Part shown: positions 1 to 49,913 of the stretch, one piece after another
Layout: every line of letters starts with the position of its first letter
Position numbering within the stretch: the stretch's first letter is position 1
NCBI GenBank assembly: GCA_964503975.1
Contig: CAZDCI010000003.1
Location: 1-49,913, forward strand
Reading direction: 5' to 3'
DNA from: Candidatus Woesearchaeota archaeon
Lineage (GTDB): Archaea > Nanobdellota > Nanobdellia > Pacearchaeales > GW2011-AR1
Length of the DNA stretch: 49,913 nt
Notes under the pieces: model-generated
Database searches by the model: none
What the model saw: the letters and a program-made list of their open reading frames with translations, nothing else
Told to the model about the DNA's origin: nothing
Translations under genes and position numbers: made by a program

Positions 1-84
1 TACATTGTTTTCAAGAGATATTTAAAACAGATTGAATATCAATTTTATCCTAAAAAGGTGAAGGAGATATTGGCTCCACCATAG
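1..84 (+). CDS. 3' end of an unidentified CDS entering from the left edge
   Basis: Frame 1 is open from base 1 to TAG at 82-84 (YIVFKRYLKQIEYQFYPKKVKEILAPP*). Confidence 0.35.
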   Translation, partial: YIVFKRYLKQIEYQFYPKKVKEILAPP

Positions 85-153
85 TTGTTTATAAGTGTCG
101 GAGATACTATAACAACCAACAAGCTTTAAAAACCTAATTTTCAACTAATTAGT

Positions 154-750
154 ATGGCACTTAAAATAAACATCCCGGATAAATCAGGAAAAACATTCAA
201 AGTAGAACTTGAAACCGAGTTTTTCAACGGGAAAAACTTAGGAAACAAAATATCCGGAAAAGAAATTCTCCCCGACTTGTCTGATTATGAATTTGAAATA
301 TCGGGAGCAAGCGACAAATCTGGTTTTACCGCAATGGAAGGCGTTCCAGGAATAGGATTGAAAAAAGCTCTTCTTAGTTATGGGAAAGGAATGCACAAAC
401 GTCAAAAGTTTGAAGGGAAAAAAAAGCGTTCAACTCAAAGGCCAAAAGGGTTAAGGTTAAAGAAAACAGTTAGGGGAGAAACCCTCTCTGAAGCTATAAC
501 TCAGATAAACCTCAGAGTTGTCAAAGAAGGTAAAAAACCTTTGACAGAAATCTTTGAATCTCAGGCAAAACAAAAGGAAGCTAAACCCGAAGAAAAAGAA
601 TCTGGAAAGGAAGAAGAAAAGTCAAGAGAAGAAGTTAAAGAAAAAACAAAAGCTGAAGAAAAGAAGGAAGAAGTTAAAAAAGCAGAATCAAAAGAAACCA
701 AAGAAGAAAAATCAGAAACTGAAAAAACCGAGAAAAAGAAAAAAGAGTAA
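154..750 (+). CDS. rps6e: 30S ribosomal protein S6e with a long Lys/Glu-rich C-terminal tail
   Basis: S6e motifs FEISGASDKSGF, KGLRLKKTVRG, ITQINL; TTTAAAAA box 21 nt before ATG. Confidence 0.93.
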   Translation: MALKINIPDKSGKTFKVELETEFFNGKNLGNKISGKEILPDLSDYEFEISGASDKSGFTAMEGVPGIGLKKALLSYGKGMHKRQKFEGKKKRSTQRPKGLRLKKTVRGETLSEAITQINLRVVKEGKKPLTEIFESQAKQKEAKPEEKESGKEEEKSREEVKEKTKAEEKKEEVKKAESKETKEEKSETEKTEKKKKE

Positions 751-757
751 ATCCAAA

Positions 758-1240
758 CTAGCTCCCTAATTTATCCACAAGCCTTTCAATAAACTCTTTT
801 TGCGCGGGATTTATTTTTTCCTTCGCTTTGCTAACGGGAAAAAACCCCGCCTTGTCTATCTCAGGTATCTTAATTTTCTTTCCCGAATCGTAAGGAAACT
901 CAATCTCAACCATATTTTGCTTCAAAAGCATTCCGGACCAATCTCCTTTAAACGCCCAGCAATAAACAATCTTCCCTGCTTTTTGCTTAATCTCTCCAAG
1001 AAAGATAAATTCTCCTTCGGGCGTAATCCCTATTTCCTCTTCAAACTCACGTTTGGCACAATCCAGCAAGTCTTCTCCTTCCTCAACTTCTCCTTTGGGG
1101 ATGCTCCACGCACCAATATCCTTTCCCTTCCAAAACGGACCGCCAGGATGAACAATAAAAACTTTTAGTTTTTTATCATCACCTTTTTTATACATTAACA
1201 ATCCTGAACTCACTTTTGGCATAGCATAATGAAAAGACAA
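758..1240 (-). CDS. NUDIX hydrolase (predicted NTP pyrophosphohydrolase)
   Basis: VHPGGPFW, WSIPKGE and Nudix box AKREFEEEIG; PEIDKA. Confidence 0.9.
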   Translation of the reverse strand: MSFHYAMPKVSSGLLMYKKGDDKKLKVFIVHPGGPFWKGKDIGAWSIPKGEVEEGEDLLDCAKREFEEEIGITPEGEFIFLGEIKQKAGKIVYCWAFKGDWSGMLLKQNMVEIEFPYDSGKKIKIPEIDKAGFFPVSKAKEKINPAQKEFIERLVDKLGS

Positions 1241-1271
1241 TACTTAAAAACTGTTTCTATTATTTTATTCT

Positions 1272-2495
1272 ATGGCTAAATCTGATAAAAACGAAAAAAG
1301 CAAAATACCTGAAATAAATATAGGAGTTGTGGGCCACATAGACCATGGAAAGACAACCTTGCTCAGTCGTTTGACCGGAAAGTTCACAGACACACACTCG
1401 GAAGAACTCAGACGTGGAATTACAATCAAGTTGGGTTACGCAGACATGACCATATACAAAGAAGGGGAAAATTACACCGCAAAACCCAAAGAAAAATCAA
1501 AAGCCAGACCTCTAAGGTATGTAAGTTTCATAGACGCTCCCGGACACGAGATGCTTATGGCAACCATGCTCTCAGGAGCCGCAACAATTGACGCTGCAAT
1601 ACTTGTTATCGCCGCAAATGAAGGAATCAAGCCTCAAACCCGGGAACATTTTATGGCTTTGCAGGCAAAAAACACAAAAAACATAATAGTCATTCAAAAC
1701 AAAATAGATCTTATTGATAAAAAACAAGCTTTGAAAAACTATAAAGAGATAAAAGATTTCTTAAAAGGCACAATAGCTGAAAACGCTCCAATCATTCCCG
1801 CATCAGCACAGCAAGGAGTTAACACAAATAAAATTTTGAAAGAAATAACAAAAATAAAACTTCCTGAAAAAAACACAAAAGACTCTCCTATCTTTTTAGT
1901 TGCGAGAAGTTTTGATGTTAATCGTCCGGGAACTTCAATCAAAAATCTTAAAGGCGGAGTTTTGGGAGGAATTCTGAAACAAGGAAAACTTAAAGTTGGG
2001 GATGAGATTGAAATCAAACCCGGAATCATGGTTGAAAGGGCGCACAAAAAAGAATACCAAACCGTATATGCAAAGATACTCTCCTTACATAAAGGAGATA
2101 AAAACGTAAAAGAGGTTAAGCCAGGAGCAAGCATTTCTATTGAAACCTCTTTAGATCCAAGTTTAGCAAAAACAGATTCATTGAGCGGCTCACTTGTGTC
2201 TTTGAAAGGAAACCTTCCTGAAATAACTTACAAAATAAAACTGAAAGCAAAACTTTTCAAAGAAATTTTTGGAACAGGAAAAAATCAGAAAGTAGAGCCT
2301 TTAAAAACAAAAGAGATGATGATGGTAAACATAAACACAACAATAAGCGTCGGAACTGTGGAAAAAATAGACGGGGATGAAATTGAGCTCGCTTTAAACA
2401 TTCCTGTAGTGGCTCTTAAAGGGGAGAATGTGGGAATTGCAAGAAACATTGAAAAACACTGGCGCCTCATCGGATGGGGAGAAATAATAGAATAG
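1272..2495 (+). CDS. eif2g: Translation initiation factor aIF2 gamma subunit
   Basis: GHIDHGKTT, RGITIKLGY, DAPGHE, QNKID, C-terminal WRLIGWG. Confidence 0.96.
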   Translation: MAKSDKNEKSKIPEINIGVVGHIDHGKTTLLSRLTGKFTDTHSEELRRGITIKLGYADMTIYKEGENYTAKPKEKSKARPLRYVSFIDAPGHEMLMATMLSGAATIDAAILVIAANEGIKPQTREHFMALQAKNTKNIIVIQNKIDLIDKKQALKNYKEIKDFLKGTIAENAPIIPASAQQGVNTNKILKEITKIKLPEKNTKDSPIFLVARSFDVNRPGTSIKNLKGGVLGGILKQGKLKVGDEIEIKPGIMVERAHKKEYQTVYAKILSLHKGDKNVKEVKPGASISIETSLDPSLAKTDSLSGSLVSLKGNLPEITYKIKLKAKLFKEIFGTGKNQKVEPLKTKEMMMVNINTTISVGTVEKIDGDEIELALNIPVVALKGENVGIARNIEKHWRLIGWGEIIE

Positions 2496-2544
2496 CGCGC
2501 GAGCAAGGTTTAAAAAGTAAAAACAATATATATCTTAAAGAAAA

Positions 2545-3648
2545 ATGAAAAAAGAAACGTTTGCTTTGCTTACAATACTTTTAATGTTTGTGATTGTATT
2601 CAGTACTCCTTTGGTTCTTGCTAACGGAGACGACAACTCGGGAAGCAACGATTCGGACAAAGAAGATGGCGCGAGAGAAGGGATAATTAATGCAATTGTT
2701 TCTGGCGATGAAAATGATGATGAAGCAAATGATGACGATGATGAAAAAGAAGATGAAATTGAAATAGAGATAGAAACCAAAGACGGCAGGCAAAAGATAA
2801 AAGTTAAATCTAAAGGAGTTAATGCCTCACAAATCAGAGAGGCTTTACAAGAAAGAAATCGTTTAAGAGTTTATGCAAATGGAACCGAATTGCCCGAAAA
2901 CTGCACTCAGACAGGCTCGGCAATAAAATGTCAGGTGCAGGAAAAATTAAGAACAAGAGCTGAAATAAGAAATGAAGGCGTTGAAATTTCTAACGAGTTG
3001 AGAAACAAAGTAAATCAGTTAAAAGAAAGTTTTGAAAATCTTACAATAGAATTTGAAGTGGAAATAAAAGCGGAAGTGGAGGATGGAGAGGTTGAATTGG
3101 AATCAGAAACGGAAGGCACTTTAACAAGCGAGCAACAAACTCTTGTTGAAGAGATTGAAGCTGAAATTTTATCGTTACTTTCTGGCATCAGTGAAGAGGC
3201 TGAAATTGAAGTTAAAGTCAGACATCAGTATGAAAGAGAAAGAGTAATGACAATAATGGCAGGACAATCTGGAAACACTATAATACAGTCAAAAGGAATA
3301 AATGCTTCCACTCAAGTCCAACTCTACCACCACAACGGAGAGGTTTACGGGCTTTTAAGTGGAAACGAAACTCGTCTTATTGAGTTTCTTCCTGACGAAG
3401 TTCGTGAGAGGGTGAGGGAAAGAATTCACGCTAAGATTGAAGGAAACGAAACGATGGAATTAGGTGAAGAAGGAGAATATGAGATCAGGGTAAGAAAAGA
3501 AGCTCGCTTTTTAGGATTATTTAAAGTGAGAGAAAAACTTGAATTGCATGTTGATTCTGAAACCGGAGAAATTCTAAAAGAAAGAGCTCCTTGGTGGGGT
3601 TTCTTGGCTAATGATGTTGAAGCCGAATCTGTGAATGAAACTGAATAG
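2545..3648 (+). CDS. Secreted acidic hypothetical protein
   Basis: N-terminal signal peptide, D/E-rich tract, C-terminal PWWGFL. Confidence 0.75.
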   Translation: MKKETFALLTILLMFVIVFSTPLVLANGDDNSGSNDSDKEDGAREGIINAIVSGDENDDEANDDDDEKEDEIEIEIETKDGRQKIKVKSKGVNASQIREALQERNRLRVYANGTELPENCTQTGSAIKCQVQEKLRTRAEIRNEGVEISNELRNKVNQLKESFENLTIEFEVEIKAEVEDGEVELESETEGTLTSEQQTLVEEIEAEILSLLSGISEEAEIEVKVRHQYERERVMTIMAGQSGNTIIQSKGINASTQVQLYHHNGEVYGLLSGNETRLIEFLPDEVRERVRERIHAKIEGNETMELGEEGEYEIRVRKEARFLGLFKVREKLELHVDSETGEILKERAPWWGFLANDVEAESVNETE

Positions 3649-3707
3649 AACTCTGAAACTCACCACTCCTGATAAAAACTTATAAACTTGTTTTATTTTC
3701 GTGTTAA

Positions 3708-5270
3708 ATGGATATTAAGGAAGAGTTGGCTAAAATAAAATTCTTTGATATTAAGCCAAATCTTGAAAATCTTAAAGATAATGAAAAGCAGGCGCTAACG
3801 CTCTGTATTGAAGCTTCAAAAATTCTTGACAGGCTTTTTTTGAAACAAGTTTGTGGGGATAAGTTAGATCATTACTTAAAGACAATAAATAATTCTTCTG
3901 ATAAAGAATTTATTAAAAAATTCTTTAAGATTAACGGAGGTCCTTGGAGTAGATTTCATGACGACAAGCCCTTTATTAAAGGTGTTGGGACAAAACCAAA
4001 AGGAGTTTCATTTTATCCAGAAGATCTGACTCTCGAAAAGTTTGACCAGTGGCTAAAAGAACACCCAGAAGACAAAAAAGCTTTTGAAAGCACTACCACC
4101 GTCATAAGAAGAAATAAAGAAGGTAATGGTTTAATTGCAATTCCTTATAGTGAGCTTTTTAAAGAAGATTTGAAAAAAGTCAGCAAACTTATTTCACAGG
4201 CTTCAGATCTGTTAAAGAAAGGACCCTTGCACACCTATCTAAAATCCTTATCAAAATCACTTTTAACAAACACCTATAAAGATACAGATATTGCTTGGGT
4301 AAAAACAGATGGTTCTCCTTTTGAAATGGTCTTAGGGCCGATAGAAGCTTACGAAGACAAGTTTAAGGGATTTAAAGCTACGTTCGAATCATTTATAGGA
4401 ATTCCGAATAAGGAAACAACCGAATATCTTGAAACTTTTAAAGAGCATGTTCACGAGCTTGAAGAAGAGCTTGCCAACCAGATTGGATATGAACCTAAAA
4501 AAACAGAAATTCCAATGACTGTGTTTCAAGATGTTTTCCGTTCAGGTGAAGCTGCGGTTGGAAGACAATTTGTTGCAGCTAATTTGCCAAACGACAGACA
4601 AATTCATGAGAAATATGGTTCAAAAAAAGTTTTTTCAGAAACAATGATGAAAGCTAAATCAGATTATCTGGGCAGTAAGGTTGCAGAAAAGCTTTTGCCA
4701 GAAGAAGATTCAAAACTTGTTGATTTCAATGCAAGGCTCTTGTTTGTCCTTGCTCATGAAATATCCCATGGTATAGGTCCGGGAATTGTTGAAAAACAAG
4801 GAGAAAAAATTGTAATAGAAAAGCTGTTGGGAAATTACCATTCTTCTCTTGAAGAATGTAAAGCAGATTGCCTTGGGATGATTTTTATTAATTTCCTTAT
4901 CAAAAAAGAAATCCTTTCCGAGGATATAATGAAACCAATAATCTTGAGTGAAATAATGGCGCATTTTTCAGGGTGGCGCAGCGATTTTACAGGGGCCCAC
5001 AATCTTGCTGGCTTATTGGAATATGACTACCTAAAAAAGAATAATGCTGTTGTTTGTGATATGGTTAATGGAAAAATATCAATCGATATAGAAAAAGCTT
5101 ATCTTGCTTTTGAAATGCTTGCATATGATATAATGAAAATACAAAGACAAGGTAATTATGAGGAAGCAAAAAAGTTCATTGAAAATCACAACAAGCCGCA
5201 TGAAGAAATAAAAATCTTGCTTAAAAAATTAAAGGATATCCCTCTGGAAGTTTATCCTGTTTTTGAATGA
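3708..5270 (+). CDS. Peptidase family M49 (dipeptidyl-peptidase III-like) zinc hydrolase
   Basis: INGGPW, GPIEAYED, AANLPND, HEISHG and LEECKAD zinc ligands. Confidence 0.85.
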   Translation: MDIKEELAKIKFFDIKPNLENLKDNEKQALTLCIEASKILDRLFLKQVCGDKLDHYLKTINNSSDKEFIKKFFKINGGPWSRFHDDKPFIKGVGTKPKGVSFYPEDLTLEKFDQWLKEHPEDKKAFESTTTVIRRNKEGNGLIAIPYSELFKEDLKKVSKLISQASDLLKKGPLHTYLKSLSKSLLTNTYKDTDIAWVKTDGSPFEMVLGPIEAYEDKFKGFKATFESFIGIPNKETTEYLETFKEHVHELEEELANQIGYEPKKTEIPMTVFQDVFRSGEAAVGRQFVAANLPNDRQIHEKYGSKKVFSETMMKAKSDYLGSKVAEKLLPEEDSKLVDFNARLLFVLAHEISHGIGPGIVEKQGEKIVIEKLLGNYHSSLEECKADCLGMIFINFLIKKEILSEDIMKPIILSEIMAHFSGWRSDFTGAHNLAGLLEYDYLKKNNAVVCDMVNGKISIDIEKAYLAFEMLAYDIMKIQRQGNYEEAKKFIENHNKPHEEIKILLKKLKDIPLEVYPVFE

Positions 5271-5386
5271 TTTAATACATGAAAAATCCAAGACATTACC
5301 AATCTCTATTAACTTATTCTTTAGAAGAACTCCGGATAAACCACTCTCCTAATAAATTATATAAACGAAGGCTTTCTTGAAATTTT

Positions 5387-6190
5387 ATGAAATTTTACTC
5401 TCACTCTAAGCTTTCTACTTTTGAGAAATGCAAACTTAAATACAAATTCAGATACATAGACAAAATCATTCCTGATGTTGAAAAAAGCATTGAAGCTCAC
5501 TTAGGAAGCAGCGTTCATAGTGCTCTGGAATGGCTTTATAAACAAGTTACAAACAAAGAACCTGGTGGCTCAAATAAGGTTCCTGAACTTGACGAGCTAA
5601 TATCTTATTACTCTGAAAAATGGAAAGAAACATTTTCTCCTGAAATGATTATTGTAAAACCGGGATTGAAACATGGAGATTACTTCAATAAAGGAATCCA
5701 TTTCTTGATAGATTATTATCTTGAAAACCGGCCTTTCAATGACAACACTATAGATATTGAAAAAAAGATACTTATTGATTTAGATGAAAACACAAAACTA
5801 ATAGGTTTCATTGACCGTCTTGTTCATGATATTGAAAACGATTCTCTTGAAATACATGACTATAAGACAGGCGAAAGCCAGCCCCTTCATGATCACGGAG
5901 AAAAAGACAGGCAACTGGCATTATATTCAATAGCAATAAAAGAAAACTTTGGTGAAGAAAAAGATGTTAAACTAGTATGGCATTTTCTCGCGCACAAAAA
6001 AAAACTCGTATCTAAAAGAACAAACGGGCAGCTTGAAAACTTAAAACGCGAAACTCTTGAGTTGATTCGCGAAGTTGAAAACACTAAAGCATTCCCTCCG
6101 ACAAAATCACGACTTTGTGATTGGTGTGAATACAAAAGCATTTGCCCCGCGTGGGGAAATTCACCTAAGGGTGCTGAAAGAAAAAATTAA
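5387..6190 (+). CDS. PD-(D/E)XK nuclease, RecB/Cas4-like
   Basis: YSHSKL..C, GFIDRL, DYKTG, QLALY, C-terminal CDWCEYKSIC. Confidence 0.9.
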   Translation: MKFYSHSKLSTFEKCKLKYKFRYIDKIIPDVEKSIEAHLGSSVHSALEWLYKQVTNKEPGGSNKVPELDELISYYSEKWKETFSPEMIIVKPGLKHGDYFNKGIHFLIDYYLENRPFNDNTIDIEKKILIDLDENTKLIGFIDRLVHDIENDSLEIHDYKTGESQPLHDHGEKDRQLALYSIAIKENFGEEKDVKLVWHFLAHKKKLVSKRTNGQLENLKRETLELIREVENTKAFPPTKSRLCDWCEYKSICPAWGNSPKGAERKN

Positions 6191-6801
6191 GGCAAAAAAT
6201 AAGGAGAATTTTTTTCTTTTTCTTTAACTAACCTTTCTATATTTACTCTCAAATTCCTGTACGCTAAAGCACGAGTGTTTTCACCTGGCCCAACATTATC
6301 AGCAGCTTCATGAGGAAATATATATCTTCCATCGGACTGTCCATCCATACATATGTCAAAGAAAAAATATTTTGGCTCCTCCATACCCACTTCTCTCCCT
6401 TCAAATATAATTATATCTCCCCTGTCAATATCGCCATTAGCCCCTCTTATTTTTCCTTCAAAATTCACGCTCCCATCAATATAATTAATAATAAACGCCT
6501 CGCTTCCGTCGAACAAAACAGTTTCATATACATTTGCAAGAGAGTTAGGATCTTGAGAAAAAATATCCGTAGTTGACGTACGGGTTGAATTTTCCTTGGT
6601 ATACTTTGCTATATTTGTCAGAATCCGGTTTGGTTCGTCGCCTCCGTTAAACATTCTCTCATACTCATTCAACGCCCGATCGGGAGCAATTGTCTGGGCT
6701 TCAACACTTGAAGCTGCCAAAGGAGAGAACAACAATCCTCCTGCTAAAGCGCCCGCTCTCAAAACCTTACTTAATGTTGAAACTTTCTTTCCGCGTGCCA
6801 T
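6187..6801 (-). CDS. Secreted hypothetical protein, paralog 1 of 3
   Basis: Start re-placed at ATG 6801 (MARGKK) after its own TATA box; signal peptide; NGD..RGD and D.CMDG motifs. Confidence 0.7.
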   Translation of the reverse strand: MARGKKVSTLSKVLRAGALAGGLLFSPLAASSVEAQTIAPDRALNEYERMFNGGDEPNRILTNIAKYTKENSTRTSTTDIFSQDPNSLANVYETVLFDGSEAFIINYIDGSVNFEGKIRGANGDIDRGDIIIFEGREVGMEEPKYFFFDICMDGQSDGRYIFPHEAADNVGPGENTRALAYRNLRVNIERLVKEKEKNSPYFLP

Positions 6802-6848
6802 AAAAAAGCTATTTGGAGGTGTTTTATAAAACTTATGGATTAAGAGAT

Positions 6849-7325
6849 TCAATTTACTCCCAGAAAATCCAACAAAGCCCTTACAATCCCCAGATACTCT
6901 CTGTCTCTGAATCTTTTGTCTGAAGAGCAATTCCCAAAGTCCACTTTTCCGTCTAAATCTTTATCTATCATCATACAGCTTTCAGGAGTGAAAGGATTTA
7001 TTGAAATTTTGAACTCATCTCCTCTTCCTACGATACCATCGCTATTTGCATCATAACCGTCTACATCAAAGCCTCTATCTGTAAAAGTGAGAAGGTATTG
7101 TTCTCTTTCTGTTGGAACCAGCTTCCGGTAAACCATAGATGTCCCATATGTTTCCGAATCAAATTCAAATAAATCATCTGCAAACTTCATCACATATCCG
7201 GCAAGATCTCTTACATCATTATTAACTTTAAAATAAAGATTTTGTCCTGATAGGCTTCCAGAAAAAACAAACCCTATTGCAAGAGCAGATAAACCTGATA
7301 ACGCCAGACCCTTAAGTTTCTTCAT
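6849..7325 (-). CDS. Secreted hypothetical protein, paralog 2 of 3
   Basis: Signal peptide; DG.VGRGD and DKDLDG motifs. Confidence 0.7.
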   Translation of the reverse strand: MKKLKGLALSGLSALAIGFVFSGSLSGQNLYFKVNNDVRDLAGYVMKFADDLFEFDSETYGTSMVYRKLVPTEREQYLLTFTDRGFDVDGYDANSDGIVGRGDEFKISINPFTPESCMMIDKDLDGKVDFGNCSSDKRFRDREYLGIVRALLDFLGVN

Positions 7326-7407
7326 TTTAAAATAAACCTAAAAAGTATTTTATAAACTTTATGAAGCCGCGAAATCAAACCTTACAAATCATGCAGATAA
7401 ATACAAA

Positions 7408-7854
7408 TCATACAGATGAAGTTAATCCTAAAATTAAACGAAGAATCTCTTCATATTCTCTCTGATCTTCCGCAGGATTGTTAGAATAATTCACATTTCC
7501 ATCTAAACCTATATCTCTTAAAGTTTTTTCAATGCCCTCAGGTCCATAAACGTCTATAACCAAATTGTCTTCAGGGCTAATTCCGTTGGGTTCTGCCATA
7601 TAAATTCCGCTCGATAAACCCATATCACGATAATTCAGGCCATATCTTTTCTCTCCTTTTTCAAAAACCATCGTGTAAGTGATTGAATGTCCTGAATTTG
7701 GGTTTACGGAATGTGTCGGATCTCCTTGAACAAGAAGTATTTCAGCAACACGTCTTACATCCGCATCAACTTCCTGTCCGTACAACACACCAGGAGATAA
7801 CAAACCCAAAACGAGCGCGCCAGAACTAACCAAATTTCTTAATTTATTGCCCAT
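7408..7854 (-). CDS. Secreted hypothetical protein, paralog 3 of 3
   Basis: Signal peptide; PNGISPED and DIGLDG motifs. Confidence 0.7.
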   Translation of the reverse strand: MGNKLRNLVSSGALVLGLLSPGVLYGQEVDADVRRVAEILLVQGDPTHSVNPNSGHSITYTMVFEKGEKRYGLNYRDMGLSSGIYMAEPNGISPEDNLVIDVYGPEGIEKTLRDIGLDGNVNYSNNPAEDQREYEEILRLILGLTSSV

Positions 7855-7900
7855 AAAAAACGTACTAAAAAAGATTTTATAAATATTTATATAATAACAT

Positions 7901-10900
7901 TCATCCGTTGCCGTTCTCAGCTTCAGGAACCTTAACCAAATCAGTAACTTTATCCCCGGGCTGAAGCTTTACTATTTTTACGCCACGAGTTGCACGGCCC
8001 ATCACACGAATGTTTTTCAGGGTGGTGCGAATAACCATACCTTTTGAGGTTGTTATGATTATACTATCATCATCGCTTACAGAGCCCGTAGTCACTAAAT
8101 TTCCTGTTTTGTTAGAAACTTTAAGGTTTATTACTCCCTTGCCTCCGCGTGAAATTTTTCTGTAATTCTTTACAAAGGTTCTTTTCCCGTAACCTTTCTC
8201 AGTTATTGACAATATGGCTTTTTCTTTCAAAACATCCAAACTGACGACTTCATCATCTTTTCCCAGCTTAATTCCAATAACCCCGTAAGACGAACGTCCC
8301 ATATCTCTGACTTCATTTGATGAAAATCTTATTGCTTGTCCTTTTTTTGTTGCAAGGAAAACTTCATCTCCATTATCCAAAACCTGCACATCTATGAGCT
8401 TGTCCATTTCCTTCCCGGCACTCACAGGTAACTTGATGGCTTTAATTCCTCCTTTACGGGGACGTGAAAACTTGCTTAAAGAAATGCGCTTGACCTGTCC
8501 TTTTTTTGTAACCATAAATAAAAATCCTTCAAACTTACCTACCGAAATGACACTCGTTATCTTTTCATTTTTTAAATTCAAGACATTAACTATTGCTTTT
8601 CCTTTGCTGTATCTTTTAACCTCGGGAATGTCATACGCTTTTAACCATAAAACCCTGCCACGTGAAGTAAAAAACATAAGGTAATCATGAGTTGAACACG
8701 TGATTAGTTGTTTGACAAAATCTCCTGTTGCAAGGTTGCTTCCTATGACTCCTTTTCCTCCCCTTCGCTGTTCTTTGTATGTATTCAAATCTATACGTTT
8801 GCAATATCCTTTTTCGGTGATGGTAATAACTACATCTTTTTTCTGAACCATATCTTTCTCAGAAATATTTTTTATCTTATCCAGCACTTCAGTTTTTCTT
8901 TCATCCCCATATTTTTTCCTGAGTTCTTTAACTTCTTTGACAATTATTTTCAAAACTTCTTTCACACTGCCAAGAATCTTTTCATACTCTGAAATGGAAG
9001 ATTTAAGTTCTTTTTCTTCTTTTTTCAGTTTATTTTGCTCAAGAGAAGTAAGCTGCTGTAAACGGGTTTCCAGAACAGCTTTTGCCTGCCTTTTAGAAAG
9101 CTTGAACTTTTTAATAAGACCCCCCTCTGCTTCTGAAGTACTTTTAGATTTTTTAATGTAATCTATTACCTTGTCTATGTTTTTCAAGGCTATCAAAAGC
9201 CCTTCGACAATTTCAAGTCTGTCCTTAGATTTTTTAAGCTCGTACTCAGTCCGTTTAGTGATTATCTTTTTACGATACTTTACATATTCTGAGACTATGT
9301 CTTTCAAATTGAGAACCTTTGGCTCTCCTCCGACCAAAGCAAGCATCTTAACGTTAAAATAATCCTGCAAACGCGTATACTTGTAAAGTGAATTTATTAC
9401 AAACTTAGGATTGGTTCCTTTTTTCAATTCAAGAACTATTCTTATCTTTCCCTTTGAGCTTTCGTCTCTCAGATCTGTAATGTTTTTTATCTTCTTATTC
9501 TGAACAATTTTAGCTATCTGCTCTATCAAAGTTGTTTTGTTTAGCATATAAGGAATTTCAGTAATTACAACCGCATCTTTTTTCTTAACTTTCTCTGCCT
9601 TTGCCTTACCCCTCATTGTTAATCTCCCTCTGCCAGTTTCGTAAAGCCGTCGCATATCTCCAGTCACGTAACCTCCTGTAGGAAAATCCGGACCCTTGAC
9701 AATCTTGTTCAGTTGCTTCACTGTTACGTCCTGATTGTCTATGTAAGCCATAATTGCATCGCACACCTCGTTCAGATTATGGGGAGGAATATTTGTGCTC
9801 ATTCCTACCGCAATTCCTGTAGCTCCGTTAAGTATCAAGGCCGGAAGCTTTCCTGGCAACAGGTCAGGTTCTTTGAGAGAGTTGTCAAAATTAGAAGAGA
9901 AAGGGACTGTTTCCTTATCAATGTCTTCCATTATCTCCGAAGATATCGGCATCAGCCTCGCTTCTGTATATCTCATAGCAGCCTGAGGATCTCCGTCGAT
10001 TGAATTGTGGACAAAAATACCTGATGCCAAAGCAAAATTGTGTGTTTTATCAATAGTAAGATCATAAACATCTTCAGACTCATCTAAAAACTCTTTTTTT
10101 ATAACCTTATGGTTAGAGTTAATTTCTAACAAGACCAAGTTTTTGTCGCCCTTGAAATATTTTTCGACTCCTAAATCCCATGAAGTAAAACTTTTTATTC
10201 TAAAAACATCTCTCCTGATCTTTTCATAATTTTCTTTATTTAAATCAAATTTATTATCTATTAAATACCTACATATTCTAATAAATTTCTTTCTTCCTGT
10301 TAAATTAGTTCTTCTTCTTTTATTAGATGCAACTATTTTTTTATTGAAAAGTTTCTTATAATGCGGATCCTTCCACATCCTTCTCATGGTAATTGAAGCT
10401 CTAACCCTTCTTTTTTCAATTACACCAGGGTTATTTTTAAGGTATTCTTTATTTACTTCACTTAAGAATTTTTTCATTTTCTTTCTGTATGAAGATTTCT
10501 TCCAATTTTTCAGATTCCTTTCACACATCCTTTTAGAATAATTTTTCTTGTTTTGGGGATTGGCCCAAAATTTTTTTCTTCCCTCATCAAGTTTTCTTCT
10601 ATATTCCTTATCTGTTTTATGTCTTTTAGAAGCAAATTCATTATGTGTTCTCCAATGTTCCTTCCACTTCATCCTTTGGATATTATCTGGATTATTATTA
10701 AGTTTATTAAAATCTATATGATGTCTTATTCTTCCCGCCCGTTTTGGGTAAACATCCTTCCCTAAATTCCATTCATCTGATAAGACGTGCACAAAATCCC
10801 ATGAATTTGTTTTTGGTTGAAAAACCATATTATATCCAACTAACTTAGGATTTGAGTTATCTTTTTCAGTAGAAATTTTTGAATAAAGAGGCATTAACGA

Positions 10901-11554
10901 ATCTCCAGAAACAAGATCTCTGGCTTTTTTATATTTACCATTTTTTAACATAAATTTATGGTTTAAAGTGCACTTTATTTCTTCACCATTATCCAAAACC
11001 ACTTTCATAATCTTTGCTTTTTTTCTAGTCAAGCGGGGGTTCTTGATTTCTGCTATCTTTATTTTTTTATCATCAACAGTGAATGTAAAATTCTTTTTTC
11101 CTTTTTTGTGTTCTTTAACTAATTCACCAAAACTCAAATTTCTTCCATCTGCCAATGCAACTTTTGTATCTTTAGTAAAGCAACCAAAATTTCCTTGTCC
11201 AAAAACAAAAGGATATCTTAAAGAAAAGTCCTGAGCCATCCTAACTAAAGCATCATAAACAGCGGTATCCCCGTGGGGATGGAACTTACCTAAAACCTCT
11301 CCGACAATTCTCGCGGATTTTTTCGTCTGACTTCCTGGTTTCAAACCAATTTGGTGCATTGCATATAAAATACGTCTCTGAACAGGCTTTAAACCATCTT
11401 CAACAGTGGGAATAGCTCTTGAAACTATAACCGACATCGCGTAATCAAGATATGCTTTTTTCATCTCTCCTGATATCTCCGTGTTGATTATGCTTTTATC
11501 TTCTTCAGGTACTTCAAGTACTTCAGGTTCTTTGGTTTTTTTCTTTGGTGTCAT
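7901..11554 (-). CDS. gyrA: DNA gyrase subunit A (intein-containing)
   Basis: [26 protein letters not shown], catalytic AAMRYTE, GyrA-box QRRGGKG. Confidence 0.97.
10004..11182 (-). mobile_element. Intein (393 aa) with HNH homing endonuclease in GyrA
   Basis: Starts CFTKDTKV after GNFG; block B CTLNHKF; ends VYDLTI..HNFAL.SGIFVHN before Ser; internal [14 protein letters not shown]. Confidence 0.95.
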
Positions 11555-11555
11555 C

Positions 11556-11876
11556 TTAAGCTACCTCCTCTTCTTTTTCATCAAGATATTTCATAAATTT
11601 ATCTTCATCAAGCTTTTCCACTTTAGGTTCTTCTCCGGTCCATCCACATTTCTTACACTCCCACTGCTTTCCTGTATTGCTCTCTTCTTCAGAATCAAGA
11701 TTGCTTAAAACTATCTTAACTCCGTCGCTATTGCATTTCGGACACCGACGAACCTTGAACGTCTTTCCTTTTTTCTTTGCTCCGCTGCTTTCGCGCCCTT
11801 TTGCTTTTTCCCAGTCCGCCTTGGAATCAAAACCTTCTTTTATCCAGTCTGGTGTTGTAAGTTTTCCCATTCTCAA
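11556..11876 (-). CDS. Small zinc-ribbon protein
   Basis: CPKC...CKKC pair; in the gyrB-gyrA operon. Confidence 0.7.
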
Positions 11877-12301
11877 AGTTCAGATTTTATTTTTTGTTTA
11901 ATATCATTCAATAAATCTTCTTTGATTTTAAAATCTCTTGGATAAAAAGAGTGATTTTTGCCCCAGAGTTCGTCTTTAAACATTTTCCCTTGAAATTCTA
12001 CTTCATGATTATATCTAGGAATAAAATGAACATGTAAGTGTCTTGTAATATTTCCTGCACTGTAATAATTAATTAAATTTACATCAAAAGCATTTTTAAC
12101 ACTCTCCCTCAATTTGGCCAATAATTCAAATAATTCTTTTCTTTCTTCTCTATTTGTTTCTGTTATATCTTCAATATGTCTCTTCAAAGCAATACTGCAC
12201 CTTCCAATATAATACTGGTTTGGATGTATATATACCTTCCAGTATTCAAAACTTTTAATTAAATTTTTTTCAAATGAACTATCACAAATTTTACATTTCA
12301 T
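11873..12301 (-). CDS. HIT family hydrolase
   Basis: N-terminal CKIC; HLHVHFIPRY histidine triad. Confidence 0.9.
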   Translation of the reverse strand: MKCKICDSSFEKNLIKSFEYWKVYIHPNQYYIGRCSIALKRHIEDITETNREERKELFELLAKLRESVKNAFDVNLINYYSAGNITRHLHVHFIPRYNHEVEFQGKMFKDELWGKNHSFYPRDFKIKEDLLNDIKQKIKSEL

Positions 12302-12303
12302 TT

Positions 12304-14187
12304 TTAAACGTCAAGTGTTGCCTCCTGTGAATTTTCCTGAATAAACTCTTTACGGGCCTGAACATCACTTCCCATAAGCATCGTGAAAGTCCTGTCGGCT
12401 TCAACCGCATCTTCAATGAATATTTTTTTTATTTTACGTGTTTTTGGATTCATAGTTGTTTTCCAAAGTTGCTCAGAAGACATCTCTCCTAAACCTTTAA
12501 ACCTAGTAACCTTAACTTTGTTAAATTTTTTCCGTATTTTTTCAAGCTCTTTGTCCGAGTAAACATACCTGTCTTTTTTCTTTCTCACCCTATATAAAGG
12601 AGGACGCGCAACATATACATGTCCTGTTTCTATAAGCTCAGGCATGAACCTGTAAAAAAATGTCAAAAGCAAAGTCTTGATGTGTTCACCGTCAACATCA
12701 GCATCAGTCATAATTACAATTTTATTATATCTTAGTTTATCTAAGTTAAATGTCTCTCCCACTCCCGTGCCTACAGCAGTTATTATATTTGCTATCTCAT
12801 CATTAGATAAAGCTTTCACAGGACTTGATTTTTCCACATTAAGGATTTTACCCTTAATCGGCAAGATTGCTTGTGTTTCTTTATTCCGCGCCATCTTGCT
12901 CGAACCGCCCGCGCTTTCTCCTTCCACGATATAAAGCTCAGTCTTCTCGGATTTTTTGCTTGAGCAATCAGCAAGTTTTCCCGGCAAACCACCAAGAGCA
13001 AAAGCGTTTTTTCTCCTAACCAAGTCTTTTGCTTTTTTAGCAGCCAAGCGAGCTTTCGCAGAATCAATTGTCTTTGAACTGACTCTTCTTGCAACCGACG
13101 GGTTCTCTTCAAAATATTCTCCTAAAGACTGTGTAACAATAGAATCAACAAACCCCTTCATTTCACTATTTCCAAGCTTTGTTTTCGTTTGTCCTTCAAA
13201 CTGGGGATCTTTCATCTTTATGTTTATAACTGCAGTAAGTCCTTCTCTAACATCATTCCCGTGCAAAGAGCCTTTTTTAAGCAAGTTTTTCTTTTTAACA
13301 TAGTCATTAACAACCCTCGTTAGGGCTGACTTGAAACCTGAGACATGGGTTCCTCCTTCAACCGTGTTAATTGTATTTACAAAACCGAAAATGTTTGTCT
13401 TATAACTTTTTGAATATTGGATTGCAACTTCAATAATCGTTTCCCCCTGAACTTTTTTGAAATAAATAGGTTTTCCATGAAGCGTGTCTTTAGATTTGTT
13501 GAGCCACTTTACAAATTCTATCAAACCCCCTGACGCAAAAAATTCTTTCTTCTTCTTTTTATCTTCATCAACCAAAAGAATCTTCAGCCCTGCATTCAAA
13601 AAAACTATTTCCCTAAAACGCGTCTGAAGAACACGGGAATCAAATTTCAAGGTAGAAAAAACTTCTTCATCAGGCCAAAACGTTATCTTTGTCCCCGTTT
13701 CTTTTGTTTTTCCTACGGTTTTCAAAGCAGTCTTTTTTTTACCTTTAGAATACTCTTGCTTGTAAACTTTCCCATCACGTTTAACTTCAACTATGAATTT
13801 TTTTGAAAGAGCGTTAACAACACTGATTCCGACTCCGTGTAAACCTCCTGAAATAGCGTAAGATTTTTTATCGAATTTTCCTCCCGCATGGAGTTTAGTT
13901 AAAGCGACTTCAATCGCAGGCAAATTTGAGGACGGATGCTTATCTACTGGTATTCCTCTCCCATCATCTTCCACTGTAACCGAACCGTCTTTGTTAATTC
14001 TTACGAGGATTTTTTTACAATACCCTGCAAGAGCTTCATCCACAGCGTTATCAACTACCTCATAAATCATATGGTGCAATCCGTCTTTTCCTGTTCCACC
14101 TACATACATAGCCGGACGCTTCCGGACACCTTCCAAACCTTCAAGAACTTGGATATCTTTTCCTGTATATTGTGATTTTTTCGCCAT
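12304..14187 (-). CDS. gyrB: DNA gyrase subunit B
   Basis: VRKRPAMY, EVVDNAVDE, SGGLHGVG, VEGESAGG, MTDADVDG, RFKGLGEM. Confidence 0.97.
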   Translation of the reverse strand: MAKKSQYTGKDIQVLEGLEGVRKRPAMYVGGTGKDGLHHMIYEVVDNAVDEALAGYCKKILVRINKDGSVTVEDDGRGIPVDKHPSSNLPAIEVALTKLHAGGKFDKKSYAISGGLHGVGISVVNALSKKFIVEVKRDGKVYKQEYSKGKKKTALKTVGKTKETGTKITFWPDEEVFSTLKFDSRVLQTRFREIVFLNAGLKILLVDEDKKKKKEFFASGGLIEFVKWLNKSKDTLHGKPIYFKKVQGETIIEVAIQYSKSYKTNIFGFVNTINTVEGGTHVSGFKSALTRVVNDYVKKKNLLKKGSLHGNDVREGLTAVINIKMKDPQFEGQTKTKLGNSEMKGFVDSIVTQSLGEYFEENPSVARRVSSKTIDSAKARLAAKKAKDLVRRKNAFALGGLPGKLADCSSKKSEKTELYIVEGESAGGSSKMARNKETQAILPIKGKILNVEKSSPVKALSNDEIANIITAVGTGVGETFNLDKLRYNKIVIMTDADVDGEHIKTLLLTFFYRFMPELIETGHVYVARPPLYRVRKKKDRYVYSDKELEKIRKKFNKVKVTRFKGLGEMSSEQLWKTTMNPKTRKIKKIFIEDAVEADRTFTMLMGSDVQARKEFIQENSQEATLDV

Positions 14188-14381
14188 TTTTTACTTAAAA
14201 TTCTCCTTATTAACTTCCAAAGAATTTTCTTAATTTACCTTCAAAAAAAGGGCTCTGAGTTTATAAACCTTTCTCCCTAAAAATGCGTTTTACCGACGAG
14301 AAAATGAAATTTTGATTAAATTCTCAGACAAAAAGAAAACTTAATAAATAAATTTAAAAGTGCGTGAAATTAGGTTAAAAT

Positions 14382-14666
14382 ATGGGTAAAATACTGTTCA
14401 TTTTAGGAATATTGGTTTTGCTTTTAGTGGGAGCTTTACTCTTAATAGATGCTCAAACAAATACTGATGATTTTGGAGAAAAAATGAGCCTTCCATACAC
14501 CCATTCAAGCACAAAAGCAGTCTGCGATGACAAAAATCTTTGTATGGATTATGAAATTTATTGCAAAAACGAAAATCCTGTGAGGATTCGTTTTACTGGA
14601 GCTGCAGTTCAGTTTCCTTCTTCATGGAAAGATTCAAGAAGTGAAAAAGAGAAAGAGTTGTGTTGA
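14382..14666 (+). CDS. Small secreted or membrane-anchored hypothetical protein
   Basis: Hydrophobic N-terminus; four Cys; TKAVC...C.DYEI.C. Confidence 0.65.
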   Translation: MGKILFILGILVLLLVGALLLIDAQTNTDDFGEKMSLPYTHSSTKAVCDDKNLCMDYEIYCKNENPVRIRFTGAAVQFPSSWKDSRSEKEKELC

Positions 14667-14669
14667 AAA

Positions 14670-14969
14670 TCAACCAAGCCTTCCAACAAGAAGTGAGTAT
14701 TCAAAACTCCCTGAATTCTCACCGTTTGAACTATATCTTGACCTAACTCTGACCTCGTAAGGACCTAAGTCTTCAATAAGTCTCCTCACCTCTTTTCTGT
14801 GTCTGCTAAGACCTGTAGGAAAAGGGATGTCTGTACTGGAAGAATTTTTCAGGCCTTCTTCAATCTTAGGCAAAAAATACTCAACTGTTTTTCTCTCCAA
14901 ACCTTCATCAAAAACACTGGAATAAGAATTCTTAACTCTTCCTTCATCAGTACCCGCCGAAGCTTCCAT
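14670..14969 (-). CDS. Hypothetical protein
   Basis: 99-aa ORF with a TATA box at the usual spacing. Confidence 0.55.
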   Translation of the reverse strand: MEASAGTDEGRVKNSYSSVFDEGLERKTVEYFLPKIEEGLKNSSSTDIPFPTGLSRHRKEVRRLIEDLGPYEVRVRSRYSSNGENSGSFEYSLLVGRLG

Positions 14970-15022
14970 GCATAAAGAAAAAAGTTTTCTTTTATAAAAA
15001 TTGCGGCAATAAAAAATACGTT

Positions 15023-15190
15023 TTACTCAGATTTTTTCTTTTTTGAAATCCAGCGCACTTTTCTGCGCTTCATCTTCATGTTCTTCCTGCATTTTGAAGA
15101 ACACAAATGCTTAACGTTTCCATCGTTTTGAACTATAGTTAAACCTTTAGGGAAGTCATACTCGTCTCCGCAATAACTGCATTTAGGCAT
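15023..15190 (-). CDS. rpl24e: 50S ribosomal protein L24e (missing from the ORF track)
   Basis: Manual translation MPKCSYCGDEYDFPKGLTIVQNDGNVKHLCSSKCRKNMKMKRRKVRWISKKKKSE; synteny with rps28e and rpl7ae. Confidence 0.92.
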   Translation of the reverse strand: MPKCSYCGDEYDFPKGLTIVQNDGNVKHLCSSKCRKNMKMKRRKVRWISKKKKSE

Positions 15191-15191
15191 T

Positions 15192-15401
15192 TCAAGACCC
15201 TCCTTTGTTATATCTTATACGATAATTGTTATGACCAATACTCTCCATCAAACACACGTGGCATCCAGAATCAATAACAGTCTGTCTTATCTGTCCAAGA
15301 ACCTCATCAGGTTCTCCATATTTAATCTGAAAAACAATCTCTTTGTCATCAAGACTCTCAATCTCATCCTTATCAAGTATCTTTAAAAGTTTCTCTCTCA
15401 T
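15192..15401 (-). CDS. Hypothetical protein inside the ribosomal protein operon
   Basis: 69 aa, packed with 1-nt gaps between rps28e and rpl24e. Confidence 0.6.
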   Translation of the reverse strand: MREKLLKILDKDEIESLDDKEIVFQIKYGEPDEVLGQIRQTVIDSGCHVCLMESIGHNNYRIRYNKGGS

Positions 15402-15402
15402 T

Positions 15403-15693
15403 TCAAGTATACGCTCCTTTTGTTACTTTGCTCCTGATTCTTCGCGCCTCAATTTCAGTTTCGCGCAACATAAGATAATCTCCTTCACGAACGGGACCTT
15501 TAACATTTCTCCTCATAACCCTGTCTTTGTCTCTTCCCTCAGTAATAAGACACTTAACCTGGGTAATTTCTCCTCTGAACCCGGTTCTTCCGACTATTTC
15601 CTGGACAAGTGCAGCAGCACCTTCTCCGATGATTTTATCACTGCCTTTACTTCCTTGCTGTTGTTTTTGTTTTTTCTTTTGTTGTTTAGCCAT
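15403..15693 (-). CDS. rps28e: 30S ribosomal protein S28e with a Lys/Gln-rich N-terminal extension
   Basis: [34 protein letters not shown]. Confidence 0.95.
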
Positions 15694-15699
15694 TTTTAA

Positions 15700-16005
15700 T
15701 TATGATTTTAAAGAATTAATATCTTTTTCAGCATCTCCTGTTTCAATAACTGCAACACTTGAAGCTGCCACAGGAATTCCTACTGCAATACCAAGCTTTT
15801 GTTTGTTGTCTACCTCTTTGCAAAGAATCTTCTTCTCTTTGCAAAGCAAAGGCAAGTGCTGAACTATCTCTTTAGGCTCAACGTCGCCAGCATAAACAAC
15901 AAGCTTAGCTGTGCCGCGCTCTATAGCTTTTGTAACTTCGTTTGTGCCTTTTTCTACTTTCCCTGTTTTGCGTGCTTTTTCAACAAGTGTGTATACGTCT
16001 GTCAT
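15700..16005 (-). CDS. rpl7ae: 50S ribosomal protein L7Ae
   Basis: [28 protein letters not shown]. Confidence 0.96.
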
Positions 16006-16072
16006 CTTATCTTATCTTGTACTATCTGTTTATTAAACCCCTTAGAACAAACAAATCACAACATTCACCGTG

Positions 16073-16107
16073 CCTCGCGACGCGTATGCGTAATCGCCGT
16101 TCATCGG
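16073..16107 (-). promoter_or_regulatory. Putative kink-turn in the rpl7ae 5' leader (autoregulation)
   Basis: CC-GAU-GA...GCGA/UCGC-GA-GG in a GC-rich ~100-nt leader downstream of TTTATAAA (16131-16138). Confidence 0.5.
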
Positions 16108-16165
16108 ATATTTTATTGAGAAAAATTCGGTTTATAAAGATTTCTGTAAAGAGAAATCTTTCTGC

Positions 16166-17155
16166 TCACTTCCACACAACATCCACGTCATCAGTCCTTT
16201 GACGGGGTTTGATGTCAAACTTTTCTAACTCGTCGTGAGAAATTTTTATTCCTTCCTTTAACATAATTTCTCCAAGAAAAGCTATCATTCCTGCGTTATC
16301 AACTAATAAAGAACTATCAGGACAGAAAAACTTCGCGCCCCTTTCCCTGCACATAATCTTACACATTTCCTGTAAGCGTTTATTACACGCAACGCCCCCT
16401 CCTAAAAGCAACTCGGTTTTTCCTGTATGTGCCAAAGCACGTTCCGAAACTTCAACGAGCATCGCAAATACGGTTTCCTGAAGAGAGTAAGATAAATCTT
16501 CAAGAGCATACTTCTCAGATTTCAGTTTTTGCTTCAGGTTTGTCTGGATTCCGCTCAAAGCGATATCCATTCCTTTAACGCTGTAAGGCAACCCAATATA
16601 TTTTTTGCCCTTCAGAGCCAGCTTCTCTATTTTAGGACCGCCAGGAAAACCCAACCCAGCATCGCGTGCAAAAGTATCTATGAAGTTCCCAATTCCCACA
16701 TCAAGGGTTTCTCCAAACACACGATACTTTCCTGAAGCGTAAGCAATTACCTGTGTGTTCGCCCCGGAAGCATAAAGCATCACAGGATTTTTCGCGCCTG
16801 TCACTCTTCCAATTTCAAGATGTGCTATGCAATGATTTACCGGAACTATCGGAACTTTAAGTTTTTTGGAAAGGGTCTTTGAGAATTTCATCCCTTCAAT
16901 CAAACACGGCGCAAGTCCCGGACCCTGAGAAACTGCAACAGCATCTATCTCAGATTCAAGAACCCCTGATTTTTCTAAAGCTTCATCATAAACTTTTTGG
17001 CTTACTTCACGATGATGTTTTGCCGCTTCCATAGGTATAATGCCGCCTTTTTCCGTCGTATACACATCTCTAACATTTGAAATGACTTTCCCGTTTGACA
17101 CAACTGCAACCGAAAAAGTGTGCGCGGTTGATTCAATTCCTAATATGTTTGCCAT
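16166..17155 (-). CDS. kae1: tRNA N6-adenosine threonylcarbamoyltransferase Kae1
   Basis: LGIESTAHT, GPGLAPCL, NHCIAHLEIG, SGANTQ, GGVACN, DNAGMIA. Confidence 0.96.
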   Translation of the reverse strand: MANILGIESTAHTFSVAVVSNGKVISNVRDVYTTEKGGIIPMEAAKHHREVSQKVYDEALEKSGVLESEIDAVAVSQGPGLAPCLIEGMKFSKTLSKKLKVPIVPVNHCIAHLEIGRVTGAKNPVMLYASGANTQVIAYASGKYRVFGETLDVGIGNFIDTFARDAGLGFPGGPKIEKLALKGKKYIGLPYSVKGMDIALSGIQTNLKQKLKSEKYALEDLSYSLQETVFAMLVEVSERALAHTGKTELLLGGGVACNKRLQEMCKIMCRERGAKFFCPDSSLLVDNAGMIAFLGEIMLKEGIKISHDELEKFDIKPRQRTDDVDVVWK

Positions 17156-17193
17156 AAAAAACCTAATCCAAAGAGATTTTTAAAATTACTCAA

Positions 17194-17571
17194 ATGGGTA
17201 AAGTATATATTTTACCTAATCTAATGTTAGACATGCCTAAAAAAGAAGATAGTCTTTCAGATTGCATGGTTAGATTTGTTTTTAGAAAACCCAAACAAAG
17301 AGATAGTTTAACCGCAAGATTAAAGATAATCAAATCTAAAAAGAGGAGGATAAAGAGAAATTTTGATGAACTTCCTGAGAGGGTAAATATAGAGAATATG
17401 GCCCCTTACAAAAGCTTCCAGGGTTACTATGTGGTGACTGTTGATAGAAGATTAAAAGACGTATACTACAACAGATTCAGTAGGGAAGACATTCCTAAAG
17501 AAATAAGCATAATTTTAGAAACCCTTCTTCAAGAAACATATGCTGAATTTACAGAAAAAATTGAAAAATAA
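17194..17571 (+). CDS. Hypothetical protein
   Basis: 125-aa basic ORF divergent from kae1. Confidence 0.55.
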   Translation: MGKVYILPNLMLDMPKKEDSLSDCMVRFVFRKPKQRDSLTARLKIIKSKKRRIKRNFDELPERVNIENMAPYKSFQGYYVVTVDRRLKDVYYNRFSREDIPKEISIILETLLQETYAEFTEKIEK

Positions 17572-17597
17572 AATTACAAAATTAAAAAATAAAAACT

Positions 17598-17615
17598 AAG
17601 GAGATTTATCTCCTT
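17598..17615. terminator. Hairpin between convergent genes
   Basis: AAGGAGAT-TT-ATCTCCTT perfect stem flanked by A/T runs. Confidence 0.45.
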
Positions 17616-17764
17616 TTCTTTTTGCGCGTTGTCTTTTTCTTGGCTTTCTTTTTCTTCTTTCCGCCCCGAGCCATTTTAGCCTCGCAGACATTACCTTTAC
17701 CGTCTACATAATAAAGGTACCCTGGCTTCCTTTTAACAACTTTTTTAGCAATAACTTTTCCCAT
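17606..17764 (-). CDS. Small basic Cc1-like chromatin/DNA-binding protein (missing from the ORF track)
   Basis: MGKVIAKKVVKRKPGYLYYVDGKGNVCEAKMARGGKKKKK...; GGAGGT Shine-Dalgarno upstream. Confidence 0.8.
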   Translation of the reverse strand: MGKVIAKKVVKRKPGYLYYVDGKGNVCEAKMARGGKKKKKAKKKTTRKKKRR

Positions 17765-17821
17765 ATTATACCTCCTTTTAAACTAATACTAAAAACAGGC
17801 TTAATTAATATATAAACCTTT

Positions 17822-18151
17822 CTAATCACCGACGAGAAGTTTAATTATTTTCTTGTTATACTTATTTGCAGGAATTTCTACAAGTTTTGAAAAAGATTTT
17901 TTTGGGGAAACTGCCAAGGTAAAAGATCTGATTTTCCTTACTTCTATAATTTTATTATTTTTATCAAGCCAGACAGCAACGAAAGGAAAGAAAACAAAAA
18001 GTGAAGTAATGCTTAGCTCTGTAGGTTTTTCAAACTCAAACAAAAGAGACTTTGTATTCTTTGTTTTAAACATTAAACCCATTCCATAAATTTTTGCTTT
18101 TTTTACATCTAAAGAAAAAGTTTTATCTTTATGTTTAAACTTTATCTTCAT
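17822..18151 (-). CDS. DUF192 family protein
   Basis: GLMF, LLFEF, FVFFPF.AVWLD, LVEIP. Confidence 0.8.
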   Translation of the reverse strand: MKIKFKHKDKTFSLDVKKAKIYGMGLMFKTKNTKSLLFEFEKPTELSITSLFVFFPFVAVWLDKNNKIIEVRKIRSFTLAVSPKKSFSKLVEIPANKYNKKIIKLLVGD

Positions 18152-18602
18152 TTTTTACCTCTTTTAAAAAATCCAGATTAAATTTTGATTTTCTTTTCAA
18201 ACCCTTTAAGTTCAATAAATCCTGTTTTTCTGCTTCTCTTTTTTTCTTTTTATAATTCACAAAATTTTTATTGACGTTTTTATCACAAACATGGTCGTGA
18301 TGCCTGAAACCTCCTCCAAAACTCTTGGGAATGTGCATCAACTCGTGAATTATTGTCTTAATTTGCTCTTCCCGACTAAGCTTGTCAAACCTTTCAGAGA
18401 TAAACTCTAAACCGTAATATGTTTTTACACCGATAGTTTCCTGCATCAGCTTCCCTATTGTATGGCATCTTGCGATGGTTCCTCTTGCTTTAGAGCCATA
18501 GCTCCTAAAGCATTTTACACGGTTCATCTTTACATGGGGAAACAGCATCGCAGATATTTCCTCGGCAATTTCCTGTATTTCTTCAGCATATTCATATCTC
18601 AT
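18135..18602 (-). CDS. Predicted metallopeptidase
   Basis: RSYGSK, IARC, HELMHIP..FGGG.RHH (HEXXH). Confidence 0.85.
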   Translation of the reverse strand: MRYEYAEEIQEIAEEISAMLFPHVKMNRVKCFRSYGSKARGTIARCHTIGKLMQETIGVKTYYGLEFISERFDKLSREEQIKTIIHELMHIPKSFGGGFRHHDHVCDKNVNKNFVNYKKKKREAEKQDLLNLKGLKRKSKFNLDFLKEVKNEDKV

Positions 18603-18615
18603 TTTAAAATGGGGG

Positions 18616-18697
18616 CGCCCACGCCGGGAATCGAACCCGAAAGTCTGCTAGGACCTCGCTCTTAAGGCGAGCGCATTACCATTAATGCTACTGGGGC
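18616..18697 (-). tRNA. tRNA-Leu (UAA), atypical acceptor stem
   Basis: Cloverleaf with anticodon arm CTCGC-CTTAAGA-GCGAG, long variable arm, GGGTTCGATTCCC T-arm. Confidence 0.8.
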
Positions 18698-18788
18698 AAA
18701 CCTCCATGAACTATTACAGCAAAAATATTTATATACTTAATGTCCCTCTTAAAAGTAATACTGCTAGGGCGTTGCCATTAATGCTATA

Positions 18789-19409
18789 TCATTTTTCCAA
18801 AACACTTAAAGTAAAAAGAATGTCTTCAGTCACTTTTTCTATAGGCTGCTCCCCATTTATTTTATGTGCAGGATACTCTCTTAAGATAGGCTCCGTCTTT
18901 TCATGATACCATTTAAGCCTTTGTTTGATGGCTTTCTCATAATCATCCTTTCTTTGAAAAAGCTCAACACCACACTCATCACAAGTGTCTTTTTTCTCAG
19001 GCCTTGGACTTTTTTTAATATTATAGATTTTTCCGCATATAGGACAATTTCTCCTTCCGCTTAACCTCTCTAAAGCTTCTTTATCTGAAATATAAATCTC
19101 CAAAATCAAATCTATGTCTGTTAAATCATATAAAGTTTTTGCCTGTTTTAAATTTCTTGGATATCCGTCAAGGATGAAACCCTTCTTAGCATCACCTTTA
19201 GAAAGTCTTTGTTTTAATATTTCCAGAATCATTTCATCCGGAACCAGGTTTCCTTTATTTATGTAAGAATCTATTTCCTCTTTCAGTTTTCCTTTTGCAT
19301 TTCTGACCAAGTCTCCTGTTGAAATATGCGGAATTCCCAGCCTTTTAGATACAATTTTTGCCTGCGTTCCTTTACCGCTTCCCTGAGGACCTATAAAAAT
19401 TATTCTCAT
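18789..19409 (-). CDS. adk: Adenylate kinase (bacterial type with Zn-lid)
   Basis: GPQGSGKGTQ, HISTGD, ILDGYPR, CPIC...CDEC, QRKDD. Confidence 0.95.
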   Translation of the reverse strand: MRIIFIGPQGSGKGTQAKIVSKRLGIPHISTGDLVRNAKGKLKEEIDSYINKGNLVPDEMILEILKQRLSKGDAKKGFILDGYPRNLKQAKTLYDLTDIDLILEIYISDKEALERLSGRRNCPICGKIYNIKKSPRPEKKDTCDECGVELFQRKDDYEKAIKQRLKWYHEKTEPILREYPAHKINGEQPIEKVTEDILFTLSVLEK

Positions 19410-19678
19410 TTTTTGTAAACCTTATTATGATGCTGAAAGTCATCAAATTTTATTTCGTTTTTGTTCTTATCAAATTGGAAAACCAGAACAAAACTTCCTA
19501 CATGGGCTCGTTTTGAATCTTTCATGTTATATCTTAAATTTTTATAATGCTCAACATTTGTGGAATTTATAATCTCCTCAATCTTTTTCAGCACACGTTC
19601 ATACAGCTGGTTGTTTTTCTTTGAGATTTTTTTTAACTTTCTTTTCAATTCTTCAGAATAAGAATAAATGTAAGTCAT
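19406..19678 (-). CDS. RelE/ParE family toxin
   Basis: HYKNL, R.HVGSFVLVF, HH..VY; ATGA overlap with the antitoxin. Confidence 0.85.
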   Translation of the reverse strand: MTYIYSYSEELKRKLKKISKKNNQLYERVLKKIEEIINSTNVEHYKNLRYNMKDSKRAHVGSFVLVFQFDKNKNEIKFDDFQHHNKVYKK

Positions 19679-19920
19679 TCAATTAACCTTATGCTTTCTC
19701 TTAAATCGTCAACAGAATTAAATTTAGTGTATTTACCTTTTCTTATTTTTTCTAGTTTGCTCAAATACTCTGGCCTTAATTCTGGCTCTAAAAAACTTTC
19801 CTCATAAATCTTGGCAAGTAGTTCTACAGCTTCAGACTTGTTGCTTAGTCCAAATTTGGCTTTCACTATGTTCAAAATCCTGTCTGCATTTTCCCCAAGA
19901 TTGATTATATTCTGAACCAT
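19675..19920 (-). CDS. Antitoxin (DUF2683-like)
   Basis: RILNIVKAKFGL.NKSEA, EPELRPEY. Confidence 0.8.
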   Translation of the reverse strand: MVQNIINLGENADRILNIVKAKFGLSNKSEAVELLAKIYEESFLEPELRPEYLSKLEKIRKGKYTKFNSVDDLRESIRLIE

Positions 19921-19930
19921 TTTATTATTT

Positions 19931-19951
19931 TTTATTATATTGTATAATAAA
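19931..19951. promoter_or_regulatory. Palindromic operator of the toxin-antitoxin operon
   Basis: TTTATTATA-TTG-TATAATAAA perfect inverted repeat 10 nt upstream of the antitoxin start. Confidence 0.55.
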
Positions 19952-19960
19952 TCATTATAT

Positions 19961-20176
19961 TTAAACTTTTCTACTTATCTCCACAATTTTTTTCTTCCCT
20001 GTTAAGCCCGACGTGATTTCTACGCGCTTTCCAAAATACTCTTCCAAAACTTTCAAAAGTTCAATGTTCGCCTTATTATCTATCGGTTTAGATTTAAGAT
20101 AAACAATATATTCGCTATCTTTTTTCTCCACCTTTTGTTTCCCTGAATTTGGTTTTACTTTTACATGAATTTTCAT
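19961..20176 (-). CDS. DUF167 (YggU/UPF0235) protein
   Basis: VKVKPNS, P.DNKANIEL, I.SG.T..KK. Confidence 0.88.
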   Translation of the reverse strand: MKIHVKVKPNSGKQKVEKKDSEYIVYLKSKPIDNKANIELLKVLEEYFGKRVEITSGLTGKKKIVEISRKV

Positions 20177-20177
20177 T

Positions 20178-21397
20178 TTATCTCGTGACTATTTCCAAAG
20201 CGTCTCTGTGTTTTAGCTCGTAACTTTTTCCGAGAGCCCTCTTTGAACGCGCGTCTATTGCTTTTATGAAATTGTCTCCGAAATCCGTGTGGAGAAAATA
20301 AGCTAAGTCCAAAGCTGTTGAGCCTTTTGGCAAAAGGAAACAATCAGGCAAAACCCTTCCTTCACCATCGGTAAGCTTGCTCGCGCTGTCTACCGGAAAA
20401 ACAGTTATGTAATTTAAAAGCTTAAAGACGGCGGTGTTTAAAACTTCCTGGACTCCTGTACCGTATTCAAACTTTGATAAGTTTTTCTTTATTGAACCCA
20501 AAGCTTCTTTTTGTTCTTCGCTAAGCTCTTTGTCTTTTTTTATTTCAAAAGTTTTTTCTCCCGGAATGTAATCTATTAAATCCTTTTTTGAAGCTTCTCT
20601 CAGTGCCAGTTCAAAATCCGCGATGCACGGAATCACGAGAAAGCCTTCTTTTCCAAAACGCTCTTTTATTCTTCTATAATTTTCTTCACTGTCTTTTAAA
20701 TCAATCTTATTTGCCGCAATTATTGTTGGCTTTGAAACTTTTCTAAGTTTTGAAGCAAATTCAAAAACCTGGCTTTCATTCCATCTGCTCGAAGACTCCT
20801 TGTCTTTAAATTCCAAATCTCTCAAAACTTCCTTAACATACTCTTCCTTAACTTTCAGTCCGGAGAACTGATTAGCAACAGCTTTAGCAAAATTTCTTTT
20901 ATCGGAATCCTTGCTTTCCGTCTCTGCTTGCTTTGAAAAGGTTTTCCAGACTTTCATCATAATATTAAAATACCATTTGTTCAGCTCCTCTTCAAGAAAT
21001 TCTATGTCTTTTTCAACATTATAACTTTCAGCAGGTTTTCCTTCAGAATCCGTCCTTCCTGAAGCATCAACTATATGAATAAAAACATCTGCCTGTCGCA
21101 AATCATCTAAAAACTGGTTTCCCAGACCTTTTCCTTCGCTTGCACCAGGAACCAAACCAGCAACATCTATCAACTCAACAGGAACAAACCTCTCTCCATT
21201 GAGACAAAATCCATGAGCCGGCTGACATTTAACATCAAACTCCGATTCAATACATTCTACTTTAACATAACCCACTCCACGGTTTGCTTTTATTGTGGTG
21301 AAAGGATAAGAAGCTATTTCAGTTTCTGCCAAAGTCGCGGCTTTGAAAAACGTGCTTTTTCCTGCTGAAGGTTTGCCTAAACCAAGCCGACTAACAT
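20178..21397 (-). CDS. ychF: YchF/Obg-like ATPase with a 2-nt frameshift at codon 7
   Basis: [31 protein letters not shown] domain. The natural start ATG 21397 (GGAGGTGA SD) reads MLVGLV then TAG; removing TA gives MLVGLVGKP. Confidence 0.88.
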
Positions 21398-22542
21398 TAT
21401 CGCTCACCTCCTGCAGCATACAAGATGTTATTTCTGCCAATTAATCCTTTTCTAAAGATTTTATTCTCTTTTTCAAGTTTGTGGATATGGTTTCTAACTC
21501 CCTGTCTAGTCATATTTATTCTCCTTACAACCTGATTCACAGTTAAATTTTCAGATTCAATCATTTTCATAATAACCTCTCTATTCCCTTTCTTTTTATA
21601 AATGCTTCTTTCATAAATCTTTAGACTATTATCAATCTTTTCTTCAACTTTATGCATCTTAACTACCGGATATTTTTTCAAGAGATATTTGTAATCAGAA
21701 AATAAATCTTTCATCCCTTCCCTTAAAATATAAAGAGTCCCATATTCTCCCTTAGAGGAAAAGCTAAACTTATATCTAAGAATTTTGCAAACTTTGCAGA
21801 GATCTTTAGTCAATTTCCGGTTCTTTAACTTAATTACAATCATTGTAGAATCTATATTTCCTTCATCAACAACAAAAGCTAAGAGGACAGATAATAAATA
21901 ATCTTTATCTTTGTTAAATATTTCTTCAGGTAATCTCGCTGTCTTTGAAAGAAAACTCCTTTTATTTAAATCATAGTGTTTAAAAAATAACTGTGATAAA
22001 ACTGCAGGACAATAAGGTCTTGTTGATTCATTAAAATAATCACCTTTAAATTTAATTTTACCGAAAACAGATTCTAACTTTTTGACATAGCCCAAACGAA
22101 GTTTTTTATCAAATTGTCTATATCCAAAATAAGCTTGTCTTTTTCGTTTAGGATCAATCACTGTCCCGTCTGCAATATTATGGGCCAAAACCATATCAAA
22201 AATCGGATTTATTTTGATCGGTAAAATAGGCTGTTCAATTATATTTTGTCCCTTAGAGGTTTTATATGCAAGTATATTTCTCTGTAATTCAGAGTAATTT
22301 ATCCCTAATTTTTTACAAACTTTTAAAAAAACATTTAAATCAGAGAAAAAACCATTTCCATAATAAGAATATTTGAACAAGTTTCTAAAAGTCGCGAAAG
22401 GTGTAGACGCCATCTCCAATAAATTATAAAATTTTTCTTTGCTCTTGAATTCTTTTCGTATCTTCAAATTAATTTTTCTTAAAAAAGATTCCTTTAATTT
22501 TATGTGAACTTTTCTTAATTCCCAAATGTTCACTTCTTTCAT
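21397..22542 (-). CDS. Free-standing LAGLIDADG-like homing endonuclease with C-terminal winged HTH
   Basis: Two motifs VLAHNIADG and LLAFVVDEG; C-terminal MTRQGVRNHIHKLE HTH; TAATG overlap with ychF. Confidence 0.7.
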   Translation of the reverse strand: MKEVNIWELRKVHIKLKESFLRKINLKIRKEFKSKEKFYNLLEMASTPFATFRNLFKYSYYGNGFFSDLNVFLKVCKKLGINYSELQRNILAYKTSKGQNIIEQPILPIKINPIFDMVLAHNIADGTVIDPKRKRQAYFGYRQFDKKLRLGYVKKLESVFGKIKFKGDYFNESTRPYCPAVLSQLFFKHYDLNKRSFLSKTARLPEEIFNKDKDYLLSVLLAFVVDEGNIDSTMIVIKLKNRKLTKDLCKVCKILRYKFSFSSKGEYGTLYILREGMKDLFSDYKYLLKKYPVVKMHKVEEKIDNSLKIYERSIYKKKGNREVIMKMIESENLTVNQVVRRINMTRQGVRNHIHKLEKENKIFRKGLIGRNNILYAAGGER

Positions 22543-22582
22543 AAAAAAAAGGAATTATAACTATTTATTAAACTTTTCTAAT

Positions 22583-22609
22583 TGACTTTCCCACCAATCC
22601 TATTAATAT
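22583..22609 (-). pseudogene. Relic 5' end of ychF
   Basis: ATA TTA ATA GGA TTG GTG GGA AAG TCA = ILIGLVGKS, versus ychF MLVGLVGKP. Confidence 0.6.
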
Positions 22610-22623
22610 ACATTGGAAAAGTG

Positions 22624-22824
22624 TTAAGACTTATTTAAATTTTCTTGATTTATATAAAAGATATTACCCCAAACTTCATCTTTCTTATTGTCCCGCAATT
22701 CTTGCATTTTTTCTTTTTGAATTTCTTTAAGAAATTCATCACTATTAGTTTTATTATCTGTAATCTTATCTAAATTAAAAACCTTTTTAGAAGTAGCTTC
22801 CTGTTTGTTGTTTTCTTTCATCAA
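22624..22824 (-). CDS. Small hypothetical protein, possibly an antitoxin remnant
   Basis: 66 aa with NKKDEVW; overlaps the end of the upstream gene. Confidence 0.35.
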   Translation of the reverse strand: MMKENNKQEATSKKVFNLDKITDNKTNSDEFLKEIQKEKMQELRDNKKDEVWGNIFYINQENLNKS

Positions 22825-23875
22825 GTTTACGTTTTATGTAAATTATAATTATGATTATCAAGATTATTAAAATCAATATAATCAAGAATAGAACCAAACG
22901 TCCAAATATGCTTGTTGGTATTCTTTCCACAACCTCAAAATACGCGCTTGAAGGTGCAACCCCGTTAGGATAGATAAGCTCAAGTCCAATTATGTAATCT
23001 CCTAAAGGAAGCTTTCCTGTGCTAAAATCACGCCTTAAATTTATCTGTTCCGTGACTAAAAGAGTTTCTGACTTAGTTAAGTAATTATTATTCGCATAAT
23101 CTTTTATTACAAAATTAAGAGTTACGTCCAGCCTCGGATCTTCCCCGAAAGGAATCAGTGTTACAAGAGTTTCCAAATCCCCTCCCTGTTCTACCTGATA
23201 GTTTGGATTTAAAACTACAATGTTAGAGTCAAACAACAGCAATTCTGTCTGAACATTTAAAGATACAAGAACCTCATATCCTCCCACAAGTATTTTCCCT
23301 GTAAAAATTCCTGTTTCATTTGTGGCTACAAAAATCACATTAAAAGTTTCTGTTTCCTCCGGTTCAATAGTCAGGTTTGTTTCTCCAAGAATTACTCTGT
23401 TGTCTAAATTTGTTTGGCTTATGAAAATTGTTTGCGTTGTCGTTTCTAAATTTGTAACACTTATTGTTCTCTCGGTGTTTGTGTTCACTGCAAGATTTAT
23501 GTTAAACTCTGTAGGCTCAACCTTTAGGTTTGCAGAAGGGGTTACTGCTCCGCCACCCCCATCACTCGGTTCCGTCGGTTCTTCGGCCTCTTCAATTTGA
23601 CAGGTAGAACTACATCCGTCTCCATCTACAGTATTCCCGTCATCACACTGCTCACCTAAACCAGTATCTACAACTCCGTCCCCACAAATACCTCCAAAGA
23701 AAAATCCTTCAACATACCTGTCCGGATTGAGAATGATGTTTCCTGTTCCTCCTGAGTTTATTGAGATTACATCTGCTGAAATAAAAGATGAAAAAAGGAT
23801 TGTTAATACAACAAAAAATGCTAAAAGGATGTTCAACTTAAACAAACTGCAACAAGTAATCTTCTTTACTTTCAT
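22787..23875 (-). CDS. Membrane-anchored surface protein with a Myxococcus-type Cys-rich repeat (DUF4215-like) and Ig-like domains
   Basis: Signal peptide; CGDGVVD...EQCDDGNTVDGDGCSSTCQIE; C-terminal transmembrane helix followed by KRK. Confidence 0.85.
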   Translation of the reverse strand: MKVKKITCCSLFKLNILLAFFVVLTILFSSFISADVISINSGGTGNIILNPDRYVEGFFFGGICGDGVVDTGLGEQCDDGNTVDGDGCSSTCQIEEAEEPTEPSDGGGGAVTPSANLKVEPTEFNINLAVNTNTERTISVTNLETTTQTIFISQTNLDNRVILGETNLTIEPEETETFNVIFVATNETGIFTGKILVGGYEVLVSLNVQTELLLFDSNIVVLNPNYQVEQGGDLETLVTLIPFGEDPRLDVTLNFVIKDYANNNYLTKSETLLVTEQINLRRDFSTGKLPLGDYIIGLELIYPNGVAPSSAYFEVVERIPTSIFGRLVLFLIILILIILIIIIIIYIKRKLDERKQQTGSYF

Positions 23876-23892
23876 CAAACAATAAAAGAAAA

Positions 23893-23920
23893 TTCGTTAA
23901 TAAATTTAATTATGATGAAA
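23893..23920 (+). repeat. dif-like site 1
   Basis: TTCGTTAATAA-ATTTAA-TTATGATGAAA. Confidence 0.65.
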
Positions 23921-23953
23921 CATTTTACCTTAAAGATTGGTAAAGAGTAAAGA

Positions 23954-24196
23954 ATGAAAAATAGTAAGATTTTAAAAGAAGAAAAGCCTTTTGAGAATAA
24001 GAAAAAAGAGATTGAGATGGTTAAAAGGAAAAATGGGGGGTTAAAACTCCTTAAAATCGGCGGAGGTGTTTTATTGGTTTTAGGAGGTATTTCTGGTTTT
24101 TCTTCTTATTTAATACAATCAAATTTTTTGGGAGTTTTGATTTCTGCTATTGCATTTTTCTTCGGTTTATGGTTAATTGGACAGACTATTGAATAA
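23954..24196 (+). CDS. Small two-TM membrane protein
   Basis: Two hydrophobic segments. Confidence 0.6.
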   Translation: MKNSKILKEEKPFENKKKEIEMVKRKNGGLKLLKIGGGVLLVLGGISGFSSYLIQSNFLGVLISAIAFFFGLWLIGQTIE

Positions 24197-24197
24197 A

Positions 24198-24467
24198 ATG
24201 AAAGATATAATAAAGAAGAATAAACTGGATTTAACTTATAATAAATATTCTCAGTTTTTTAATACAACAATAATAATTTTCTCTACTATTACAATAGGAA
24301 TTTTAATTGCCCTTTTAACTGAACAGATTAAAATAGGTAAAAATATACCTTTTATTTTTATTGCCCTTCTTTTTATAACCATTCTTATTTTCTCCATCTA
24401 TTCTCTAATAAAATTTCATAACGAAATGGAGAGAATAATAAAAAAAATAGATAAGTTAAAGGTCTAA
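24198..24467 (+). CDS. Small two-TM membrane protein
   Basis: Likely start ATG 24198 (MKDIIKKNKLDL), just after the upstream stop; two hydrophobic segments. Confidence 0.6.
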   Translation: MKDIIKKNKLDLTYNKYSQFFNTTIIIFSTITIGILIALLTEQIKIGKNIPFIFIALLFITILIFSIYSLIKFHNEMERIIKKIDKLKV

Positions 24468-24531
24468 AGTTATTTATTACTCATCTTAATCAAATCCGGC
24501 CACTTATTTCCATTTAATCTAATATTTGTTG

Positions 24532-24921
24532 TTAATTCGGATGGTGCTCTCTCTGATTTCTTACGTAATCTCTCATATCATCGATTTGCACAAATCCTAC
24601 TGAAGTCCAGAATTTTCCTCGACTCCAAAGATGTCCTTTCGGATATCTCAGTCTTGCTTTTGGATGATATCTGAAAAACAAGTATGCAAATCTTCCTTTT
24701 AGAAGTTGCATTGCCTTGCTTGGACTCATTGTTCCTGGCAATCCAGCGACAACATGTACATGGTCAGGCATCACTTCAATCTCCAAAATTTTTATTTTAT
24801 GTTCTGTTGCAGATTTTCTTATACAAGCTTCTGCAAGATTCTTGTACTTAAACTTGGCAAACATTTTGTAGCGATATTTTGGACACCATTCAAAATGCCA
24901 AATCGAAATTTGTTTTTCCAT
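24532..24921 (-). mobile_element. tnpA: IS200/IS605 family transposase TnpA (no tnpB)
   Basis: WHFEWCPKYR, HUH motif DHVH, LKG, LWSRG, catalytic YVRNQ. Confidence 0.92.
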
Positions 24922-24980
24922 TTTTTCTCCGAAAGATTTAATTAGTTTAGAAAGCTCCGACTATTATTGGAGTTTTCAAG

Positions 24981-25061
24981 GAGCCTAGTATCTAGGCTCT
25001 TATAATCAAGATTTGTAGAAATAAAAATGTGCGGGCTCTCGCTACACATTAAAATGTGTAG
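24981..25061. repeat. Hairpins upstream of tnpA (probable IS200 end)
   Basis: GAGCCTAG-TAT-CTAGGCTC (24981-24999) and CTACACATT-AA-AATGTGTAG (25042-25061). Confidence 0.55.
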
Positions 25062-25111
25062 ATTTCCCACCCGAAGATTAAAAAATAAAAAGCAATCCTT
25101 TAACGCCATTT

Positions 25112-25139
25112 ACAGTTAATAAATTTAATTATGTTAAAG
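25112..25139 (+). repeat. dif-like site 2
   Basis: ACAGTTAATAA-ATTTAA-TTATGTTAAAG. Confidence 0.65.
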
Positions 25140-25150
25140 ATGAATGAAAG

Positions 25151-25771
25151 TTACAGCCTCCTTAATTCCTTTATAAGTTCTTCTTTTTTAAGTTTAAATT
25201 CTCGCAGGGTCAATTTTAAAGAGTTATAATCTTTAAAGTTTCTTACAATAACAATTAAATCTTTAATGTAGTTGCTCAAAGAATTATCTTTTAGAATAGA
25301 AGAATATTTATTAAGATTAATATCTGAAAAAAACAAAATAGAAAGTATGTCAATCAGATCTTTTTCACCTTTTACGGAATTTTTTCTGTCCTTATAGGCT
25401 CCTTGTTTAAGAATCAATAAAGATTCAGGAGACGCTACTTTAAAACCTTCAACTTTTTCTGAATAATTTTTCAATTTTTCCGGAGAAATTGTAAGCTCGG
25501 AAAAGTGTTCAACATAAATATCTATGTCTATCTCTCCTTCTTTAACTTCGTATTTTTTCAGCCTATTGTTTTTAGACATGTTTTCCGATTTCAACTTTTG
25601 CAATTCTTTTATACTTACAACAATATCCACATCTTTAGATTTTTGTTGTTTTGTCCAAAGCCAGATTGCCCACCCGCCTATAAGTATAAAATCGTATTTC
25701 TTTCTAAACTCTTGGAGAATTTTCCAACTTTTTTCAGTCAAATATGAATTCCAAAATTCCTTATTTTTCAT
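25151..25771 (-). CDS. Nucleotidyltransferase-fold toxin (AbiEii-like)
   Basis: LIGGWA, SKDVDI, LLILK, KGEKDLID. Confidence 0.75.
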   Translation of the reverse strand: MKNKEFWNSYLTEKSWKILQEFRKKYDFILIGGWAIWLWTKQQKSKDVDIVVSIKELQKLKSENMSKNNRLKKYEVKEGEIDIDIYVEHFSELTISPEKLKNYSEKVEGFKVASPESLLILKQGAYKDRKNSVKGEKDLIDILSILFFSDINLNKYSSILKDNSLSNYIKDLIVIVRNFKDYNSLKLTLREFKLKKEELIKELRRL

Positions 25772-25781
25772 TTTGATTTTT

Positions 25782-26387
25782 TCATTTTTCTTTTTGTGCG
25801 AGTTTACTTTTCAACGAATCTAAAAAATCTTTAGCGTACCATTCCTTAACATTCCACAAATCAACAAATATTTGAGATAAGGGGGTTTCCTTGTAAAGAT
25901 CAAGTGAAGAATCCTTTTTCAAAACAAAAAAATTAGGATTTTCTGAATTTTCTTTAAAACCAAAATCAGAAATTCTTTTTTTTATTTCTTCAAGTTCTTT
26001 TTCGTCTGCATAAACATAAACCTCAGAATAATCTGCAGGAACATCGTTAAATTTAAACTTGTACGCTGTGTAAACAGTGTAATAAACCTTTGGTAAGACT
26101 CTTTCTATTTCTCTCACACTGGCTTTAACTCTTGCTTTAAAAAAAATATCTTCTTCCAAATTCCTAACCGAAGCCCACAAATAAAGAATTTTATCAGTAT
26201 CTAAAACCTGGAAGCTTCTTTGTTTTATTTTAACTGCGCCCATTGAATCCAATTTTTTCAATACTGAATTTACTATACTTAAAGAAATTTTTAACCTTTT
26301 AGAGAGCTCCGACTGTGTTAAGGCTCTTTCATTCTTTTCAATTACTCTAAAAAGAATTTCTCTGTAAACTTCTTCCTGCCTTTTCAT
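25782..26387 (-). CDS. Winged-HTH antitoxin (AbiEi-like)
   Basis: TQSELSKRLKISLSIVN HTH; C-terminal SQIFVDLWN. Confidence 0.75.
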   Translation of the reverse strand: MKRQEEVYREILFRVIEKNERALTQSELSKRLKISLSIVNSVLKKLDSMGAVKIKQRSFQVLDTDKILYLWASVRNLEEDIFFKARVKASVREIERVLPKVYYTVYTAYKFKFNDVPADYSEVYVYADEKELEEIKKRISDFGFKENSENPNFFVLKKDSSLDLYKETPLSQIFVDLWNVKEWYAKDFLDSLKSKLAQKEK

Positions 26388-26500
26388 TTTATCTTTCTAA
26401 GTAAAGGATAAGTTATTTATAAATCTTTCTTTATTTAGTGAAAGATATATAAATAAAAAAATAAAATAAAGAAACTCGCTAAAATCAAAAAGGAATAAAA

Positions 26501-26528
26501 TTCGTTAATAAATTTAATTGCCTAAGGC
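26501..26528 (+). repeat. dif-like site 3
   Basis: TTCGTTAATAA-ATTTAA-TTGCCTAAGGC. Confidence 0.55.
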
Positions 26529-26529
26529 T

Positions 26530-27123
26530 TCAAATCTTACCATACAGCGTCTTAACTCTTTTTCTAAACTCTAAAGGATATTTCTTAAGATATTTCTCAA
26601 GTTTTTTGACTTCAATCCTATTTTTAAAATTTTTCAAAGCCTCTTCACTTAAATTCTCATTAAAATAAACCATATCAATAAATGTTTTTTCAACACTAGA
26701 GTAGGGAAGAGCGACTCCTTCCTGAAGATGTTCTTCGTACCCAAAAAGATATTTTTTCTTAATTCTTCTTATCAGAATATTTTTTCCCATAACTTTTCTA
26801 ATTCCTTGCCTTACTTTCCTTGACGTCAGTATTACCGGAATTGTTTCCTGCTCCCATAAATCATAAAAACTCATCGCATCCTGTAAACCTAAGTATGCGG
26901 GTTTGAACGCAAAAACAGACAATGAAATATTGTCTCTTGAGGTATAATATCCTTTAGTTAGTCTTTTTATTTTTCCTTTGGACAGCAAGTAACCCAGTAT
27001 TTGTTTTGCGTATTCGCTTGATTTCTTTTTGTTTTTGACAATTCTTTCAACCGAACCGTATTCGACCACGGGGCTTTTTTCAAACAATTTTTTAACCTTT
27101 TCCATATGTTTTTCTTTTCCCAT
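26530..27123 (-). CDS. AbiEi-family antitoxin (type IV toxin-antitoxin)
   Basis: GKIKRLTKGYY, PAYLGLQDAM, SSVEKTFID. Confidence 0.85.
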   Translation of the reverse strand: MGKEKHMEKVKKLFEKSPVVEYGSVERIVKNKKKSSEYAKQILGYLLSKGKIKRLTKGYYTSRDNISLSVFAFKPAYLGLQDAMSFYDLWEQETIPVILTSRKVRQGIRKVMGKNILIRRIKKKYLFGYEEHLQEGVALPYSSVEKTFIDMVYFNENLSEEALKNFKNRIEVKKLEKYLKKYPLEFRKRVKTLYGKI

Positions 27124-27770
27124 TATAATATCCTTTTTATGTAATTTAGCATATCTTCAACTCCCGGAACAATCCCTTCTGTAACTAAAACTTTAAGTTC
27201 TTCCCTGTCCACAGGCTTCTTAAAATTTTTAATGAGTTCATTTAACTCCTTTTTTACATCCCTGACATTTTTAACACATCTCATCAAAAAGAAAACATCA
27301 TATAAATCCCTGATTTTCCTTCTTTTAAGATAAGCTTCCACTTTTTCTTTAACCAGCTCTTCAGGAGTTAAAGTATAAACTGTCAAATAATTTCCTTCAG
27401 CTTTCTCATACTCTTTCAAAATTTTTTTCTTGGCGACATTTTTAAACAATGCTTCAAACCCGACTATTTCTCTTTCAAACTTAAGAGTAGAATAAAGGCT
27501 GTTTTTTCCTATTTTCTTTTTTTCAACAGAAAATCCTTTTTTTGAAGCCTCTTCAAAAAATTTATTTATTTTTTCTGTGTTTTTTTCTATATAAAAATCC
27601 AAATCCTCCGAGAATCTTTTTCCATCGTAGCATCGCCATATGGCCGTTCCCCCGTGAAGCACAGCATTACTAAAAACACCATAAAGCGTTTCAACTAAAA
27701 CATCCTGCGCTTTCGCTACATCCTTATGAGTTTTCTTTTTCAATCTCAAAATTAAAGGTATTTCAGCCAT
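27123..27770 (-). CDS. AbiEii-family nucleotidyltransferase toxin
   Basis: HGGTAIWR, RFSEDLDF, EKVEA, RDLYD. Confidence 0.9.
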   Translation of the reverse strand: MAEIPLILRLKKKTHKDVAKAQDVLVETLYGVFSNAVLHGGTAIWRCYDGKRFSEDLDFYIEKNTEKINKFFEEASKKGFSVEKKKIGKNSLYSTLKFEREIVGFEALFKNVAKKKILKEYEKAEGNYLTVYTLTPEELVKEKVEAYLKRRKIRDLYDVFFLMRCVKNVRDVKKELNELIKNFKKPVDREELKVLVTEGIVPGVEDMLNYIKRIL

Positions 27771-27788
27771 ATTTTCACAATCAACTAA

Positions 27789-27808
27789 AGTTATATATAT
27801 GTATAACT
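27789..27808. promoter_or_regulatory. Inverted repeat operator of the AbiE operon
   Basis: AGTTATA-TATATG-TATAACT between the TATA box and the start codon. Confidence 0.45.
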
Positions 27809-27852
27809 ATGGTTTACTTTATAAATCTTAAGGTTCAGAGAGAAAATTAAAT

Positions 27853-27880
27853 TTCGTTAATAAATTTAATTATGTTAAAA
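27853..27880 (+). repeat. dif-like site 4 (most canonical)
   Basis: TTCGTTAATAA-ATTTAA-TTATGTTAAAA; right arm matches the E. coli XerD arm TTATGTTAAAT at 10/11. Confidence 0.7.
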
Positions 27881-28135
27881 AACAAAAAGTAAATCTAAAT
27901 TTACATGTTTAACAAAGAACCATCCCCATCATGCTTCCATGAGGGAGGAACTAAATGCTATCTTTTTCTAGAAGTTGTTAATAAATTAGAATCATTTGAA
28001 GAAACTTCAAATCCGGGCATATGGGCCGATTGCGGTCTTTGCATCGTTTTTCTCAGAATTAGGTTTCCAAGACACCATCACCTATAAAAACATATTTTTC
28101 CCAATTTTTAAAGAGTTATAATCTATCCACTCATC

Positions 28136-28225
28136 CATCCACTCATAAAGTTATAAAGAATCAAATTGCCTTCAATGACATCCTTGAGTTGTCGTTGAAG
28201 AGTCGCAGTTTGCAACTGAACACGT
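28136..28225 (-). repeat. Orphan 3' end and trailer of the pilin-like gene 36668-38149 (distal copy)
   Basis: 28136-28204 matches 36632-36700 with 1 mismatch; encodes TCSVANCDSSTTTQGCH* versus QCEVPDCDSSTTTQGCH*. Confidence 0.92.
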
Positions 28226-28407
28226 GAAAGATTCATTCTGAATATTCTTCAGAGAATCTTTTCTTTATAGAATCACGAATTTTCCTTGCGGTGGTTTCAT
28301 CATCCACCTCAATATCAATGGAATATTAATCCAAAGTTTATGGTTTAGAATTTACATATAGCCGATGAGATAGAAAATTATTTAAATAGTAATTACATAG
28401 TAATTAC

Positions 28408-28821
28408 GTGGAAAAACAAAGGGTTGGTTTTGGAAATTCTGTCGTTAAACAAGGGAATTCTCTAACTGTGAGGATTCCTAAAATGGCCAGTAATGCACTG
28501 AATTTAAAGGAAGGTGACAAAATAAAAGTCGTGATTTCAAGACCAAAGGGATACTTTTTTTCTGACAGGCAGATAAAAAAAATAATTAAAGAGTGTATGA
28601 AAACTAAAAAATTGAAAAGTTTTGGTGAGGAAAAAATAGGCGTGTTTATATCTCTTATGAATTTAATAATAAACAATAGAGTTACAGAAAATATAAAAGA
28701 AAAAGGGCAAGAAAAAAGACTTACTAAACAGTTCGGGAAAAAGTTTGTGAAAGAATACAAAGATTTCATAAAAACCCTTGAAAAATACCCAAAAATAACT
28801 TCACTATTCAAAAACCCCTAA
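28408..28821 (+). CDS. AbrB/MazE/SpoVT-domain DNA-binding protein
   Basis: VVKQGNSLTVRIPK..ALNLKEGD. Confidence 0.8.
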   Translation: MEKQRVGFGNSVVKQGNSLTVRIPKMASNALNLKEGDKIKVVISRPKGYFFSDRQIKKIIKECMKTKKLKSFGEEKIGVFISLMNLIINNRVTENIKEKGQEKRLTKQFGKKFVKEYKDFIKTLEKYPKITSLFKNP

Positions 28822-30264
28822 AGGAGACAAATTATCAAAGGAGGAAGGGTTTGCCTCTAAAATAGATACATATGTTTTTAGGTCTTCTTCAATTTCCAAT
28901 CTTTTTTTAGAGCAATGTTTTCTTTTTCTTTCTATAGAAATACTGCCCCCTTTTTTAGCGTTATTCAGGCATAAATTACAAAAGCGCGAAGCCCAGCAAG
29001 ATAAGCAATCATTACTGCTTACAGAAAAATATTCATTAATTATTCCAATAACTTTCTCCTCGTCCAATCCCTTATTCACATCTCCAATCTCAAAAAATTC
29101 TCCCACTTTTTCACACGGATAAAATTTTCCTTCGCCAGAAACAAAAATTCTCTTTAACCCAGGAACACACATTCCGTTGGGCTTTATTCTCGGCGTATTG
29201 CCAAGAGGCCTAAAGTGAATGTTTTTTATCCTTTTCCTGAAAAGAGAAGATAAAAAACTATCTTCTCTTCCTTCTGATTTTATTCTAATATAATCTTCTC
29301 TAAATTGTGCAAGAGTAAGATTGAATTCGTGGTTTTCTTCTTGACTTACAGGGTGTTTATCAAAAAAGGTTGTGTCAAAAGGATCTATATTGCTGAAAAA
29401 ACAAAGATGACCCTTCACCAACTCATCCTCAGAAAAAAACTTTCTGATCTTCTTTAAGTCGCTATGAGGAGAAACAGTGATGGAAAAATTTACATGCCTA
29501 TCATAATAGTTAGGGTCAAAATTCTTTAATCTTCTAAGGGTTCTGTAAACCCTCTTGAAACTGGGATTTTTTCCTACATCTAACCTGTACAAATCATGGA
29601 TATCTTCAGGCCCATCTAAACTAACAGTCAAGATGACGTTGTTAGAAACAAGAAATTCTACGTCCTCTTCATCTATTAAAGTACCGTTTGTAGTTATCGC
29701 CCAAACCCTTTCACGACCCTCAAATTTTTCCATGGAATATGTTATTACTCTCTTAATTAAATCAAACTCTAAAAAAGGCTCTCCACCATAAAACCCTATA
29801 TAAATAGTTGGAGATTCCTTAGATACAGAACCAAAAAAATCTATGGCTTTTCTAACAATTCCCATGTCTATTGAATTATTTGAATGTGTCCTACGATATT
29901 TGTAAGATCCGGAATATGCGCAATACTCACACCTTAAATTGCATTTTTCAGTTAAATTAAAAACCATTTCTTGAATACCGTTCCTTAACCTATGTCTTAT
30001 TTCATCTTCTTCAATCGGAAAACCCATTTCATTAAAGCGATATGTTGAGAAGATTCCTTTTTCAGTCAATCTAGATAAAGACGACACTCTTTTCGCTACT
30101 TGATCTGTACTTAGTTCATCTACACCTATTTCCTTTTTTATAAGAGCATAAGTCAAAGGATCTGTCTTAATAATTTCATTGCTTGACGCATCATAAATAT
30201 AGTGCCCTTTTAAGGTTTCAAAGGAAAGAATCAAGGGATTTTTCACTATTCTTTCTAAATTCAT
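28804..30264 (-). CDS. Radical SAM/SPASM peptide maturase (CcpM-like)
   Basis: CNLRCEYC, FYGGEP, TTNGTL, SLDGP, SPASM CVPG...YPCEK...CLSCWASRFCNLC. Confidence 0.9.
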   Translation of the reverse strand: MNLERIVKNPLILSFETLKGHYIYDASSNEIIKTDPLTYALIKKEIGVDELSTDQVAKRVSSLSRLTEKGIFSTYRFNEMGFPIEEDEIRHRLRNGIQEMVFNLTEKCNLRCEYCAYSGSYKYRRTHSNNSIDMGIVRKAIDFFGSVSKESPTIYIGFYGGEPFLEFDLIKRVITYSMEKFEGRERVWAITTNGTLIDEEDVEFLVSNNVILTVSLDGPEDIHDLYRLDVGKNPSFKRVYRTLRRLKNFDPNYYDRHVNFSITVSPHSDLKKIRKFFSEDELVKGHLCFFSNIDPFDTTFFDKHPVSQEENHEFNLTLAQFREDYIRIKSEGREDSFLSSLFRKRIKNIHFRPLGNTPRIKPNGMCVPGLKRIFVSGEGKFYPCEKVGEFFEIGDVNKGLDEEKVIGIINEYFSVSSNDCLSCWASRFCNLCLNNAKKGGSISIERKRKHCSKKRLEIEEDLKTYVSILEANPSSFDNLSPLGVFE

Positions 30265-30271
30265 TTTAAGA

Positions 30272-30475
30272 TTAATCTACAATATATGCAACAGATGCCA
30301 TAACTATGGAGGCCGCAGAAAGGACTAATTTATCACACCCACAATCACATATGCAAAATCCTACTGAATCATAAGAAAAGGTATTTTCATAAGCTCCCCT
30401 AAAACAAGGTTCAAGAACGGGCTCTTCACCTGTCAGAAGACCCTCATCCTTTAGCGAATCTTCTATATTTTTCAT
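30272..30475 (-). CDS. Cys-rich RiPP precursor peptide
   Basis: Acidic leader then CICDCGC; 7 nt upstream of the radical SAM gene on the same strand. Confidence 0.75.
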   Translation of the reverse strand: MKNIEDSLKDEGLLTGEEPVLEPCFRGAYENTFSYDSVGFCICDCGCDKLVLSAASIVMASVAYIVD

Positions 30476-30504
30476 TCATTTTTTCAAATTAAAATATATA
30501 TTTA

Positions 30505-30594
30505 AACTTTATTATAACCCATCCACTCATAAAGTTATAAAGAATCAAATTGCCTTCAATGACATCCTTGAGTTGTCGTTGAAGAGTCACAATC
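30505..30594 (-). repeat. Orphan 3' end and trailer of the pilin-like gene 36668-38149 (proximal copy)
   Basis: 90 bp matching 36617-36706 with 3 mismatches; encodes DCDSSTTTQGCH*. Confidence 0.92.
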
Positions 30595-30724
30595 AAACAG
30601 AAAAGTTAAGTCTGGAATGGGAGCACCACAACCAGTATCTATTTGCAATATTTCTTTAGGAGTTAATAACTATTAAATAGTAACAATAGAAAGATATTTA
30701 TATTATAAATTCAAAAGATAACAT

Positions 30725-31588
30725 ATGGGACAAATATTGTTCTCAACAGCAGGAGTAAACGGAAAAATTGAATCGGATAAATATACTATTCAGAAAATTT
30801 TAGAGGATAGGTTTACAAGTCACTATCTTCCGGATTTCCGAATATTAAATAAAACCCCATCAAGAATACATTTTGAAGTATTACAAAGAGGAATGGTAAA
30901 AAAGGCGGAGATAGAATATCCTATTGCACACCTTAATCTTGCAGTAGAGCACCGTTCTTATGTTGTCACTGCAGAATATCTCGCGGAAAGAGCACGCCAG
31001 GAAGAACTGGGTGTTTTCGCATTTAATTCTGCGTCAGCTGAAAAAAATGGGCGTGGAATTATATTTTACGGACATGCATCAAACTTGGGTAAAAGCACCT
31101 TTGCTAATACATTGTTTGAAAATTGTCAATTTAATCTTTTTTCTGATGAAAAAACATTGATAGATTTAGAAAATAGATTGATGGTTTCTGGATCAAGAAG
31201 CATTCCCTTAAGAAAAGAGATTTGGAAAAAAAGATATCCATTAGAAGAAGATTATAGGGAGATTGAGGTAGATGAAGATAAAACCGCAGAGGTAGAAATG
31301 ATGATAACTCCTCATTATGATCATGGTCTTAACAGGCCAATCGTAATGAAACTAGATAAATTAGACTTTTTCTGGAATTTGGCTGGAGCGATAACTAGAA
31401 GGATTAGGGGGGCAACAAGATTTATAGATAACTTTACCTATCAATTGCCCTCATTGGACACAGAAGAATTGACAGAAGAACGTTTAAGACTTTTGAATGA
31501 TTTTTCTGATAAAGTGAGGGGTTATTATTTTCAGGGAAATTCTGGTCAATTAATAGATTTTATAAATGGGGAATTTGAATCAAAATGA
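30725..31588 (+). CDS. HPr kinase-like P-loop protein
   Basis: NSASAEKNGRGIIFYG..NLGKST, FSDEKTLI. Confidence 0.65.
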   Translation: MGQILFSTAGVNGKIESDKYTIQKILEDRFTSHYLPDFRILNKTPSRIHFEVLQRGMVKKAEIEYPIAHLNLAVEHRSYVVTAEYLAERARQEELGVFAFNSASAEKNGRGIIFYGHASNLGKSTFANTLFENCQFNLFSDEKTLIDLENRLMVSGSRSIPLRKEIWKKRYPLEEDYREIEVDEDKTAEVEMMITPHYDHGLNRPIVMKLDKLDFFWNLAGAITRRIRGATRFIDNFTYQLPSLDTEELTEERLRLLNDFSDKVRGYYFQGNSGQLIDFINGEFESK

Positions 31589-32694
31589 AAATACTAATTT
31601 GTATGAGGTATGCTAATCATGACTCTGGCGGGGCAGAGAAATCAATGCTTACTTTATCAAAGATGTTAAAGGAAGACGGTCACGAAATAAAAATAATATC
31701 ATTAGGATATAAAAACAAAAAAACAACTTACGAAAACATGCCTTTAAGGGAAATAAAATTTAGACCATACATAATAAATGAGATAATATCGATTAAGGAA
31801 ATAGAGAAATTCGTAAAAATAACTGCCTTAAATCTTGGGATTGAGAATGAGATAAAAGAATTTTCTCCGGATATTATTTTTACTCAGCATGAGATTTCTT
31901 TTTTTATTATGAATCTCAAAATTCAGAAAAAAATAAAATGTCCATACTATCTATTTATACACGGATTTGAATATATGCGCCCGACACAAAGAGTTCATTA
32001 TTGGGAGCAGAATACTAAAAACAAAATCTCAAGGGAGATTCTTGGAGAGGCTACTGAAAATTTATTAAAAAAATTAATTAAAAACTCTCAAGGAGTATTT
32101 TTTCCTAGCAGATACTTGATGAATCTATATCAGCACTTAAAAGCGAATTCTTCTTACTATATGATTCACCCCTTTATAAAAATTGATAATTTTTTAATTC
32201 CAACAAATAAGAAAAAAAGAAAATTTATTTTACACATAAATCCTTCGATAAATAAAGGTATTGAGATTACGTTAGATATTGCAAGAAAACTAAGGAAGGA
32301 AAAGTTCCTTATTGTAGGAAATAAACCCAACCAGAAGGTACTTAATGAAATAAATAAATTAAATAATGTGTATTACAAAAAATATCAAAGAGATATTAGA
32401 AAAACATACAGAATTGCTAAGGTACTAATTATTCCTTCAATTCAGCCAGAAACATACAGTTTGACATCAATTGAAGCTCAAGTAAATGGATGCAATTTAG
32501 TTGCTTCAAAAAACGGCGGGATAAATGCTCCAAATGAATCTTTCGTAAAAAATATTAGGAATATTGATGAATGGATAAAGGTAATTAAAATAGGCGGGGC
32601 AAAATTGAAAACAAGTGAATTAAAGAAATTTGATGCGAGAAATCAACTCAAAAAATTAAATAAAATTGTGGACTTAAAAAATGAAGAAATTTGA
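31585..32694 (+). CDS. Glycosyltransferase family 4
   Basis: GGAEKS, PS.YL, KG, PSIQPETYSLTSIEA. Confidence 0.88.
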   Translation: MKILICMRYANHDSGGAEKSMLTLSKMLKEDGHEIKIISLGYKNKKTTYENMPLREIKFRPYIINEIISIKEIEKFVKITALNLGIENEIKEFSPDIIFTQHEISFFIMNLKIQKKIKCPYYLFIHGFEYMRPTQRVHYWEQNTKNKISREILGEATENLLKKLIKNSQGVFFPSRYLMNLYQHLKANSSYYMIHPFIKIDNFLIPTNKKKRKFILHINPSINKGIEITLDIARKLRKEKFLIVGNKPNQKVLNEINKLNNVYYKKYQRDIRKTYRIAKVLIIPSIQPETYSLTSIEAQVNGCNLVASKNGGINAPNESFVKNIRNIDEWIKVIKIGGAKLKTSELKKFDARNQLKKLNKIVDLKNEEI

Positions 32695-33187
32695 AAGAAA
32701 CTATCAAGGGAGAAAAATAAAAATGGAATTGCTTACAATTGAGGAATTGAATGATATCAATAAGATTTTTCCAATCACTCAAATATCTGGATTATGTTTT
32801 GATGAAAAAGGGAATTTATTGGTTATTAGTGGCAAGCCTGGAAAGTGGGGTCTTCCAGGAGGAAAACCTGAAAAGAATGAGGCGCCTGAAGAAACTCTGA
32901 AAAGAGAAGTCAAGGAAGAAGCGAATGTGAATTTGAAGAAGATTTTACCTTTGGCATTTGTAAGAGTTACATTCACAAATAATCCAAATAAATTTGAGGG
33001 GGATATTTTTTATCAAGGAAGGTATCTAGCACTAATTGATTCAGTAGAACCACTTGAAAAAGATCCTGCAACTGGAATTAAATTTAATAGAAAATTTATT
33101 GCGCCAAAGGAATTTCCTAGATATATTAGGTGGCCAGATGCTTCCGAGATTATTTCTCTAGCACTTGAAAAATTAAGAGCATTATAA
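32681..33187 (+). CDS. NUDIX hydrolase
   Basis: WGLPGGKPEKNE..EETLKREVKEEA. Confidence 0.9.
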   Translation: MKKFERNYQGRKIKMELLTIEELNDINKIFPITQISGLCFDEKGNLLVISGKPGKWGLPGGKPEKNEAPEETLKREVKEEANVNLKKILPLAFVRVTFTNNPNKFEGDIFYQGRYLALIDSVEPLEKDPATGIKFNRKFIAPKEFPRYIRWPDASEIISLALEKLRAL

Positions 33188-34179
33188 TGAAAGATATTTT
33201 TATTGCGATACCTGCCAAAAATGAAGAAAGTGAATTAGGTAAATGCATTAGATCAATTTATTACTCCTCAAAATGTCTTCAAAATAAATATAAAATAAAT
33301 ACCTTTATCTGTTTAAATGGGTGCTCTGATAACACAGGAGATGTGGCAGACGAATGTAAAAATAAATTTCAAAATTTGAATATTGAGATCTTAAAAAGTA
33401 AAGAAGGTAAACTATATGCCCAAAAAAATATTATAGAGAGGATAAAAGGAAAGAAGGGATACATATTTTTCATAGATGCAGATACAACAATAAGCAAAAA
33501 CTCACTATCAATAATAATCAACGAATTGAATAAACATAAACAGCTTATAGCTGTCGGAGGTTTTCCTATAGCTAGAAAGTATAAGGGGTTAAACCCGTGG
33601 AAAATTGTTCTAGACAGGATACTAAATGTAAGGTCAAGACATCCAATGGCTGAAAAGTCACAATTAGATGTTGAAGAATACCATAAACTTGCCCTAAAAG
33701 ATCCTCAATTTAAAAATACTTCTCAAAAACATGAATTAAAGTCAAAAATATTTTTCCATGGAAGGCTTTTTGCTCTAAGGTCTACGAAATATTGGAAAAT
33801 GCCTGGTTTAAGAAGAGGGGTTGTGGGAGATGATTCATTTCTGCCAGACCACATTATCTATAACTTTGGGAAAAATAGGATACGGATTAGATATGATGCT
33901 GTAGTTTACTACAATCCCTTTACTTCTTTATTTAAACATTATAAAACTTACAAAAGAATATACTTTGACTTAAAAAATTTAAAGAAAAATTATCCTAAAT
34001 TTAAGGGAATAAGAGAACATTCTGTTTTGGTATTAGACTCAGAATATATTCAATCTCAGAGTTTTACAACAAGATTGAAATTTAATGCTTTTAAAATTAT
34101 ACGTAAATGTGAAAAATTTATTTTTGAGTTATATCCTGAGAATAAGCCCTCAAAAATCTGGAAATCACTTAAGAGATAA
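33187..34179 (+). CDS. Glycosyltransferase family 2
   Basis: IPAKNEE, NGCSDNT, GK, FIDAD, HGRLFALR, DD. Confidence 0.88.
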   Translation: MKDIFIAIPAKNEESELGKCIRSIYYSSKCLQNKYKINTFICLNGCSDNTGDVADECKNKFQNLNIEILKSKEGKLYAQKNIIERIKGKKGYIFFIDADTTISKNSLSIIINELNKHKQLIAVGGFPIARKYKGLNPWKIVLDRILNVRSRHPMAEKSQLDVEEYHKLALKDPQFKNTSQKHELKSKIFFHGRLFALRSTKYWKMPGLRRGVVGDDSFLPDHIIYNFGKNRIRIRYDAVVYYNPFTSLFKHYKTYKRIYFDLKNLKKNYPKFKGIREHSVLVLDSEYIQSQSFTTRLKFNAFKIIRKCEKFIFELYPENKPSKIWKSLKR

Positions 34180-35274
34180 ATAAAGAGAATATATCTTTTT
34201 TGCTTGCCTTTTCCAAGAAAACATTCTTACATCACCAGCCATCTTTTTAACAATTTTGCCTCTGAGAACATCGTTTTTCAGCAACAATTTTATCTTTGAA
34301 GAAAGATCTTGGTAGTTCCTCGCTTTAAAAATTACACCATTTTTATTATTCTTAATAATCTCAACATTACTACAAGCATCGGAAGATATAATTGCAGTCT
34401 TTAATACAGCAGATTCTAAAAGAGTGGTTAAAACACCCTCTCTGCGATATGATGCAAAAACAGCAATTTTTGATCTTGAAACATAATTGAACAAATTTTT
34501 GTCTTTTAATTTACCTAAAAACTCTACACTATCACTCAAATTCAATTTATTTGATAGGTTAATTAATCTTTCTTTTTCCGGACCATCTCCAATTATCTTG
34601 CAGTTAAATTTGATGTTTTCTTTTTTGAGAATAGAAAGGGATTTTATAAGCGATTCTATTCCTTTTATTTTAATTAATCTTCCATAAGATATTATTTCTA
34701 TATTCTTTTTTCTTGTCTTATGCTTGTTTATTTCTTCTAAATTAATCCCGTTATATACTATATGGACTTTTTTATTTGTTTTATGTAATTCCTTCCAACC
34801 TGATGCCACAAATTTTGATACTGCAATTATTTGATCAGGTATTTTTATGGCCCTATTTTCTATTACTCTTTTTTTATCAGGCAATCCATGAAGATGAAGA
34901 TGTATCTTTTTACCATTTGGAGCACCAAGACAATCAACTGCATAGTGATAAGAAATGTTGGTAAAATTAGAGTTCTCATAAAATTTCTTAGAGAGCTTAG
35001 AAAAGATTATTGATTCTTTATCCCAAATTTTTGGGACAGTAGCCTTTCTAAAAAGATCAAATTCCTTATCTAAATCCTTTGATTTCAAGAGAACAACCCT
35101 TTTTCTAAATTTCACGTAAAATTCCTTAAACCATTCACTTTTTCTTGGAGCATCGTATGTTATAAGGTACGTGTCAATACCTAATTTTATTAAATTTCTA
35201 GTTAGGTTTAATGTATATCTTTCTGCACCTCCTGTATAGTAAGAGCTTCTTGGAGAATGAATTGCTAATTTCAT
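34165..35274 (-). CDS. Glycosyltransferase family 4
   Basis: GGAER, AVS, VYNGI, GRL..IKG, IGDGPE, EG..TTLLE; start placed at ATG 35274. Confidence 0.9.
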   Translation of the reverse strand: MKLAIHSPRSSYYTGGAERYTLNLTRNLIKLGIDTYLITYDAPRKSEWFKEFYVKFRKRVVLLKSKDLDKEFDLFRKATVPKIWDKESIIFSKLSKKFYENSNFTNISYHYAVDCLGAPNGKKIHLHLHGLPDKKRVIENRAIKIPDQIIAVSKFVASGWKELHKTNKKVHIVYNGINLEEINKHKTRKKNIEIISYGRLIKIKGIESLIKSLSILKKENIKFNCKIIGDGPEKERLINLSNKLNLSDSVEFLGKLKDKNLFNYVSRSKIAVFASYRREGVLTTLLESAVLKTAIISSDACSNVEIIKNNKNGVIFKARNYQDLSSKIKLLLKNDVLRGKIVKKMAGDVRMFSWKRQAKKIYSLYLSLK

Positions 35275-35324
35275 ATCCTGCAAAAAGGAAAATTGTTTTA
35301 AATACTTATTTGATTATTATTTTC

Positions 35325-36167
35325 ATGGAAAAGGCTAATCTCTTCATCGTAGGTTTTCCAAAAAGTGGCACATCTTCTTTATACTTTTGGTTAAAACAAC
35401 ATCCTAATGTTTTTATGAGCAATAAAAAAGAACCCTCCTTTTTCTCTAAAGATTTTGAGTTAGTCGGTCAAATAAAAAATAGAAATGAATATAACAACCT
35501 TTTTCTTAAAGCATATAAAGAAAAAATAATAGGAGAAGCCTCTACTAGTTATAGCTTTTCAAAAGAGGCACCAATAAAGATTAAGAAGTATAATCCTGAA
35601 GCAAAAATAATCTTTATAATAAGAGACTTTAGTGATATGTTAGAAAGTTTATACATACATAGAGTTCATAGAACAGGAGATCCGATAAGAAATGACTTTA
35701 GAAAGTGGTTTGAAACACGTTTTATAAAAAAAGACGGGAGAATTGGAAAAAACTTTTACCCCTTCTGGAACTTATTGAATCCTTATAAGACGATTTCATT
35801 ATACATAAAATTGTTTGGAAAAAACAATGTCTTCCTATTAGATTTTAGAAAGTTATCTAAAAATCCAGAAGGAGCATTTGTTAAAACATGTAATTTTTTA
35901 AATATAGATTATGTTAACGTAAAGCTTAATATTCAAAATAAAACATTCGGTTCCAAATCAATTTTTATTGAGAAAGTCGGACACTTTATGAGGAGATATT
36001 TATGTGGAGATGATTGGATAAAGTATTTTAGGTTTTGGGAGAAAAATAGAATAATGAAAAAGCCCCGCTACATAAAAAAAAGAGATAGGGAACATATAGA
36101 CAATCTTTTTTTAGAAGATACCAAAAAAATAAAAGCTCTTATGAATAAACTAAATGGAAGGAAGTAA
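35325..36167 (+). CDS. Sulfotransferase (PAPS-dependent)
   Basis: FIVGFPKSGTSSL..WL.QHP, KEPSFF, GEASTSY, AKIIFIIRD; start placed at ATG 35325. Confidence 0.9.
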   Translation: MEKANLFIVGFPKSGTSSLYFWLKQHPNVFMSNKKEPSFFSKDFELVGQIKNRNEYNNLFLKAYKEKIIGEASTSYSFSKEAPIKIKKYNPEAKIIFIIRDFSDMLESLYIHRVHRTGDPIRNDFRKWFETRFIKKDGRIGKNFYPFWNLLNPYKTISLYIKLFGKNNVFLLDFRKLSKNPEGAFVKTCNFLNIDYVNVKLNIQNKTFGSKSIFIEKVGHFMRRYLCGDDWIKYFRFWEKNRIMKKPRYIKKRDREHIDNLFLEDTKKIKALMNKLNGRK

Positions 36168-36172
36168 AAATT

Positions 36173-36607
36173 ATGAAAATAAATAAAAATTATTCGGGAA
36201 TTATAATAGAAAATACAGAAGGTAAACTCCTATTTCAATTAAGAGATAACAATCCAAAAATTCCAAACAGAAATAAATGGAGCCTATTTGGTGGGGGAAT
36301 AGAAAGAGGAGAAACTCCTTTGCAAGCAATAAGAAGGGAAGTTAAAGAAGAATTGGGTATAAGTCTAAACCAACGTGATTTGAGATTACTTTTTAAAAAA
36401 GAATCTCATTCAAGTAATAGATATGTTTTTTATTATAAAATAAAAAAAGATTTGGGGGACATTAAACTTGGTGAAGGAAAAAGTTTTAAATTTATGCGAT
36501 TATCTGATTTGGTGTTTAGAAAAAATGTTGTTAATTCACTAAGAATGTTTATGGTCTTATACCCGTTTTTAAAAAGAAAAATGGTCAAGAAGAAGGAATT
36601 AAATTAA
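36173..36607 (+). CDS. NUDIX hydrolase
   Basis: QLRD, WSLFGGGIERGETP.QA.RREVKEELG. Confidence 0.9.
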   Translation: MKINKNYSGIIIENTEGKLLFQLRDNNPKIPNRNKWSLFGGGIERGETPLQAIRREVKEELGISLNQRDLRLLFKKESHSSNRYVFYYKIKKDLGDIKLGEGKSFKFMRLSDLVFRKNVVNSLRMFMVLYPFLKRKMVKKKELN

Positions 36608-36667
36608 ACCTTGCTCAACTTTATTATAATACATCCACTCATAAAGTTATAAAGAATCAAATTGCCT

Positions 36668-38149
36668 TCAATGACATCCTTGGGTTGTCGTTGAAGAGTC
36701 ACAATCGGGAACTTCACACTGCGTTCCCGTATCCTGACATGTTCCCGGATCTGAAACATATGTATCACTGCTTCCGCATGCAGGAGAGGTTCCAGATGTC
36801 CATCCAACACTCCCCGCACCTCCAACCATGCAAGGAGGATCTACGCTATCACAGAAAGCGCACTCTCCGTTCGTATCAGTATACTGCTTCTCCGCAGCCC
36901 CGCTACAATTGTAGTCCCAGCTCTCCCTGTCAACCTGAACGTTTGTAGTATACCAATTAGGATTTCCAGGATAAACATTTGCATCAATATCATAACAGTC
37001 GTTTGTGTCTAGCGCATCTTTCGCCCTTACCGCATCGGTGCTAGATGTTTTAAGTGTAGCATTCGGAGCATATCCATCCTGATCAACATCCGTGTAGTAT
37101 AACAGGCCTTTTTCAGTTGAGCCACTACTTAACTGTATCTGAGCTCCACTGAATAGAATGCTATATCCGTCATTCCAATACATTGTTGCACCTGGATTTA
37201 TTGTCATAGTCTTACCAGAAGATATATGTATATCTCCTCCATCATTTCCACTGACTGCATCTACAAAAGTGCAATTACCTTCAATAGTCATAGTTCCACC
37301 ATGATTTGCATAAATTTGACAATTTGTAGGATCTGTCCAAGTCAAATTCACAGTATTAACATTTCCCACAGAATCTGTAGCAATAAAAGTAGTATTATAA
37401 CTCGTATAATGCGTGTCATAAACTTCCCAAGAAGCACTCCATGTTTCTACATCATTTTCATCAGTGGAAACATATTCTAAAGGCAAAACCATTAAATCAT
37501 GATCCAATTGGGTTTCTGTTGTCACATTTAAACCTCCATGGGGAGAAGAAACTCTTGCTGTAAAAGTTTGTGTGTCACCTACCATAACATCTAAAGGATC
37601 TATGATGACTTCTTTAAACTCAGGCAAATCTTCGTCTCCTGAAATACTATAGCTTACCTCTCCCATTCCAGAATATCCTAAAGAAACAAATTTGCTTCCT
37701 GCCCCACCTGTACCTGTTATCGGCTCTTTTAATTCAACATCATCAACAACATTTTCCGCTGTTTCCTCCCCGTAAACGGGCGCAACAGAAATTTTATTTA
37801 TATTCTGAATTGTCAGCTCAGCAAGGTAAAATGAAAATATTTTCTCTTCCAAATTTCCAAGAGTCGTATCTCGTTCTAAAATCTGAGAATCTGTCCCGTT
37901 TTCAAAAATAAATTTAATGGAGGTTAAATTCTCATTCCCAGAACCTTTTTTAACAGTCACTAACAAAGAATCTCCTTCAACAACGGCACTTTTAATATCC
38001 ACCTCTTTACTAAAAGAACTTAGAGAAACATCTTTTATTCCTTCTCCAATAACTCCTCTAATCACTCCCCAAATTATTCCTGTAGCAACCAAAACTAAAA
38101 GGATTATAACAAGTGTTGTAACAACTGCTGATAAACCTCTTTTCTGCAT
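36668..38149 (-). CDS. Surface protein with class III (archaeal pilin-like) signal peptide and Cys-rich C-terminal adhesin region
   Basis: MQKRG|LSAVVTTLVIILLV; D.DQDGY...DCYDIDANVYPG metal-binding motif; Cys-rich tail. Confidence 0.85.
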   Translation of the reverse strand: MQKRGLSAVVTTLVIILLVLVATGIIWGVIRGVIGEGIKDVSLSSFSKEVDIKSAVVEGDSLLVTVKKGSGNENLTSIKFIFENGTDSQILERDTTLGNLEEKIFSFYLAELTIQNINKISVAPVYGEETAENVVDDVELKEPITGTGGAGSKFVSLGYSGMGEVSYSISGDEDLPEFKEVIIDPLDVMVGDTQTFTARVSSPHGGLNVTTETQLDHDLMVLPLEYVSTDENDVETWSASWEVYDTHYTSYNTTFIATDSVGNVNTVNLTWTDPTNCQIYANHGGTMTIEGNCTFVDAVSGNDGGDIHISSGKTMTINPGATMYWNDGYSILFSGAQIQLSSGSTEKGLLYYTDVDQDGYAPNATLKTSSTDAVRAKDALDTNDCYDIDANVYPGNPNWYTTNVQVDRESWDYNCSGAAEKQYTDTNGECAFCDSVDPPCMVGGAGSVGWTSGTSPACGSSDTYVSDPGTCQDTGTQCEVPDCDSSTTTQGCH

Positions 38150-38208
38150 GAGAAATGTAAGGATTTATTATTTATAAAACTAACGAGACAAGAGAAAGGA
38201 ATTAATCT

Positions 38209-39441
38209 TTATTCTTGAGGCCGAGGACGCCATGCTGGAAACCTGTTTAACCCTTCAAAAGTCAACTGAACAGAATTGCCCTCTCTCAAACTAACAGTAT
38301 AAAGCTGACTCTTTGCAAACAATATTGAACTTCCATCAGGAGATATTTCAGGATCAACCTCTATACCTCCATCATTAGTGACTCTTTGCAAGTCTTCTAA
38401 GTTTCCGTTTCTCGCAAAGTAAATATCTGCCTGGCCTCCTTCGTTTGAAACAAAAGTCATGCTACCATCAAGAGAGCAAGAAGGATCCCATTCCCCCCAA
38501 AGTGTATTAGTTACATTTCTTGGATTACTTCCATCAACTTTAACCCTATATAAATCTGCATCATCCCATGAAGGTTTCCATTGTGAGAAAACAATCTCAT
38601 CTTCAGAGCACCACGTCGGAGTTCTGGTTCCCGCCCCTCTCGTTTCGTAAACTCTTCTAAAATTTTTTCCATTTCTGTCCACCACTGCTATCCCTGAAAC
38701 ACCATTTTTAAAATCTATATATGCCATAGCTATCTTGGTTCCATCGGGAGACCACTCTGGATTGAACATATTGAATCTCTCTCCTATAAGCTCATCAAGT
38801 AAAGGTTCTTGATTTTTGCCTTCACTGTCCACTAAATATACTTCTTCAACTCTTGTAGACGTTGCAGAGATTCCTCTACGTGTATCCACAACAGCCAAAT
38901 ACTCCCCGTCAGGAGACCATGCAGGCTCGGAAGCATCCTTTACTAAAACACGCTCATTGTCTAATCCTCTGTCCACCAAGTCTGCAAGATAAACATTTTT
39001 ATCTCCATTTGAAAGATTGACATTCAGATACGCAATCTGCTCAGGCTCCTCAACCCTGACAGCATCTTCCAAGCTAGCCGTGGTCTTAGCACCTTCGTTG
39101 TCTGTAACCGTGACTGAGGCCCTGTATTCTCCTGCTTCAGGATAAGCATATGTGGTTGTTGCTGATTCGGTTGTAGCATCAGACCATCCATCGTTATCAA
39201 AATCCCAACGATAACTCGTTATAGTTCCGTCAGGATCATAACCTTGGGCACTGAAAGTTACATCTTGTCCCCTATAGGCTTGCATAGGTTCTGCAGAAAC
39301 CTTTTCTATAACGGGTTTTTGATTTTCTATTGTTATAGGACTGTCACAACTAGAATAAAATAAACTTCCTAATGCGATAGCACTTGCTGCTAAAGCTGTT
39401 CTTCCTACACCTTTAACTCTTCCAACCAAGTTTTTAGCCAT
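38209..39441 (-). CDS. PKD domain plus TolB/PD40 beta-propeller protein, probably a lipoprotein
   Basis: DPDGTITSYRWDF...VTDNEG (PKD); repeated P.WSPDG; signal peptide ending SSC. Confidence 0.88.
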   Translation of the reverse strand: MAKNLVGRVKGVGRTALAASAIALGSLFYSSCDSPITIENQKPVIEKVSAEPMQAYRGQDVTFSAQGYDPDGTITSYRWDFDNDGWSDATTESATTTYAYPEAGEYRASVTVTDNEGAKTTASLEDAVRVEEPEQIAYLNVNLSNGDKNVYLADLVDRGLDNERVLVKDASEPAWSPDGEYLAVVDTRRGISATSTRVEEVYLVDSEGKNQEPLLDELIGERFNMFNPEWSPDGTKIAMAYIDFKNGVSGIAVVDRNGKNFRRVYETRGAGTRTPTWCSEDEIVFSQWKPSWDDADLYRVKVDGSNPRNVTNTLWGEWDPSCSLDGSMTFVSNEGGQADIYFARNGNLEDLQRVTNDGGIEVDPEISPDGSSILFAKSQLYTVSLREGNSVQLTFEGLNRFPAWRPRPQE

Positions 39442-39545
39442 ATTAAGTATATTATATTTAACCTAAACAGATATATATTTTTTACTATTTAAAGCTTTCT
39501 ATTTGTTGCCACTTAAAAGGAGATAATTAAAAGCAATAGTGTTAT

Positions 39546-39850
39546 TTAATAACTGATTATTTTTAGTCTTTTTATATTCTTAAAATGCGTTGTGTTTTTT
39601 GTGATTATCTTATTAACACCATTTGAAAGAAAGATTCCTGAAATAATGCAACCAAATCTCTCTATCATTTTTCCTTCATTAGCTAAATCCCAAAAAATTT
39701 CAGATGCATTTTTTGCAAAAGTCCTATTAAAATCCAAAAGAATAATATTGTTCAAAAACTTTCATAATATTCCTCTTCAGATTTATAATTTTTTATGTTC
39801 TTTGGATTAATTCCAAAAAAAAAGTTTATTGATTCAACCTATTTTTCAAA
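39546..39850 (-). pseudogene. Degraded PIN-domain (VapC) toxin gene
   Basis: C-terminal half L..EGKMI...IITKN..HF..I..LKIISY is recognisable; 5' part disrupted; upstream boundary approximate. Confidence 0.6.
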
Positions 39851-39899
39851 ATATTGCCCTTAGGGAAAAACTGGAGAAGCAATGATTAAAAGAGCTCTT

Positions 39900-40817
39900 T
39901 TAATTAAGGGGAGAATTAATTAATCTCTCATATAAATTTCTATTTTCACTTGAAAATTTTCTCCTTTTATCTCTTTGCAACATCCTTATAACTCCTGTCT
40001 CTTTTGACGGAACTACATAGCTTCCATAAGCAATGAGCTTAGCCCCAAAATGAGTATCTTCATATCCCCAGGTTCTAAATCTTTCATCAAATCCTTCCAC
40101 ATTTAAAACATGATTTCTTCTTACACTTACATTATGTGTAACAACCATCTTAGGTAATGTCCAAGGACCGATTCTTCTATAATGGCCAAACTGTTTAAAC
40201 CAATCTGTTTCTTCTGCTAGTTTAAATTCTGTTCTACCAAATTGGGCAGTGTTAAATTTTTTATAATATCTAAAATCGTCAGTTATATCAGGAACTATTC
40301 GATTAGGATTTGCTAATAAGCTAGAAGCCTCATCAAAATAAATATTTTGTGCAAATCCTACTGCAATTGCTTTATCTAAAGAATTATGAATTGTCCACAT
40401 TTCTTCAAAATAATTTGAAGGCAGTAAAACATCAGCATCAAAAAAGAAAATCAATTCTTTGTTGGATTTTTTAATTCCTGAATTTCTTGCGGAACTTCTT
40501 CCCAAATTTTTATCATGATCTATAAAATACATATCACAAGGAAAATACAACCTTTCAAAAACAGAATAAACATCTTCTTCAGACCCATCATTCACAATAA
40601 TTAACTCAAATAAATCGGGATTGGATAGAATCGTTTTATGTCTTGACAAGTTTTCTAATGTTTTTTCCAGGGCTCTTTTTCCATTGTAAACAGGAATAAT
40701 AATTGAGGAAGAAATTGGAGATCTGTTTTCAAAGGGTTCATAACAACTGTAATCATTATCTTTTTTTTCTAAGAGTTTCCTAATTGTCTCTTGAGAGTCC
40801 ATTTTTTTCTCCTTCAC
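39900..40817 (-). CDS. Glycosyltransferase family 2
   Basis: SIIIPVYN, VNDGS, ARNSG, FFDAD, GFDERF.TWGYED. Confidence 0.9.
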   Translation of the reverse strand: MKEKKMDSQETIRKLLEKKDNDYSCYEPFENRSPISSSIIIPVYNGKRALEKTLENLSRHKTILSNPDLFELIIVNDGSEEDVYSVFERLYFPCDMYFIDHDKNLGRSSARNSGIKKSNKELIFFFDADVLLPSNYFEEMWTIHNSLDKAIAVGFAQNIYFDEASSLLANPNRIVPDITDDFRYYKKFNTAQFGRTEFKLAEETDWFKQFGHYRRIGPWTLPKMVVTHNVSVRRNHVLNVEGFDERFRTWGYEDTHFGAKLIAYGSYVVPSKETGVIRMLQRDKRRKFSSENRNLYERLINSPLN

Positions 40818-41440
40818 CCTCTTTTTCTTTTAATGGATAATTCTTGTTGTGTTTATCATACAATTCTATTGCATTATTCATCCAGTTATATATGGGCATT
40901 ATCAGTTCTTTTTCTTGATCAAAATGTATCTTATCCAAACTTTTCTTTAATTTTTTCCTAGTCCAGTCATAGAAAAAATCCCAATTATTAAAAAACGAGG
41001 CTTTAGCAAAGTAGTGCAGAGTAATAAATTTTGAAACAGCATCAGTAGTATTAACAATTTTTGCGTTTACAGAAGAGGAATCGTCTGATGAAATGGTTTG
41101 ATTTATACATTCCACAACATTTTCAACAATATCTTCAGAAAATCCTTTTTTCTTCAATAATTCTCTTGCATACTCAACACTCCTTCCTTCATGCCCTGCA
41201 GGAGATTCTTCTTCTCTTTTATAAACTAATCCAGTATCGTGCAAATAGACGGCTAGTACAAATTAATAAATCTCCACCATACTTCTGGCACATTTCATCT
41301 GCCATGTCTGCCATAACATCAAAGTGATGTGGAAAAATCCATTTTGGGTTTTGGTAATCGTTTTTTGCATTATTTTTAAATAAATTAAAAACTTCCTTTT
41401 TTACTTCTTCTATTTTCTCATTTCTTATCATTTGCTGCAT
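40780..41440 (-). pseudogene. HD-domain protein split by a frameshift near 41258; paralog of 42231-42923
   Basis: ORFs 41219-41440 and 40780-41244 align end to end with the paralog (WIFP.HF, LHD.GLVYKRE, HYFAKASFFNNW); about 2 nt are missing. Confidence 0.8.
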
Positions 41441-42234
41441 ACCTCCACTAACTTATTTGTAACATAATCAGGTTCTCCATTAATTTTATAGATGAAAGAG
41501 GCATTGTTAACAAATCTTTTAAACATCTCTAAATAATTTTGTTGTAATCCTTTGATCTCTTTTGTATCTATGGCACTTGCAAATCTTGATTCCAAGGGCC
41601 TACTTAAAAAATATTTTAATGTTTCATCAGTAATTAGCCCCTCCTCAACGACTTCCCTTTCGGCAGTTATTTGTCTATCCTTTTTCACATCTATCACCAC
41701 AATAGTATAGTCATTAAAAAAGTGAACGCCATCTTTTGAATTTCTATAAGATTTAATTTCACTTTCTCTTTTCCTAAAACCTATCAATTCATTTCCAGCC
41801 ATTGATGGATCTCTAACAATCACATGATCATCTCCAACTATTTCTCCAAAATTCATAGACGCCAAGTTATCTAAAGTTAGGCTCTTCCCAGATTTACTTT
41901 CTCCTAGAACAAATATGCCTCTTTTATTTACACTTATTGCTCCACAATGTAATGGCAAATTTCCATTTTCAACACTATTCATATCAAAAGCAAATCTAAA
42001 ATAATATGAATCTCTTTTTAGATTTGAGCCATCCCAGGGAAAAGTAACCTTCCTTAAATTCAAATTATAGCCATAATTTTTTCCCATGTTAATGGACAAT
42101 TGTCCTACGGTATTAGAATCTTCCCTAAAACAAATTCGGGTTCTGAATGTTTTTGAAGAGAATAGTTGTCTTTCTTCATCTGACTCAAAAAGAACTTTTG
42201 TTGCCAATCGTTCTAAATCTGAATCAATTTTCAT
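41428..42234 (-). CDS. HPr kinase-like P-loop protein
   Basis: LHCGAI, LGESKSGKS, VGDDHV. Confidence 0.7.
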   Translation of the reverse strand: MKIDSDLERLATKVLFESDEERQLFSSKTFRTRICFREDSNTVGQLSINMGKNYGYNLNLRKVTFPWDGSNLKRDSYYFRFAFDMNSVENGNLPLHCGAISVNKRGIFVLGESKSGKSLTLDNLASMNFGEIVGDDHVIVRDPSMAGNELIGFRKRESEIKSYRNSKDGVHFFNDYTIVVIDVKKDRQITAEREVVEEGLITDETLKYFLSRPLESRFASAIDTKEIKGLQQNYLEMFKRFVNNASFIYKINGEPDYVTNKLVEVCSK

Positions 42235-43139
42235 TCGTATCTCTCCCTATATTTATCATACAATTCTATAGCTTTTATCATATAATCTCTGATTGGTTTC
42301 ACAATTTTTCTTTCATCTTCAAAACTTATTTTGTTGTAACAACTTTCAACCCTATCTCTTACCCATTCCATGAAAAAGTTCCAATTATTGAAAAAGGATG
42401 CTTTGGCAAAATAATGCACACTAATAAATTGGGATAAAATATCTGCCGTTCTTAGTATCTTTGCATTGATTGATTTAGGCTCCCCTTTTTCATCTTTCTC
42501 TGTAGAAACTATGCAATCTATGACTTCTTTGGAAATATCTTCGGATATTTCATATTTTTTTAGGATTTCTTTAGCATACCCCCTACTTCTTTTCTCATGA
42601 CCTTCTGAAGATTGATTTTCTCTTTTATATACAAGCCCAACATCATGAAGTAAAACAACTAATTCGCAAACCAAAATATTACCATCATACTTATCACACA
42701 TGTCTTTAACCAAACCACTCATTATGTCAAAATGATTTGGAAATATCCAATCTGGATTAGTATATTCGTTCTTTGCGTTATTTTTAAATAAAAGATATAT
42801 TTCTCTTTTTATATCCTGTAGCTTATCTTTATTTTGTTCCATATCAATAATCATATCAATTTTATTTAAAATACTTTTCGTATAATCCTTTTGAAATTTA
42901 TCTCTTCCTTTTAAGATATTCAAGAAATATTCATGGTACTTCTCTTTCTTTAGTGTAGGGTATTCAAATAATAATCTTTTTATGATGTTTTTATATAAAC
43001 TATCTATCCCTTTTTTTAGTATATTTTTAGGATCATAAAAGATTTTATGTGTGATGTATTTTGCTGTAGGAATTCCATAAATATATTTTCCTTCACTAGA
43101 TATAAAAAATAAAGGGAGTTTAATCGAATTTCCTGTTTT
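42231..43139 (-). CDS. HD-domain protein, apparently 5'-truncated
   Basis: LLHDVG, GHE.RS, LRTAD; the frame stays open upstream of TTG 42923 to 43139 with no start codon. Confidence 0.7.
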   Translation of the reverse strand, partial: KTGNSIKLPLFFISSEGKYIYGIPTAKYITHKIFYDPKNILKKGIDSLYKNIIKRLLFEYPTLKKEKYHEYFLNILKGRDKFQKDYTKSILNKIDMIIDMEQNKDKLQDIKREIYLLFKNNAKNEYTNPDWIFPNHFDIMSGLVKDMCDKYDGNILVCELVVLLHDVGLVYKRENQSSEGHEKRSRGYAKEILKKYEISEDISKEVIDCIVSTEKDEKGEPKSINAKILRTADILSQFISVHYFAKASFFNNWNFFMEWVRDRVESCYNKISFEDERKIVKPIRDYMIKAIELYDKYRERYE

Positions 43140-43736
43140 TTATTCATCCTTTAAATTTTTTCTGAATTTAATAAATTCATCCTGGCCAAAAAGAACAATT
43201 CCTTTTTTTATGGCATCAATAAAAATTTTGTTTCGTTTCTTTAATTCTTTTTCAAATTCTTTTTTTGTAAAATTTTCCGAATGTATTTTTTTGGATTGAA
43301 TTTTTTGTATTTTTTGTAAAGCTTCTTCAATGTTTTGGAAATCGTTTTCACTGGAAACTACTCCTAAAATGTCTATATCACTTGCTTCTCTTGGAGAGTG
43401 AAGTATGCTTCCGTACAATATTAAAAAATCTACAATTTTCCCAACATCTTCAAAATTTTCCATCCATCTTCTGTGTTTCAAAGCTTCTTCCGTTAAAATC
43501 AAAGAAAGTTTTTTTTCTAACAATAAATTCTCCCAGTTTAAATTCACAATAATGCTGTTTGTTTTTCCCTCTCCAATCTGGGAAAGAGAAATTAATTTTT
43601 CACGCTCTAAGTTTTTCAAAGCCTTCCATGTTCCGACTCTGCTTAAATTAATCTCTTTACTTAAAGCAGTGACCGTCCATCTGGATTTAAACTGTTTTAA
43701 TAGGATTTTCAAAATTTTTGTTTTTGTATCAGCCAT
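43140..43736 (-). CDS. wHTH plus minimal nucleotidyltransferase (MNT) protein
   Basis: LSKEINLSRVG HTH; LYGS...SDIDIL; IKKGIVLFG. Confidence 0.85.
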   Translation of the reverse strand: MADTKTKILKILLKQFKSRWTVTALSKEINLSRVGTWKALKNLEREKLISLSQIGEGKTNSIIVNLNWENLLLEKKLSLILTEEALKHRRWMENFEDVGKIVDFLILYGSILHSPREASDIDILGVVSSENDFQNIEEALQKIQKIQSKKIHSENFTKKEFEKELKKRNKIFIDAIKKGIVLFGQDEFIKFRKNLKDE

Positions 43737-43955
43737 ATTTTAATTTTAATAACTATTTACTTTTTATTAACAACTATTAACCTTTAGTTAATAATACTAT
43801 TTAAATCTTACTATTCACAATATAAACTTTTCATTGTTAATGAACACCCGTATTTGTTGGTTTCTACTTGACATTTTTATATAATTATGTCTATATATGT
43901 TAGACATTTTGTAAAAATTAGCATTAAATTTGTGTTTAATTTAAGTAAAAATTAA

Positions 43956-44094
43956 CTACTTAACCTTCGGGTTCAAACCGTTAACATTAAGCCTATAGCT
44001 AACCTCTCCTGCCCGCGTCCTATGTATTATCAAAGCATTCTCGCCAACATTCTTAGTATACCAAACCCTTCCTTCCATCAAAAGCTGGTGTTAA
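43956..44094 (-). pseudogene. Orphan 3' end D of the fibre-like gene
   Basis: LTPAFDGRVWYTKNVGENALIIHRTRAGEVSYRLNVNGLNPKVK* after removing a 4-bp GAAG duplication, versus LTPGFDGRAWYEKNSKENSVTIHGTQAGEVSYRMTAN. Confidence 0.88.
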
Positions 44095-45377
44095 TCTTTC
44101 TCCAAAACCCATTTCCATACAGGAACAATTTTTATCTTTTTGCCTTTGAAATTTTCTTGCCCTTCATTATTCATCGTAATTAAAGTTAGTTTTTTACAAT
44201 CATATTCTTTAGAAGCTTTGACTAAAGAACTAAGCTCTCTTTCTTTTGTTGCAAAATGACCTATATCAAAAGAGACTTGTATCAATTCTTTCACCTTTTT
44301 CCCTTCTCTTACAACAAAATCAACTTCTTCTAAATTATTATTTTTATAATAAGAAACTTTTTTTTCCCTTCTAATCAATTCAAGAAAAACCAAATTTTCT
44401 AAAAGCCTTCCTTTGTCATCTATATTATTAATTGATAAAATCCCATTATCAACAAAATACACTTTTGGCAGGGTTTGGTTTTCTTTTTTATATGAAAGAT
44501 CAAATTTTCTCAAAAGAAAAACAATGAATGCGTCTTCAAGGTAACCAAGATAATTATAAATTGAATCTCTACCGACTTTTAATCCAGATGATTTCAGATA
44601 ACTATAAAATTTATTTGCTGAGAACTCTTTTGAATTTATTAAAGCTTTGAGGAGTCTTTTTACCACATCAGTATTTCTTATATTCTCTCTTTCTATTACG
44701 TCTTTATACAAAGCCGTGTCGAATATATTTGTAAGAATTCTTTCTTTTTCTTCAGGATAAAATACTGTTTCTGGATATCCACCATCATAAAAATACTTAT
44801 TGAATAAATTCAGTATTCTTGATTTTTCTCTCGAAGATAAAACCTTTTCAAAACTTATTCCTTTGGAAAACAAGTATTCTTTAAATGAGAAAGGAAATAC
44901 TTTATATGTAAGAGTCCTTCCCCTCATAGAAGTTGCAATCTCTTTACTGAGCATTCTTGAAGAGGAACCTGAGACAAACACATTTATGAATTCATCAAGG
45001 CATGTTCTCACAAAAATTTCCCAATTTTTAACATTTTGAATTTCATCTAAAAAAAACCATATATCTTTTTTCTTAATATCCGGATTCATCTCAAAAAACG
45101 CTTCTTTCATCAAGACTAAATCTTTTGAGTTTAAAGGTAAAAGCCCTGCTTTCTCAAAATTCATATATAAAATATTTTTTCTTTTATATTTTTTAGAAAG
45201 TTTTTTGATTAATGAAAACATCAAATAAGTTTTTCCTGCTCTTCTCGGGCCTATTATTGCAACAGCGCGTCTTATTGGTTTTTCAAGAGGGATTTTTATT
45301 TCTCTCTCAATTAAATCCGGAAGCTCCATCTCATAGGAATCTTTTATCATTTCCTTCCATTCTTGTTTTGACACCAT
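44091..45377 (-). CDS. AAA+ ATPase with DUF4143 domain (COG1373-type)
   Basis: GPRRAGKT, FLDEIQ, SGSSS, GGYPE, KVYFVDNG, EVDFV. Confidence 0.92.
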   Translation of the reverse strand: MVSKQEWKEMIKDSYEMELPDLIEREIKIPLEKPIRRAVAIIGPRRAGKTYLMFSLIKKLSKKYKRKNILYMNFEKAGLLPLNSKDLVLMKEAFFEMNPDIKKKDIWFFLDEIQNVKNWEIFVRTCLDEFINVFVSGSSSRMLSKEIATSMRGRTLTYKVFPFSFKEYLFSKGISFEKVLSSREKSRILNLFNKYFYDGGYPETVFYPEEKERILTNIFDTALYKDVIERENIRNTDVVKRLLKALINSKEFSANKFYSYLKSSGLKVGRDSIYNYLGYLEDAFIVFLLRKFDLSYKKENQTLPKVYFVDNGILSINNIDDKGRLLENLVFLELIRREKKVSYYKNNNLEEVDFVVREGKKVKELIQVSFDIGHFATKERELSSLVKASKEYDCKKLTLITMNNEGQENFKGKKIKIVPVWKWVLEKD

Positions 45378-45468
45378 ATCTTGTATAAGATGAAACTATT
45401 TATAAAAGTTTCCTTTTATAAAAGTCTAAAGTTCTTCAATCTCAACCCTTAAACCTAACCCTCAAAAC

Positions 45469-45600
45469 CTAAACAAAAGCTTGTCTAAATTCAACACTTT
45501 TAACACTGTTTTCATCACGCGTGTTATCCCATTCTTCACTATTGAATCTTTCTCCTGTAAGCCTATAGCTGATTTCTCGAGTTTGCGTGCTGTGTATTGT
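45469..45600 (-). pseudogene. Orphan 3' end C of the fibre-like gene
   Basis: TIHSTQTREISYRLTGERFNSEEWDNTRDENSVKSVEFRQAFV*. Confidence 0.85.
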
Positions 45601-45971
45601 CAAGATTTCCTTACCTGATATTTATTCATGTCTACTACAACTAAAGAATTTTTTATTTCTTTTTCACCTGTTGATTTCAAAAAATTCTCAAGAACATTGT
45701 TGATTTGATCAGCTGTAAAATAAAACGGCACTCTTAACACTATAACTCCTTTATGTGATTTTGATGGGTAAAGTAAAATATTTCCAAAATGGAGATCTTT
45801 TGTTACTAAAATTTGGTCATTCTTCACAGCATAATCTATTATTTCTTTATCTGGAGAATTACCCATTCCAACTTCTCTTGTATGTTGAACTTCATGTTTA
45901 AATTTTTTAAAGATGTTTATTGAAGAATAAGGAATATTTGCATCAAGAAAAAATTTCATTTTACTGTTCAA
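45600..45971 (-). CDS. DUF5615 PIN-like toxin
   Basis: MKFFLDANIP, D.EI..YA, LVTKD.HF, GVIVLR. Confidence 0.85.
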   Translation of the reverse strand: MNSKMKFFLDANIPYSSINIFKKFKHEVQHTREVGMGNSPDKEIIDYAVKNDQILVTKDLHFGNILLYPSKSHKGVIVLRVPFYFTADQINNVLENFLKSTGEKEIKNSLVVVDMNKYQVRKS

Positions 45972-46179
45972 TATTGTAAACTTCTTCGCTGCTAATTAAT
46001 GAAACAGCATACTTTATTGCGGTTATTACATCTGTTTTTTTTAAGCCATATTCTTTTTCTATCTCTTCATAAGTCATTCCGCCCGCTAATGCTCCTAAAA
46101 CTTCTTCTACACTAATCCTTGTTCCTTTTATTAAAGGTTTCCCGTGCCTTTTTTTATTGTCTATAACTATATTTTCCAT
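45961..46179 (-). CDS. DUF433 antitoxin
   Basis: GKPLIKGTRISV...GMTYEEI..EY.L...DV..A..YA. Confidence 0.92.
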   Translation of the reverse strand: MENIVIDNKKRHGKPLIKGTRISVEEVLGALAGGMTYEEIEKEYGLKKTDVITAIKYAVSLISSEEVYNIEQ

Positions 46180-46218
46180 ATTATCCTAAACAGTATAATG
46201 TATTTAAAACTTTCTCCA

Positions 46219-46345
46219 TCATTTAGCAGGAGGCGTCAAACCACCTGAACTAGCATCAGCAAGGCTACTCCACTTCTTATGGTCAAACCTCGTACCTGTG
46301 AATCTGTAGGAAACCTCGCCTGCCTGGGTTCCATCAAAAGCATGG
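46219..46345 (-). pseudogene. Orphan 3' end B of the fibre-like gene
   Basis: AFDGTQAGEVSYRFTGTRFDHKKWSSLADASSGGLTPPAK* (internal deletion between AFDG and GTQ). Confidence 0.88.
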
Positions 46346-47563
46346 TTAATCCTTTTCCAAAACCCATTTCCAAACAGGTTTAACAATTATCTTTTTATTG
46401 TTAATTTCCATTTCATCTTCCTGATTATAAGTCAATACCAGCCCTTCTTTTAATTTAAATTTTTTAAGCGCTTCAAGAAGCCCTTTAACTTCTCTTTCTT
46501 GATTCTCATCATCAAATTTATAACAAACCTGAATTGCTTGAATTATCTTTTCTCTATCCTTTATTAAAAAATCGCATTCTCCTTTGTCTTGAAAATAGAA
46601 GATTTCTTTATATCTTCTTCTCAAATTCAGAAATACCCCATTTTCTAGCATCTTGCCTTTATCTTTTGAAAAAGAAACCGAATTAGAATATGAAAGCCCA
46701 TTATCTATAGAATAAATTTTTTTTGGGTTCACTTGTTGCTTCTTATAAGAATAACTAAATTTGGGAATTGTGAAAATTAAATAAGAATCTTCCAAATAAG
46801 AAATATAATCAAGGACACTCTGAACGGATTTAACTTTAAGCATTTTTTTAAGTGAATTTGCGGAGAATTCTTTCCCTACGTTACTCAATAAATGAATTGC
46901 CAATTTTTTTAATATTGAAGTATTTTTTATACCAAATCTATTTACAATATCTCTCATTAACACATCATTCAATAGTTCATGTAATCTTGTAAAGTCATCT
47001 TCTCTTAAAAATTCGGGAAATCCTCCCTTATACAAAAAATCATAGTAAGATTTTTTTCCGGGTTTTTTATTAAAAAATTTCAAAAATTCAGAATAGGAAA
47101 AAGGAAAAAGTTCATAACTTAAATGTCTTCCTGTAAGTTTTGTTCCTAATTCTCTGCTTAAAAGAGAAGCATTAGACCCCGTAATAACCACTTTATTTTT
47201 TCTGTCTACTAAAAATCTAACAAATTTCTCCCAACCAGAAACACTTTGTATTTCATCAAAAAAATACACTCCTCCATCACCATATTCTTCTTTAAACACC
47301 TCATCTGCTCTGTTAAAATCACCTAGCTCGAATCCTTCAAGACGAGGATCTTCAAAATTCAAATAATAAAAAGATTTCTGTCTTTTCAAAAGTTGATTCA
47401 AAAGCGTACTTTTTCCACACCTTCTAATTCCTGAGATAATCACAGCAAAAGATTTATTTAATTTTATTTCAGAAAGTTTTTCCCTGAGTACCCCTTGTTC
47501 TATAGACTCTATCCATTCTCTTTGTGATTTTGCAACATTTCTCAATGTCTTTTTGGTCAACAT
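46346..47563 (-). CDS. AAA+ ATPase with DUF4143 domain (COG1373-type)
   Basis: GIRRCGKST, FDEIQ, TGSNAS, GGFPE, KKIYSIDNG, ECDF. Confidence 0.92.
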   Translation of the reverse strand: MLTKKTLRNVAKSQREWIESIEQGVLREKLSEIKLNKSFAVIISGIRRCGKSTLLNQLLKRQKSFYYLNFEDPRLEGFELGDFNRADEVFKEEYGDGGVYFFDEIQSVSGWEKFVRFLVDRKNKVVITGSNASLLSRELGTKLTGRHLSYELFPFSYSEFLKFFNKKPGKKSYYDFLYKGGFPEFLREDDFTRLHELLNDVLMRDIVNRFGIKNTSILKKLAIHLLSNVGKEFSANSLKKMLKVKSVQSVLDYISYLEDSYLIFTIPKFSYSYKKQQVNPKKIYSIDNGLSYSNSVSFSKDKGKMLENGVFLNLRRRYKEIFYFQDKGECDFLIKDREKIIQAIQVCYKFDDENQEREVKGLLEALKKFKLKEGLVLTYNQEDEMEINNKKIIVKPVWKWVLEKD

Positions 47564-47593
47564 GTATACCTCAAAGTCTGATGCTTTATAAAG

Positions 47594-47658
47594 GTTTCTA
47601 TTGTAAATAGAAACTTCTTTCTATTGGTAATAGATACTCTCTTTCATTAGTAATGAAC
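47594..47658. promoter_or_regulatory. Three tandem palindromic operators next to the ATPase TATA box
   Basis: GTTTCTATT-GTA-AATAGAAAC, CTTTCTATT-GGT-AATAGATAC, TTCATT-AGT-AATGAA at about 23-bp spacing. Confidence 0.6.
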
Positions 47659-47679
47659 AAACTCCTTTTCTTTACGTTA

Positions 47680-47778
47680 ATAACCTCACGAGTATCCAAA
47701 AAGCTTACTATCTCGTCAACCAACCTTCTCTTATATAATTTGTATACCATAATATACTTTTTATATAATAAAATGTAT
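47680..47778 (-). pseudogene. Truncated duplicate of the 5' end and upstream region of ATPase 48106-49320
   Basis: 99 bp matching 49250-49348 with 1 mismatch. Confidence 0.9.
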
Positions 47779-47931
47779 GAATCTTCTAAATTTTAAGTCT
47801 TTTATAAAAAGAAATTGTATTTGTTTCATCACATAAAAACAAGTTACATTAAGATAACTTATTTTTAACTTTTATGTTAATTACATGTAACGTACGCTTC
47901 TAAACTTTTCTAAACCCTCTTAACCCTTACC

Positions 47932-48067
47932 TTAAATCACTTCAAAGGCGGCCTTAAACCTTCAACACCATCTGCATTCTGGGCCAAGTTTGTCCTGTTT
48001 CCCCAATTGAACATGTTTGCAGTCATTCTGTAAGAGACTTCTCCTGCCTGTGTTCCATGGATTGTCA
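47932..48067 (-). repeat. Orphan 3' end A of the fibre-like gene
   Basis: 136 bp matching 49380-49515 with 3 mismatches. Confidence 0.95.
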
Positions 48068-48105
48068 ATTCTCCAAAAATGCGATTTCATAAATTTTAAA
48101 ATCTA

Positions 48106-49320
48106 TTAACTTTTTACTTTAATTATCATTTCCCATGGGTATTTCTTTTCATCGGAATTCTTTTTCCCATAAATTGAAACAGTGTACGTTTCTGAGCTGT
48201 GTTTCTCTTTAAAAAATCTCAGATTTGTATTTTTGGCTCTTTGAAAATTTAATTTGTTTTCTATTGCAAAAATATTTGTATTCTTCTTTACAATAAAATC
48301 AACCTCTTGCTTGTTCGTTGTTCTCCAGAAGTTTATTTCTTGCTTATTTTTAAGTAAATCAGAAAAAAAAGCTGTCTCAAAAGAATTTCCCAAAACAATT
48401 TTAGGAAAAGATTTTAAATGAAGTAAATGCATTAATCCCGTATCAATAAAAAAAACTTTCGGTGTCTTTGTTAATTCAGACCTTATGTTTTTATGAAAAG
48501 GTTTAACTAACTTTATTATATAGGTAGCTTCCAACAAAAACAACCATTCTTTTACTGTCTCTCTGTTTATTCCAATTGTATTAGAAAGCTCATTGATGTT
48601 TAAAAGTTTCCCTGATTGCGACGCTAGTACCTCTAAAAGTTTATTAAAAGAATCTATATCTCTTACATTTCCTAAATTCCGTATATCTTTTCTTATATAT
48701 GTATTTATTATTTGAGACATAAGCACTTTCTTTTTTTCCAAAGATTCTTCCAAAACTAAACGTGGATATCCTCCAAAAAAAACATATTCTTCAAATAAAG
48801 AAATAAGTTCATTATTTATTTTCTCAGTATTTTCTTCTTTTAAAACGTATTTCTTTTCTTTGAATCTTAAAAATTCTTCAAAATTAAGAGGAAAAAGTTC
48901 AAAATTAACACTTCTTCCAACTAATGATTCCTTAAATTTTCTTTTTATATCAAAAGAAGACGAGCCAGAAACAATTAATTTAACCTGGGGAAAGTGGTCA
49001 TGAAACAATTTTAGAAAACTTGAAGGATTTTCTAAGTATTGTATTTCATCTATCAAAAGAAATATTTTTTTACCTTTCTCCAAGTCCCTTTCAAGAAGGT
49101 ATTTATAAACACTTTCGGGCCCTTTTTCACAAAGATCTAAAAATTCAGGCATTTCTAAATCAATATAAAAAAAATTATCCTTTATGTGATTATCAATCAA
49201 GTATTTCATCAAAGAGGTTTTTCCAACTTGTCTTGCGCCATGTATTACTATAACCTCACGAGTATCCAAAAAGCTTACTATCTCGTCAACCAACATTCTC
49301 TTATATAATTTGTATACCAT
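48106..49320 (-). CDS. AAA+ ATPase with DUF4143 domain (COG1373-type)
   Basis: GARQVGKT, IDEIQ, SGSSS, GGYP, PKVFFIDTG, QEVDF. Confidence 0.92.
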   Translation of the reverse strand: MVYKLYKRMLVDEIVSFLDTREVIVIHGARQVGKTSLMKYLIDNHIKDNFFYIDLEMPEFLDLCEKGPESVYKYLLERDLEKGKKIFLLIDEIQYLENPSSFLKLFHDHFPQVKLIVSGSSSFDIKRKFKESLVGRSVNFELFPLNFEEFLRFKEKKYVLKEENTEKINNELISLFEEYVFFGGYPRLVLEESLEKKKVLMSQIINTYIRKDIRNLGNVRDIDSFNKLLEVLASQSGKLLNINELSNTIGINRETVKEWLFLLEATYIIKLVKPFHKNIRSELTKTPKVFFIDTGLMHLLHLKSFPKIVLGNSFETAFFSDLLKNKQEINFWRTTNKQEVDFIVKKNTNIFAIENKLNFQRAKNTNLRFFKEKHSSETYTVSIYGKKNSDEKKYPWEMIIKVKS

Positions 49321-49384
49321 AATATACTTTTTATATAATAAAATGTATACTTAAATCTTTCTATTCTGGAAAACTTTTTTTAAA

Positions 49385-49913
49385 TCACTTCAAAGGCGGC
49401 CTTAAACCTTCAACACCATCTGCATTCTGGGCCAAGTTTGTCCTGTCTCCCCAGTTGAACATGTTTGCAGTCATTCTGTAAGAGACTTCTCCTGCTTGTG
49501 TTCCATGGATTGTCACAGAATTCTCTTTTGAATTTTTCTCATACCAAGCTCTTCCGTCAAATCCTGGAGTTAGTATTATTTGCAGTTTTTCCCAGTTCTT
49601 TCCAAAGTCTGTGGCTTGATAGAACAGCCACAAATCACTTCCTTTTTCAACTTCATCAAAATCAATTGTATAATTACTGCTTAACATTACGGTTCCTGTA
49701 ACCTCTTCTTTTACTCCTCCGGATATGAAAGGAGCGTAAGTTGCATACTTAACACCTTCAATATTATAAACAGGGTCAATTTCCCCTGTGTCTACCGTAA
49801 GCTTTCCTGTAATTCTTGCGTTCCCGTTTACATCTAATTCATACGAAGGCGTAGTATCCCCGATGCCGACTTTGCCGTCTTTATCTATTCTCATTTTCTC
49901 TGTAGGAGTTCCG
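49385..49913 (-). CDS. C-terminal part of a fibre/adhesin-like surface protein (continues beyond the window)
   Basis: Frame open to the window edge; EKMRIDKDGKVGIGDTTP..LDVNG motif typical of trimeric fibre-like proteins. Confidence 0.75.
   Translation of the reverse strand, partial: GTPTEKMRIDKDGKVGIGDTTPSYELDVNGNARITGKLTVDTGEIDPVYNIEGVKYATYAPFISGGVKEEVTGTVMLSSNYTIDFDEVEKGSDLWLFYQATDFGKNWEKLQIILTPGFDGRAWYEKNSKENSVTIHGTQAGEVSYRMTANMFNWGDRTNLAQNADGVEGLRPPLK

What the first reader, a model, noticed from the sequence alone, without database searches (positions are those of the whole stretch)
23893..27880. Array of four Xer/dif-like sites delimiting toxin-antitoxin modules
Seen: four direct 11-6-11 sites at 23893, 25112, 26501 and 27853 share an invariant GTTAATAA-ATTTAA-TT core. 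Two carry TTATGTTAAA, the canonical XerD arm (E. coli dif: GGTGCGCATAA-TGTATA-TTATGTTAAAT). Each interval (1.2-1.4 kb) holds one self-contained module: two membrane genes plus IS200; HTH plus nucleotidyltransferase; AbiEii plus AbiEi. Stop codons lie 1-11 nt from sites 2 and 3. Identical 6-bp central regions with reassorted arms are what serial Xer-mediated integration would give (IMEX or pdif-module logic). Caveat: site 1 also contains a TTTATTAA box at promoter spacing for gene 22787-23875. The genes after sites 3 and 4 have their own TATA boxes, so promoter function does not explain those copies.
Basis: partly seen in the sequence, partly recalled or inferred. Interest (0 to 1): 0.8.

Follow-up and report, generated by a model that had tools for sequence, protein, structure and literature searches.

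The report
Promoter copies bordering inserted gene cassettes
Four identical copies of one gene's core promoter mark the borders of three small, mostly toxin-antitoxin-type gene cassettes inserted one after another in front of a surface-protein gene of a tiny DPANN archaeon; they look like insertion scars, not Xer/dif sites.

Summary
An exact 16-mer, GTTAATAAATTTAATT, stands at 23896, 25115, 26504 and 27856. These are the only four copies (up to 1 mismatch) in the 658-kb genome.

The Xer/dif reading is not supported. Read on the minus strand, the 16-mer is the BRE/TATA core promoter of the leaderless DUF4215 surface-protein gene. It ends exactly 20 nt before the ATG in 19 of 29 orthologous loci of the genus.

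In 6 of 30 such loci the promoter core is repeated 2-4 times in direct order. The repeats bracket small cassettes: AbiE-like, HepT/MNT, ParE, NYN and nucleotidyltransferase genes. One relative shows the empty state.

The same kinds of cassette are flanked elsewhere by direct repeats of 20-120 nt of unrelated sequence. This is seen in this genome and in other genera. Those repeats duplicate a gene's 3' end, or its promoter plus first codons.

The repeats therefore look like duplicated target (att-like) sequence left by serial cassette insertion. [quoted passage not shown] The enzyme is unknown.

The scan had already noted this footprint in other DPANN genomes; those are unchecked AI notes. What is new here is a tandem array at one conserved promoter.

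The parts
22787..23875 (-). Target gene: DUF4215-family secreted or surface protein, leaderless, ATG at 23875
   Evidence: Pfam DUF4215. An ortholog was found in 33 of 42 genus genomes. The ATG lies 20 nt after the promoter core.
23889..23919 (-). Site 1: the working BRE/TATA core promoter of the DUF4215 gene (16-mer at 23896-23911; minus-strand reading spans -36 to -21)
23954..24467 (+). Cassette 1 cargo: two small hydrophobic-protein ORFs (23954-24196 and 24177-24467)
   Evidence: There is no significant family hit; 'membrane' is read by eye from the translation.
24532..25083 (-). IS200-type copy inside cassette 1: tnpA at 24532-24921 and a left end reaching to about 25083. No right-end hairpin like that of the second genomic copy was seen.
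25115..25138 (-). Site 2: copy of the promoter core plus ATGTTAAA. No start codon stands at the promoter distance.
25151..26387 (-). Cassette 2: wHTH protein (25782-26387) followed by a DUF6036/AbiEii-like nucleotidyltransferase (25151-25771)
26494..26519 (-). Site 3: copy of the promoter core plus the left flank AAAATTC. It lies 10 nt from the stop of the upstream gene.
26530..27770 (-). Cassette 3: AbiEii nucleotidyltransferase (27123-27770) plus a conserved 197-aa partner (26530-27123). Its own TATA-like run lies at -30 to -22.
27846..27879 (-). Site 4: the distal copy of the promoter core (core plus ATGTTAAA; left flank AAATTTC)
28135..30588 (.). Neighbouring fourth repeat-flanked block. 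A roughly 75-nt direct repeat (70 nt exact at 28135-28204 and 30519-30588), unrelated to the 16-mer, brackets a MazE/AbrB-like ORF, a radical-SAM/SPASM peptide maturase (28804-30264) and a Cys-rich 67-aa ORF (30272-30475).

Best explanation
Site 1 is the conserved BRE/TATA core promoter of the leaderless DUF4215 surface-protein gene.

Sites 2-4 are copies of that core, 16-26 nt long. They were left at the borders of three small cassettes inserted one after another into this promoter region. Each insertion duplicated the target, or brought a copy of it, so the DUF4215 gene always keeps a promoter. The older copies remain as borders, and possibly as extra promoters.

The space in front of this gene is a cassette hot spot in the genus. 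The cargo is selfish or defence-type: toxin-antitoxin pairs and nucleotidyltransferases.

What is shown and what is inferred:
- Shown: the repeats, their promoter identity, the hot spot, the cargo, and the unrelated repeats around like cassettes elsewhere.
- Inferred: that the repeats arise by insertion with target (att-like) duplication. This would be Campbell-type joining of a circular cassette that carries a copy of the site.
- Unknown: the enzyme. It could be a tyrosine recombinase acting in trans, short-homology recombination, or the still unexplained 'long target duplication' route.
For: Promoter identity:
- 597 ORFs of this genome show a TATA signal at -29 to -22 and an A-rich BRE at -36 to -32 from the ATG. 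The 16-mer spans -36 to -21 of the DUF4215 gene.
- The core, at up to 1 mismatch in 15 positions, ends exactly 20 nt before an in-frame ATG in 19 of 29 ortholog loci. These loci were found by protein search, so the motif did not select them.
- 15 of the 30 motif sites held from relatives also have an ATG at a 20-nt gap, before unrelated genes.

Hot spot:
- 2-4 direct copies bracket small modules in 6 of 30 loci: G000, G019, G028, G062, G018 and G015.
- The cargo is NYN, HepT/MNT, HTH-NTase, DUF2080-NTase and ParE/antitoxin.
- The empty state is seen in G009: upstream gene stop, 4 nt, core, 20 nt, ATG.
- Orthologues of that upstream gene abut the distal copy in G028 and G062.
- Copies inside one array mostly share genome-specific variants: T-type four times in G000, G-type three times in G019, AAGTGTG-type twice in G028.

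Copies 2-4 are not simple promoters:
- None has a start codon at the promoter distance.
- Site 2 faces only the IS200 copy and the 3' ends of oppositely oriented genes.
- AbiEii has its own TATA-like run at -30 to -22.

The footprint is general and has no common core:
- AbiEii homologues occur in 52 of 401 genomes of the order.
- Of 29 other loci, 5 have exact, non-low-complexity flanking repeats of 20-56 nt and unrelated sequence. These repeats are gene 3' ends or a promoter plus 5' coding sequence. One locus is a three-copy array around AbiE and HicAB.
- None of the 29 loci carries the 16-mer at up to 1 mismatch.
- In this genome two DUF2283-type pairs are flanked by 55-nt and 25(37)-nt repeats. 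The block next to site 4 is flanked by a roughly 75-nt repeat.

The cassettes are slightly AT-richer than their surroundings: GC 0.29-0.30 against about 0.33.
Against: - No mobility was seen directly. There is no conspecific strain with an empty or differently filled site, and no circle or excision junction. The two runs that hold the locus are about 5x Logan contigs in the reference arrangement and have no power.
- The repeat is short (16-26 nt) and is itself a functional promoter motif. Copying by gene conversion, or selection for a strong promoter, could mimic an insertion scar.
- Arrays in G028 and G062 mix two variants of the core. Simple duplication of the resident site does not predict this; imported site copies would.
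- The roughly 260-aa NTase cassette family sits in both orientations relative to the sites.
- The control rate of flanking repeats of 20 nt or more in this genome is not zero. I found 8 distinct pairs among 330 half-overlapping windows, and some of those are themselves cassettes.
- The 'empty' and 'filled' loci belong to different species with 45-65% protein identity, so the borders cannot be aligned base for base.
Confidence: 0.6

Rival explanations
1. Xer/dif-like sites. The 28-bp 11-6-11 sites are bound by the host XerA-type recombinase. The modules entered by serial Xer-mediated integration, as with IMEX elements or Acinetobacter dif modules.
For: - Two tyrosine recombinases pass the XerA equivalog cut-off: 249 and 237 bits against 220.
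- The cassettes carry no recombinase of their own.
- The sites are direct repeats with one shared core and reassorted flanks.
- The inner arms read ATAA-N6-TTAT.
- The site is near single-copy and positionally conserved in the genus.
Against: - Arm complementarity in that register is 7, 4, 4 and 6 of 11. The genome background is 1.5% of positions at 7 or more and 34% at 4 or more. Archaeal dif arms are described as having few or no mismatches (PMC2958812, passages read).
- Promoter use explains the conservation and the fixed 20-nt distance to the ATG.
- TTATGTTAAA occurs 20 times in the genome.
- In single-contig G027 the site lies about 85 kb (16% of 535 kb) from the cumulative-skew minimum and 193 kb from orc1.
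- The window shows no skew turning point at the array.
- Like cassettes elsewhere have unrelated flanking repeats.
- No tyrosine recombinase was found in array genomes G019 (90% complete) or G018 (87%).
- G028 and G062 arrays mix ATTTAA and AGTTAA 'spacers'.
Confidence: 0.1
2. Plain regulatory repeats. Each copy is just the promoter, or an operator for a shared regulator, of its own transcription unit. The copies were made alike by selection or gene conversion and have no role in, and no origin from, recombination.
For: - The core is a bona fide promoter type used before many genes.
- On the minus strand each copy precedes a transcription unit.
- In G015 the distal copy stands 24 nt before the ParDE-like operon's ATG.
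- The scan's earlier notes describe ready-made promoter modules in DPANN genomes (unchecked).
Against: - The genome holds 4 exact copies, none at 1 mismatch, and all in one 4-kb stretch. Independent promoters or operators would be degenerate and scattered.
- Identity extends beyond BRE/TATA in pairs of sites.
- Sites 2-4 have no start codon at the promoter distance, and site 2 has no sense gene to drive.
- In other genera the repeat is a gene's 3' end or includes 20 codons of coding sequence, which no promoter model explains.
Confidence: 0.17
3. An integron-like cassette array (CALIN), with the repeats serving as attC sites.
For: - The array consists of short, mostly same-direction cassettes rich in toxin-antitoxin genes.
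- The core begins GTTAA.
Against: - There is no conserved single-strand hairpin. Eight 120-nt folds (four sites, both strands) gave z from -2.1 to +1.2 with no shared structure.
- The conserved block is only 16-31 nt.
- GTTAATA does not fit GTTRRRY (consensus recalled, not from a call).
- Both recombinases match the integron-integrase models only in two stretches that skip the middle of the profile, where I recall the IntI-specific domain to lie. Both stay below those cut-offs.
- AbiE cassettes elsewhere do not carry the motif.
Confidence: 0.03

Closest known systems
'Insertion with long target duplication' of restriction-modification gene complexes in bacteria (Furuta, Abe and Kobayashi 2010, PMC2853133, passages read; Nobusato et al. 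2000, cited there, not read)
   Same: A selfish gene unit with no mobility gene is flanked by direct repeats that correspond to one copy in the empty site. Repeat length is variable and each sequence is locus-specific. The repeats often overlap the 3' end of a gene. The mechanism is unknown.
   Different: - This is an archaeon. That survey reports that no archaeal case survived its selection.
- The cargo here is toxin-antitoxin or nucleotidyltransferase genes, not R-M.
- The repeat is short (16-26 nt; their threshold was over 30 bp) and is a core promoter.
- Three insertions in tandem at one site, recurring in several species.
att-flanked integrase-less elements (CIMEs) and tandem accretion of integrative elements at one attB (recalled, no paper read here)
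   Same: Elements without an integrase are bordered by attL/attR-like direct repeats. Repeated integration at the same site gives arrays with a site copy between neighbours.
   Different: No integrase-bearing partner element or tRNA-type att is seen at this locus. The cassettes are minimal operons (1.2-1.4 kb). The repeats around like cassettes elsewhere share no core.
Acinetobacter dif modules (pdif sites, XerC/XerD) and IMEX elements (PMC13141974, PMC6449649, PMC7399989: search listing and abstracts only; IMEX recalled)
   Same: Small modules, toxin-antitoxin modules among them, lack a recombinase and are delimited by 28-bp sites that a host recombinase is thought to use.
   Different: dif modules are bounded by inversely oriented XerC-XerD sites on plasmids (recalled from the titles and abstracts). 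Here the sites are direct and chromosomal, lack consistent dyad symmetry, and coincide with a promoter.
Integron cassette arrays and CALINs in Archaea (Ghaly et al. 2022, PMC9668308, passages read)
   Same: Cassette arrays enriched in toxin-antitoxin genes. [quoted passage not shown] Most arrays lack a neighbouring integrase.
   Different: There is no attC-type folded site and no IntI-type integrase. The repeated unit is host promoter sequence.
Archaeal BRE/TATA core promoters of leaderless genes
   Same: Site 1 and its orthologues sit at the genome-wide TATA/BRE position, with the ATG 20 nt downstream.
   Different: Copies 2-4 have no start codon at that distance, and they delimit foreign modules.

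Membership tests
Xer/dif site (archaeal XerA type) | Two 11-nt inverted-repeat arms with few mismatches, separated by a 6-nt spacer | tested here: not met
In the genome background, 1.5% of positions score 7 or more and 34% score 4 or more. A 10-nt inverted repeat occurs at site 4 only, with a 5- or 7-nt spacer, and is not shared by the other sites or by other genomes.
Xer/dif site (archaeal XerA type) | Single copy near the replication terminus | tested here: not met
   In G027 (a single 535,452-bp contig) the cumulative GC-skew minimum is at about 45 kb and the maximum at about 330 kb. orc1 is at 302 kb and the site at 495.6 kb, about 85 kb from the minimum. The window shows no turning point at the array. 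Circularity of G027 is not shown, and the skew partly follows gene strand.
Xer/dif site (archaeal XerA type) | A Xer-type recombinase is present in the lineage | tested here: met
   Two ORFs (275 aa on C7, 352 aa on C12) pass the NF040815 XerA_Arch cut-off. A roughly 275-290-aa orthologue occurs in many genus members, but none was found in array genomes G019 and G018.
Xer/dif site (archaeal XerA type) | Binding, cleavage and recombination by XerA at the site | not testable with these tools
   This needs purified protein and site oligonucleotides. The published archaeal dif sequences are in figures and supplements that I could not read.
Acinetobacter-type dif modules | Modules bounded by inversely oriented XerC-XerD sites | tested here: not met
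   All four copies are direct, on the + strand.
Integron / CALIN | attC: imperfect inverted repeats that fold into a conserved single-strand hairpin | tested here: not met
   ssDNA folds of 120 nt around each site, both strands, gave z of -1.9, +1.2, +0.5 and -2.1 on the + strand and -1.9, +1.2, +0.2 and -1.6 on the - strand, with no common structure. No attC model was available.
Integron / CALIN | IntI with the integron-specific additional domain | tested here: not met
   Both recombinases match TIGR02249 and NF011946 only in two stretches that skip the middle of the profile, and both score below those cut-offs.
Archaeal BRE/TATA promoter of a leaderless gene | TATA at about -29 to -22 and BRE just upstream, at a fixed distance from the start codon | tested here: met
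   Site 1 fits the genome profile from 597 ORFs. The ATG lies at a 20-nt gap in 19 of 29 ortholog loci and in 15 of 30 sites in relatives. Sites 2-4 have no ATG at gaps of 15-30 nt. Site 2 was checked by script; sites 3 and 4 were read from their printed flanks.
Archaeal BRE/TATA promoter of a leaderless gene | Transcripts start downstream of each copy | not tested
   No RNA run was available.
Insertion with long target duplication | The flanking direct repeats correspond to a single copy at the empty site of a related genome | tested here: met
   A single copy lies between the upstream gene and the DUF4215 gene in G009 and other relatives. Orthologues of the same upstream gene abut the distal copy in G028 and G062. 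The comparison is between species, not strains.
Insertion with long target duplication | No mobility gene in the insert | tested here: met
   Cassettes 2 and 3, and the relatives' cassettes, hold only toxin-antitoxin, NTase or NYN genes. Cassette 1 holds an IS200 copy with its own ends.
Insertion with long target duplication | Duplication longer than about 30 bp (criterion of PMC2853133) | tested here: not met
   Here 16 nt are common to all four copies and 23-26 nt to pairs. The criterion is met at sister loci: 31, 37, 55, about 75 and 114-120 nt.

The most novel reading that the evidence does not exclude
The BRE/TATA core of a conserved surface-protein promoter doubles as the attachment site of an integron-like but integrase-less cassette platform in DPANN archaea. 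Cassettes would travel between species with one copy of the site; mixed site variants in G028 and G062 hint at imported copies. A host XerA-type recombinase, or a mechanism guided by the promoter-bound TBP/TFB complex, would insert them. Every insertion would re-create the promoter, so the host gene is never silenced.
Probability: 0.15. Interest if true: 0.85.

Novelty: new variant of a known kind. Interest (0 to 1): 0.5.

Why it matters
DPANN archaea have tiny genomes and few recognisable mobile elements. How they gain and shuffle accessory genes is poorly understood.

This locus shows one conserved promoter used again and again as a landing place for selfish toxin-antitoxin-type cassettes. 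The landing site is copied at each border. The same footprint, with other target sequences, surrounds like cassettes across the family.

That points to a general route of gene insertion that needs no recombinase on the cassette. The array gives a compact substrate of four identical sites and three cassettes on which the route could be tested.

The case is also a caution. AT-rich archaeal promoters can look like dif sites.

Tried and rejected
- Population variation. Two DNA runs hold the locus (0.90 and 0.81 of words) as Logan contigs at about 5x. Listed contigs bridge sites 1, 2 and 3 in the reference arrangement, and none of the listed pieces bridges site 4. No joint links two sites. The joints listed have 21-30-nt sides and come from other organisms or from IS copies. 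The runs may be the source sample. There is no power either way.
- Metagenome scan for the 21-mer GTTAATAAATTTAATTATGWT. It gave 18 stretches, each with one match, no arrays and no homologue of the window's proteins. These are chance hits in AT-rich DNA.
- Rfam at E up to 5 over 23500-28600. Only weak chance hits below their cut-offs.
- IS200 region against plasmids. No match.
- De novo search for a real dif. I took 2747 G027 28-mers with at least 8 of 11 arm complementarity and compared them with G000. This gave 30 conserved hits, none convincing near the skew minimum. One perfect palindrome lies mid-arm.
- Aligning the two DUF2283-type cassettes of this genome to define cassette ends. They are too diverged; only 74 nt align.
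- Published archaeal dif sequences. They are not in the text of PMC2958812 or PMC3646895 (figures and supplements), so no direct comparison was possible.
- Literature search for toxin-antitoxin + direct repeats + DPANN + integration. Of 297 papers holding at least 3 of the 4 terms, none of the 12 listed described this.
- My early idea that IS200 had replaced the left arm of site 2. Rejected: the IS end lies about 30 nt away.
- Link between arrays and recombinase number in the genus. None was seen. Array genomes have 2, 2, 2, 1, 0 and 0 matches (G000, G062, G015, G028, G019, G018), and the assemblies are incomplete.
- The recombinase genes sit among housekeeping-type genes (T2SSF-like, HAD hydrolase, pyrimidine-dimer glycosylase), not in an obvious integrated element.

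Full report
**What is there.** The window is contig C3 of a 658-kb, 22-contig, 84%-complete genome. It is an archaeon of the DPANN type. Two recombinases match the archaeal XerA model, and the YchF-related GTPase and Orc1/Cdc6 fit an archaeon.

The exact 16-mer GTTAATAAATTTAATT stands on the + strand at 23896, 25115, 26504 and 27856. No other copy exists in the genome at up to 1 mismatch. My own count was 4, 0, 8 and 63 at 0, 1, 2 and 3 mismatches, against 0, 0, 3 and 70 for the reversed word. Such a gap between exact copies and the next-best matches indicates copying, not convergence. Sites 1 and 3 share 23 nt and sites 2 and 4 share 24 nt.

The intervals hold these genes:
- two small hydrophobic ORFs plus an IS200 copy;
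- a wHTH protein plus a DUF6036/AbiEii-like nucleotidyltransferase;
- AbiEii plus a conserved 197-aa partner without a family hit.

**The core is a promoter.** Upstream regions of 597 ORFs of this genome show TTTAWAAA at -29 to -22 and an A-rich BRE at -36 to -32 from the ATG. This is the pattern of leaderless archaeal genes. Read on the minus strand, the 16-mer (AATTAAATTTATTAAC) spans -36 to -21 of the DUF4215-family secreted-protein gene 22787-23875.

In relatives, 30 of the 45 motif matches were held as loci. Of these 30, 15 have an ATG exactly 20 nt after the motif. The genes behind them are DUF4215 orthologues, another secreted family, a pilin-like protein and housekeeping genes.

To avoid choosing loci by the motif, I found DUF4215 orthologues by protein search in 33 of 42 genus genomes. 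Of 30 loci returned, 29 were scored; my script failed on G019, which I had seen earlier. In 19 of the 29 the core, at up to 1 mismatch in 15 positions, ends exactly 20 nt before an in-frame ATG. One more is off by one base, and seven carry another promoter type. So site 1 is an ordinary, conserved core promoter.

**The other copies are not simply promoters.**
- Sites 2-4 have no start codon at the promoter distance.
- Site 2 faces only the IS200 copy and the 3' ends of oppositely oriented ORFs. The IS left end stops about 30 nt short of the site.
- AbiEii has its own TATA-like run at -30 to -22. The wHTH gene has TTTATAAA at -36 to -29 (read).

Whether the copies fire is untested.

**A cassette hot spot.** Direct copies of the promoter core bracket small modules in front of the DUF4215 gene in 6 of 30 loci:

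| Genome | Copies | Cargo |
|---|---|---|
| G000 | 4 | the three modules above |
| G019 | 3 | NYN; HepT/MNT |
| G028 | 3 | HTH-NTase; DUF2080-NTase |
| G062 | 2-3 | NTase |
| G018 | 2 | DUF2080-NTase |
| G015 | 2 | ParE plus antitoxin |

G009 shows the empty state: upstream gene stop, 4 nt, core, 20 nt, ATG. Orthologues of that upstream gene abut the distal copy in G028 and G062. The modules therefore lie inside a duplicated promoter core.

Copies within an array usually share genome-specific variants: T-type in G000, G-type in G019, an AAGTGTG variant twice in G028. G028 and G062 mix variants. That pattern would fit copies imported with a cassette.

**The footprint is general and has no common core.** AbiEii homologues occur patchily, in 52 of 401 genomes of the order. 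In 5 of the 29 other loci the module is flanked by exact direct repeats of 20-56 nt. A sixth repeat is low-complexity and was dropped. All are unrelated to the 16-mer and to each other:
- Three duplicate the last 20-37 nt of a neighbouring gene, stop codon included.
- One is a hairpin-like 29-mer.
- In G148 a 114-120-nt unit stands three times around an AbiE and a HicAB cassette. The unit is a promoter, a leader and 22 codons of a neighbouring gene.

None of the 29 loci has the 16-mer at up to 1 mismatch. The motif therefore belongs to the target, not to the cassette.

Within G000, two DUF2283-type pairs are flanked by 55-nt and 25(37)-nt repeats. Right beside site 4, a roughly 75-nt repeat brackets a radical-SAM peptide-maturase block. 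The background is 8 distinct pairs of 20 nt or more in 330 half-overlapping windows, and several of those are these cassettes.

**Tests of the Xer/dif reading.**
Archaeal dif arms are described as nearly perfect inverted repeats (PMC2958812 and PMC8371274, passages read).
- TTATGTTAAA occurs 20 times in the genome.
- The window shows no skew turning point at the array.
- In the single-contig relative G027 the skew minimum is at about 45 kb and the maximum at about 330 kb. orc1 is at 302 kb, xerA at 296 kb and the DUF4215 promoter at 495.6 kb. The promoter is about 85 kb from the minimum.
- A de novo search for a better dif gave nothing convincing.
- XerA-type genes exist but were not found in the array genomes G019 and G018.

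Tests of the integron reading also failed. The sites have no shared single-strand fold. Neither recombinase matches the middle part of the integron-integrase profiles.

**Most likely mechanism.** Cassettes entered by recombination at, or with duplication of, the promoter core. The DUF4215 gene kept a promoter, and a second copy was left at the far border. Repetition built the array.

This is the footprint described for bacterial restriction-modification units as 'insertion with long target duplication', whose mechanism is unknown (PMC2853133, passages read). That survey found no archaeal case. It also resembles accretion of integrase-less att-flanked elements (recalled). Which enzyme acts is open: a recombinase in trans, short-homology recombination, or something else.

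No direct sign of mobility was obtained. The reads had no power and the metagenome scan gave only chance hits.

**Earlier notes of this scan.** These are unchecked AI notes, read, after I had reached the reading above. They describe the same kind of repeat-flanked, recombinase-less cassettes in other DPANN and Asgard genomes. One of them named the Kobayashi-group papers, which I then read in part. The phenomenon is thus not new to the scan. This locus adds a three-cassette tandem array at one conserved promoter, recurring across species.

**Limits.**
- Empty and filled loci come from different species.
- Several relatives' contigs end within the hot spot.

Noticed in passing
window 28094-28207 and 30478-30591; 28404-30475: A 114-nt direct repeat (83% identity; 70 nt exact at 28135 and 30519) brackets a 2.3-kb block. 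The block holds a MazE/AbrB-like ORF, a radical-SAM/SPASM peptide maturase (CcpM-like, 363 bits, below its cut-off of 500) and a Cys-rich 67-aa ORF directly upstream of it, which is likely a RiPP precursor. It is a fourth repeat-flanked cassette next to site 4.
   Followed up: partly
window 7901-11554 (-): The DNA gyrase subunit A gene carries an intein of about 390 residues. Intein N- and C-terminal splicing regions and the Intein_splicing domain are detected at residues 125-518.
   Followed up: no
window 24532-25083; G000:C12:27773-28322 and G000:C17:19642-19696: There are two IS200-type copies. The second is split over two contig ends and has a CCCCACAC/GTGTGGGG hairpin beyond tnpA. The window copy shows no such right-end hairpin and may be truncated.
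   Followed up: partly
G000:C1:58316-59110 and G000:C2:24529-25195: Two 79-aa + 97-aa pairs (DUF2283 plus a RelE-like or PBECR-like partner; the latter is a weak hit) are each flanked by direct repeats. One repeat is 55 nt. The other is 25 nt exact (37 nt with 1 mismatch) and overlaps the 3' end of a HisRS-like ORF.
   Followed up: partly
L137 (G148:C3) 3635-5941: A three-copy array of a 114-120-nt unit (promoter, leader and first 22 codons of a 132-aa gene) brackets an AbiE and a HicA/HicB cassette in another genus of the family. It is the closest analogue of the array studied here.
   Followed up: partly
G027:C1:175290 and G000:C10:11199-11223: A perfect 11-6-11 palindrome (ATTTATTCAAT-CCCCCA-ATTGAATAAAT) is conserved between the two genomes, 25 of 25 aligned letters. 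It lies mid-arm in the G027 skew plot, and its function is unknown.
   Followed up: no
L183 (G010:C20) and L177 (G020:C8), about 1.1 kb upstream of the DUF4215 ATG: In two relatives the DUF4215 gene has another promoter type, but a motif-like copy (ACTAATAAATTTAATT; GCCAATAAAGTTAATT) lies 1.1 kb upstream. This may be a cassette whose proximal border has changed.
   Followed up: no
window 27844-27871: At site 4 only, the left flank AATTAAATTT is a perfect 10-nt inverted copy of AAATTTAATT inside the core. This gives a head-to-head arrangement of two promoter-like words.
   Followed up: partly

Follow-up and report, generated by a model that had tools for sequence, protein, structure and literature searches.

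The window analysed here is a stretch of 49,913 nucleotides from a Candidatus Woesearchaeota archaeon, and the part of interest lies between two surface-protein genes, one pilin-like and one encoding DUF4215 repeats. Four blocks of accessory genes (cassettes 1 to 4) lie between them, bordered on the one side by copies of the end of the pilin-like gene (R1 to R3) and on the other by copies of the promoter motif of the DUF4215 gene (P1 to P3). The features are as follows:

22787–23878, minus strand: surface gene with DUF4215 / Cys-rich acidic repeats, which in congeners is conserved as the next gene downstream of the pilin-like one
23893–23911, minus strand: P1, the promoter motif in its native place, immediately upstream of the gene for the DUF4215 repeats
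23912–26500: cassette 4, GC 28.9%
24177–24467, plus strand: ORF, cassette 4
24532–24921, minus strand: IS200-type Y1 transposase, cassette 4 (Pfam)
25151–25771, minus strand: nucleotidyltransferase, cassette 4 (Pfam)
25782–26387, minus strand: wHTH, cassette 4 (Pfam)
26501–26519, minus strand: P2, second promoter-motif copy
26520–27852, minus strand: cassette 3, with an AbiEii toxin-like gene (27123–27770) and a gene for a 197-aa partner (26530–27123) (Pfam)
27853–27871, minus strand: P3, another 19-nt copy of the promoter motif of the DUF4215 gene, lying upstream of the two AbiE genes
27881–28132: spacer between R3 and P3, with a 60-aa ORF (27905–28087, plus strand)
28133–28204, minus strand: R3, distal orphan copy, 70 nt identical to R2
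28205–30504: cassette 2, 2,300 bp, GC 32.6%, between R2 and R3
28408–28821, plus strand: AbrB/MazE-like ORF, cassette 2
28804–30264, minus strand: radical SAM/SPASM peptide maturase, cassette 2
30272–30475, minus strand: Cys-rich 67-aa ORF, cassette 2
30505–30594, minus strand: R2, a 90-nt orphan that differs from R1 at 3 positions
30595–36616: cassette 1, 6,022 bp, GC 29.5%, between R1 and R2
30725–31588, plus strand: unnamed ORF, cassette 1
31585–32694, plus strand: GT4, cassette 1 (Pfam)
32681–33187, plus strand: NUDIX, cassette 1 (Pfam)
33187–34179, plus strand: GT2, cassette 1 (Pfam)
34165–35283, minus strand: GT1, cassette 1 (Pfam)
35211–36167, plus strand: sulfotransferase, cassette 1 (Pfam)
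36173–36607, plus strand: second NUDIX, cassette 1 (Pfam)
36617–36706, minus strand: R1, gene-proximal copy and native end of the pilin-like gene (last 12 codons, stop and about 50 nt of 3′ UTR)
36668–38149, minus strand: pilin-like surface gene, 493 aa, with a Cys-rich C-terminus ending CDSSTTTQGCH and the stop

The pilin-like protein has a [KR]G-LS sequence followed by a hydrophobic N-terminus, resembling a class III signal and common to the orthologues in congeners, which also keep the N-terminal motif KRGLSAVVTTLVIILLVLV visible in this protein. It matches no Pfam family and falls below threshold with TIGR02537 (E 0.022, 14.3 bits against a cut-off of 20), so that the label is a putative one drawn from this N-terminus and the sub-threshold match. 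Orthologues in congeners are 37–47% identical, and 24/24 congeners searched gave a match; the N-terminal 150 residues are conserved, and the C-terminal motif TTTQ-x-CH before the stop is also present in the orthologue of congener G009. Among 5.8 billion proteins none comes closer than a relative of 46% identity, and the gene is, to judge from this divergence, a fast-evolving one.

Repeat searches and alignment place R1, R2 and R3 all in direct orientation, with sharp edges, and the copies span the stop codon TGA (36668–36670) of the ORF at 36668–38149. By BLAST within the genome, 30505–30594 matches 36617–36706 over 90 nt (96.7%), 28135–28204 matches 30519–30588 over 70 nt (100%), and 28133–28204 matches 36629–36700 over 72 nt (97.2%). 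All three have a 51-nt core in common without a single difference. The window gives 3 exact matches to it, and none is expected by chance (0.00 in 100 shuffles, even at a tolerance of 3 mismatches). The three direct copies given by the first-pass annotation (36632–36700, 30520–30588 and 28136–28204) all fall inside these alignments, and its view that the repeat is anchored in the gene agrees with the genome-wide search, in which 3/3 matches in 658,416 bases are R1, R2 and R3 in a single array; the core has 0 matches in three public collections. A dispersed repeat of the MITE or REP type is rejected on this copy number (3 in 658 kb, one array).

The copies differ at 2–3 positions directly after ...GGATG, and the mismatches between them (C/T and GT/GG/AG) lie mostly in non-coding sequence. 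In R2 the likeness to the pilin-like gene stops abruptly at GATTGTGAC, with 3/21 in-register matches upstream. The frame of R3 reads ...NIQNESFTCSVANCDSSTTTQGCH up to the stop, is closed by another stop 30 codons ahead of the terminal one and has no usable start codon; a 12-nt tandem duplication (28123–28146) comes after R3. Beyond R3 the identity to the gene falls from 70/72 to 12/21 in register (28205–28225, the last 21 nt of cassette 2; binomial p 0.005), and then vanishes (12/30). That the distal orphan extends into a different allele, as had been suggested, is thus weakly supported by the first 21 positions, but not by those further on nor by an unconstrained local alignment of the 126 nt upstream of R3 to the gene, which is no better than shuffles (295/500 reach its score).

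The copies do bound accessory cassettes as the first reading had it, one an approximately 6.0-kb glycosyltransferase/sulfotransferase/NUDIX block and the other a 2.3-kb block with a Cys-rich peptide and a radical SAM protein. The best NCBIfam match of the cassette 2 maturase is CcpM (E 1.9e-108, under that model's cut-off). Both cassettes hold genes of patchy distribution: relatives of the radical SAM protein occur in 4/41 congeners at 30–34% identity (5/42 of the genus with its own genome), and the cassette 1 sulfotransferase in 3/200 other genomes of the order (4/201 with its own genome). Neither cassette has terminal inverted repeats, nor an integrase, replication or other mobility gene.

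At the other side of the island the 19-nt promoter motif is present in exactly three copies in the genome, all at cassette borders between 23.9 and 36.7 kb. The motif is native to the DUF4215 gene in G009, where the same 17 nt precede the orthologue. The motif repeats have only 19–24 nt of identity, which is short for homologous recombination. The spacer at 27881–28132 may be a relic of the ancestral intergenic region, as suggested by its position and by G009, in which 5 nt separate the promoter motif from the pilin stop. Another boundary duplication is the pair 47680–48067 / 49250–49515. These additional duplications (the motif three times, and this pair) speak for the general mechanism proposed earlier, but do not establish it.

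The order pilin-like gene, DUF4215 surface gene, Obg is found at 8/10 congener loci, and the gap between the first two is 114–2,793 bp in those congeners, 8,352 bp in a ninth, and 12,789 bp here. Congener gaps of 0.1–2.8 kb against 12.8 kb mark 23.9–36.7 kb as an island in a variable hot spot, and the comparison shows, in support of the first reading, that whatever separates the pilin-like gene from its next conserved neighbour is additional DNA. Its GC content is 30.2%, against 34–35% in the flanks, and none of the 17 island proteins queried matched the 10 congener loci at E<1e-5. Because congener Obg proteins are 65–68% identical, the congeners are different species, and their 'empty sites' are therefore not alleles. 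In the congener G042 a different 55-nt direct repeat, in three copies, bounds a related radical SAM module. A scan for similar 3′-end arrays, proposed earlier, covered one complete congener (535 kb) and gave 37 local direct-repeat pairs, none forming a comparable array.

No integrase or integrase remnant is present in the window, as judged by a six-frame family search and by Pfam searches of all larger island ORFs. The genome encodes RadA and two XerA-type recombinases outside the window, and also a RadB-like protein; six-frame searches find PF00589 on contigs C7 and C12 only, a sub-threshold PF16795 match on C12, a weak PF00239 (Resolvase) match on C6, and no Cas1. The second XerA-type protein (352 aa, with an N-terminal extension) is encoded beside a FlaJ/UpsF-like pilus gene on C12. 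Both pass the XerA model and score 201 and 220 bits with the integron-integrase model TIGR02249 (cut-off 265); no R-like sequence lies near either gene, and from R alone no 28-nt dif-like site could be defined.

We favor an explanation, with about an even chance of being correct, in which cassettes were inserted one after another by recombination inside the pilin-like gene's end, with R1 to R3 as the scars. They would be duplicated, att-like recombination anchors of two successive insertions at the 3′ end of that gene, where a hot spot for insertion lies between the two syntenic genes for surface proteins. The DNA that came in, in the simplest case as a circle, would each time have brought its own copy of the last 11–12 codons and about 50 nt of 3′ UTR; recombination within this 70–90-nt stretch would place the cassette behind the gene with the gene end intact, and would shift any older cassette and its anchor copy away from the gene, such that the RiPP cassette with R3 would be the older and the glycosylation cassette with R2 the younger. 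The DUF4215 promoter motif would be the other landmark, where the same process would have added two toxin-antitoxin cassettes. RadA, by way of a single crossover, is one candidate enzyme; another is a trans-acting recombinase, for which the second XerA-type protein would be an example. Both routes named in the first reading, Campbell-type integration and homology-facilitated illegitimate recombination, are compatible with the sequence as it stands.

This serial insertion is suggested by the sharp direct copies, unexpected by chance and with no further copy in the genome, by R1 being the functional end of an intact gene whose C-terminal motif recurs in an orthologue, by the congener synteny and gaps, the low island GC and the patchy cassette genes, by the promoter-motif copies at cassette borders together with the pair 47680–48067 / 49250–49515, by the RadA, RadB-like and XerA-type genes and the G042 repeat around a radical SAM module, and by archaeal precedents both for arrays built through site re-use and for integration in the 3′-distal portion of protein-coding genes (PMC6563490). 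It is weakened by the lack of mobility genes and terminal inverted repeats in cassettes 1 and 2, by the short identity of the promoter motif, by the assembly caveat considered below, by the one complete congener having no comparable array, and by the finding of no circle, empty-site allele or strain variant in three public collections, a protein search, or Logan contigs, which break in the repeats. A broader proposal, which we regard as tentative and somewhat doubtful, is that of an integrase-free cassette platform, in which non-replicating circles with a host landmark are captured additively by RadA or a XerA paralogue. If so, glycosylation, RiPP and toxin-antitoxin or defence cassettes would circulate between strains of reduced DPANN genomes, each circle would have as its landmark either the final codons of a pilin-like gene with its 3′ UTR or the promoter that belongs to the surface gene next to it, and the island would grow outwards from the relic at 27881–28132 towards both genes.

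Other explanations account for parts of the data. The repeats could be relics of allele replacement, in which DNA of another strain (a new pilin allele, its 3′ end and a cassette) was taken in through homologous recombination on the upstream side and joined illegitimately on the downstream side. What remained of the displaced allele after each event would be its final codons with the 3′ UTR; in such homology-facilitated illegitimate recombination an insertion is anchored by one-sided homology, and the anchor is not duplicated by the process itself. The 12/21 matches beyond the identical block of R3 are as in a diverged allele, the gene evolves fast, and its conserved N-terminal 150 residues could act as an anchor. 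However, it would take two independent illegitimate joins, both of them within the last 33–100 nt of a gene 1.5 kb long; an allele-like extension is missing from R2; hypothetical mosaic alleles with an invariant end would be needed for identity to step from 100% to about 57%; and the promoter-motif repeats are left unexplained, so that we consider this unlikely. Quite unlikely, too, is an effect of assembly, by which cassette 2 is a separate circle or population variant threaded into the contig through a shared 70-nt stretch, with R3 as placed not chromosomal. Contig ends overlap by 52–55 nt, typical of de Bruijn assembly with k=55, which appears to be the value used; with 70 exact bases common to R2 and R3, the graph would look the same whether cassette 2 is integrated or is a 2.4-kb circle or a loop, and because R1 shares at most 51 with either, only the R1 junctions are resolved. 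The region is present in only two runs, both of one study, at no more than about 5x coverage each. Nevertheless, the junctions of cassettes 1 and 2 with R must be in the reads anyway, so that something real, a circle or else a second chromosomal copy, must at the least underlie them, while cassette 2 has no replication gene and R3 has its own 12-nt duplication and flanks.

It is very improbable that the copies are functional duplicates, either as a terminator, promoter or RNA element that serves regulation and was copied along with each operon, or as silent 3′ cassettes for pilin variation. An imperfect 12-bp hairpin crosses the stop codon in R and is followed by a TTTATAA box, and there is a formal parallel in Neisseria, where a conserved 3′ repeat lies downstream of the pilE/pilS loci. 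Against this, folding is no better than for shuffles (z -0.7 to -1.9), no Rfam family matches, 10 congeners show no conservation of the 3′ UTR, and a TATA-like box lies closer than R to the first ORF of cassette 2; with 0 variant codons in R2 and about 7 in R3, the orphans hold too few for a silent-cassette store, and the pilE/pilS class is rejected. A diversity-generating retroelement is also rejected, the only RVT_1 match being a degenerate frame with stops on C18 and the mismatches not being adenine-specific in coding sequence. Fairly unlikely, and a sub-case of serial insertion with a defined enzyme, is that the cassettes are classical site-specific elements that have lost their integrase, or satellites mobilised by one elsewhere, with R as attL/attR around a short crossover core. 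The layout is identical to that described for att-flanked arrays (PMC6563490; bioRxiv 10.1101/2020.12.28.424599), the second XerA-type gene adjoins a pilus gene, and the short promoter-motif repeats suit a site-specific enzyme better than homologous recombination; counting against it are the integrase-free window, the absence of R-like sequence near both recombinase genes, and the differences directly after ...GGATG. The target-derived direct repeats of such arrays are present, and an integrase within the element is absent.

Serial insertion at a gene end resembles several known systems. SCC composite islands are anchored in the 3′ end of rlmH/orfX, with tandem cassettes bounded by direct repeats of that end; Ccr serine recombinases act there on a short core, and some pseudo-SCC cassettes have no recombinase genes. 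The protein-gene anchor, the tandem repeat-bounded cassettes and the recombinase-less members are shared, whereas no serine recombinase is linked here (the single weak Resolvase match is on another contig). IMEX and pdif modules are likewise recombinase-less and are moved by host enzymes in a Xer-dependent manner, whereas a dif-like site could not be defined in R. Integrase-less cassette arrays, CALINs, are described from Nanoarchaeota/DPANN (Ghaly et al. 2022, PMC9668308), and share with this locus an array without an adjoining integrase and insertion at the proximal end. The integron/CALIN class is nonetheless rejected: there is no IntI, both recombinases fall below the TIGR02249 cut-off and lie outside the window, folding gives no attC-type end-to-end palindrome in R, only the local hairpin, and cassettes 1 and 2 hold 7 and 3 ORFs on both strands with their own promoters, rather than single same-orientation ORFs.

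Tycheposons of Prochlorococcus, as described in the preprint (bioRxiv 10.1101/2020.12.28.424599), carry cargo in genomic islands between partial copies of the target 3′ end, and newcomers push older elements deeper into the island, leaving degenerate remnants and scattered extra partial copies. Cassettes between target 3′-end copies with older ones displaced are also what we propose here, but tycheposons target tRNA genes, carry tyrosine recombinases, form circles detected by PCR, and belong to bacteria rather than DPANN archaea. Archaeal elements at the 3′-distal part of protein-coding genes form tandem arrays by site re-use, with direct repeats around each insert and the end of the targeted gene resupplied along with its stop codon (Krupovic et al. 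2019, PMC6563490). The architecture is already known for integrase-borne elements at such sites, of which the integrase-less form is a variant; the first-pass annotation had overlooked this, as well as the k of 55 against the 70 exact bases of R2 and R3. Direct-repeat flanks, a resupplied gene end and tandem stacking are common to both, while the elements described there encode an integrase or casposase along with further genes of mobile elements, none of which cassettes 1 and 2 have. The att sites quoted in that account are 29–69 bp in crenarchaea and 13 bp in one example, compared to 70–90 nt here.

The end of a pilin-like surface gene (the anchor gene) is present three times in direct orientation and these copies (R1-R3) bound two gene cassettes, with three copies of a promoter motif (P1-P3) in the same island, which occupies 23.9-36.7 kb between the anchor gene and a DUF4215 gene:

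36668-38149, minus strand: anchor gene
36617-36706: R1, end of the anchor gene
30595-36616: cassette 1, with an unnamed ORF, three glycosyltransferases, two NUDIX proteins and a sulfotransferase (Pfam)
30505-30594: R2
28205-30504: cassette 2, with a 67-aa Cys-rich ORF, a radical SAM/SPASM maturase and an AbrB/MazE-like ORF
28133-28204: R3
27853-27871: P3
26501-26519: P2
23893-23911: P1, directly upstream of the DUF4215 gene

A repeat search of the window recovers a single three-copy direct family (28094-28207, 30478-30591 and 36590-36703), and BLAST of the genome against itself aligns 30505-30594 with 36617-36706 (90 nt, 96.7% identity), 28135-28204 with 30519-30588 (70 nt, 100%), and 28133-28204 with 36629-36700 (72 nt, 97.2%). 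The identical core common to all three is 51 nt long, and at up to three mismatches it has three matches, against 0.00 expected from 100 shuffles. The first-pass annotation had set its gene-anchored array against a dispersed MITE- or REP-like repeat, and the array holds: all copies in the genome lie here, with no fourth found by BLAST in its 658,416 bases. The 26-nt R core has no match in public metagenome, genome and viral contig collections.

In R1 the anchor gene contributes its final 12 codons, its TGA stop and some 50 nt of 3′ UTR. Neither R2 nor R3 has its own ORF. Reading back from the terminal stop, the R3 frame meets another stop after 30 codons and offers no start codon; the R2 frame stays open over about 37 codons, and its sole start candidate is a TTG 29 codons from the stop. 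On these grounds small Cys-rich RiPP substrates were rejected as an explanation of the orphan frames. Upstream of R2 the in-register matches to the gene are 3 in 21, and upstream of R3 they are 12 in 21, with nothing beyond. The proposal that the distal orphan R3 derives from a different allele thus keeps these 12 matches in its favor, but free local alignment of the orphan upstream DNA to the gene body is not significant against shuffles. Downstream extension of the similarity is weak, with the R1/R2 score met by 2 of 500 shuffles and the R2/R3 score by 10 of 500. A 12-nt tandem duplication (28123-28146) lies just after R3. A hairpin or RNA element was rejected, as R folds no better than shuffles; Rfam places no family at the repeats, its one sub-threshold C/D-box match (31268-31322, E 0.15) being unrelated to them. 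Besides R and P, no terminal inverted or direct repeats at the cassette ends rise above shuffles, and cassettes 1 and 2 both lack recombinase and replication genes as well as terminal inverted repeats.

The anchor protein (493 aa) begins MQKRGLSAVVTTLVIILLVLV and is Cys-rich in its C-terminal region. Because it shares a [KR]G-LS plus hydrophobic start with its congener orthologues, scores below the cut-off of the archaellin/pilin N-terminal model (E 0.022) and matches no family in a Pfam search, the description 'pilin-like' is reasonable but not proven. No relatives were found in public metagenome contigs, and the nearest in a set of 5.8 billion proteins is 46% identical. The maturase of cassette 2 has CcpM as its nearest model (E 1.9e-108, below the equivalog cut-off).

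The part of the island nearer to the DUF4215 gene is organized around the 19-mer TTCGTTAATAAATTTAATT, which occurs exactly three times in the genome with up to two substitutions allowed (23893, 26501 and 27853), each time as a cassette border within the island. In a congener species (G009) the same 17 nt are found 5 nt from the stop of the pilin gene and ahead of the DUF4215 start; since the motif precedes this orthologue too, TTCGTTAATAAATTTAATT is, judged from its placement, the native promoter-region motif of the DUF4215 gene. Of the remaining copies, one stands before an AbiE-type pair and one before a wHTH/nucleotidyltransferase pair, behind which comes an IS200-type transposase. With both kinds of border the island reads pilin, R1, glycosylation cassette, R2, RiPP cassette, R3, spacer, P3, AbiE cassette, P2, HTH/NTase cassette with IS200, P1, DUF4215, and the R3-spacer-P3 segment looks like a relic of the original intergenic region. 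The IS200-type element (24532-25035) recurs, 88% identical, where another contig of the source genome ends (G000:C12 27773-28322), and its border has a 55-nt match at the end of contig C17 (19642-19696).

Comparison by tblastn of 26 window proteins with 10 loci from other species of the genus shows that the order pilin-like gene, DUF4215 Cys-rich repeat gene, Obg GTPase is kept in 8 of the 10, with a PKD/beta-propeller gene upstream wherever the contig reaches far enough; in G007 the pilin and DUF4215 genes are separated by 8.4 kb, and at the G019 locus tblastn gives no DUF4215 match. The distance from pilin stop to DUF4215 match is 114, 200, 787, 814, 1,266, 1,307, 2,221, 2,793 and 8,352 bp at nine congener loci and 12,789 bp in the window, and the congener gaps contain from zero to several unrelated genes. 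None of the 17 queried island proteins has a match in the 10 loci at E<1e-5, relatives of the radical SAM gene occur in 4 of 41 congeners and those of the sulfotransferase in 3 of 200 other genomes of the order, and the GC content of the island is 30.2%, against 35.2% and 34.2% in the flanks. Because of the wider gap, the unmatched proteins, the low GC and the patchy radical SAM and sulfotransferase genes, the whole of 23,879-36,667 is accessory DNA lying in a hot spot that differs from species to species. The congeners are species and not strains, with Obg proteins 65-68% identical, so that their short gaps do not count as true empty-site alleles. At the nucleotide level, about 12.8 kb of surface, glycan and defence-type genes have been built up between two conserved surface-protein genes, with borders that are still legible.

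The window is itself one complete contig (C3, 49,913 bases) of a genome assembled in 22 contigs at about 84% completeness. At least a dozen of the contig ends share 52-55 nt with the end of another contig, indicating a presumed k=55 de Bruijn assembly in which repeats longer than 55 nt would be beyond graph resolution. Exact matches between R1 and the other copies reach no more than 51 bases, and the graph therefore resolves the R1 junctions; between R2 and R3 the exact match is 70 bases long, so the graph alone cannot separate an integrated cassette 2 from a layout of cassette 1, R and flank with cassette 2 on a separate 2.4-kb circle. The junction sequences must be present in the reads, and some duplication or circle is thus real either way. 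The region is present in two public runs of one study, at shares of 0.89 and 0.85, and absent from a third; the two offer Logan contigs only, at about 5x and ending inside repeats. Of the five joints listed from these contigs, with 20-24 nt to each side and in some cases at foreign depths, not one connects repeat copies.

We favor serial recombinational insertion of the cassettes, to which we give about an even chance, and leave the enzyme unspecified. Each step would be a single crossover between the chromosome and DNA bearing a copy of the gene's end; the sharp identity edges, the preserved gene end and the additive order are as such a crossover would leave them, and att-flanked arrays of integrated elements bear the same signature. 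A possible alternative, allele replacement with an illegitimate join downstream, would need two joins inside the last 100 nt of the old gene. The 70-90-nt R copies fit homologous recombination, and RadA and a RadB-like protein are encoded in the genome outside the window; the 19-24-nt P copies fit a site-specific enzyme better. Two tyrosine recombinases, neither in the window, pass the XerA model, and an integron reading was rejected because both fall below the integron-integrase cut-off. The second of these (352 aa, with an N-terminal extension; G000:C12 about 4534-7009, L032 967-3442) lies directly upstream of a FlaJ/UpsF-like pilus assembly gene. A DGR was rejected because the sole reverse transcriptase is a degenerate frame with five in-frame stops on another contig (G000:C18 632-1193), unlinked to the window, and a casposon because Cas1 is absent from the genome. 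The RadA frame (G000:C11 9955-12165) is 846 aa long with its Rad51 match split in two, suggesting that it may carry an intein, and the GyrA gene (window 7901-11554) contains an intein-splicing domain.

SCC islands at rlmH provide one parallel to this arrangement. Tycheposons are documented as cargo elements stacked behind partial gene copies (bioRxiv 10.1101/2020.12.28.424599). Integrons and CALINs are present in DPANN-group archaea (PMC9668308), but R lacks their defining features. Unlike known integrated-element arrays, cassettes 1 and 2 carry no mobility gene at all, the R anchor is long, and a second landmark, the promoter motif, is used in the same island. We rate the R array as a variant of known architecture, pending read-level confirmation; a narrow full-text literature search found no description of such integrase-less arrays in DPANN, and prior publication is possible. 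DPANN archaea live attached to host cells and have genomes of about 0.5-0.7 Mb, so strain differences are expected in surface filaments, glycans and defence genes. If the cassettes move without an element-borne integrase, they would provide streamlined genomes with a simple route of gene gain, and orphan gene ends and orphan promoters would be a practical marker by which metagenome-assembled genomes could be screened for flexible islands. Should the R array prove to be an assembly loop, or an integrase-borne array in decay, the island would be an ordinary genomic one.

A general mechanism, as the first-pass annotation proposed, draws support from boundary duplications in the window and in one congener, but no R-like array is seen in a complete congener genome or at the 10 orthologous loci, where no repeated gene ends were found. 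In the window, a truncated surface-type gene (49385-49912) has its last 131 nt and stop repeated at 47932-48067; a spacer follows, and then, at 47680-47778, a repeat of the promoter with the initial 22 codons of an AAA_14/DUF4143 ATPase gene. Both junction copies (47680-48067 and 49250-49515) lie behind the ATPase gene and are 98-99% identical, the distal one being an orphan with a 120-nt insert; this duplication is the 'first array' to which that annotation alludes. G042:C79 has three copies (1205-1252, 1987-2040 and 4685-4765) of a GC-rich direct repeat, about 55 nt long and not related to R, which bounds a radical-SAM RiPP module related to that of cassette 2. A copy in another congener (G008:C26 11335-11389), beside its own radical SAM module, is 95% identical, although the coding DNA there is only 75-79% identical. 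A full scan of the complete congener genome (G044, 535,452 bases) gave 37 local direct-repeat pairs, comprising intragenic tandem repeats, paralogue families, gene fragments (in a paralogue-rich locus at 80-94 kb) and one duplicated 79-aa gene, with no R-type array among them.

Toxin-antitoxin and defence-type genes abound in the right third of the contig and around the island, including ParE, PIN-like DUF5615 and nucleotidyltransferases, together with three AAA_14/DUF4143 ATPase paralogues, at a GC content of about 30% (19406-19678, 43140-43736, 45600-45971, 44091-49320). The 80-94 kb locus of G044 contains paralogous minus-strand genes with many segments 90-99% identical and orphan fragments (e.g. 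80818-81122), and resembles a recombining surface-gene family. Near-perfect tandem duplications of about 440 and 540 nt (99%) are present at G000:C2 55753-56651 and C12 13198-14302.

Follow-up and report, generated by a model that had tools for sequence, protein, structure and literature searches.

We believe, with roughly even confidence, that the four orphan 3' ends downstream of a giant fibre-like surface gene are scars left where small cargo cassettes were inserted one after another behind that gene, its 3' end being duplicated each time. Each event would set a promoter-to-stop cassette of one to a few genes, carrying defence-candidate ATPases or a toxin–antitoxin pair, directly behind the stop codon, and would leave beyond the cassette a second copy, truncated at its 5' side, of the final ~25–70 codons. 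Because of this second copy, the gene would be kept intact, and the older 3' end and everything behind it would be pushed outward. Topologically, this would correspond to circular DNA that bears a stretch homologous to the target and integrates by a single crossover (Campbell-type), as for e14 in icd. Such insertion is already known from e14/icd, from archaeal elements in gene 3' ends and from tycheposon arrays, and we regard the present array as a variant of that kind.

Fibre gene and orphan 3' ends

The window, which is the whole stretch of 49,913 nt analysed, belongs to the 658-kb genome (G000) of a tiny DPANN-type archaeon. The fibre ORF is open on its 5' side (Table 1); the ORFs of relatives reach up to 3915 aa, and what is probably the N-terminal part, which has repeats of the GNVGIGTTSP type, is cut by the end of contig C1. 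The 175 codons of the C-terminal part had no match in Pfam or PDB.

Downstream of the gene and on its strand, four 5'-truncated copies of its 3' end (A–D) each stand behind a cargo unit. The repeat search returned A and the gene-borne copy F as a 136-nt repeat (47932–48067 against 49380–49515; 98%, 3 mismatches), in exact agreement with the preliminary description, which had also located B–D. The motif reported there for all four copies was found as GEVSYR in A, B and D and as REISYR in C, and the fibre tail copies show a conserved EVSYR..FDW block followed by a variable tail. Reading by eye showed an internal deletion of ~18 codons in B and a 4-nt insertion by way of which D reaches 44094; frameshifts, deletions and in-frame stops mark the decay of the orphans.

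When the last 175 aa of the fibre protein were searched by tblastn against the whole 658-kb genome, A (2e-23), D (7.6e-8), B (5e-4) and C (0.02) were recovered, and the copies were confined to the window array. A profile built from nine full-length fibre tails only, with the orphans left out, detected A (8.6e-17), D (3.3e-12), C (2.1e-9) and B (1.1e-8), which bears out the earlier alignment of B–D to the fibre C-terminus. The local DNA alignment scores of A–D were 265, 64, 61 and 70, respectively, and the maxima of 200 shuffles per orphan were 49, 46, 56 and 48.

Table 1. Positions of the fibre gene, its orphan 3' ends, the cargo and the flanking features in the window.
Feature	Position	Strand	Remarks
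Giant fibre-like surface gene, 3' part	49385–49913	-	C-terminal domain, 175 codons; gene cut by contig end
Gene-borne 136-nt repeat copy F, attL-like	49380–49515	-	From codon TIHG to 5 nt beyond stop
Cargo 1, ATPase1 (AAA_14 + DUF4143)	48106–49320	-	Defence candidate, PADLOC PDC-S01
Orphan A	47932–48067	-	97.8% identical to fibre gene 3' end
Remnant of earlier ATPase1-type cassette	47680–47778	-	Promoter and first 23 codons
Cargo 2, ATPase2 cassette	46346–47626	-	Gene 46346–47563; Pfam, PADLOC 8.6e-113
Orphan B	46219–46345	-	Adjoins ATPase2 stop codon; internal deletion; terminates at homologous stop
Cargo 3, DUF433 + DUF5615/PIN_10 pair	45600–46179	-	DUF433 45961–46179, DUF5615/PIN_10 45600–45971; Pfam 2.2e-18, 2.8e-24
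Orphan C	45469–45615	-	REISYR; begins at DUF5615 gene stop
Cargo 4, ATPase3 (AAA_14 + DUF4143)	44091–45377	-	PDC-S01; Pfam, PADLOC
Orphan D	43956–44094	-	Longest fragment, from LTPAFDG; 4-nt insertion; tail shortened
Distal cargo without orphans	39900–43736	-	HTH-nucleotidyltransferase 43140–43736, HD protein 42231–42923, unknown gene 41428–42234, frameshifted HD paralogue 40780–41440, GT2 39900–40817
Conserved distal flank of island	36668–39441	-	PD40/PKD lipoprotein 38209–39441; pilin-signal surface protein 36668–38149
Second series, pilin-like gene	28133–36719	-	3' end 36597–36719 repeated at 30487–30594 and 28133–28223

Cargo and assembly of the array

The Pfam order matched the gene order described before: fibre, AAA_14/DUF4143 ATPase, A, ATPase, B, DUF433 with DUF5615/PIN_10 (probably a toxin–antitoxin pair), C, ATPase, D and HTH-nucleotidyltransferase. 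ATPase1 was supported by Pfam (3.8e-41 and 8e-33) and PADLOC (2.2e-81), and the 99 nt of the remnant at 47680–47778 were 99% identical to 49250–49348. The cassettes have discrete ends. The ATPase2-type cassette starts 63 nt ahead of the start codon, at the identical point in the window and in relative G004, where the adjacent sequence differs; the two share 75.8% nucleotide identity over 1218 nt (G004:C5 9800–8589). The ends of an MNT/HEPN module were kept in four loci, with an identical orphan junction in two of the four.

Logan contigs of low depth (~5x) from two runs of a single study, perhaps made on the source sample, span D (43463–44599), C (44595–45852) and B (46044–47709) and reach both edges of A (47749–47961; 48030–49023); A itself is crossed by no contig. 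An assembly artefact, in which alternative alleles of co-existing strains were joined through the repeats, would agree with the metagenomic origin of the assembly, with an A/F repeat (136 nt) longer than the 55-nt contig overlaps and with the interruption of the Logan contigs at A and F. However, B, C and D have diverged too far to mislead an assembler and are each spanned by independent contigs, each edge of A is reached by a contig, one of them with A's own variant, and arrays occur in 11 further loci of other assemblies, including contigs of 54–457 kb. We consider such an artefact extremely improbable.

Recurrence in relatives and at other genes

The preliminary description expected varying orphan numbers with different cargo, and relatives indeed carry 0 to 6 orphans per locus with differing cargo, the majority having no orphan. 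Altogether, 26 orphans were found over 11 loci, with a further five of an unrelated fibre tail in G004. All of them lie downstream on the gene's strand and contain the end of the C-terminal domain only; none was upstream or antisense when both strands and both flanks were searched. Array-bearing loci have 1–6 cargo units each. Alignable repeats end 2–32 nt past the stop codon, and four orphans in G007 and G004 end before the gene's stop or decay there; the duplications differ in length and have a common right edge just past the stop codon. Empty sites were present at five same-genus loci, where the fibre stop is directly followed by pilin-like or PD40 genes, with neither cargo nor orphan; the PD40/PKD lipoprotein and pilin-signal genes are there within about 40–90 nt of the fibre stop.

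The young events have long, nearly identical repeats: 202–213 nt at 97% in L024 and L061, enclosing 3.3–4.3 kb; 136 nt at 97.8% for F/A in the window, enclosing 1.3 kb; and 92 nt at 97.8% in G004, enclosing one ATPase gene. In G004, the ATPase cassette landed within the array and duplicated 92 nt of non-fibre spacer. Not every cargo gain leaves a scar, because some neighbouring cargo modules in L016 and L082 have no orphan between them and G051 has cargo and no orphan. The final cargo of every array is without its own orphan.

The signature is not peculiar to the fibre gene. The C-terminal 45-mers of 566 G000 ORFs were used as queries in a genome-wide scan, and all nine same-contig orphan matches were on the same strand and downstream (0 upstream, 0 antisense). 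They comprise the fibre gene, a pilin-like gene, hisS and sod, together with two rows that differ from the signature, namely a frameshifted HD paralogue and a weak match on C5 (29% identity) inside a 68-aa ORF. The pilin-like 3'-end copies enclose a 6-kb glycosylation island and a radical-SAM gene, the orphan hisS end flanks Fic and a toxin–antitoxin pair, and a LAGLIDADG endonuclease gene is located between sod and its orphan end. A gene-capture platform specific to the fibre gene is not supported, the other three genes showing the equal signature. Five unrelated sequences have been duplicated: fibre tail type 1, fibre tail type 2 (G004), the pilin-like gene end, the hisS end and a non-coding spacer.

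Proposed order of insertion and tail exchange

The proximal copy was said to be nearly identical to the gene and the distal ones diverged. This holds in the window, where A is the youngest copy, and fails in relatives: identity to the own gene was 95, 99 and 87% with increasing distance in G016, and no steady fall was seen in G007 or L032 (85–91%, flat). For 10 of the 26 orphans the best match was a sibling orphan of the same array, as for o2, o4 and o5 of L032, which are almost identical and stand beside different cargo. Together with the G004 insertion inside the array, these results speak against a strict chronological order. The swapping of protein tails, which had also been proposed, is plausible: the tail has probably been exchanged, because 7 of the 26 orphans are nearer another locus's working tail than their own gene's. 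Under serial cassette insertion, such exchange would be a by-product set by the position of the crossover.

Recombinases and circular forms

The array was described as free of integrase, and this was confirmed. No tyrosine recombinase (PF00589) was found in the window, and the 107 fetched loci (858 kb) gave no Xer-like match when both such proteins of the genome served as tblastn queries. Integrase families were absent among the Pfam-scanned cargo proteins, as was any integrase from the youngest inserts (window F/A, L024, L061 and G004). PF00589 had no match in G016 (90% complete, 3 orphans) and only a sub-threshold one of 17.7 bits in G007 (91% complete, 5–6 orphans). The suggested genome-wide search did find two Xer-like tyrosine recombinases elsewhere in G000; because of this pair, and because the genomes are 84–91% complete, a recombinase may act in trans. 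No circular form, excision joint or same-strain empty allele was seen in the ~5x Logan contigs of the only runs that contain the window, where the two joints have sides of 21 nt.

We infer a circular intermediate, and as the responsible enzyme we favour host homologous recombination over a dedicated site-specific integrase, because five unrelated sequences were duplicated alike. Excision would occur by recombination of two direct repeats, and re-entry could take place at any copy, gene or orphan.

Alternative explanations

The cassettes could be the decayed remains of larger elements that were integrated site-specifically by their own integrase, with classical attL/attR, and from which streamlining deletion left addictive toxin–antitoxin or defence genes and att scars. 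Such elements are classically recognized by direct repeats of the target 3' end; 3'-distal integration and site re-use are described for Thaumarchaeota (PMC6563490), as are partial tRNAs of older integrations in tycheposon islands (10.1101/2020.12.28.424599). The passage from cargo to orphan also remained conserved despite strongly diverged cargo: ATPase2 joins B, and ATPase3 joins D, through homologous sequence (52 nt, 83%), although the two proteins are just 35% identical; a conserved attachment sequence with a function would account for this better than neutral scars would. However, the youngest inserts (97–98% repeats) have no integrase, neither the 858 kb nor G016 gave a recombinase match, five unrelated targets would require several integrases, and neither the fibre tail nor ATPase1/2 had a relative in viral contigs; we regard this origin as unlikely. 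We hold distinctly unlikely a nuclease-triggered or new duplicative mechanism, in which cargo nucleases cut the target and repair copies the cassette with a resistant 3' end, or insertion itself makes the 70–210-nt target duplication. Candidate cutters are the DUF4143 ATPases (three of the four window cargo units; DUF4143 is, we presume, a nuclease fold), the Zn-ribbon and PD-(D/E)xK protein, which occurs in four arrays including the youngest insert, and the LAGLIDADG enzyme beside sod. The duplicated sequence is local in every case, whatever its kind, and its length varies about a constant right edge. Against this, many cassettes (MNT/HEPN, RelE-like, MazEF, NYN) are without a DNA endonuclease, no terminal inverted repeats were seen by eye at the ATPase1 insert ends, and we know of no homing in which the target is duplicated.

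We also weighed the strict platform model, in which a new tail and its downstream cargo arrive together as linear DNA at every event and the array is a chronological record. The nearly identical A with diverged B–D, the 7 of 26 orphans closest to another locus's working tail, and the orphan-less last cargo, as if the last orphan had once been the functional end, followed by a gene of its own, speak for it; the non-monotonic identity in G016, G007 and L032, the L032 siblings alike despite unlike cargo, the G004 insertion and the three other genes speak against it, and we find it quite improbable. The orphans might instead be a silent cassette store that varies the fibre tail by gene conversion, as pilS supplies silent cassettes to pilE. 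The copies lack a 5' end and combine a conserved block with a variable tail, and orphans have tail types in common with working genes of other loci; such common tail types are compatible with silent-cassette variation and not specific to it. The orphans are, however, interleaved with unrelated cargo and decaying, most relatives have none, and hisS and sod carry equal scars where variation would be senseless, so that we judge a silent store very improbable.

Comparison with known systems

Integrons are polar arrays of small, mostly single-gene cassettes with a repeated end element and a tendency to have the newest cassette proximal. The present array is likewise a polar array of small cassettes, whereas its repeats are copies of the gene's end. 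An integron was rejected: no IntI lies beside the array, and A–D and F folded no better than shuffles (z +0.25 to +2.17), with no attC-like hairpins. CDI/Rhs orphan CT/immunity modules are promoterless 3' fragments downstream of a large surface or secreted gene, with adjacent small genes. In contrast, the present fragments, all of them homologous tails, do not exceed 57 codons and carry no toxin domain, the adjacent genes are self-contained toxin–antitoxin or defence modules with their own promoters, and hisS and sod have scars too. CDI/Rhs modules were rejected, the fibre C-terminus having no Pfam family and the cargo consisting of ATPases or complete toxin–antitoxin pairs.

Serial cassette insertion has closer parallels elsewhere. 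In E. coli K-12, e14 supplies icd with a replacement 3' end and leaves a C-terminal gene fragment, the pseudogene icdC, at its far end; recombination of the two copies gives a chimeric gene (PMC13626634). As there, direct repeats of the target 3' end flank the insert, the gene is intact and relatives have the empty site; an insert-encoded integrase was found neither in the window and the 107 loci nor among the scanned cargo. Whereas e14, a prophage of 15 kb, has a site-specific system of its own, the present inserts are 0.7–4.3 kb, integrase-free and stacked up to six deep.

The earlier statement that no archaeal system of this kind was described is too strong. A survey of 68 integrated elements in Thaumarchaeota (PMC6563490) found 14 in the 3'-distal part of a protein gene; the original stop codon is replaced by one that the element carries, and arrays formed by tandem re-use of a site are noted. 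Those proviruses, casposons, ICEs and cryptic elements have integrases or casposases, and their repeats are short, whereas here single gene cassettes have repeats of about 70–210 nt and no recombinase in cis. In Prochlorococcus tycheposon islands, newcomers at one site push older elements inward and partial target copies are scattered (10.1101/2020.12.28.424599). Tycheposons use tRNA/tmRNA targets and tyrosine recombinases, whereas protein genes are the targets here, no recombinase lies in the array, and the single tRNA of the window is at 18613–18698. What the two have in common is an island that grew by repeated insertions at a single site and is dotted with partial copies of the target.

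Structure of the Array in the Window

The signature, in which a gene is followed by cargo and then by a 5'-truncated copy of its own 3' end (orphan), is real and recurrent. In DPANN archaea, it is best filed as the scars left where single-gene cassettes lacking an integrase have integrated repeatedly at the 3' ends of genes. In the window, the duplicated gene is the giant surface-fibre-like gene (fibre), a label that is based on size and repeats only. Neither Pfam nor the PDB sequences (best E 0.5) gave a match to the part of the fibre in the window, and the open frames of its relatives reach 3915 aa with GNVGIGTTSP-type repeats. A 1119-codon frame with repeats of this type is truncated at the end of contig C1 of the same genome (G000; 658 kb in 22 contigs, estimated 84% complete), of which the window is the entire contig C3, and this frame is probably the missing front part of the fibre. 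All genes beyond 39.9 kb are on the minus strand, and the window also encodes eIF2-gamma, which identifies the organism as an archaeon.

Orphan A matched the fibre 3' end over 136 nt with 3 mismatches, as the preliminary description had stated, and behind it lies a 99-nt remnant of the promoter and the first 23 codons of the ATPase1 gene. Orphans B, C, and D, which had been described as more diverged homologs of the same tail, aligned significantly to the fibre C-terminus by tblastn against the whole genome and matched a profile (E 1e-8 to 3e-12) for which nine full-length tails were the sole input. At the DNA level, each of the three scored above all 200 shuffles; D carries a 4-nt insertion, and B has an internal deletion. 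Pfam assignments gave the same gene order that had been read from the sequence: fibre, ATPase1, A, ATPase2, B, the DUF433/DUF5615 pair, C, ATPase3, D, and an HTH-nucleotidyltransferase. The three ATPases are AAA_14 + DUF4143 proteins that match PDC-S01, a defence candidate of PADLOC, with E values as low as 1e-113, and the HTH-nucleotidyltransferase matches PDC-M05A. The junction from ATPase2 to B is homologous to that from ATPase3 to D, the two ATPase proteins being just 35% identical. No attC-like folding of the orphans was found.

The distal flank of the array holds a pilin-signal protein and a PD40 lipoprotein. The same two genes follow the fibre stop within ~40-90 nt at empty sites (no cargo and no orphan behind the stop), which were found in five same-genus loci, and the island of the window therefore measures 9.9 kb.

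Independent low-depth contigs (Logan) cross B, C, and D and extend to each of the two edges of A; in a third run of the same study, almost nothing of the window is present. Two contig skips (45941 to 47065 and 47780 to 49151) were given no weight because their sides are 21 nt long and their offsets are not those of the repeats.

Coordinates of the features in the window and in other contigs and loci
Feature	Position	Strand	Remark
Fibre gene, 3' part (last 175 codons only)	49385-49912	minus	open frame
Orphan A	47932-48067		aligned to 49380-49515
G-rich tracts behind the stops of A and C	47880-47935, 45420-45470		seen by eye
Island	49385 to 39441
Distal flank of island	36668-39441
Pilin-like gene	36668-38149	minus
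Copies of pilin-like 3' end	30487-30594, 28133-28223	minus	90-99% identity
HD-domain gene	42231-42923
Frameshifted HD paralogue	40780-41440
Gyrase A gene	7901-11554
hisS locus with its orphan 3' end, G000:C2 (L156)	23327-26291
sod locus with its orphan 3' end, G000:C2 (L169)	52056-53613
Xer-like recombinases, G000	C7:29049-29876, C12:~4780-5592		42% identical to each other
Protein of ~380 aa	L016:3358-4497, L024:1806-2954, L061:2288-3457, L082:2183-3286
G-rich tract behind the stop of the G004 fibre gene	L168 ~12880-12920		seen by eye

The Same Signature at Other Sequences

The signature is not a property of the fibre sequence of the window. In G004, a genome of the same genus, a giant repeat protein ends in an unrelated tail (…RGLRGIFNSILGGGFD…) that is unmatched by the tail profile, and five orphans of this tail lie downstream on the same strand, between toxin-antitoxin pairs and two DUF4143 ATPases. 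One of these ATPases is 76% identical to ATPase2 of the window; the DNA similarity begins 63 nt upstream of the start codon in both genomes, and the adjoining sequence differs between them. Because a 92-nt repeat (97.8% identical) of a non-fibre spacer lies on either side of this ATPase2-like gene, including a promoter-like box, the insertion took place inside the array.

Three further genes of G000 itself show the signature. One is the pilin-like gene, whose final ~12 codons, together with the next 40-70 nt, recur in two copies; these flank a 6-kb glycosylation island (glycosyltransferase/sulfotransferase/NUDIX) and a radical-SAM gene, and an AbiEii gene lies behind the last copy. At hisS, the end of the gene occurs again at a distance of 1.8 kb on the downstream side, beyond a DUF2283 pair and a Fic gene, with an alignment score of 118 against a shuffle maximum of 64. 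For sod (Fe/Mn superoxide dismutase), an orphan copy of the 3' end (29 aa, 48%, E 7e-5 against the genome) lies behind a free-standing LAGLIDADG endonuclease gene, which directly follows sod on the opposite strand. When 566 ORFs were scanned with C-terminal 45-mers, nine of nine same-contig orphan hits were downstream and on the same strand, two of them (the frameshifted HD paralogue and a weak C5 match inside a small ORF) not being the signature. A 47-nt direct repeat flanking the fourth DUF4143 ATPase of G000 (C7) was rejected as a 5'-end orphan because its score of 79 fell below the A-rich shuffle maximum of 80.

Distribution and Cargo in Relatives

The C-terminal domain of the fibre was found in 15 of the 42 genomes of the genus, five of which carry orphans, and a single orphan was found in a genome of a second genus. 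Orphans occurred in 5 of 80 metagenome loci among the matches listed. In the genome collection (44 loci), they were present in 4 of 14 loci with archaeal titles and in none of the 30 with bacterial titles, which are mostly Patescibacteria (the label of the Bacillota-titled L123 is doubtful). The arrays of the four archaeal loci are ones known from the searches above, and these loci were left out of the total of 26 orphans in 11 loci, the metagenome share of which comes from the matches listed. All orphans share the strand of the full gene and are located downstream of it. They cover the domain end only, from profile position 116 of 172, and all except D begin at position 123 at least. The right edge of the repeat, where the end aligns, lies 2-32 nt past the stop codon, and the left edge is variable; in G007 and G004, four orphans fall short of the stop or are decayed near it.

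Contigs end 8-35 nt past the fibre stop in G020:C7, G011:C2, L073, L094, L112, and L117, which would be expected if strains diverge exactly at that point. The domain (40-54% identity) also ends giant proteins of many Patescibacteria (L125-L155), including Saccharibacteria, Parcubacteria, Kaiserbacteria, Adlerbacteria, and Nomurabacteria, and no orphans were found in these loci. The domain is thus common to small-celled bacteria and DPANN archaea.

The preliminary description had named cargo that varies by locus as support for its gene-capture model, and such variation was found. The types are MNT/HEPN pairs, ParE/RelE-like, HicA, MazEF, AbrB/PIN, DUF4258/DUF2283, NYN, Fic, and a Zn-ribbon + PD-(D/E)xK protein, part of the cargo in relatives being named by eye only. 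The near-identical strains L024 and L061 have the fibre and the distal part of the insert in common, whereas 2-3 kb of their proximal cargo is different, the difference starting 15 nt past the stop. When the downstream flank of the L047 orphan was compared with the empty-site relatives, nothing aligned, and the contig ends ~200 nt past this orphan. Viral contigs scanned with the tail profile, ATPase1, and ATPase2 yielded no relatives, and a free viral or plasmid form of a cassette was not found in these scans. A protein of ~380 aa in the arrays of four loci has a weak InsA-like zinc ribbon and a C-terminal PD-(D/E)xK/Cas4-like nuclease domain, and it may be a nuclease for mobility or defence.

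Order of the Orphans and Probable Exchange of Tails

The array had been proposed to be chronologically ordered, with a swap of the protein tail at each event. The proximal copy is the youngest in the window, but identity does not fall with distance in G016, G007, and L032. The nearest relative was a sibling orphan for 10 of the 26 orphans and the working tail of another locus for 7; for the other 9 it was the copy of the own or a near-identical strain or, for L013 o2, an orphan of another locus. Given these counts and the non-falling identity, the array is not a clean chronicle. The proposed swap fared better, and from these sequence relationships the tails have probably been exchanged.

Proposed Integration Mechanism and Significance

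In line with the earlier view of an integrase-free array, no Xer-like gene turned up across the 858 kb of loci retrieved, and even the youngest inserts lack an integrase. A check of the genome for a tyrosine recombinase returned two Xer-like genes on other contigs of G000; their neighbourhoods are not mobile-looking, and the C12 copy adjoins pilus-assembly-like membrane genes. PF00589 had no match in G016 and a single sub-threshold one in G007.

Single-crossover integration of a circle with homology to its target would leave an intact gene, the insert, and a 5'-truncated gene end. In published accounts, e14 integrates in icd with the same topology (PMC13626634), and so do archaeal elements in protein genes, at their 3'-distal parts (PMC6563490). 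The arrays in this study share this layout; unlike those elements, their units are 0.7-4.3 kb and lack an integrase even in the youngest inserts. We favour homologous recombination between portable repeats, which would insert promoter-to-stop cassettes at gene 3' ends, over the action of one site-specific enzyme because five unrelated sequences were duplicated alike. In view of the conserved cargo-to-orphan junctions and the incompleteness of the genomes, a recombinase acting in trans is still a live rival, and a repair-driven route is likewise alive, since nucleases are among the cargo. With these in view, homologous recombination at portable repeats is the integration mechanism that we infer.

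We also put forward, tentatively and as a rather doubtful reading, an integrase-free capture of defence and toxin-antitoxin genes in a DPANN genus. It would duplicate 70-210 nt at gene 3' ends, mainly that of the fibre, would be driven by homologous recombination or by cuts of cargo nucleases, and might exchange the tail at each capture. DPANN archaea have very small genomes, and to our knowledge few mobile elements are known from them. A literature search yielded no account of such orphan 3' ends downstream of surface genes in DPANN archaea. With its discrete cassettes, its scars, and the empty sites of its relatives, the locus is a readable record of defence-gene gains, and it points to a route of gain that dispenses with an integrase in cis. 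Should recombination at portable repeats or nuclease-triggered repair be the true route, this would be an integron-like solution made from ordinary parts, and the turnover of defence genes would be tied to how the tip varies in a giant surface protein whose probable contacts are hosts or viruses.

Additional Observations

By eye, G-rich tracts (GGGTT/GAGGG runs) were seen behind the stops of the G004 fibre gene and of two orphans of the window, A and C, and a promoter-like box was seen behind most orphans. Orphans o3 and o4 of L032 carry a ~30-nt GC-rich insertion. The HD-domain gene of the window has its frameshifted paralogue 1.4 kb downstream (278 nt, 68%), with one 268-aa gene of no assigned family between them, and the gyrase A gene contains an intein (Intein_splicing, 3.1e-22) inside a 1217-aa frame.
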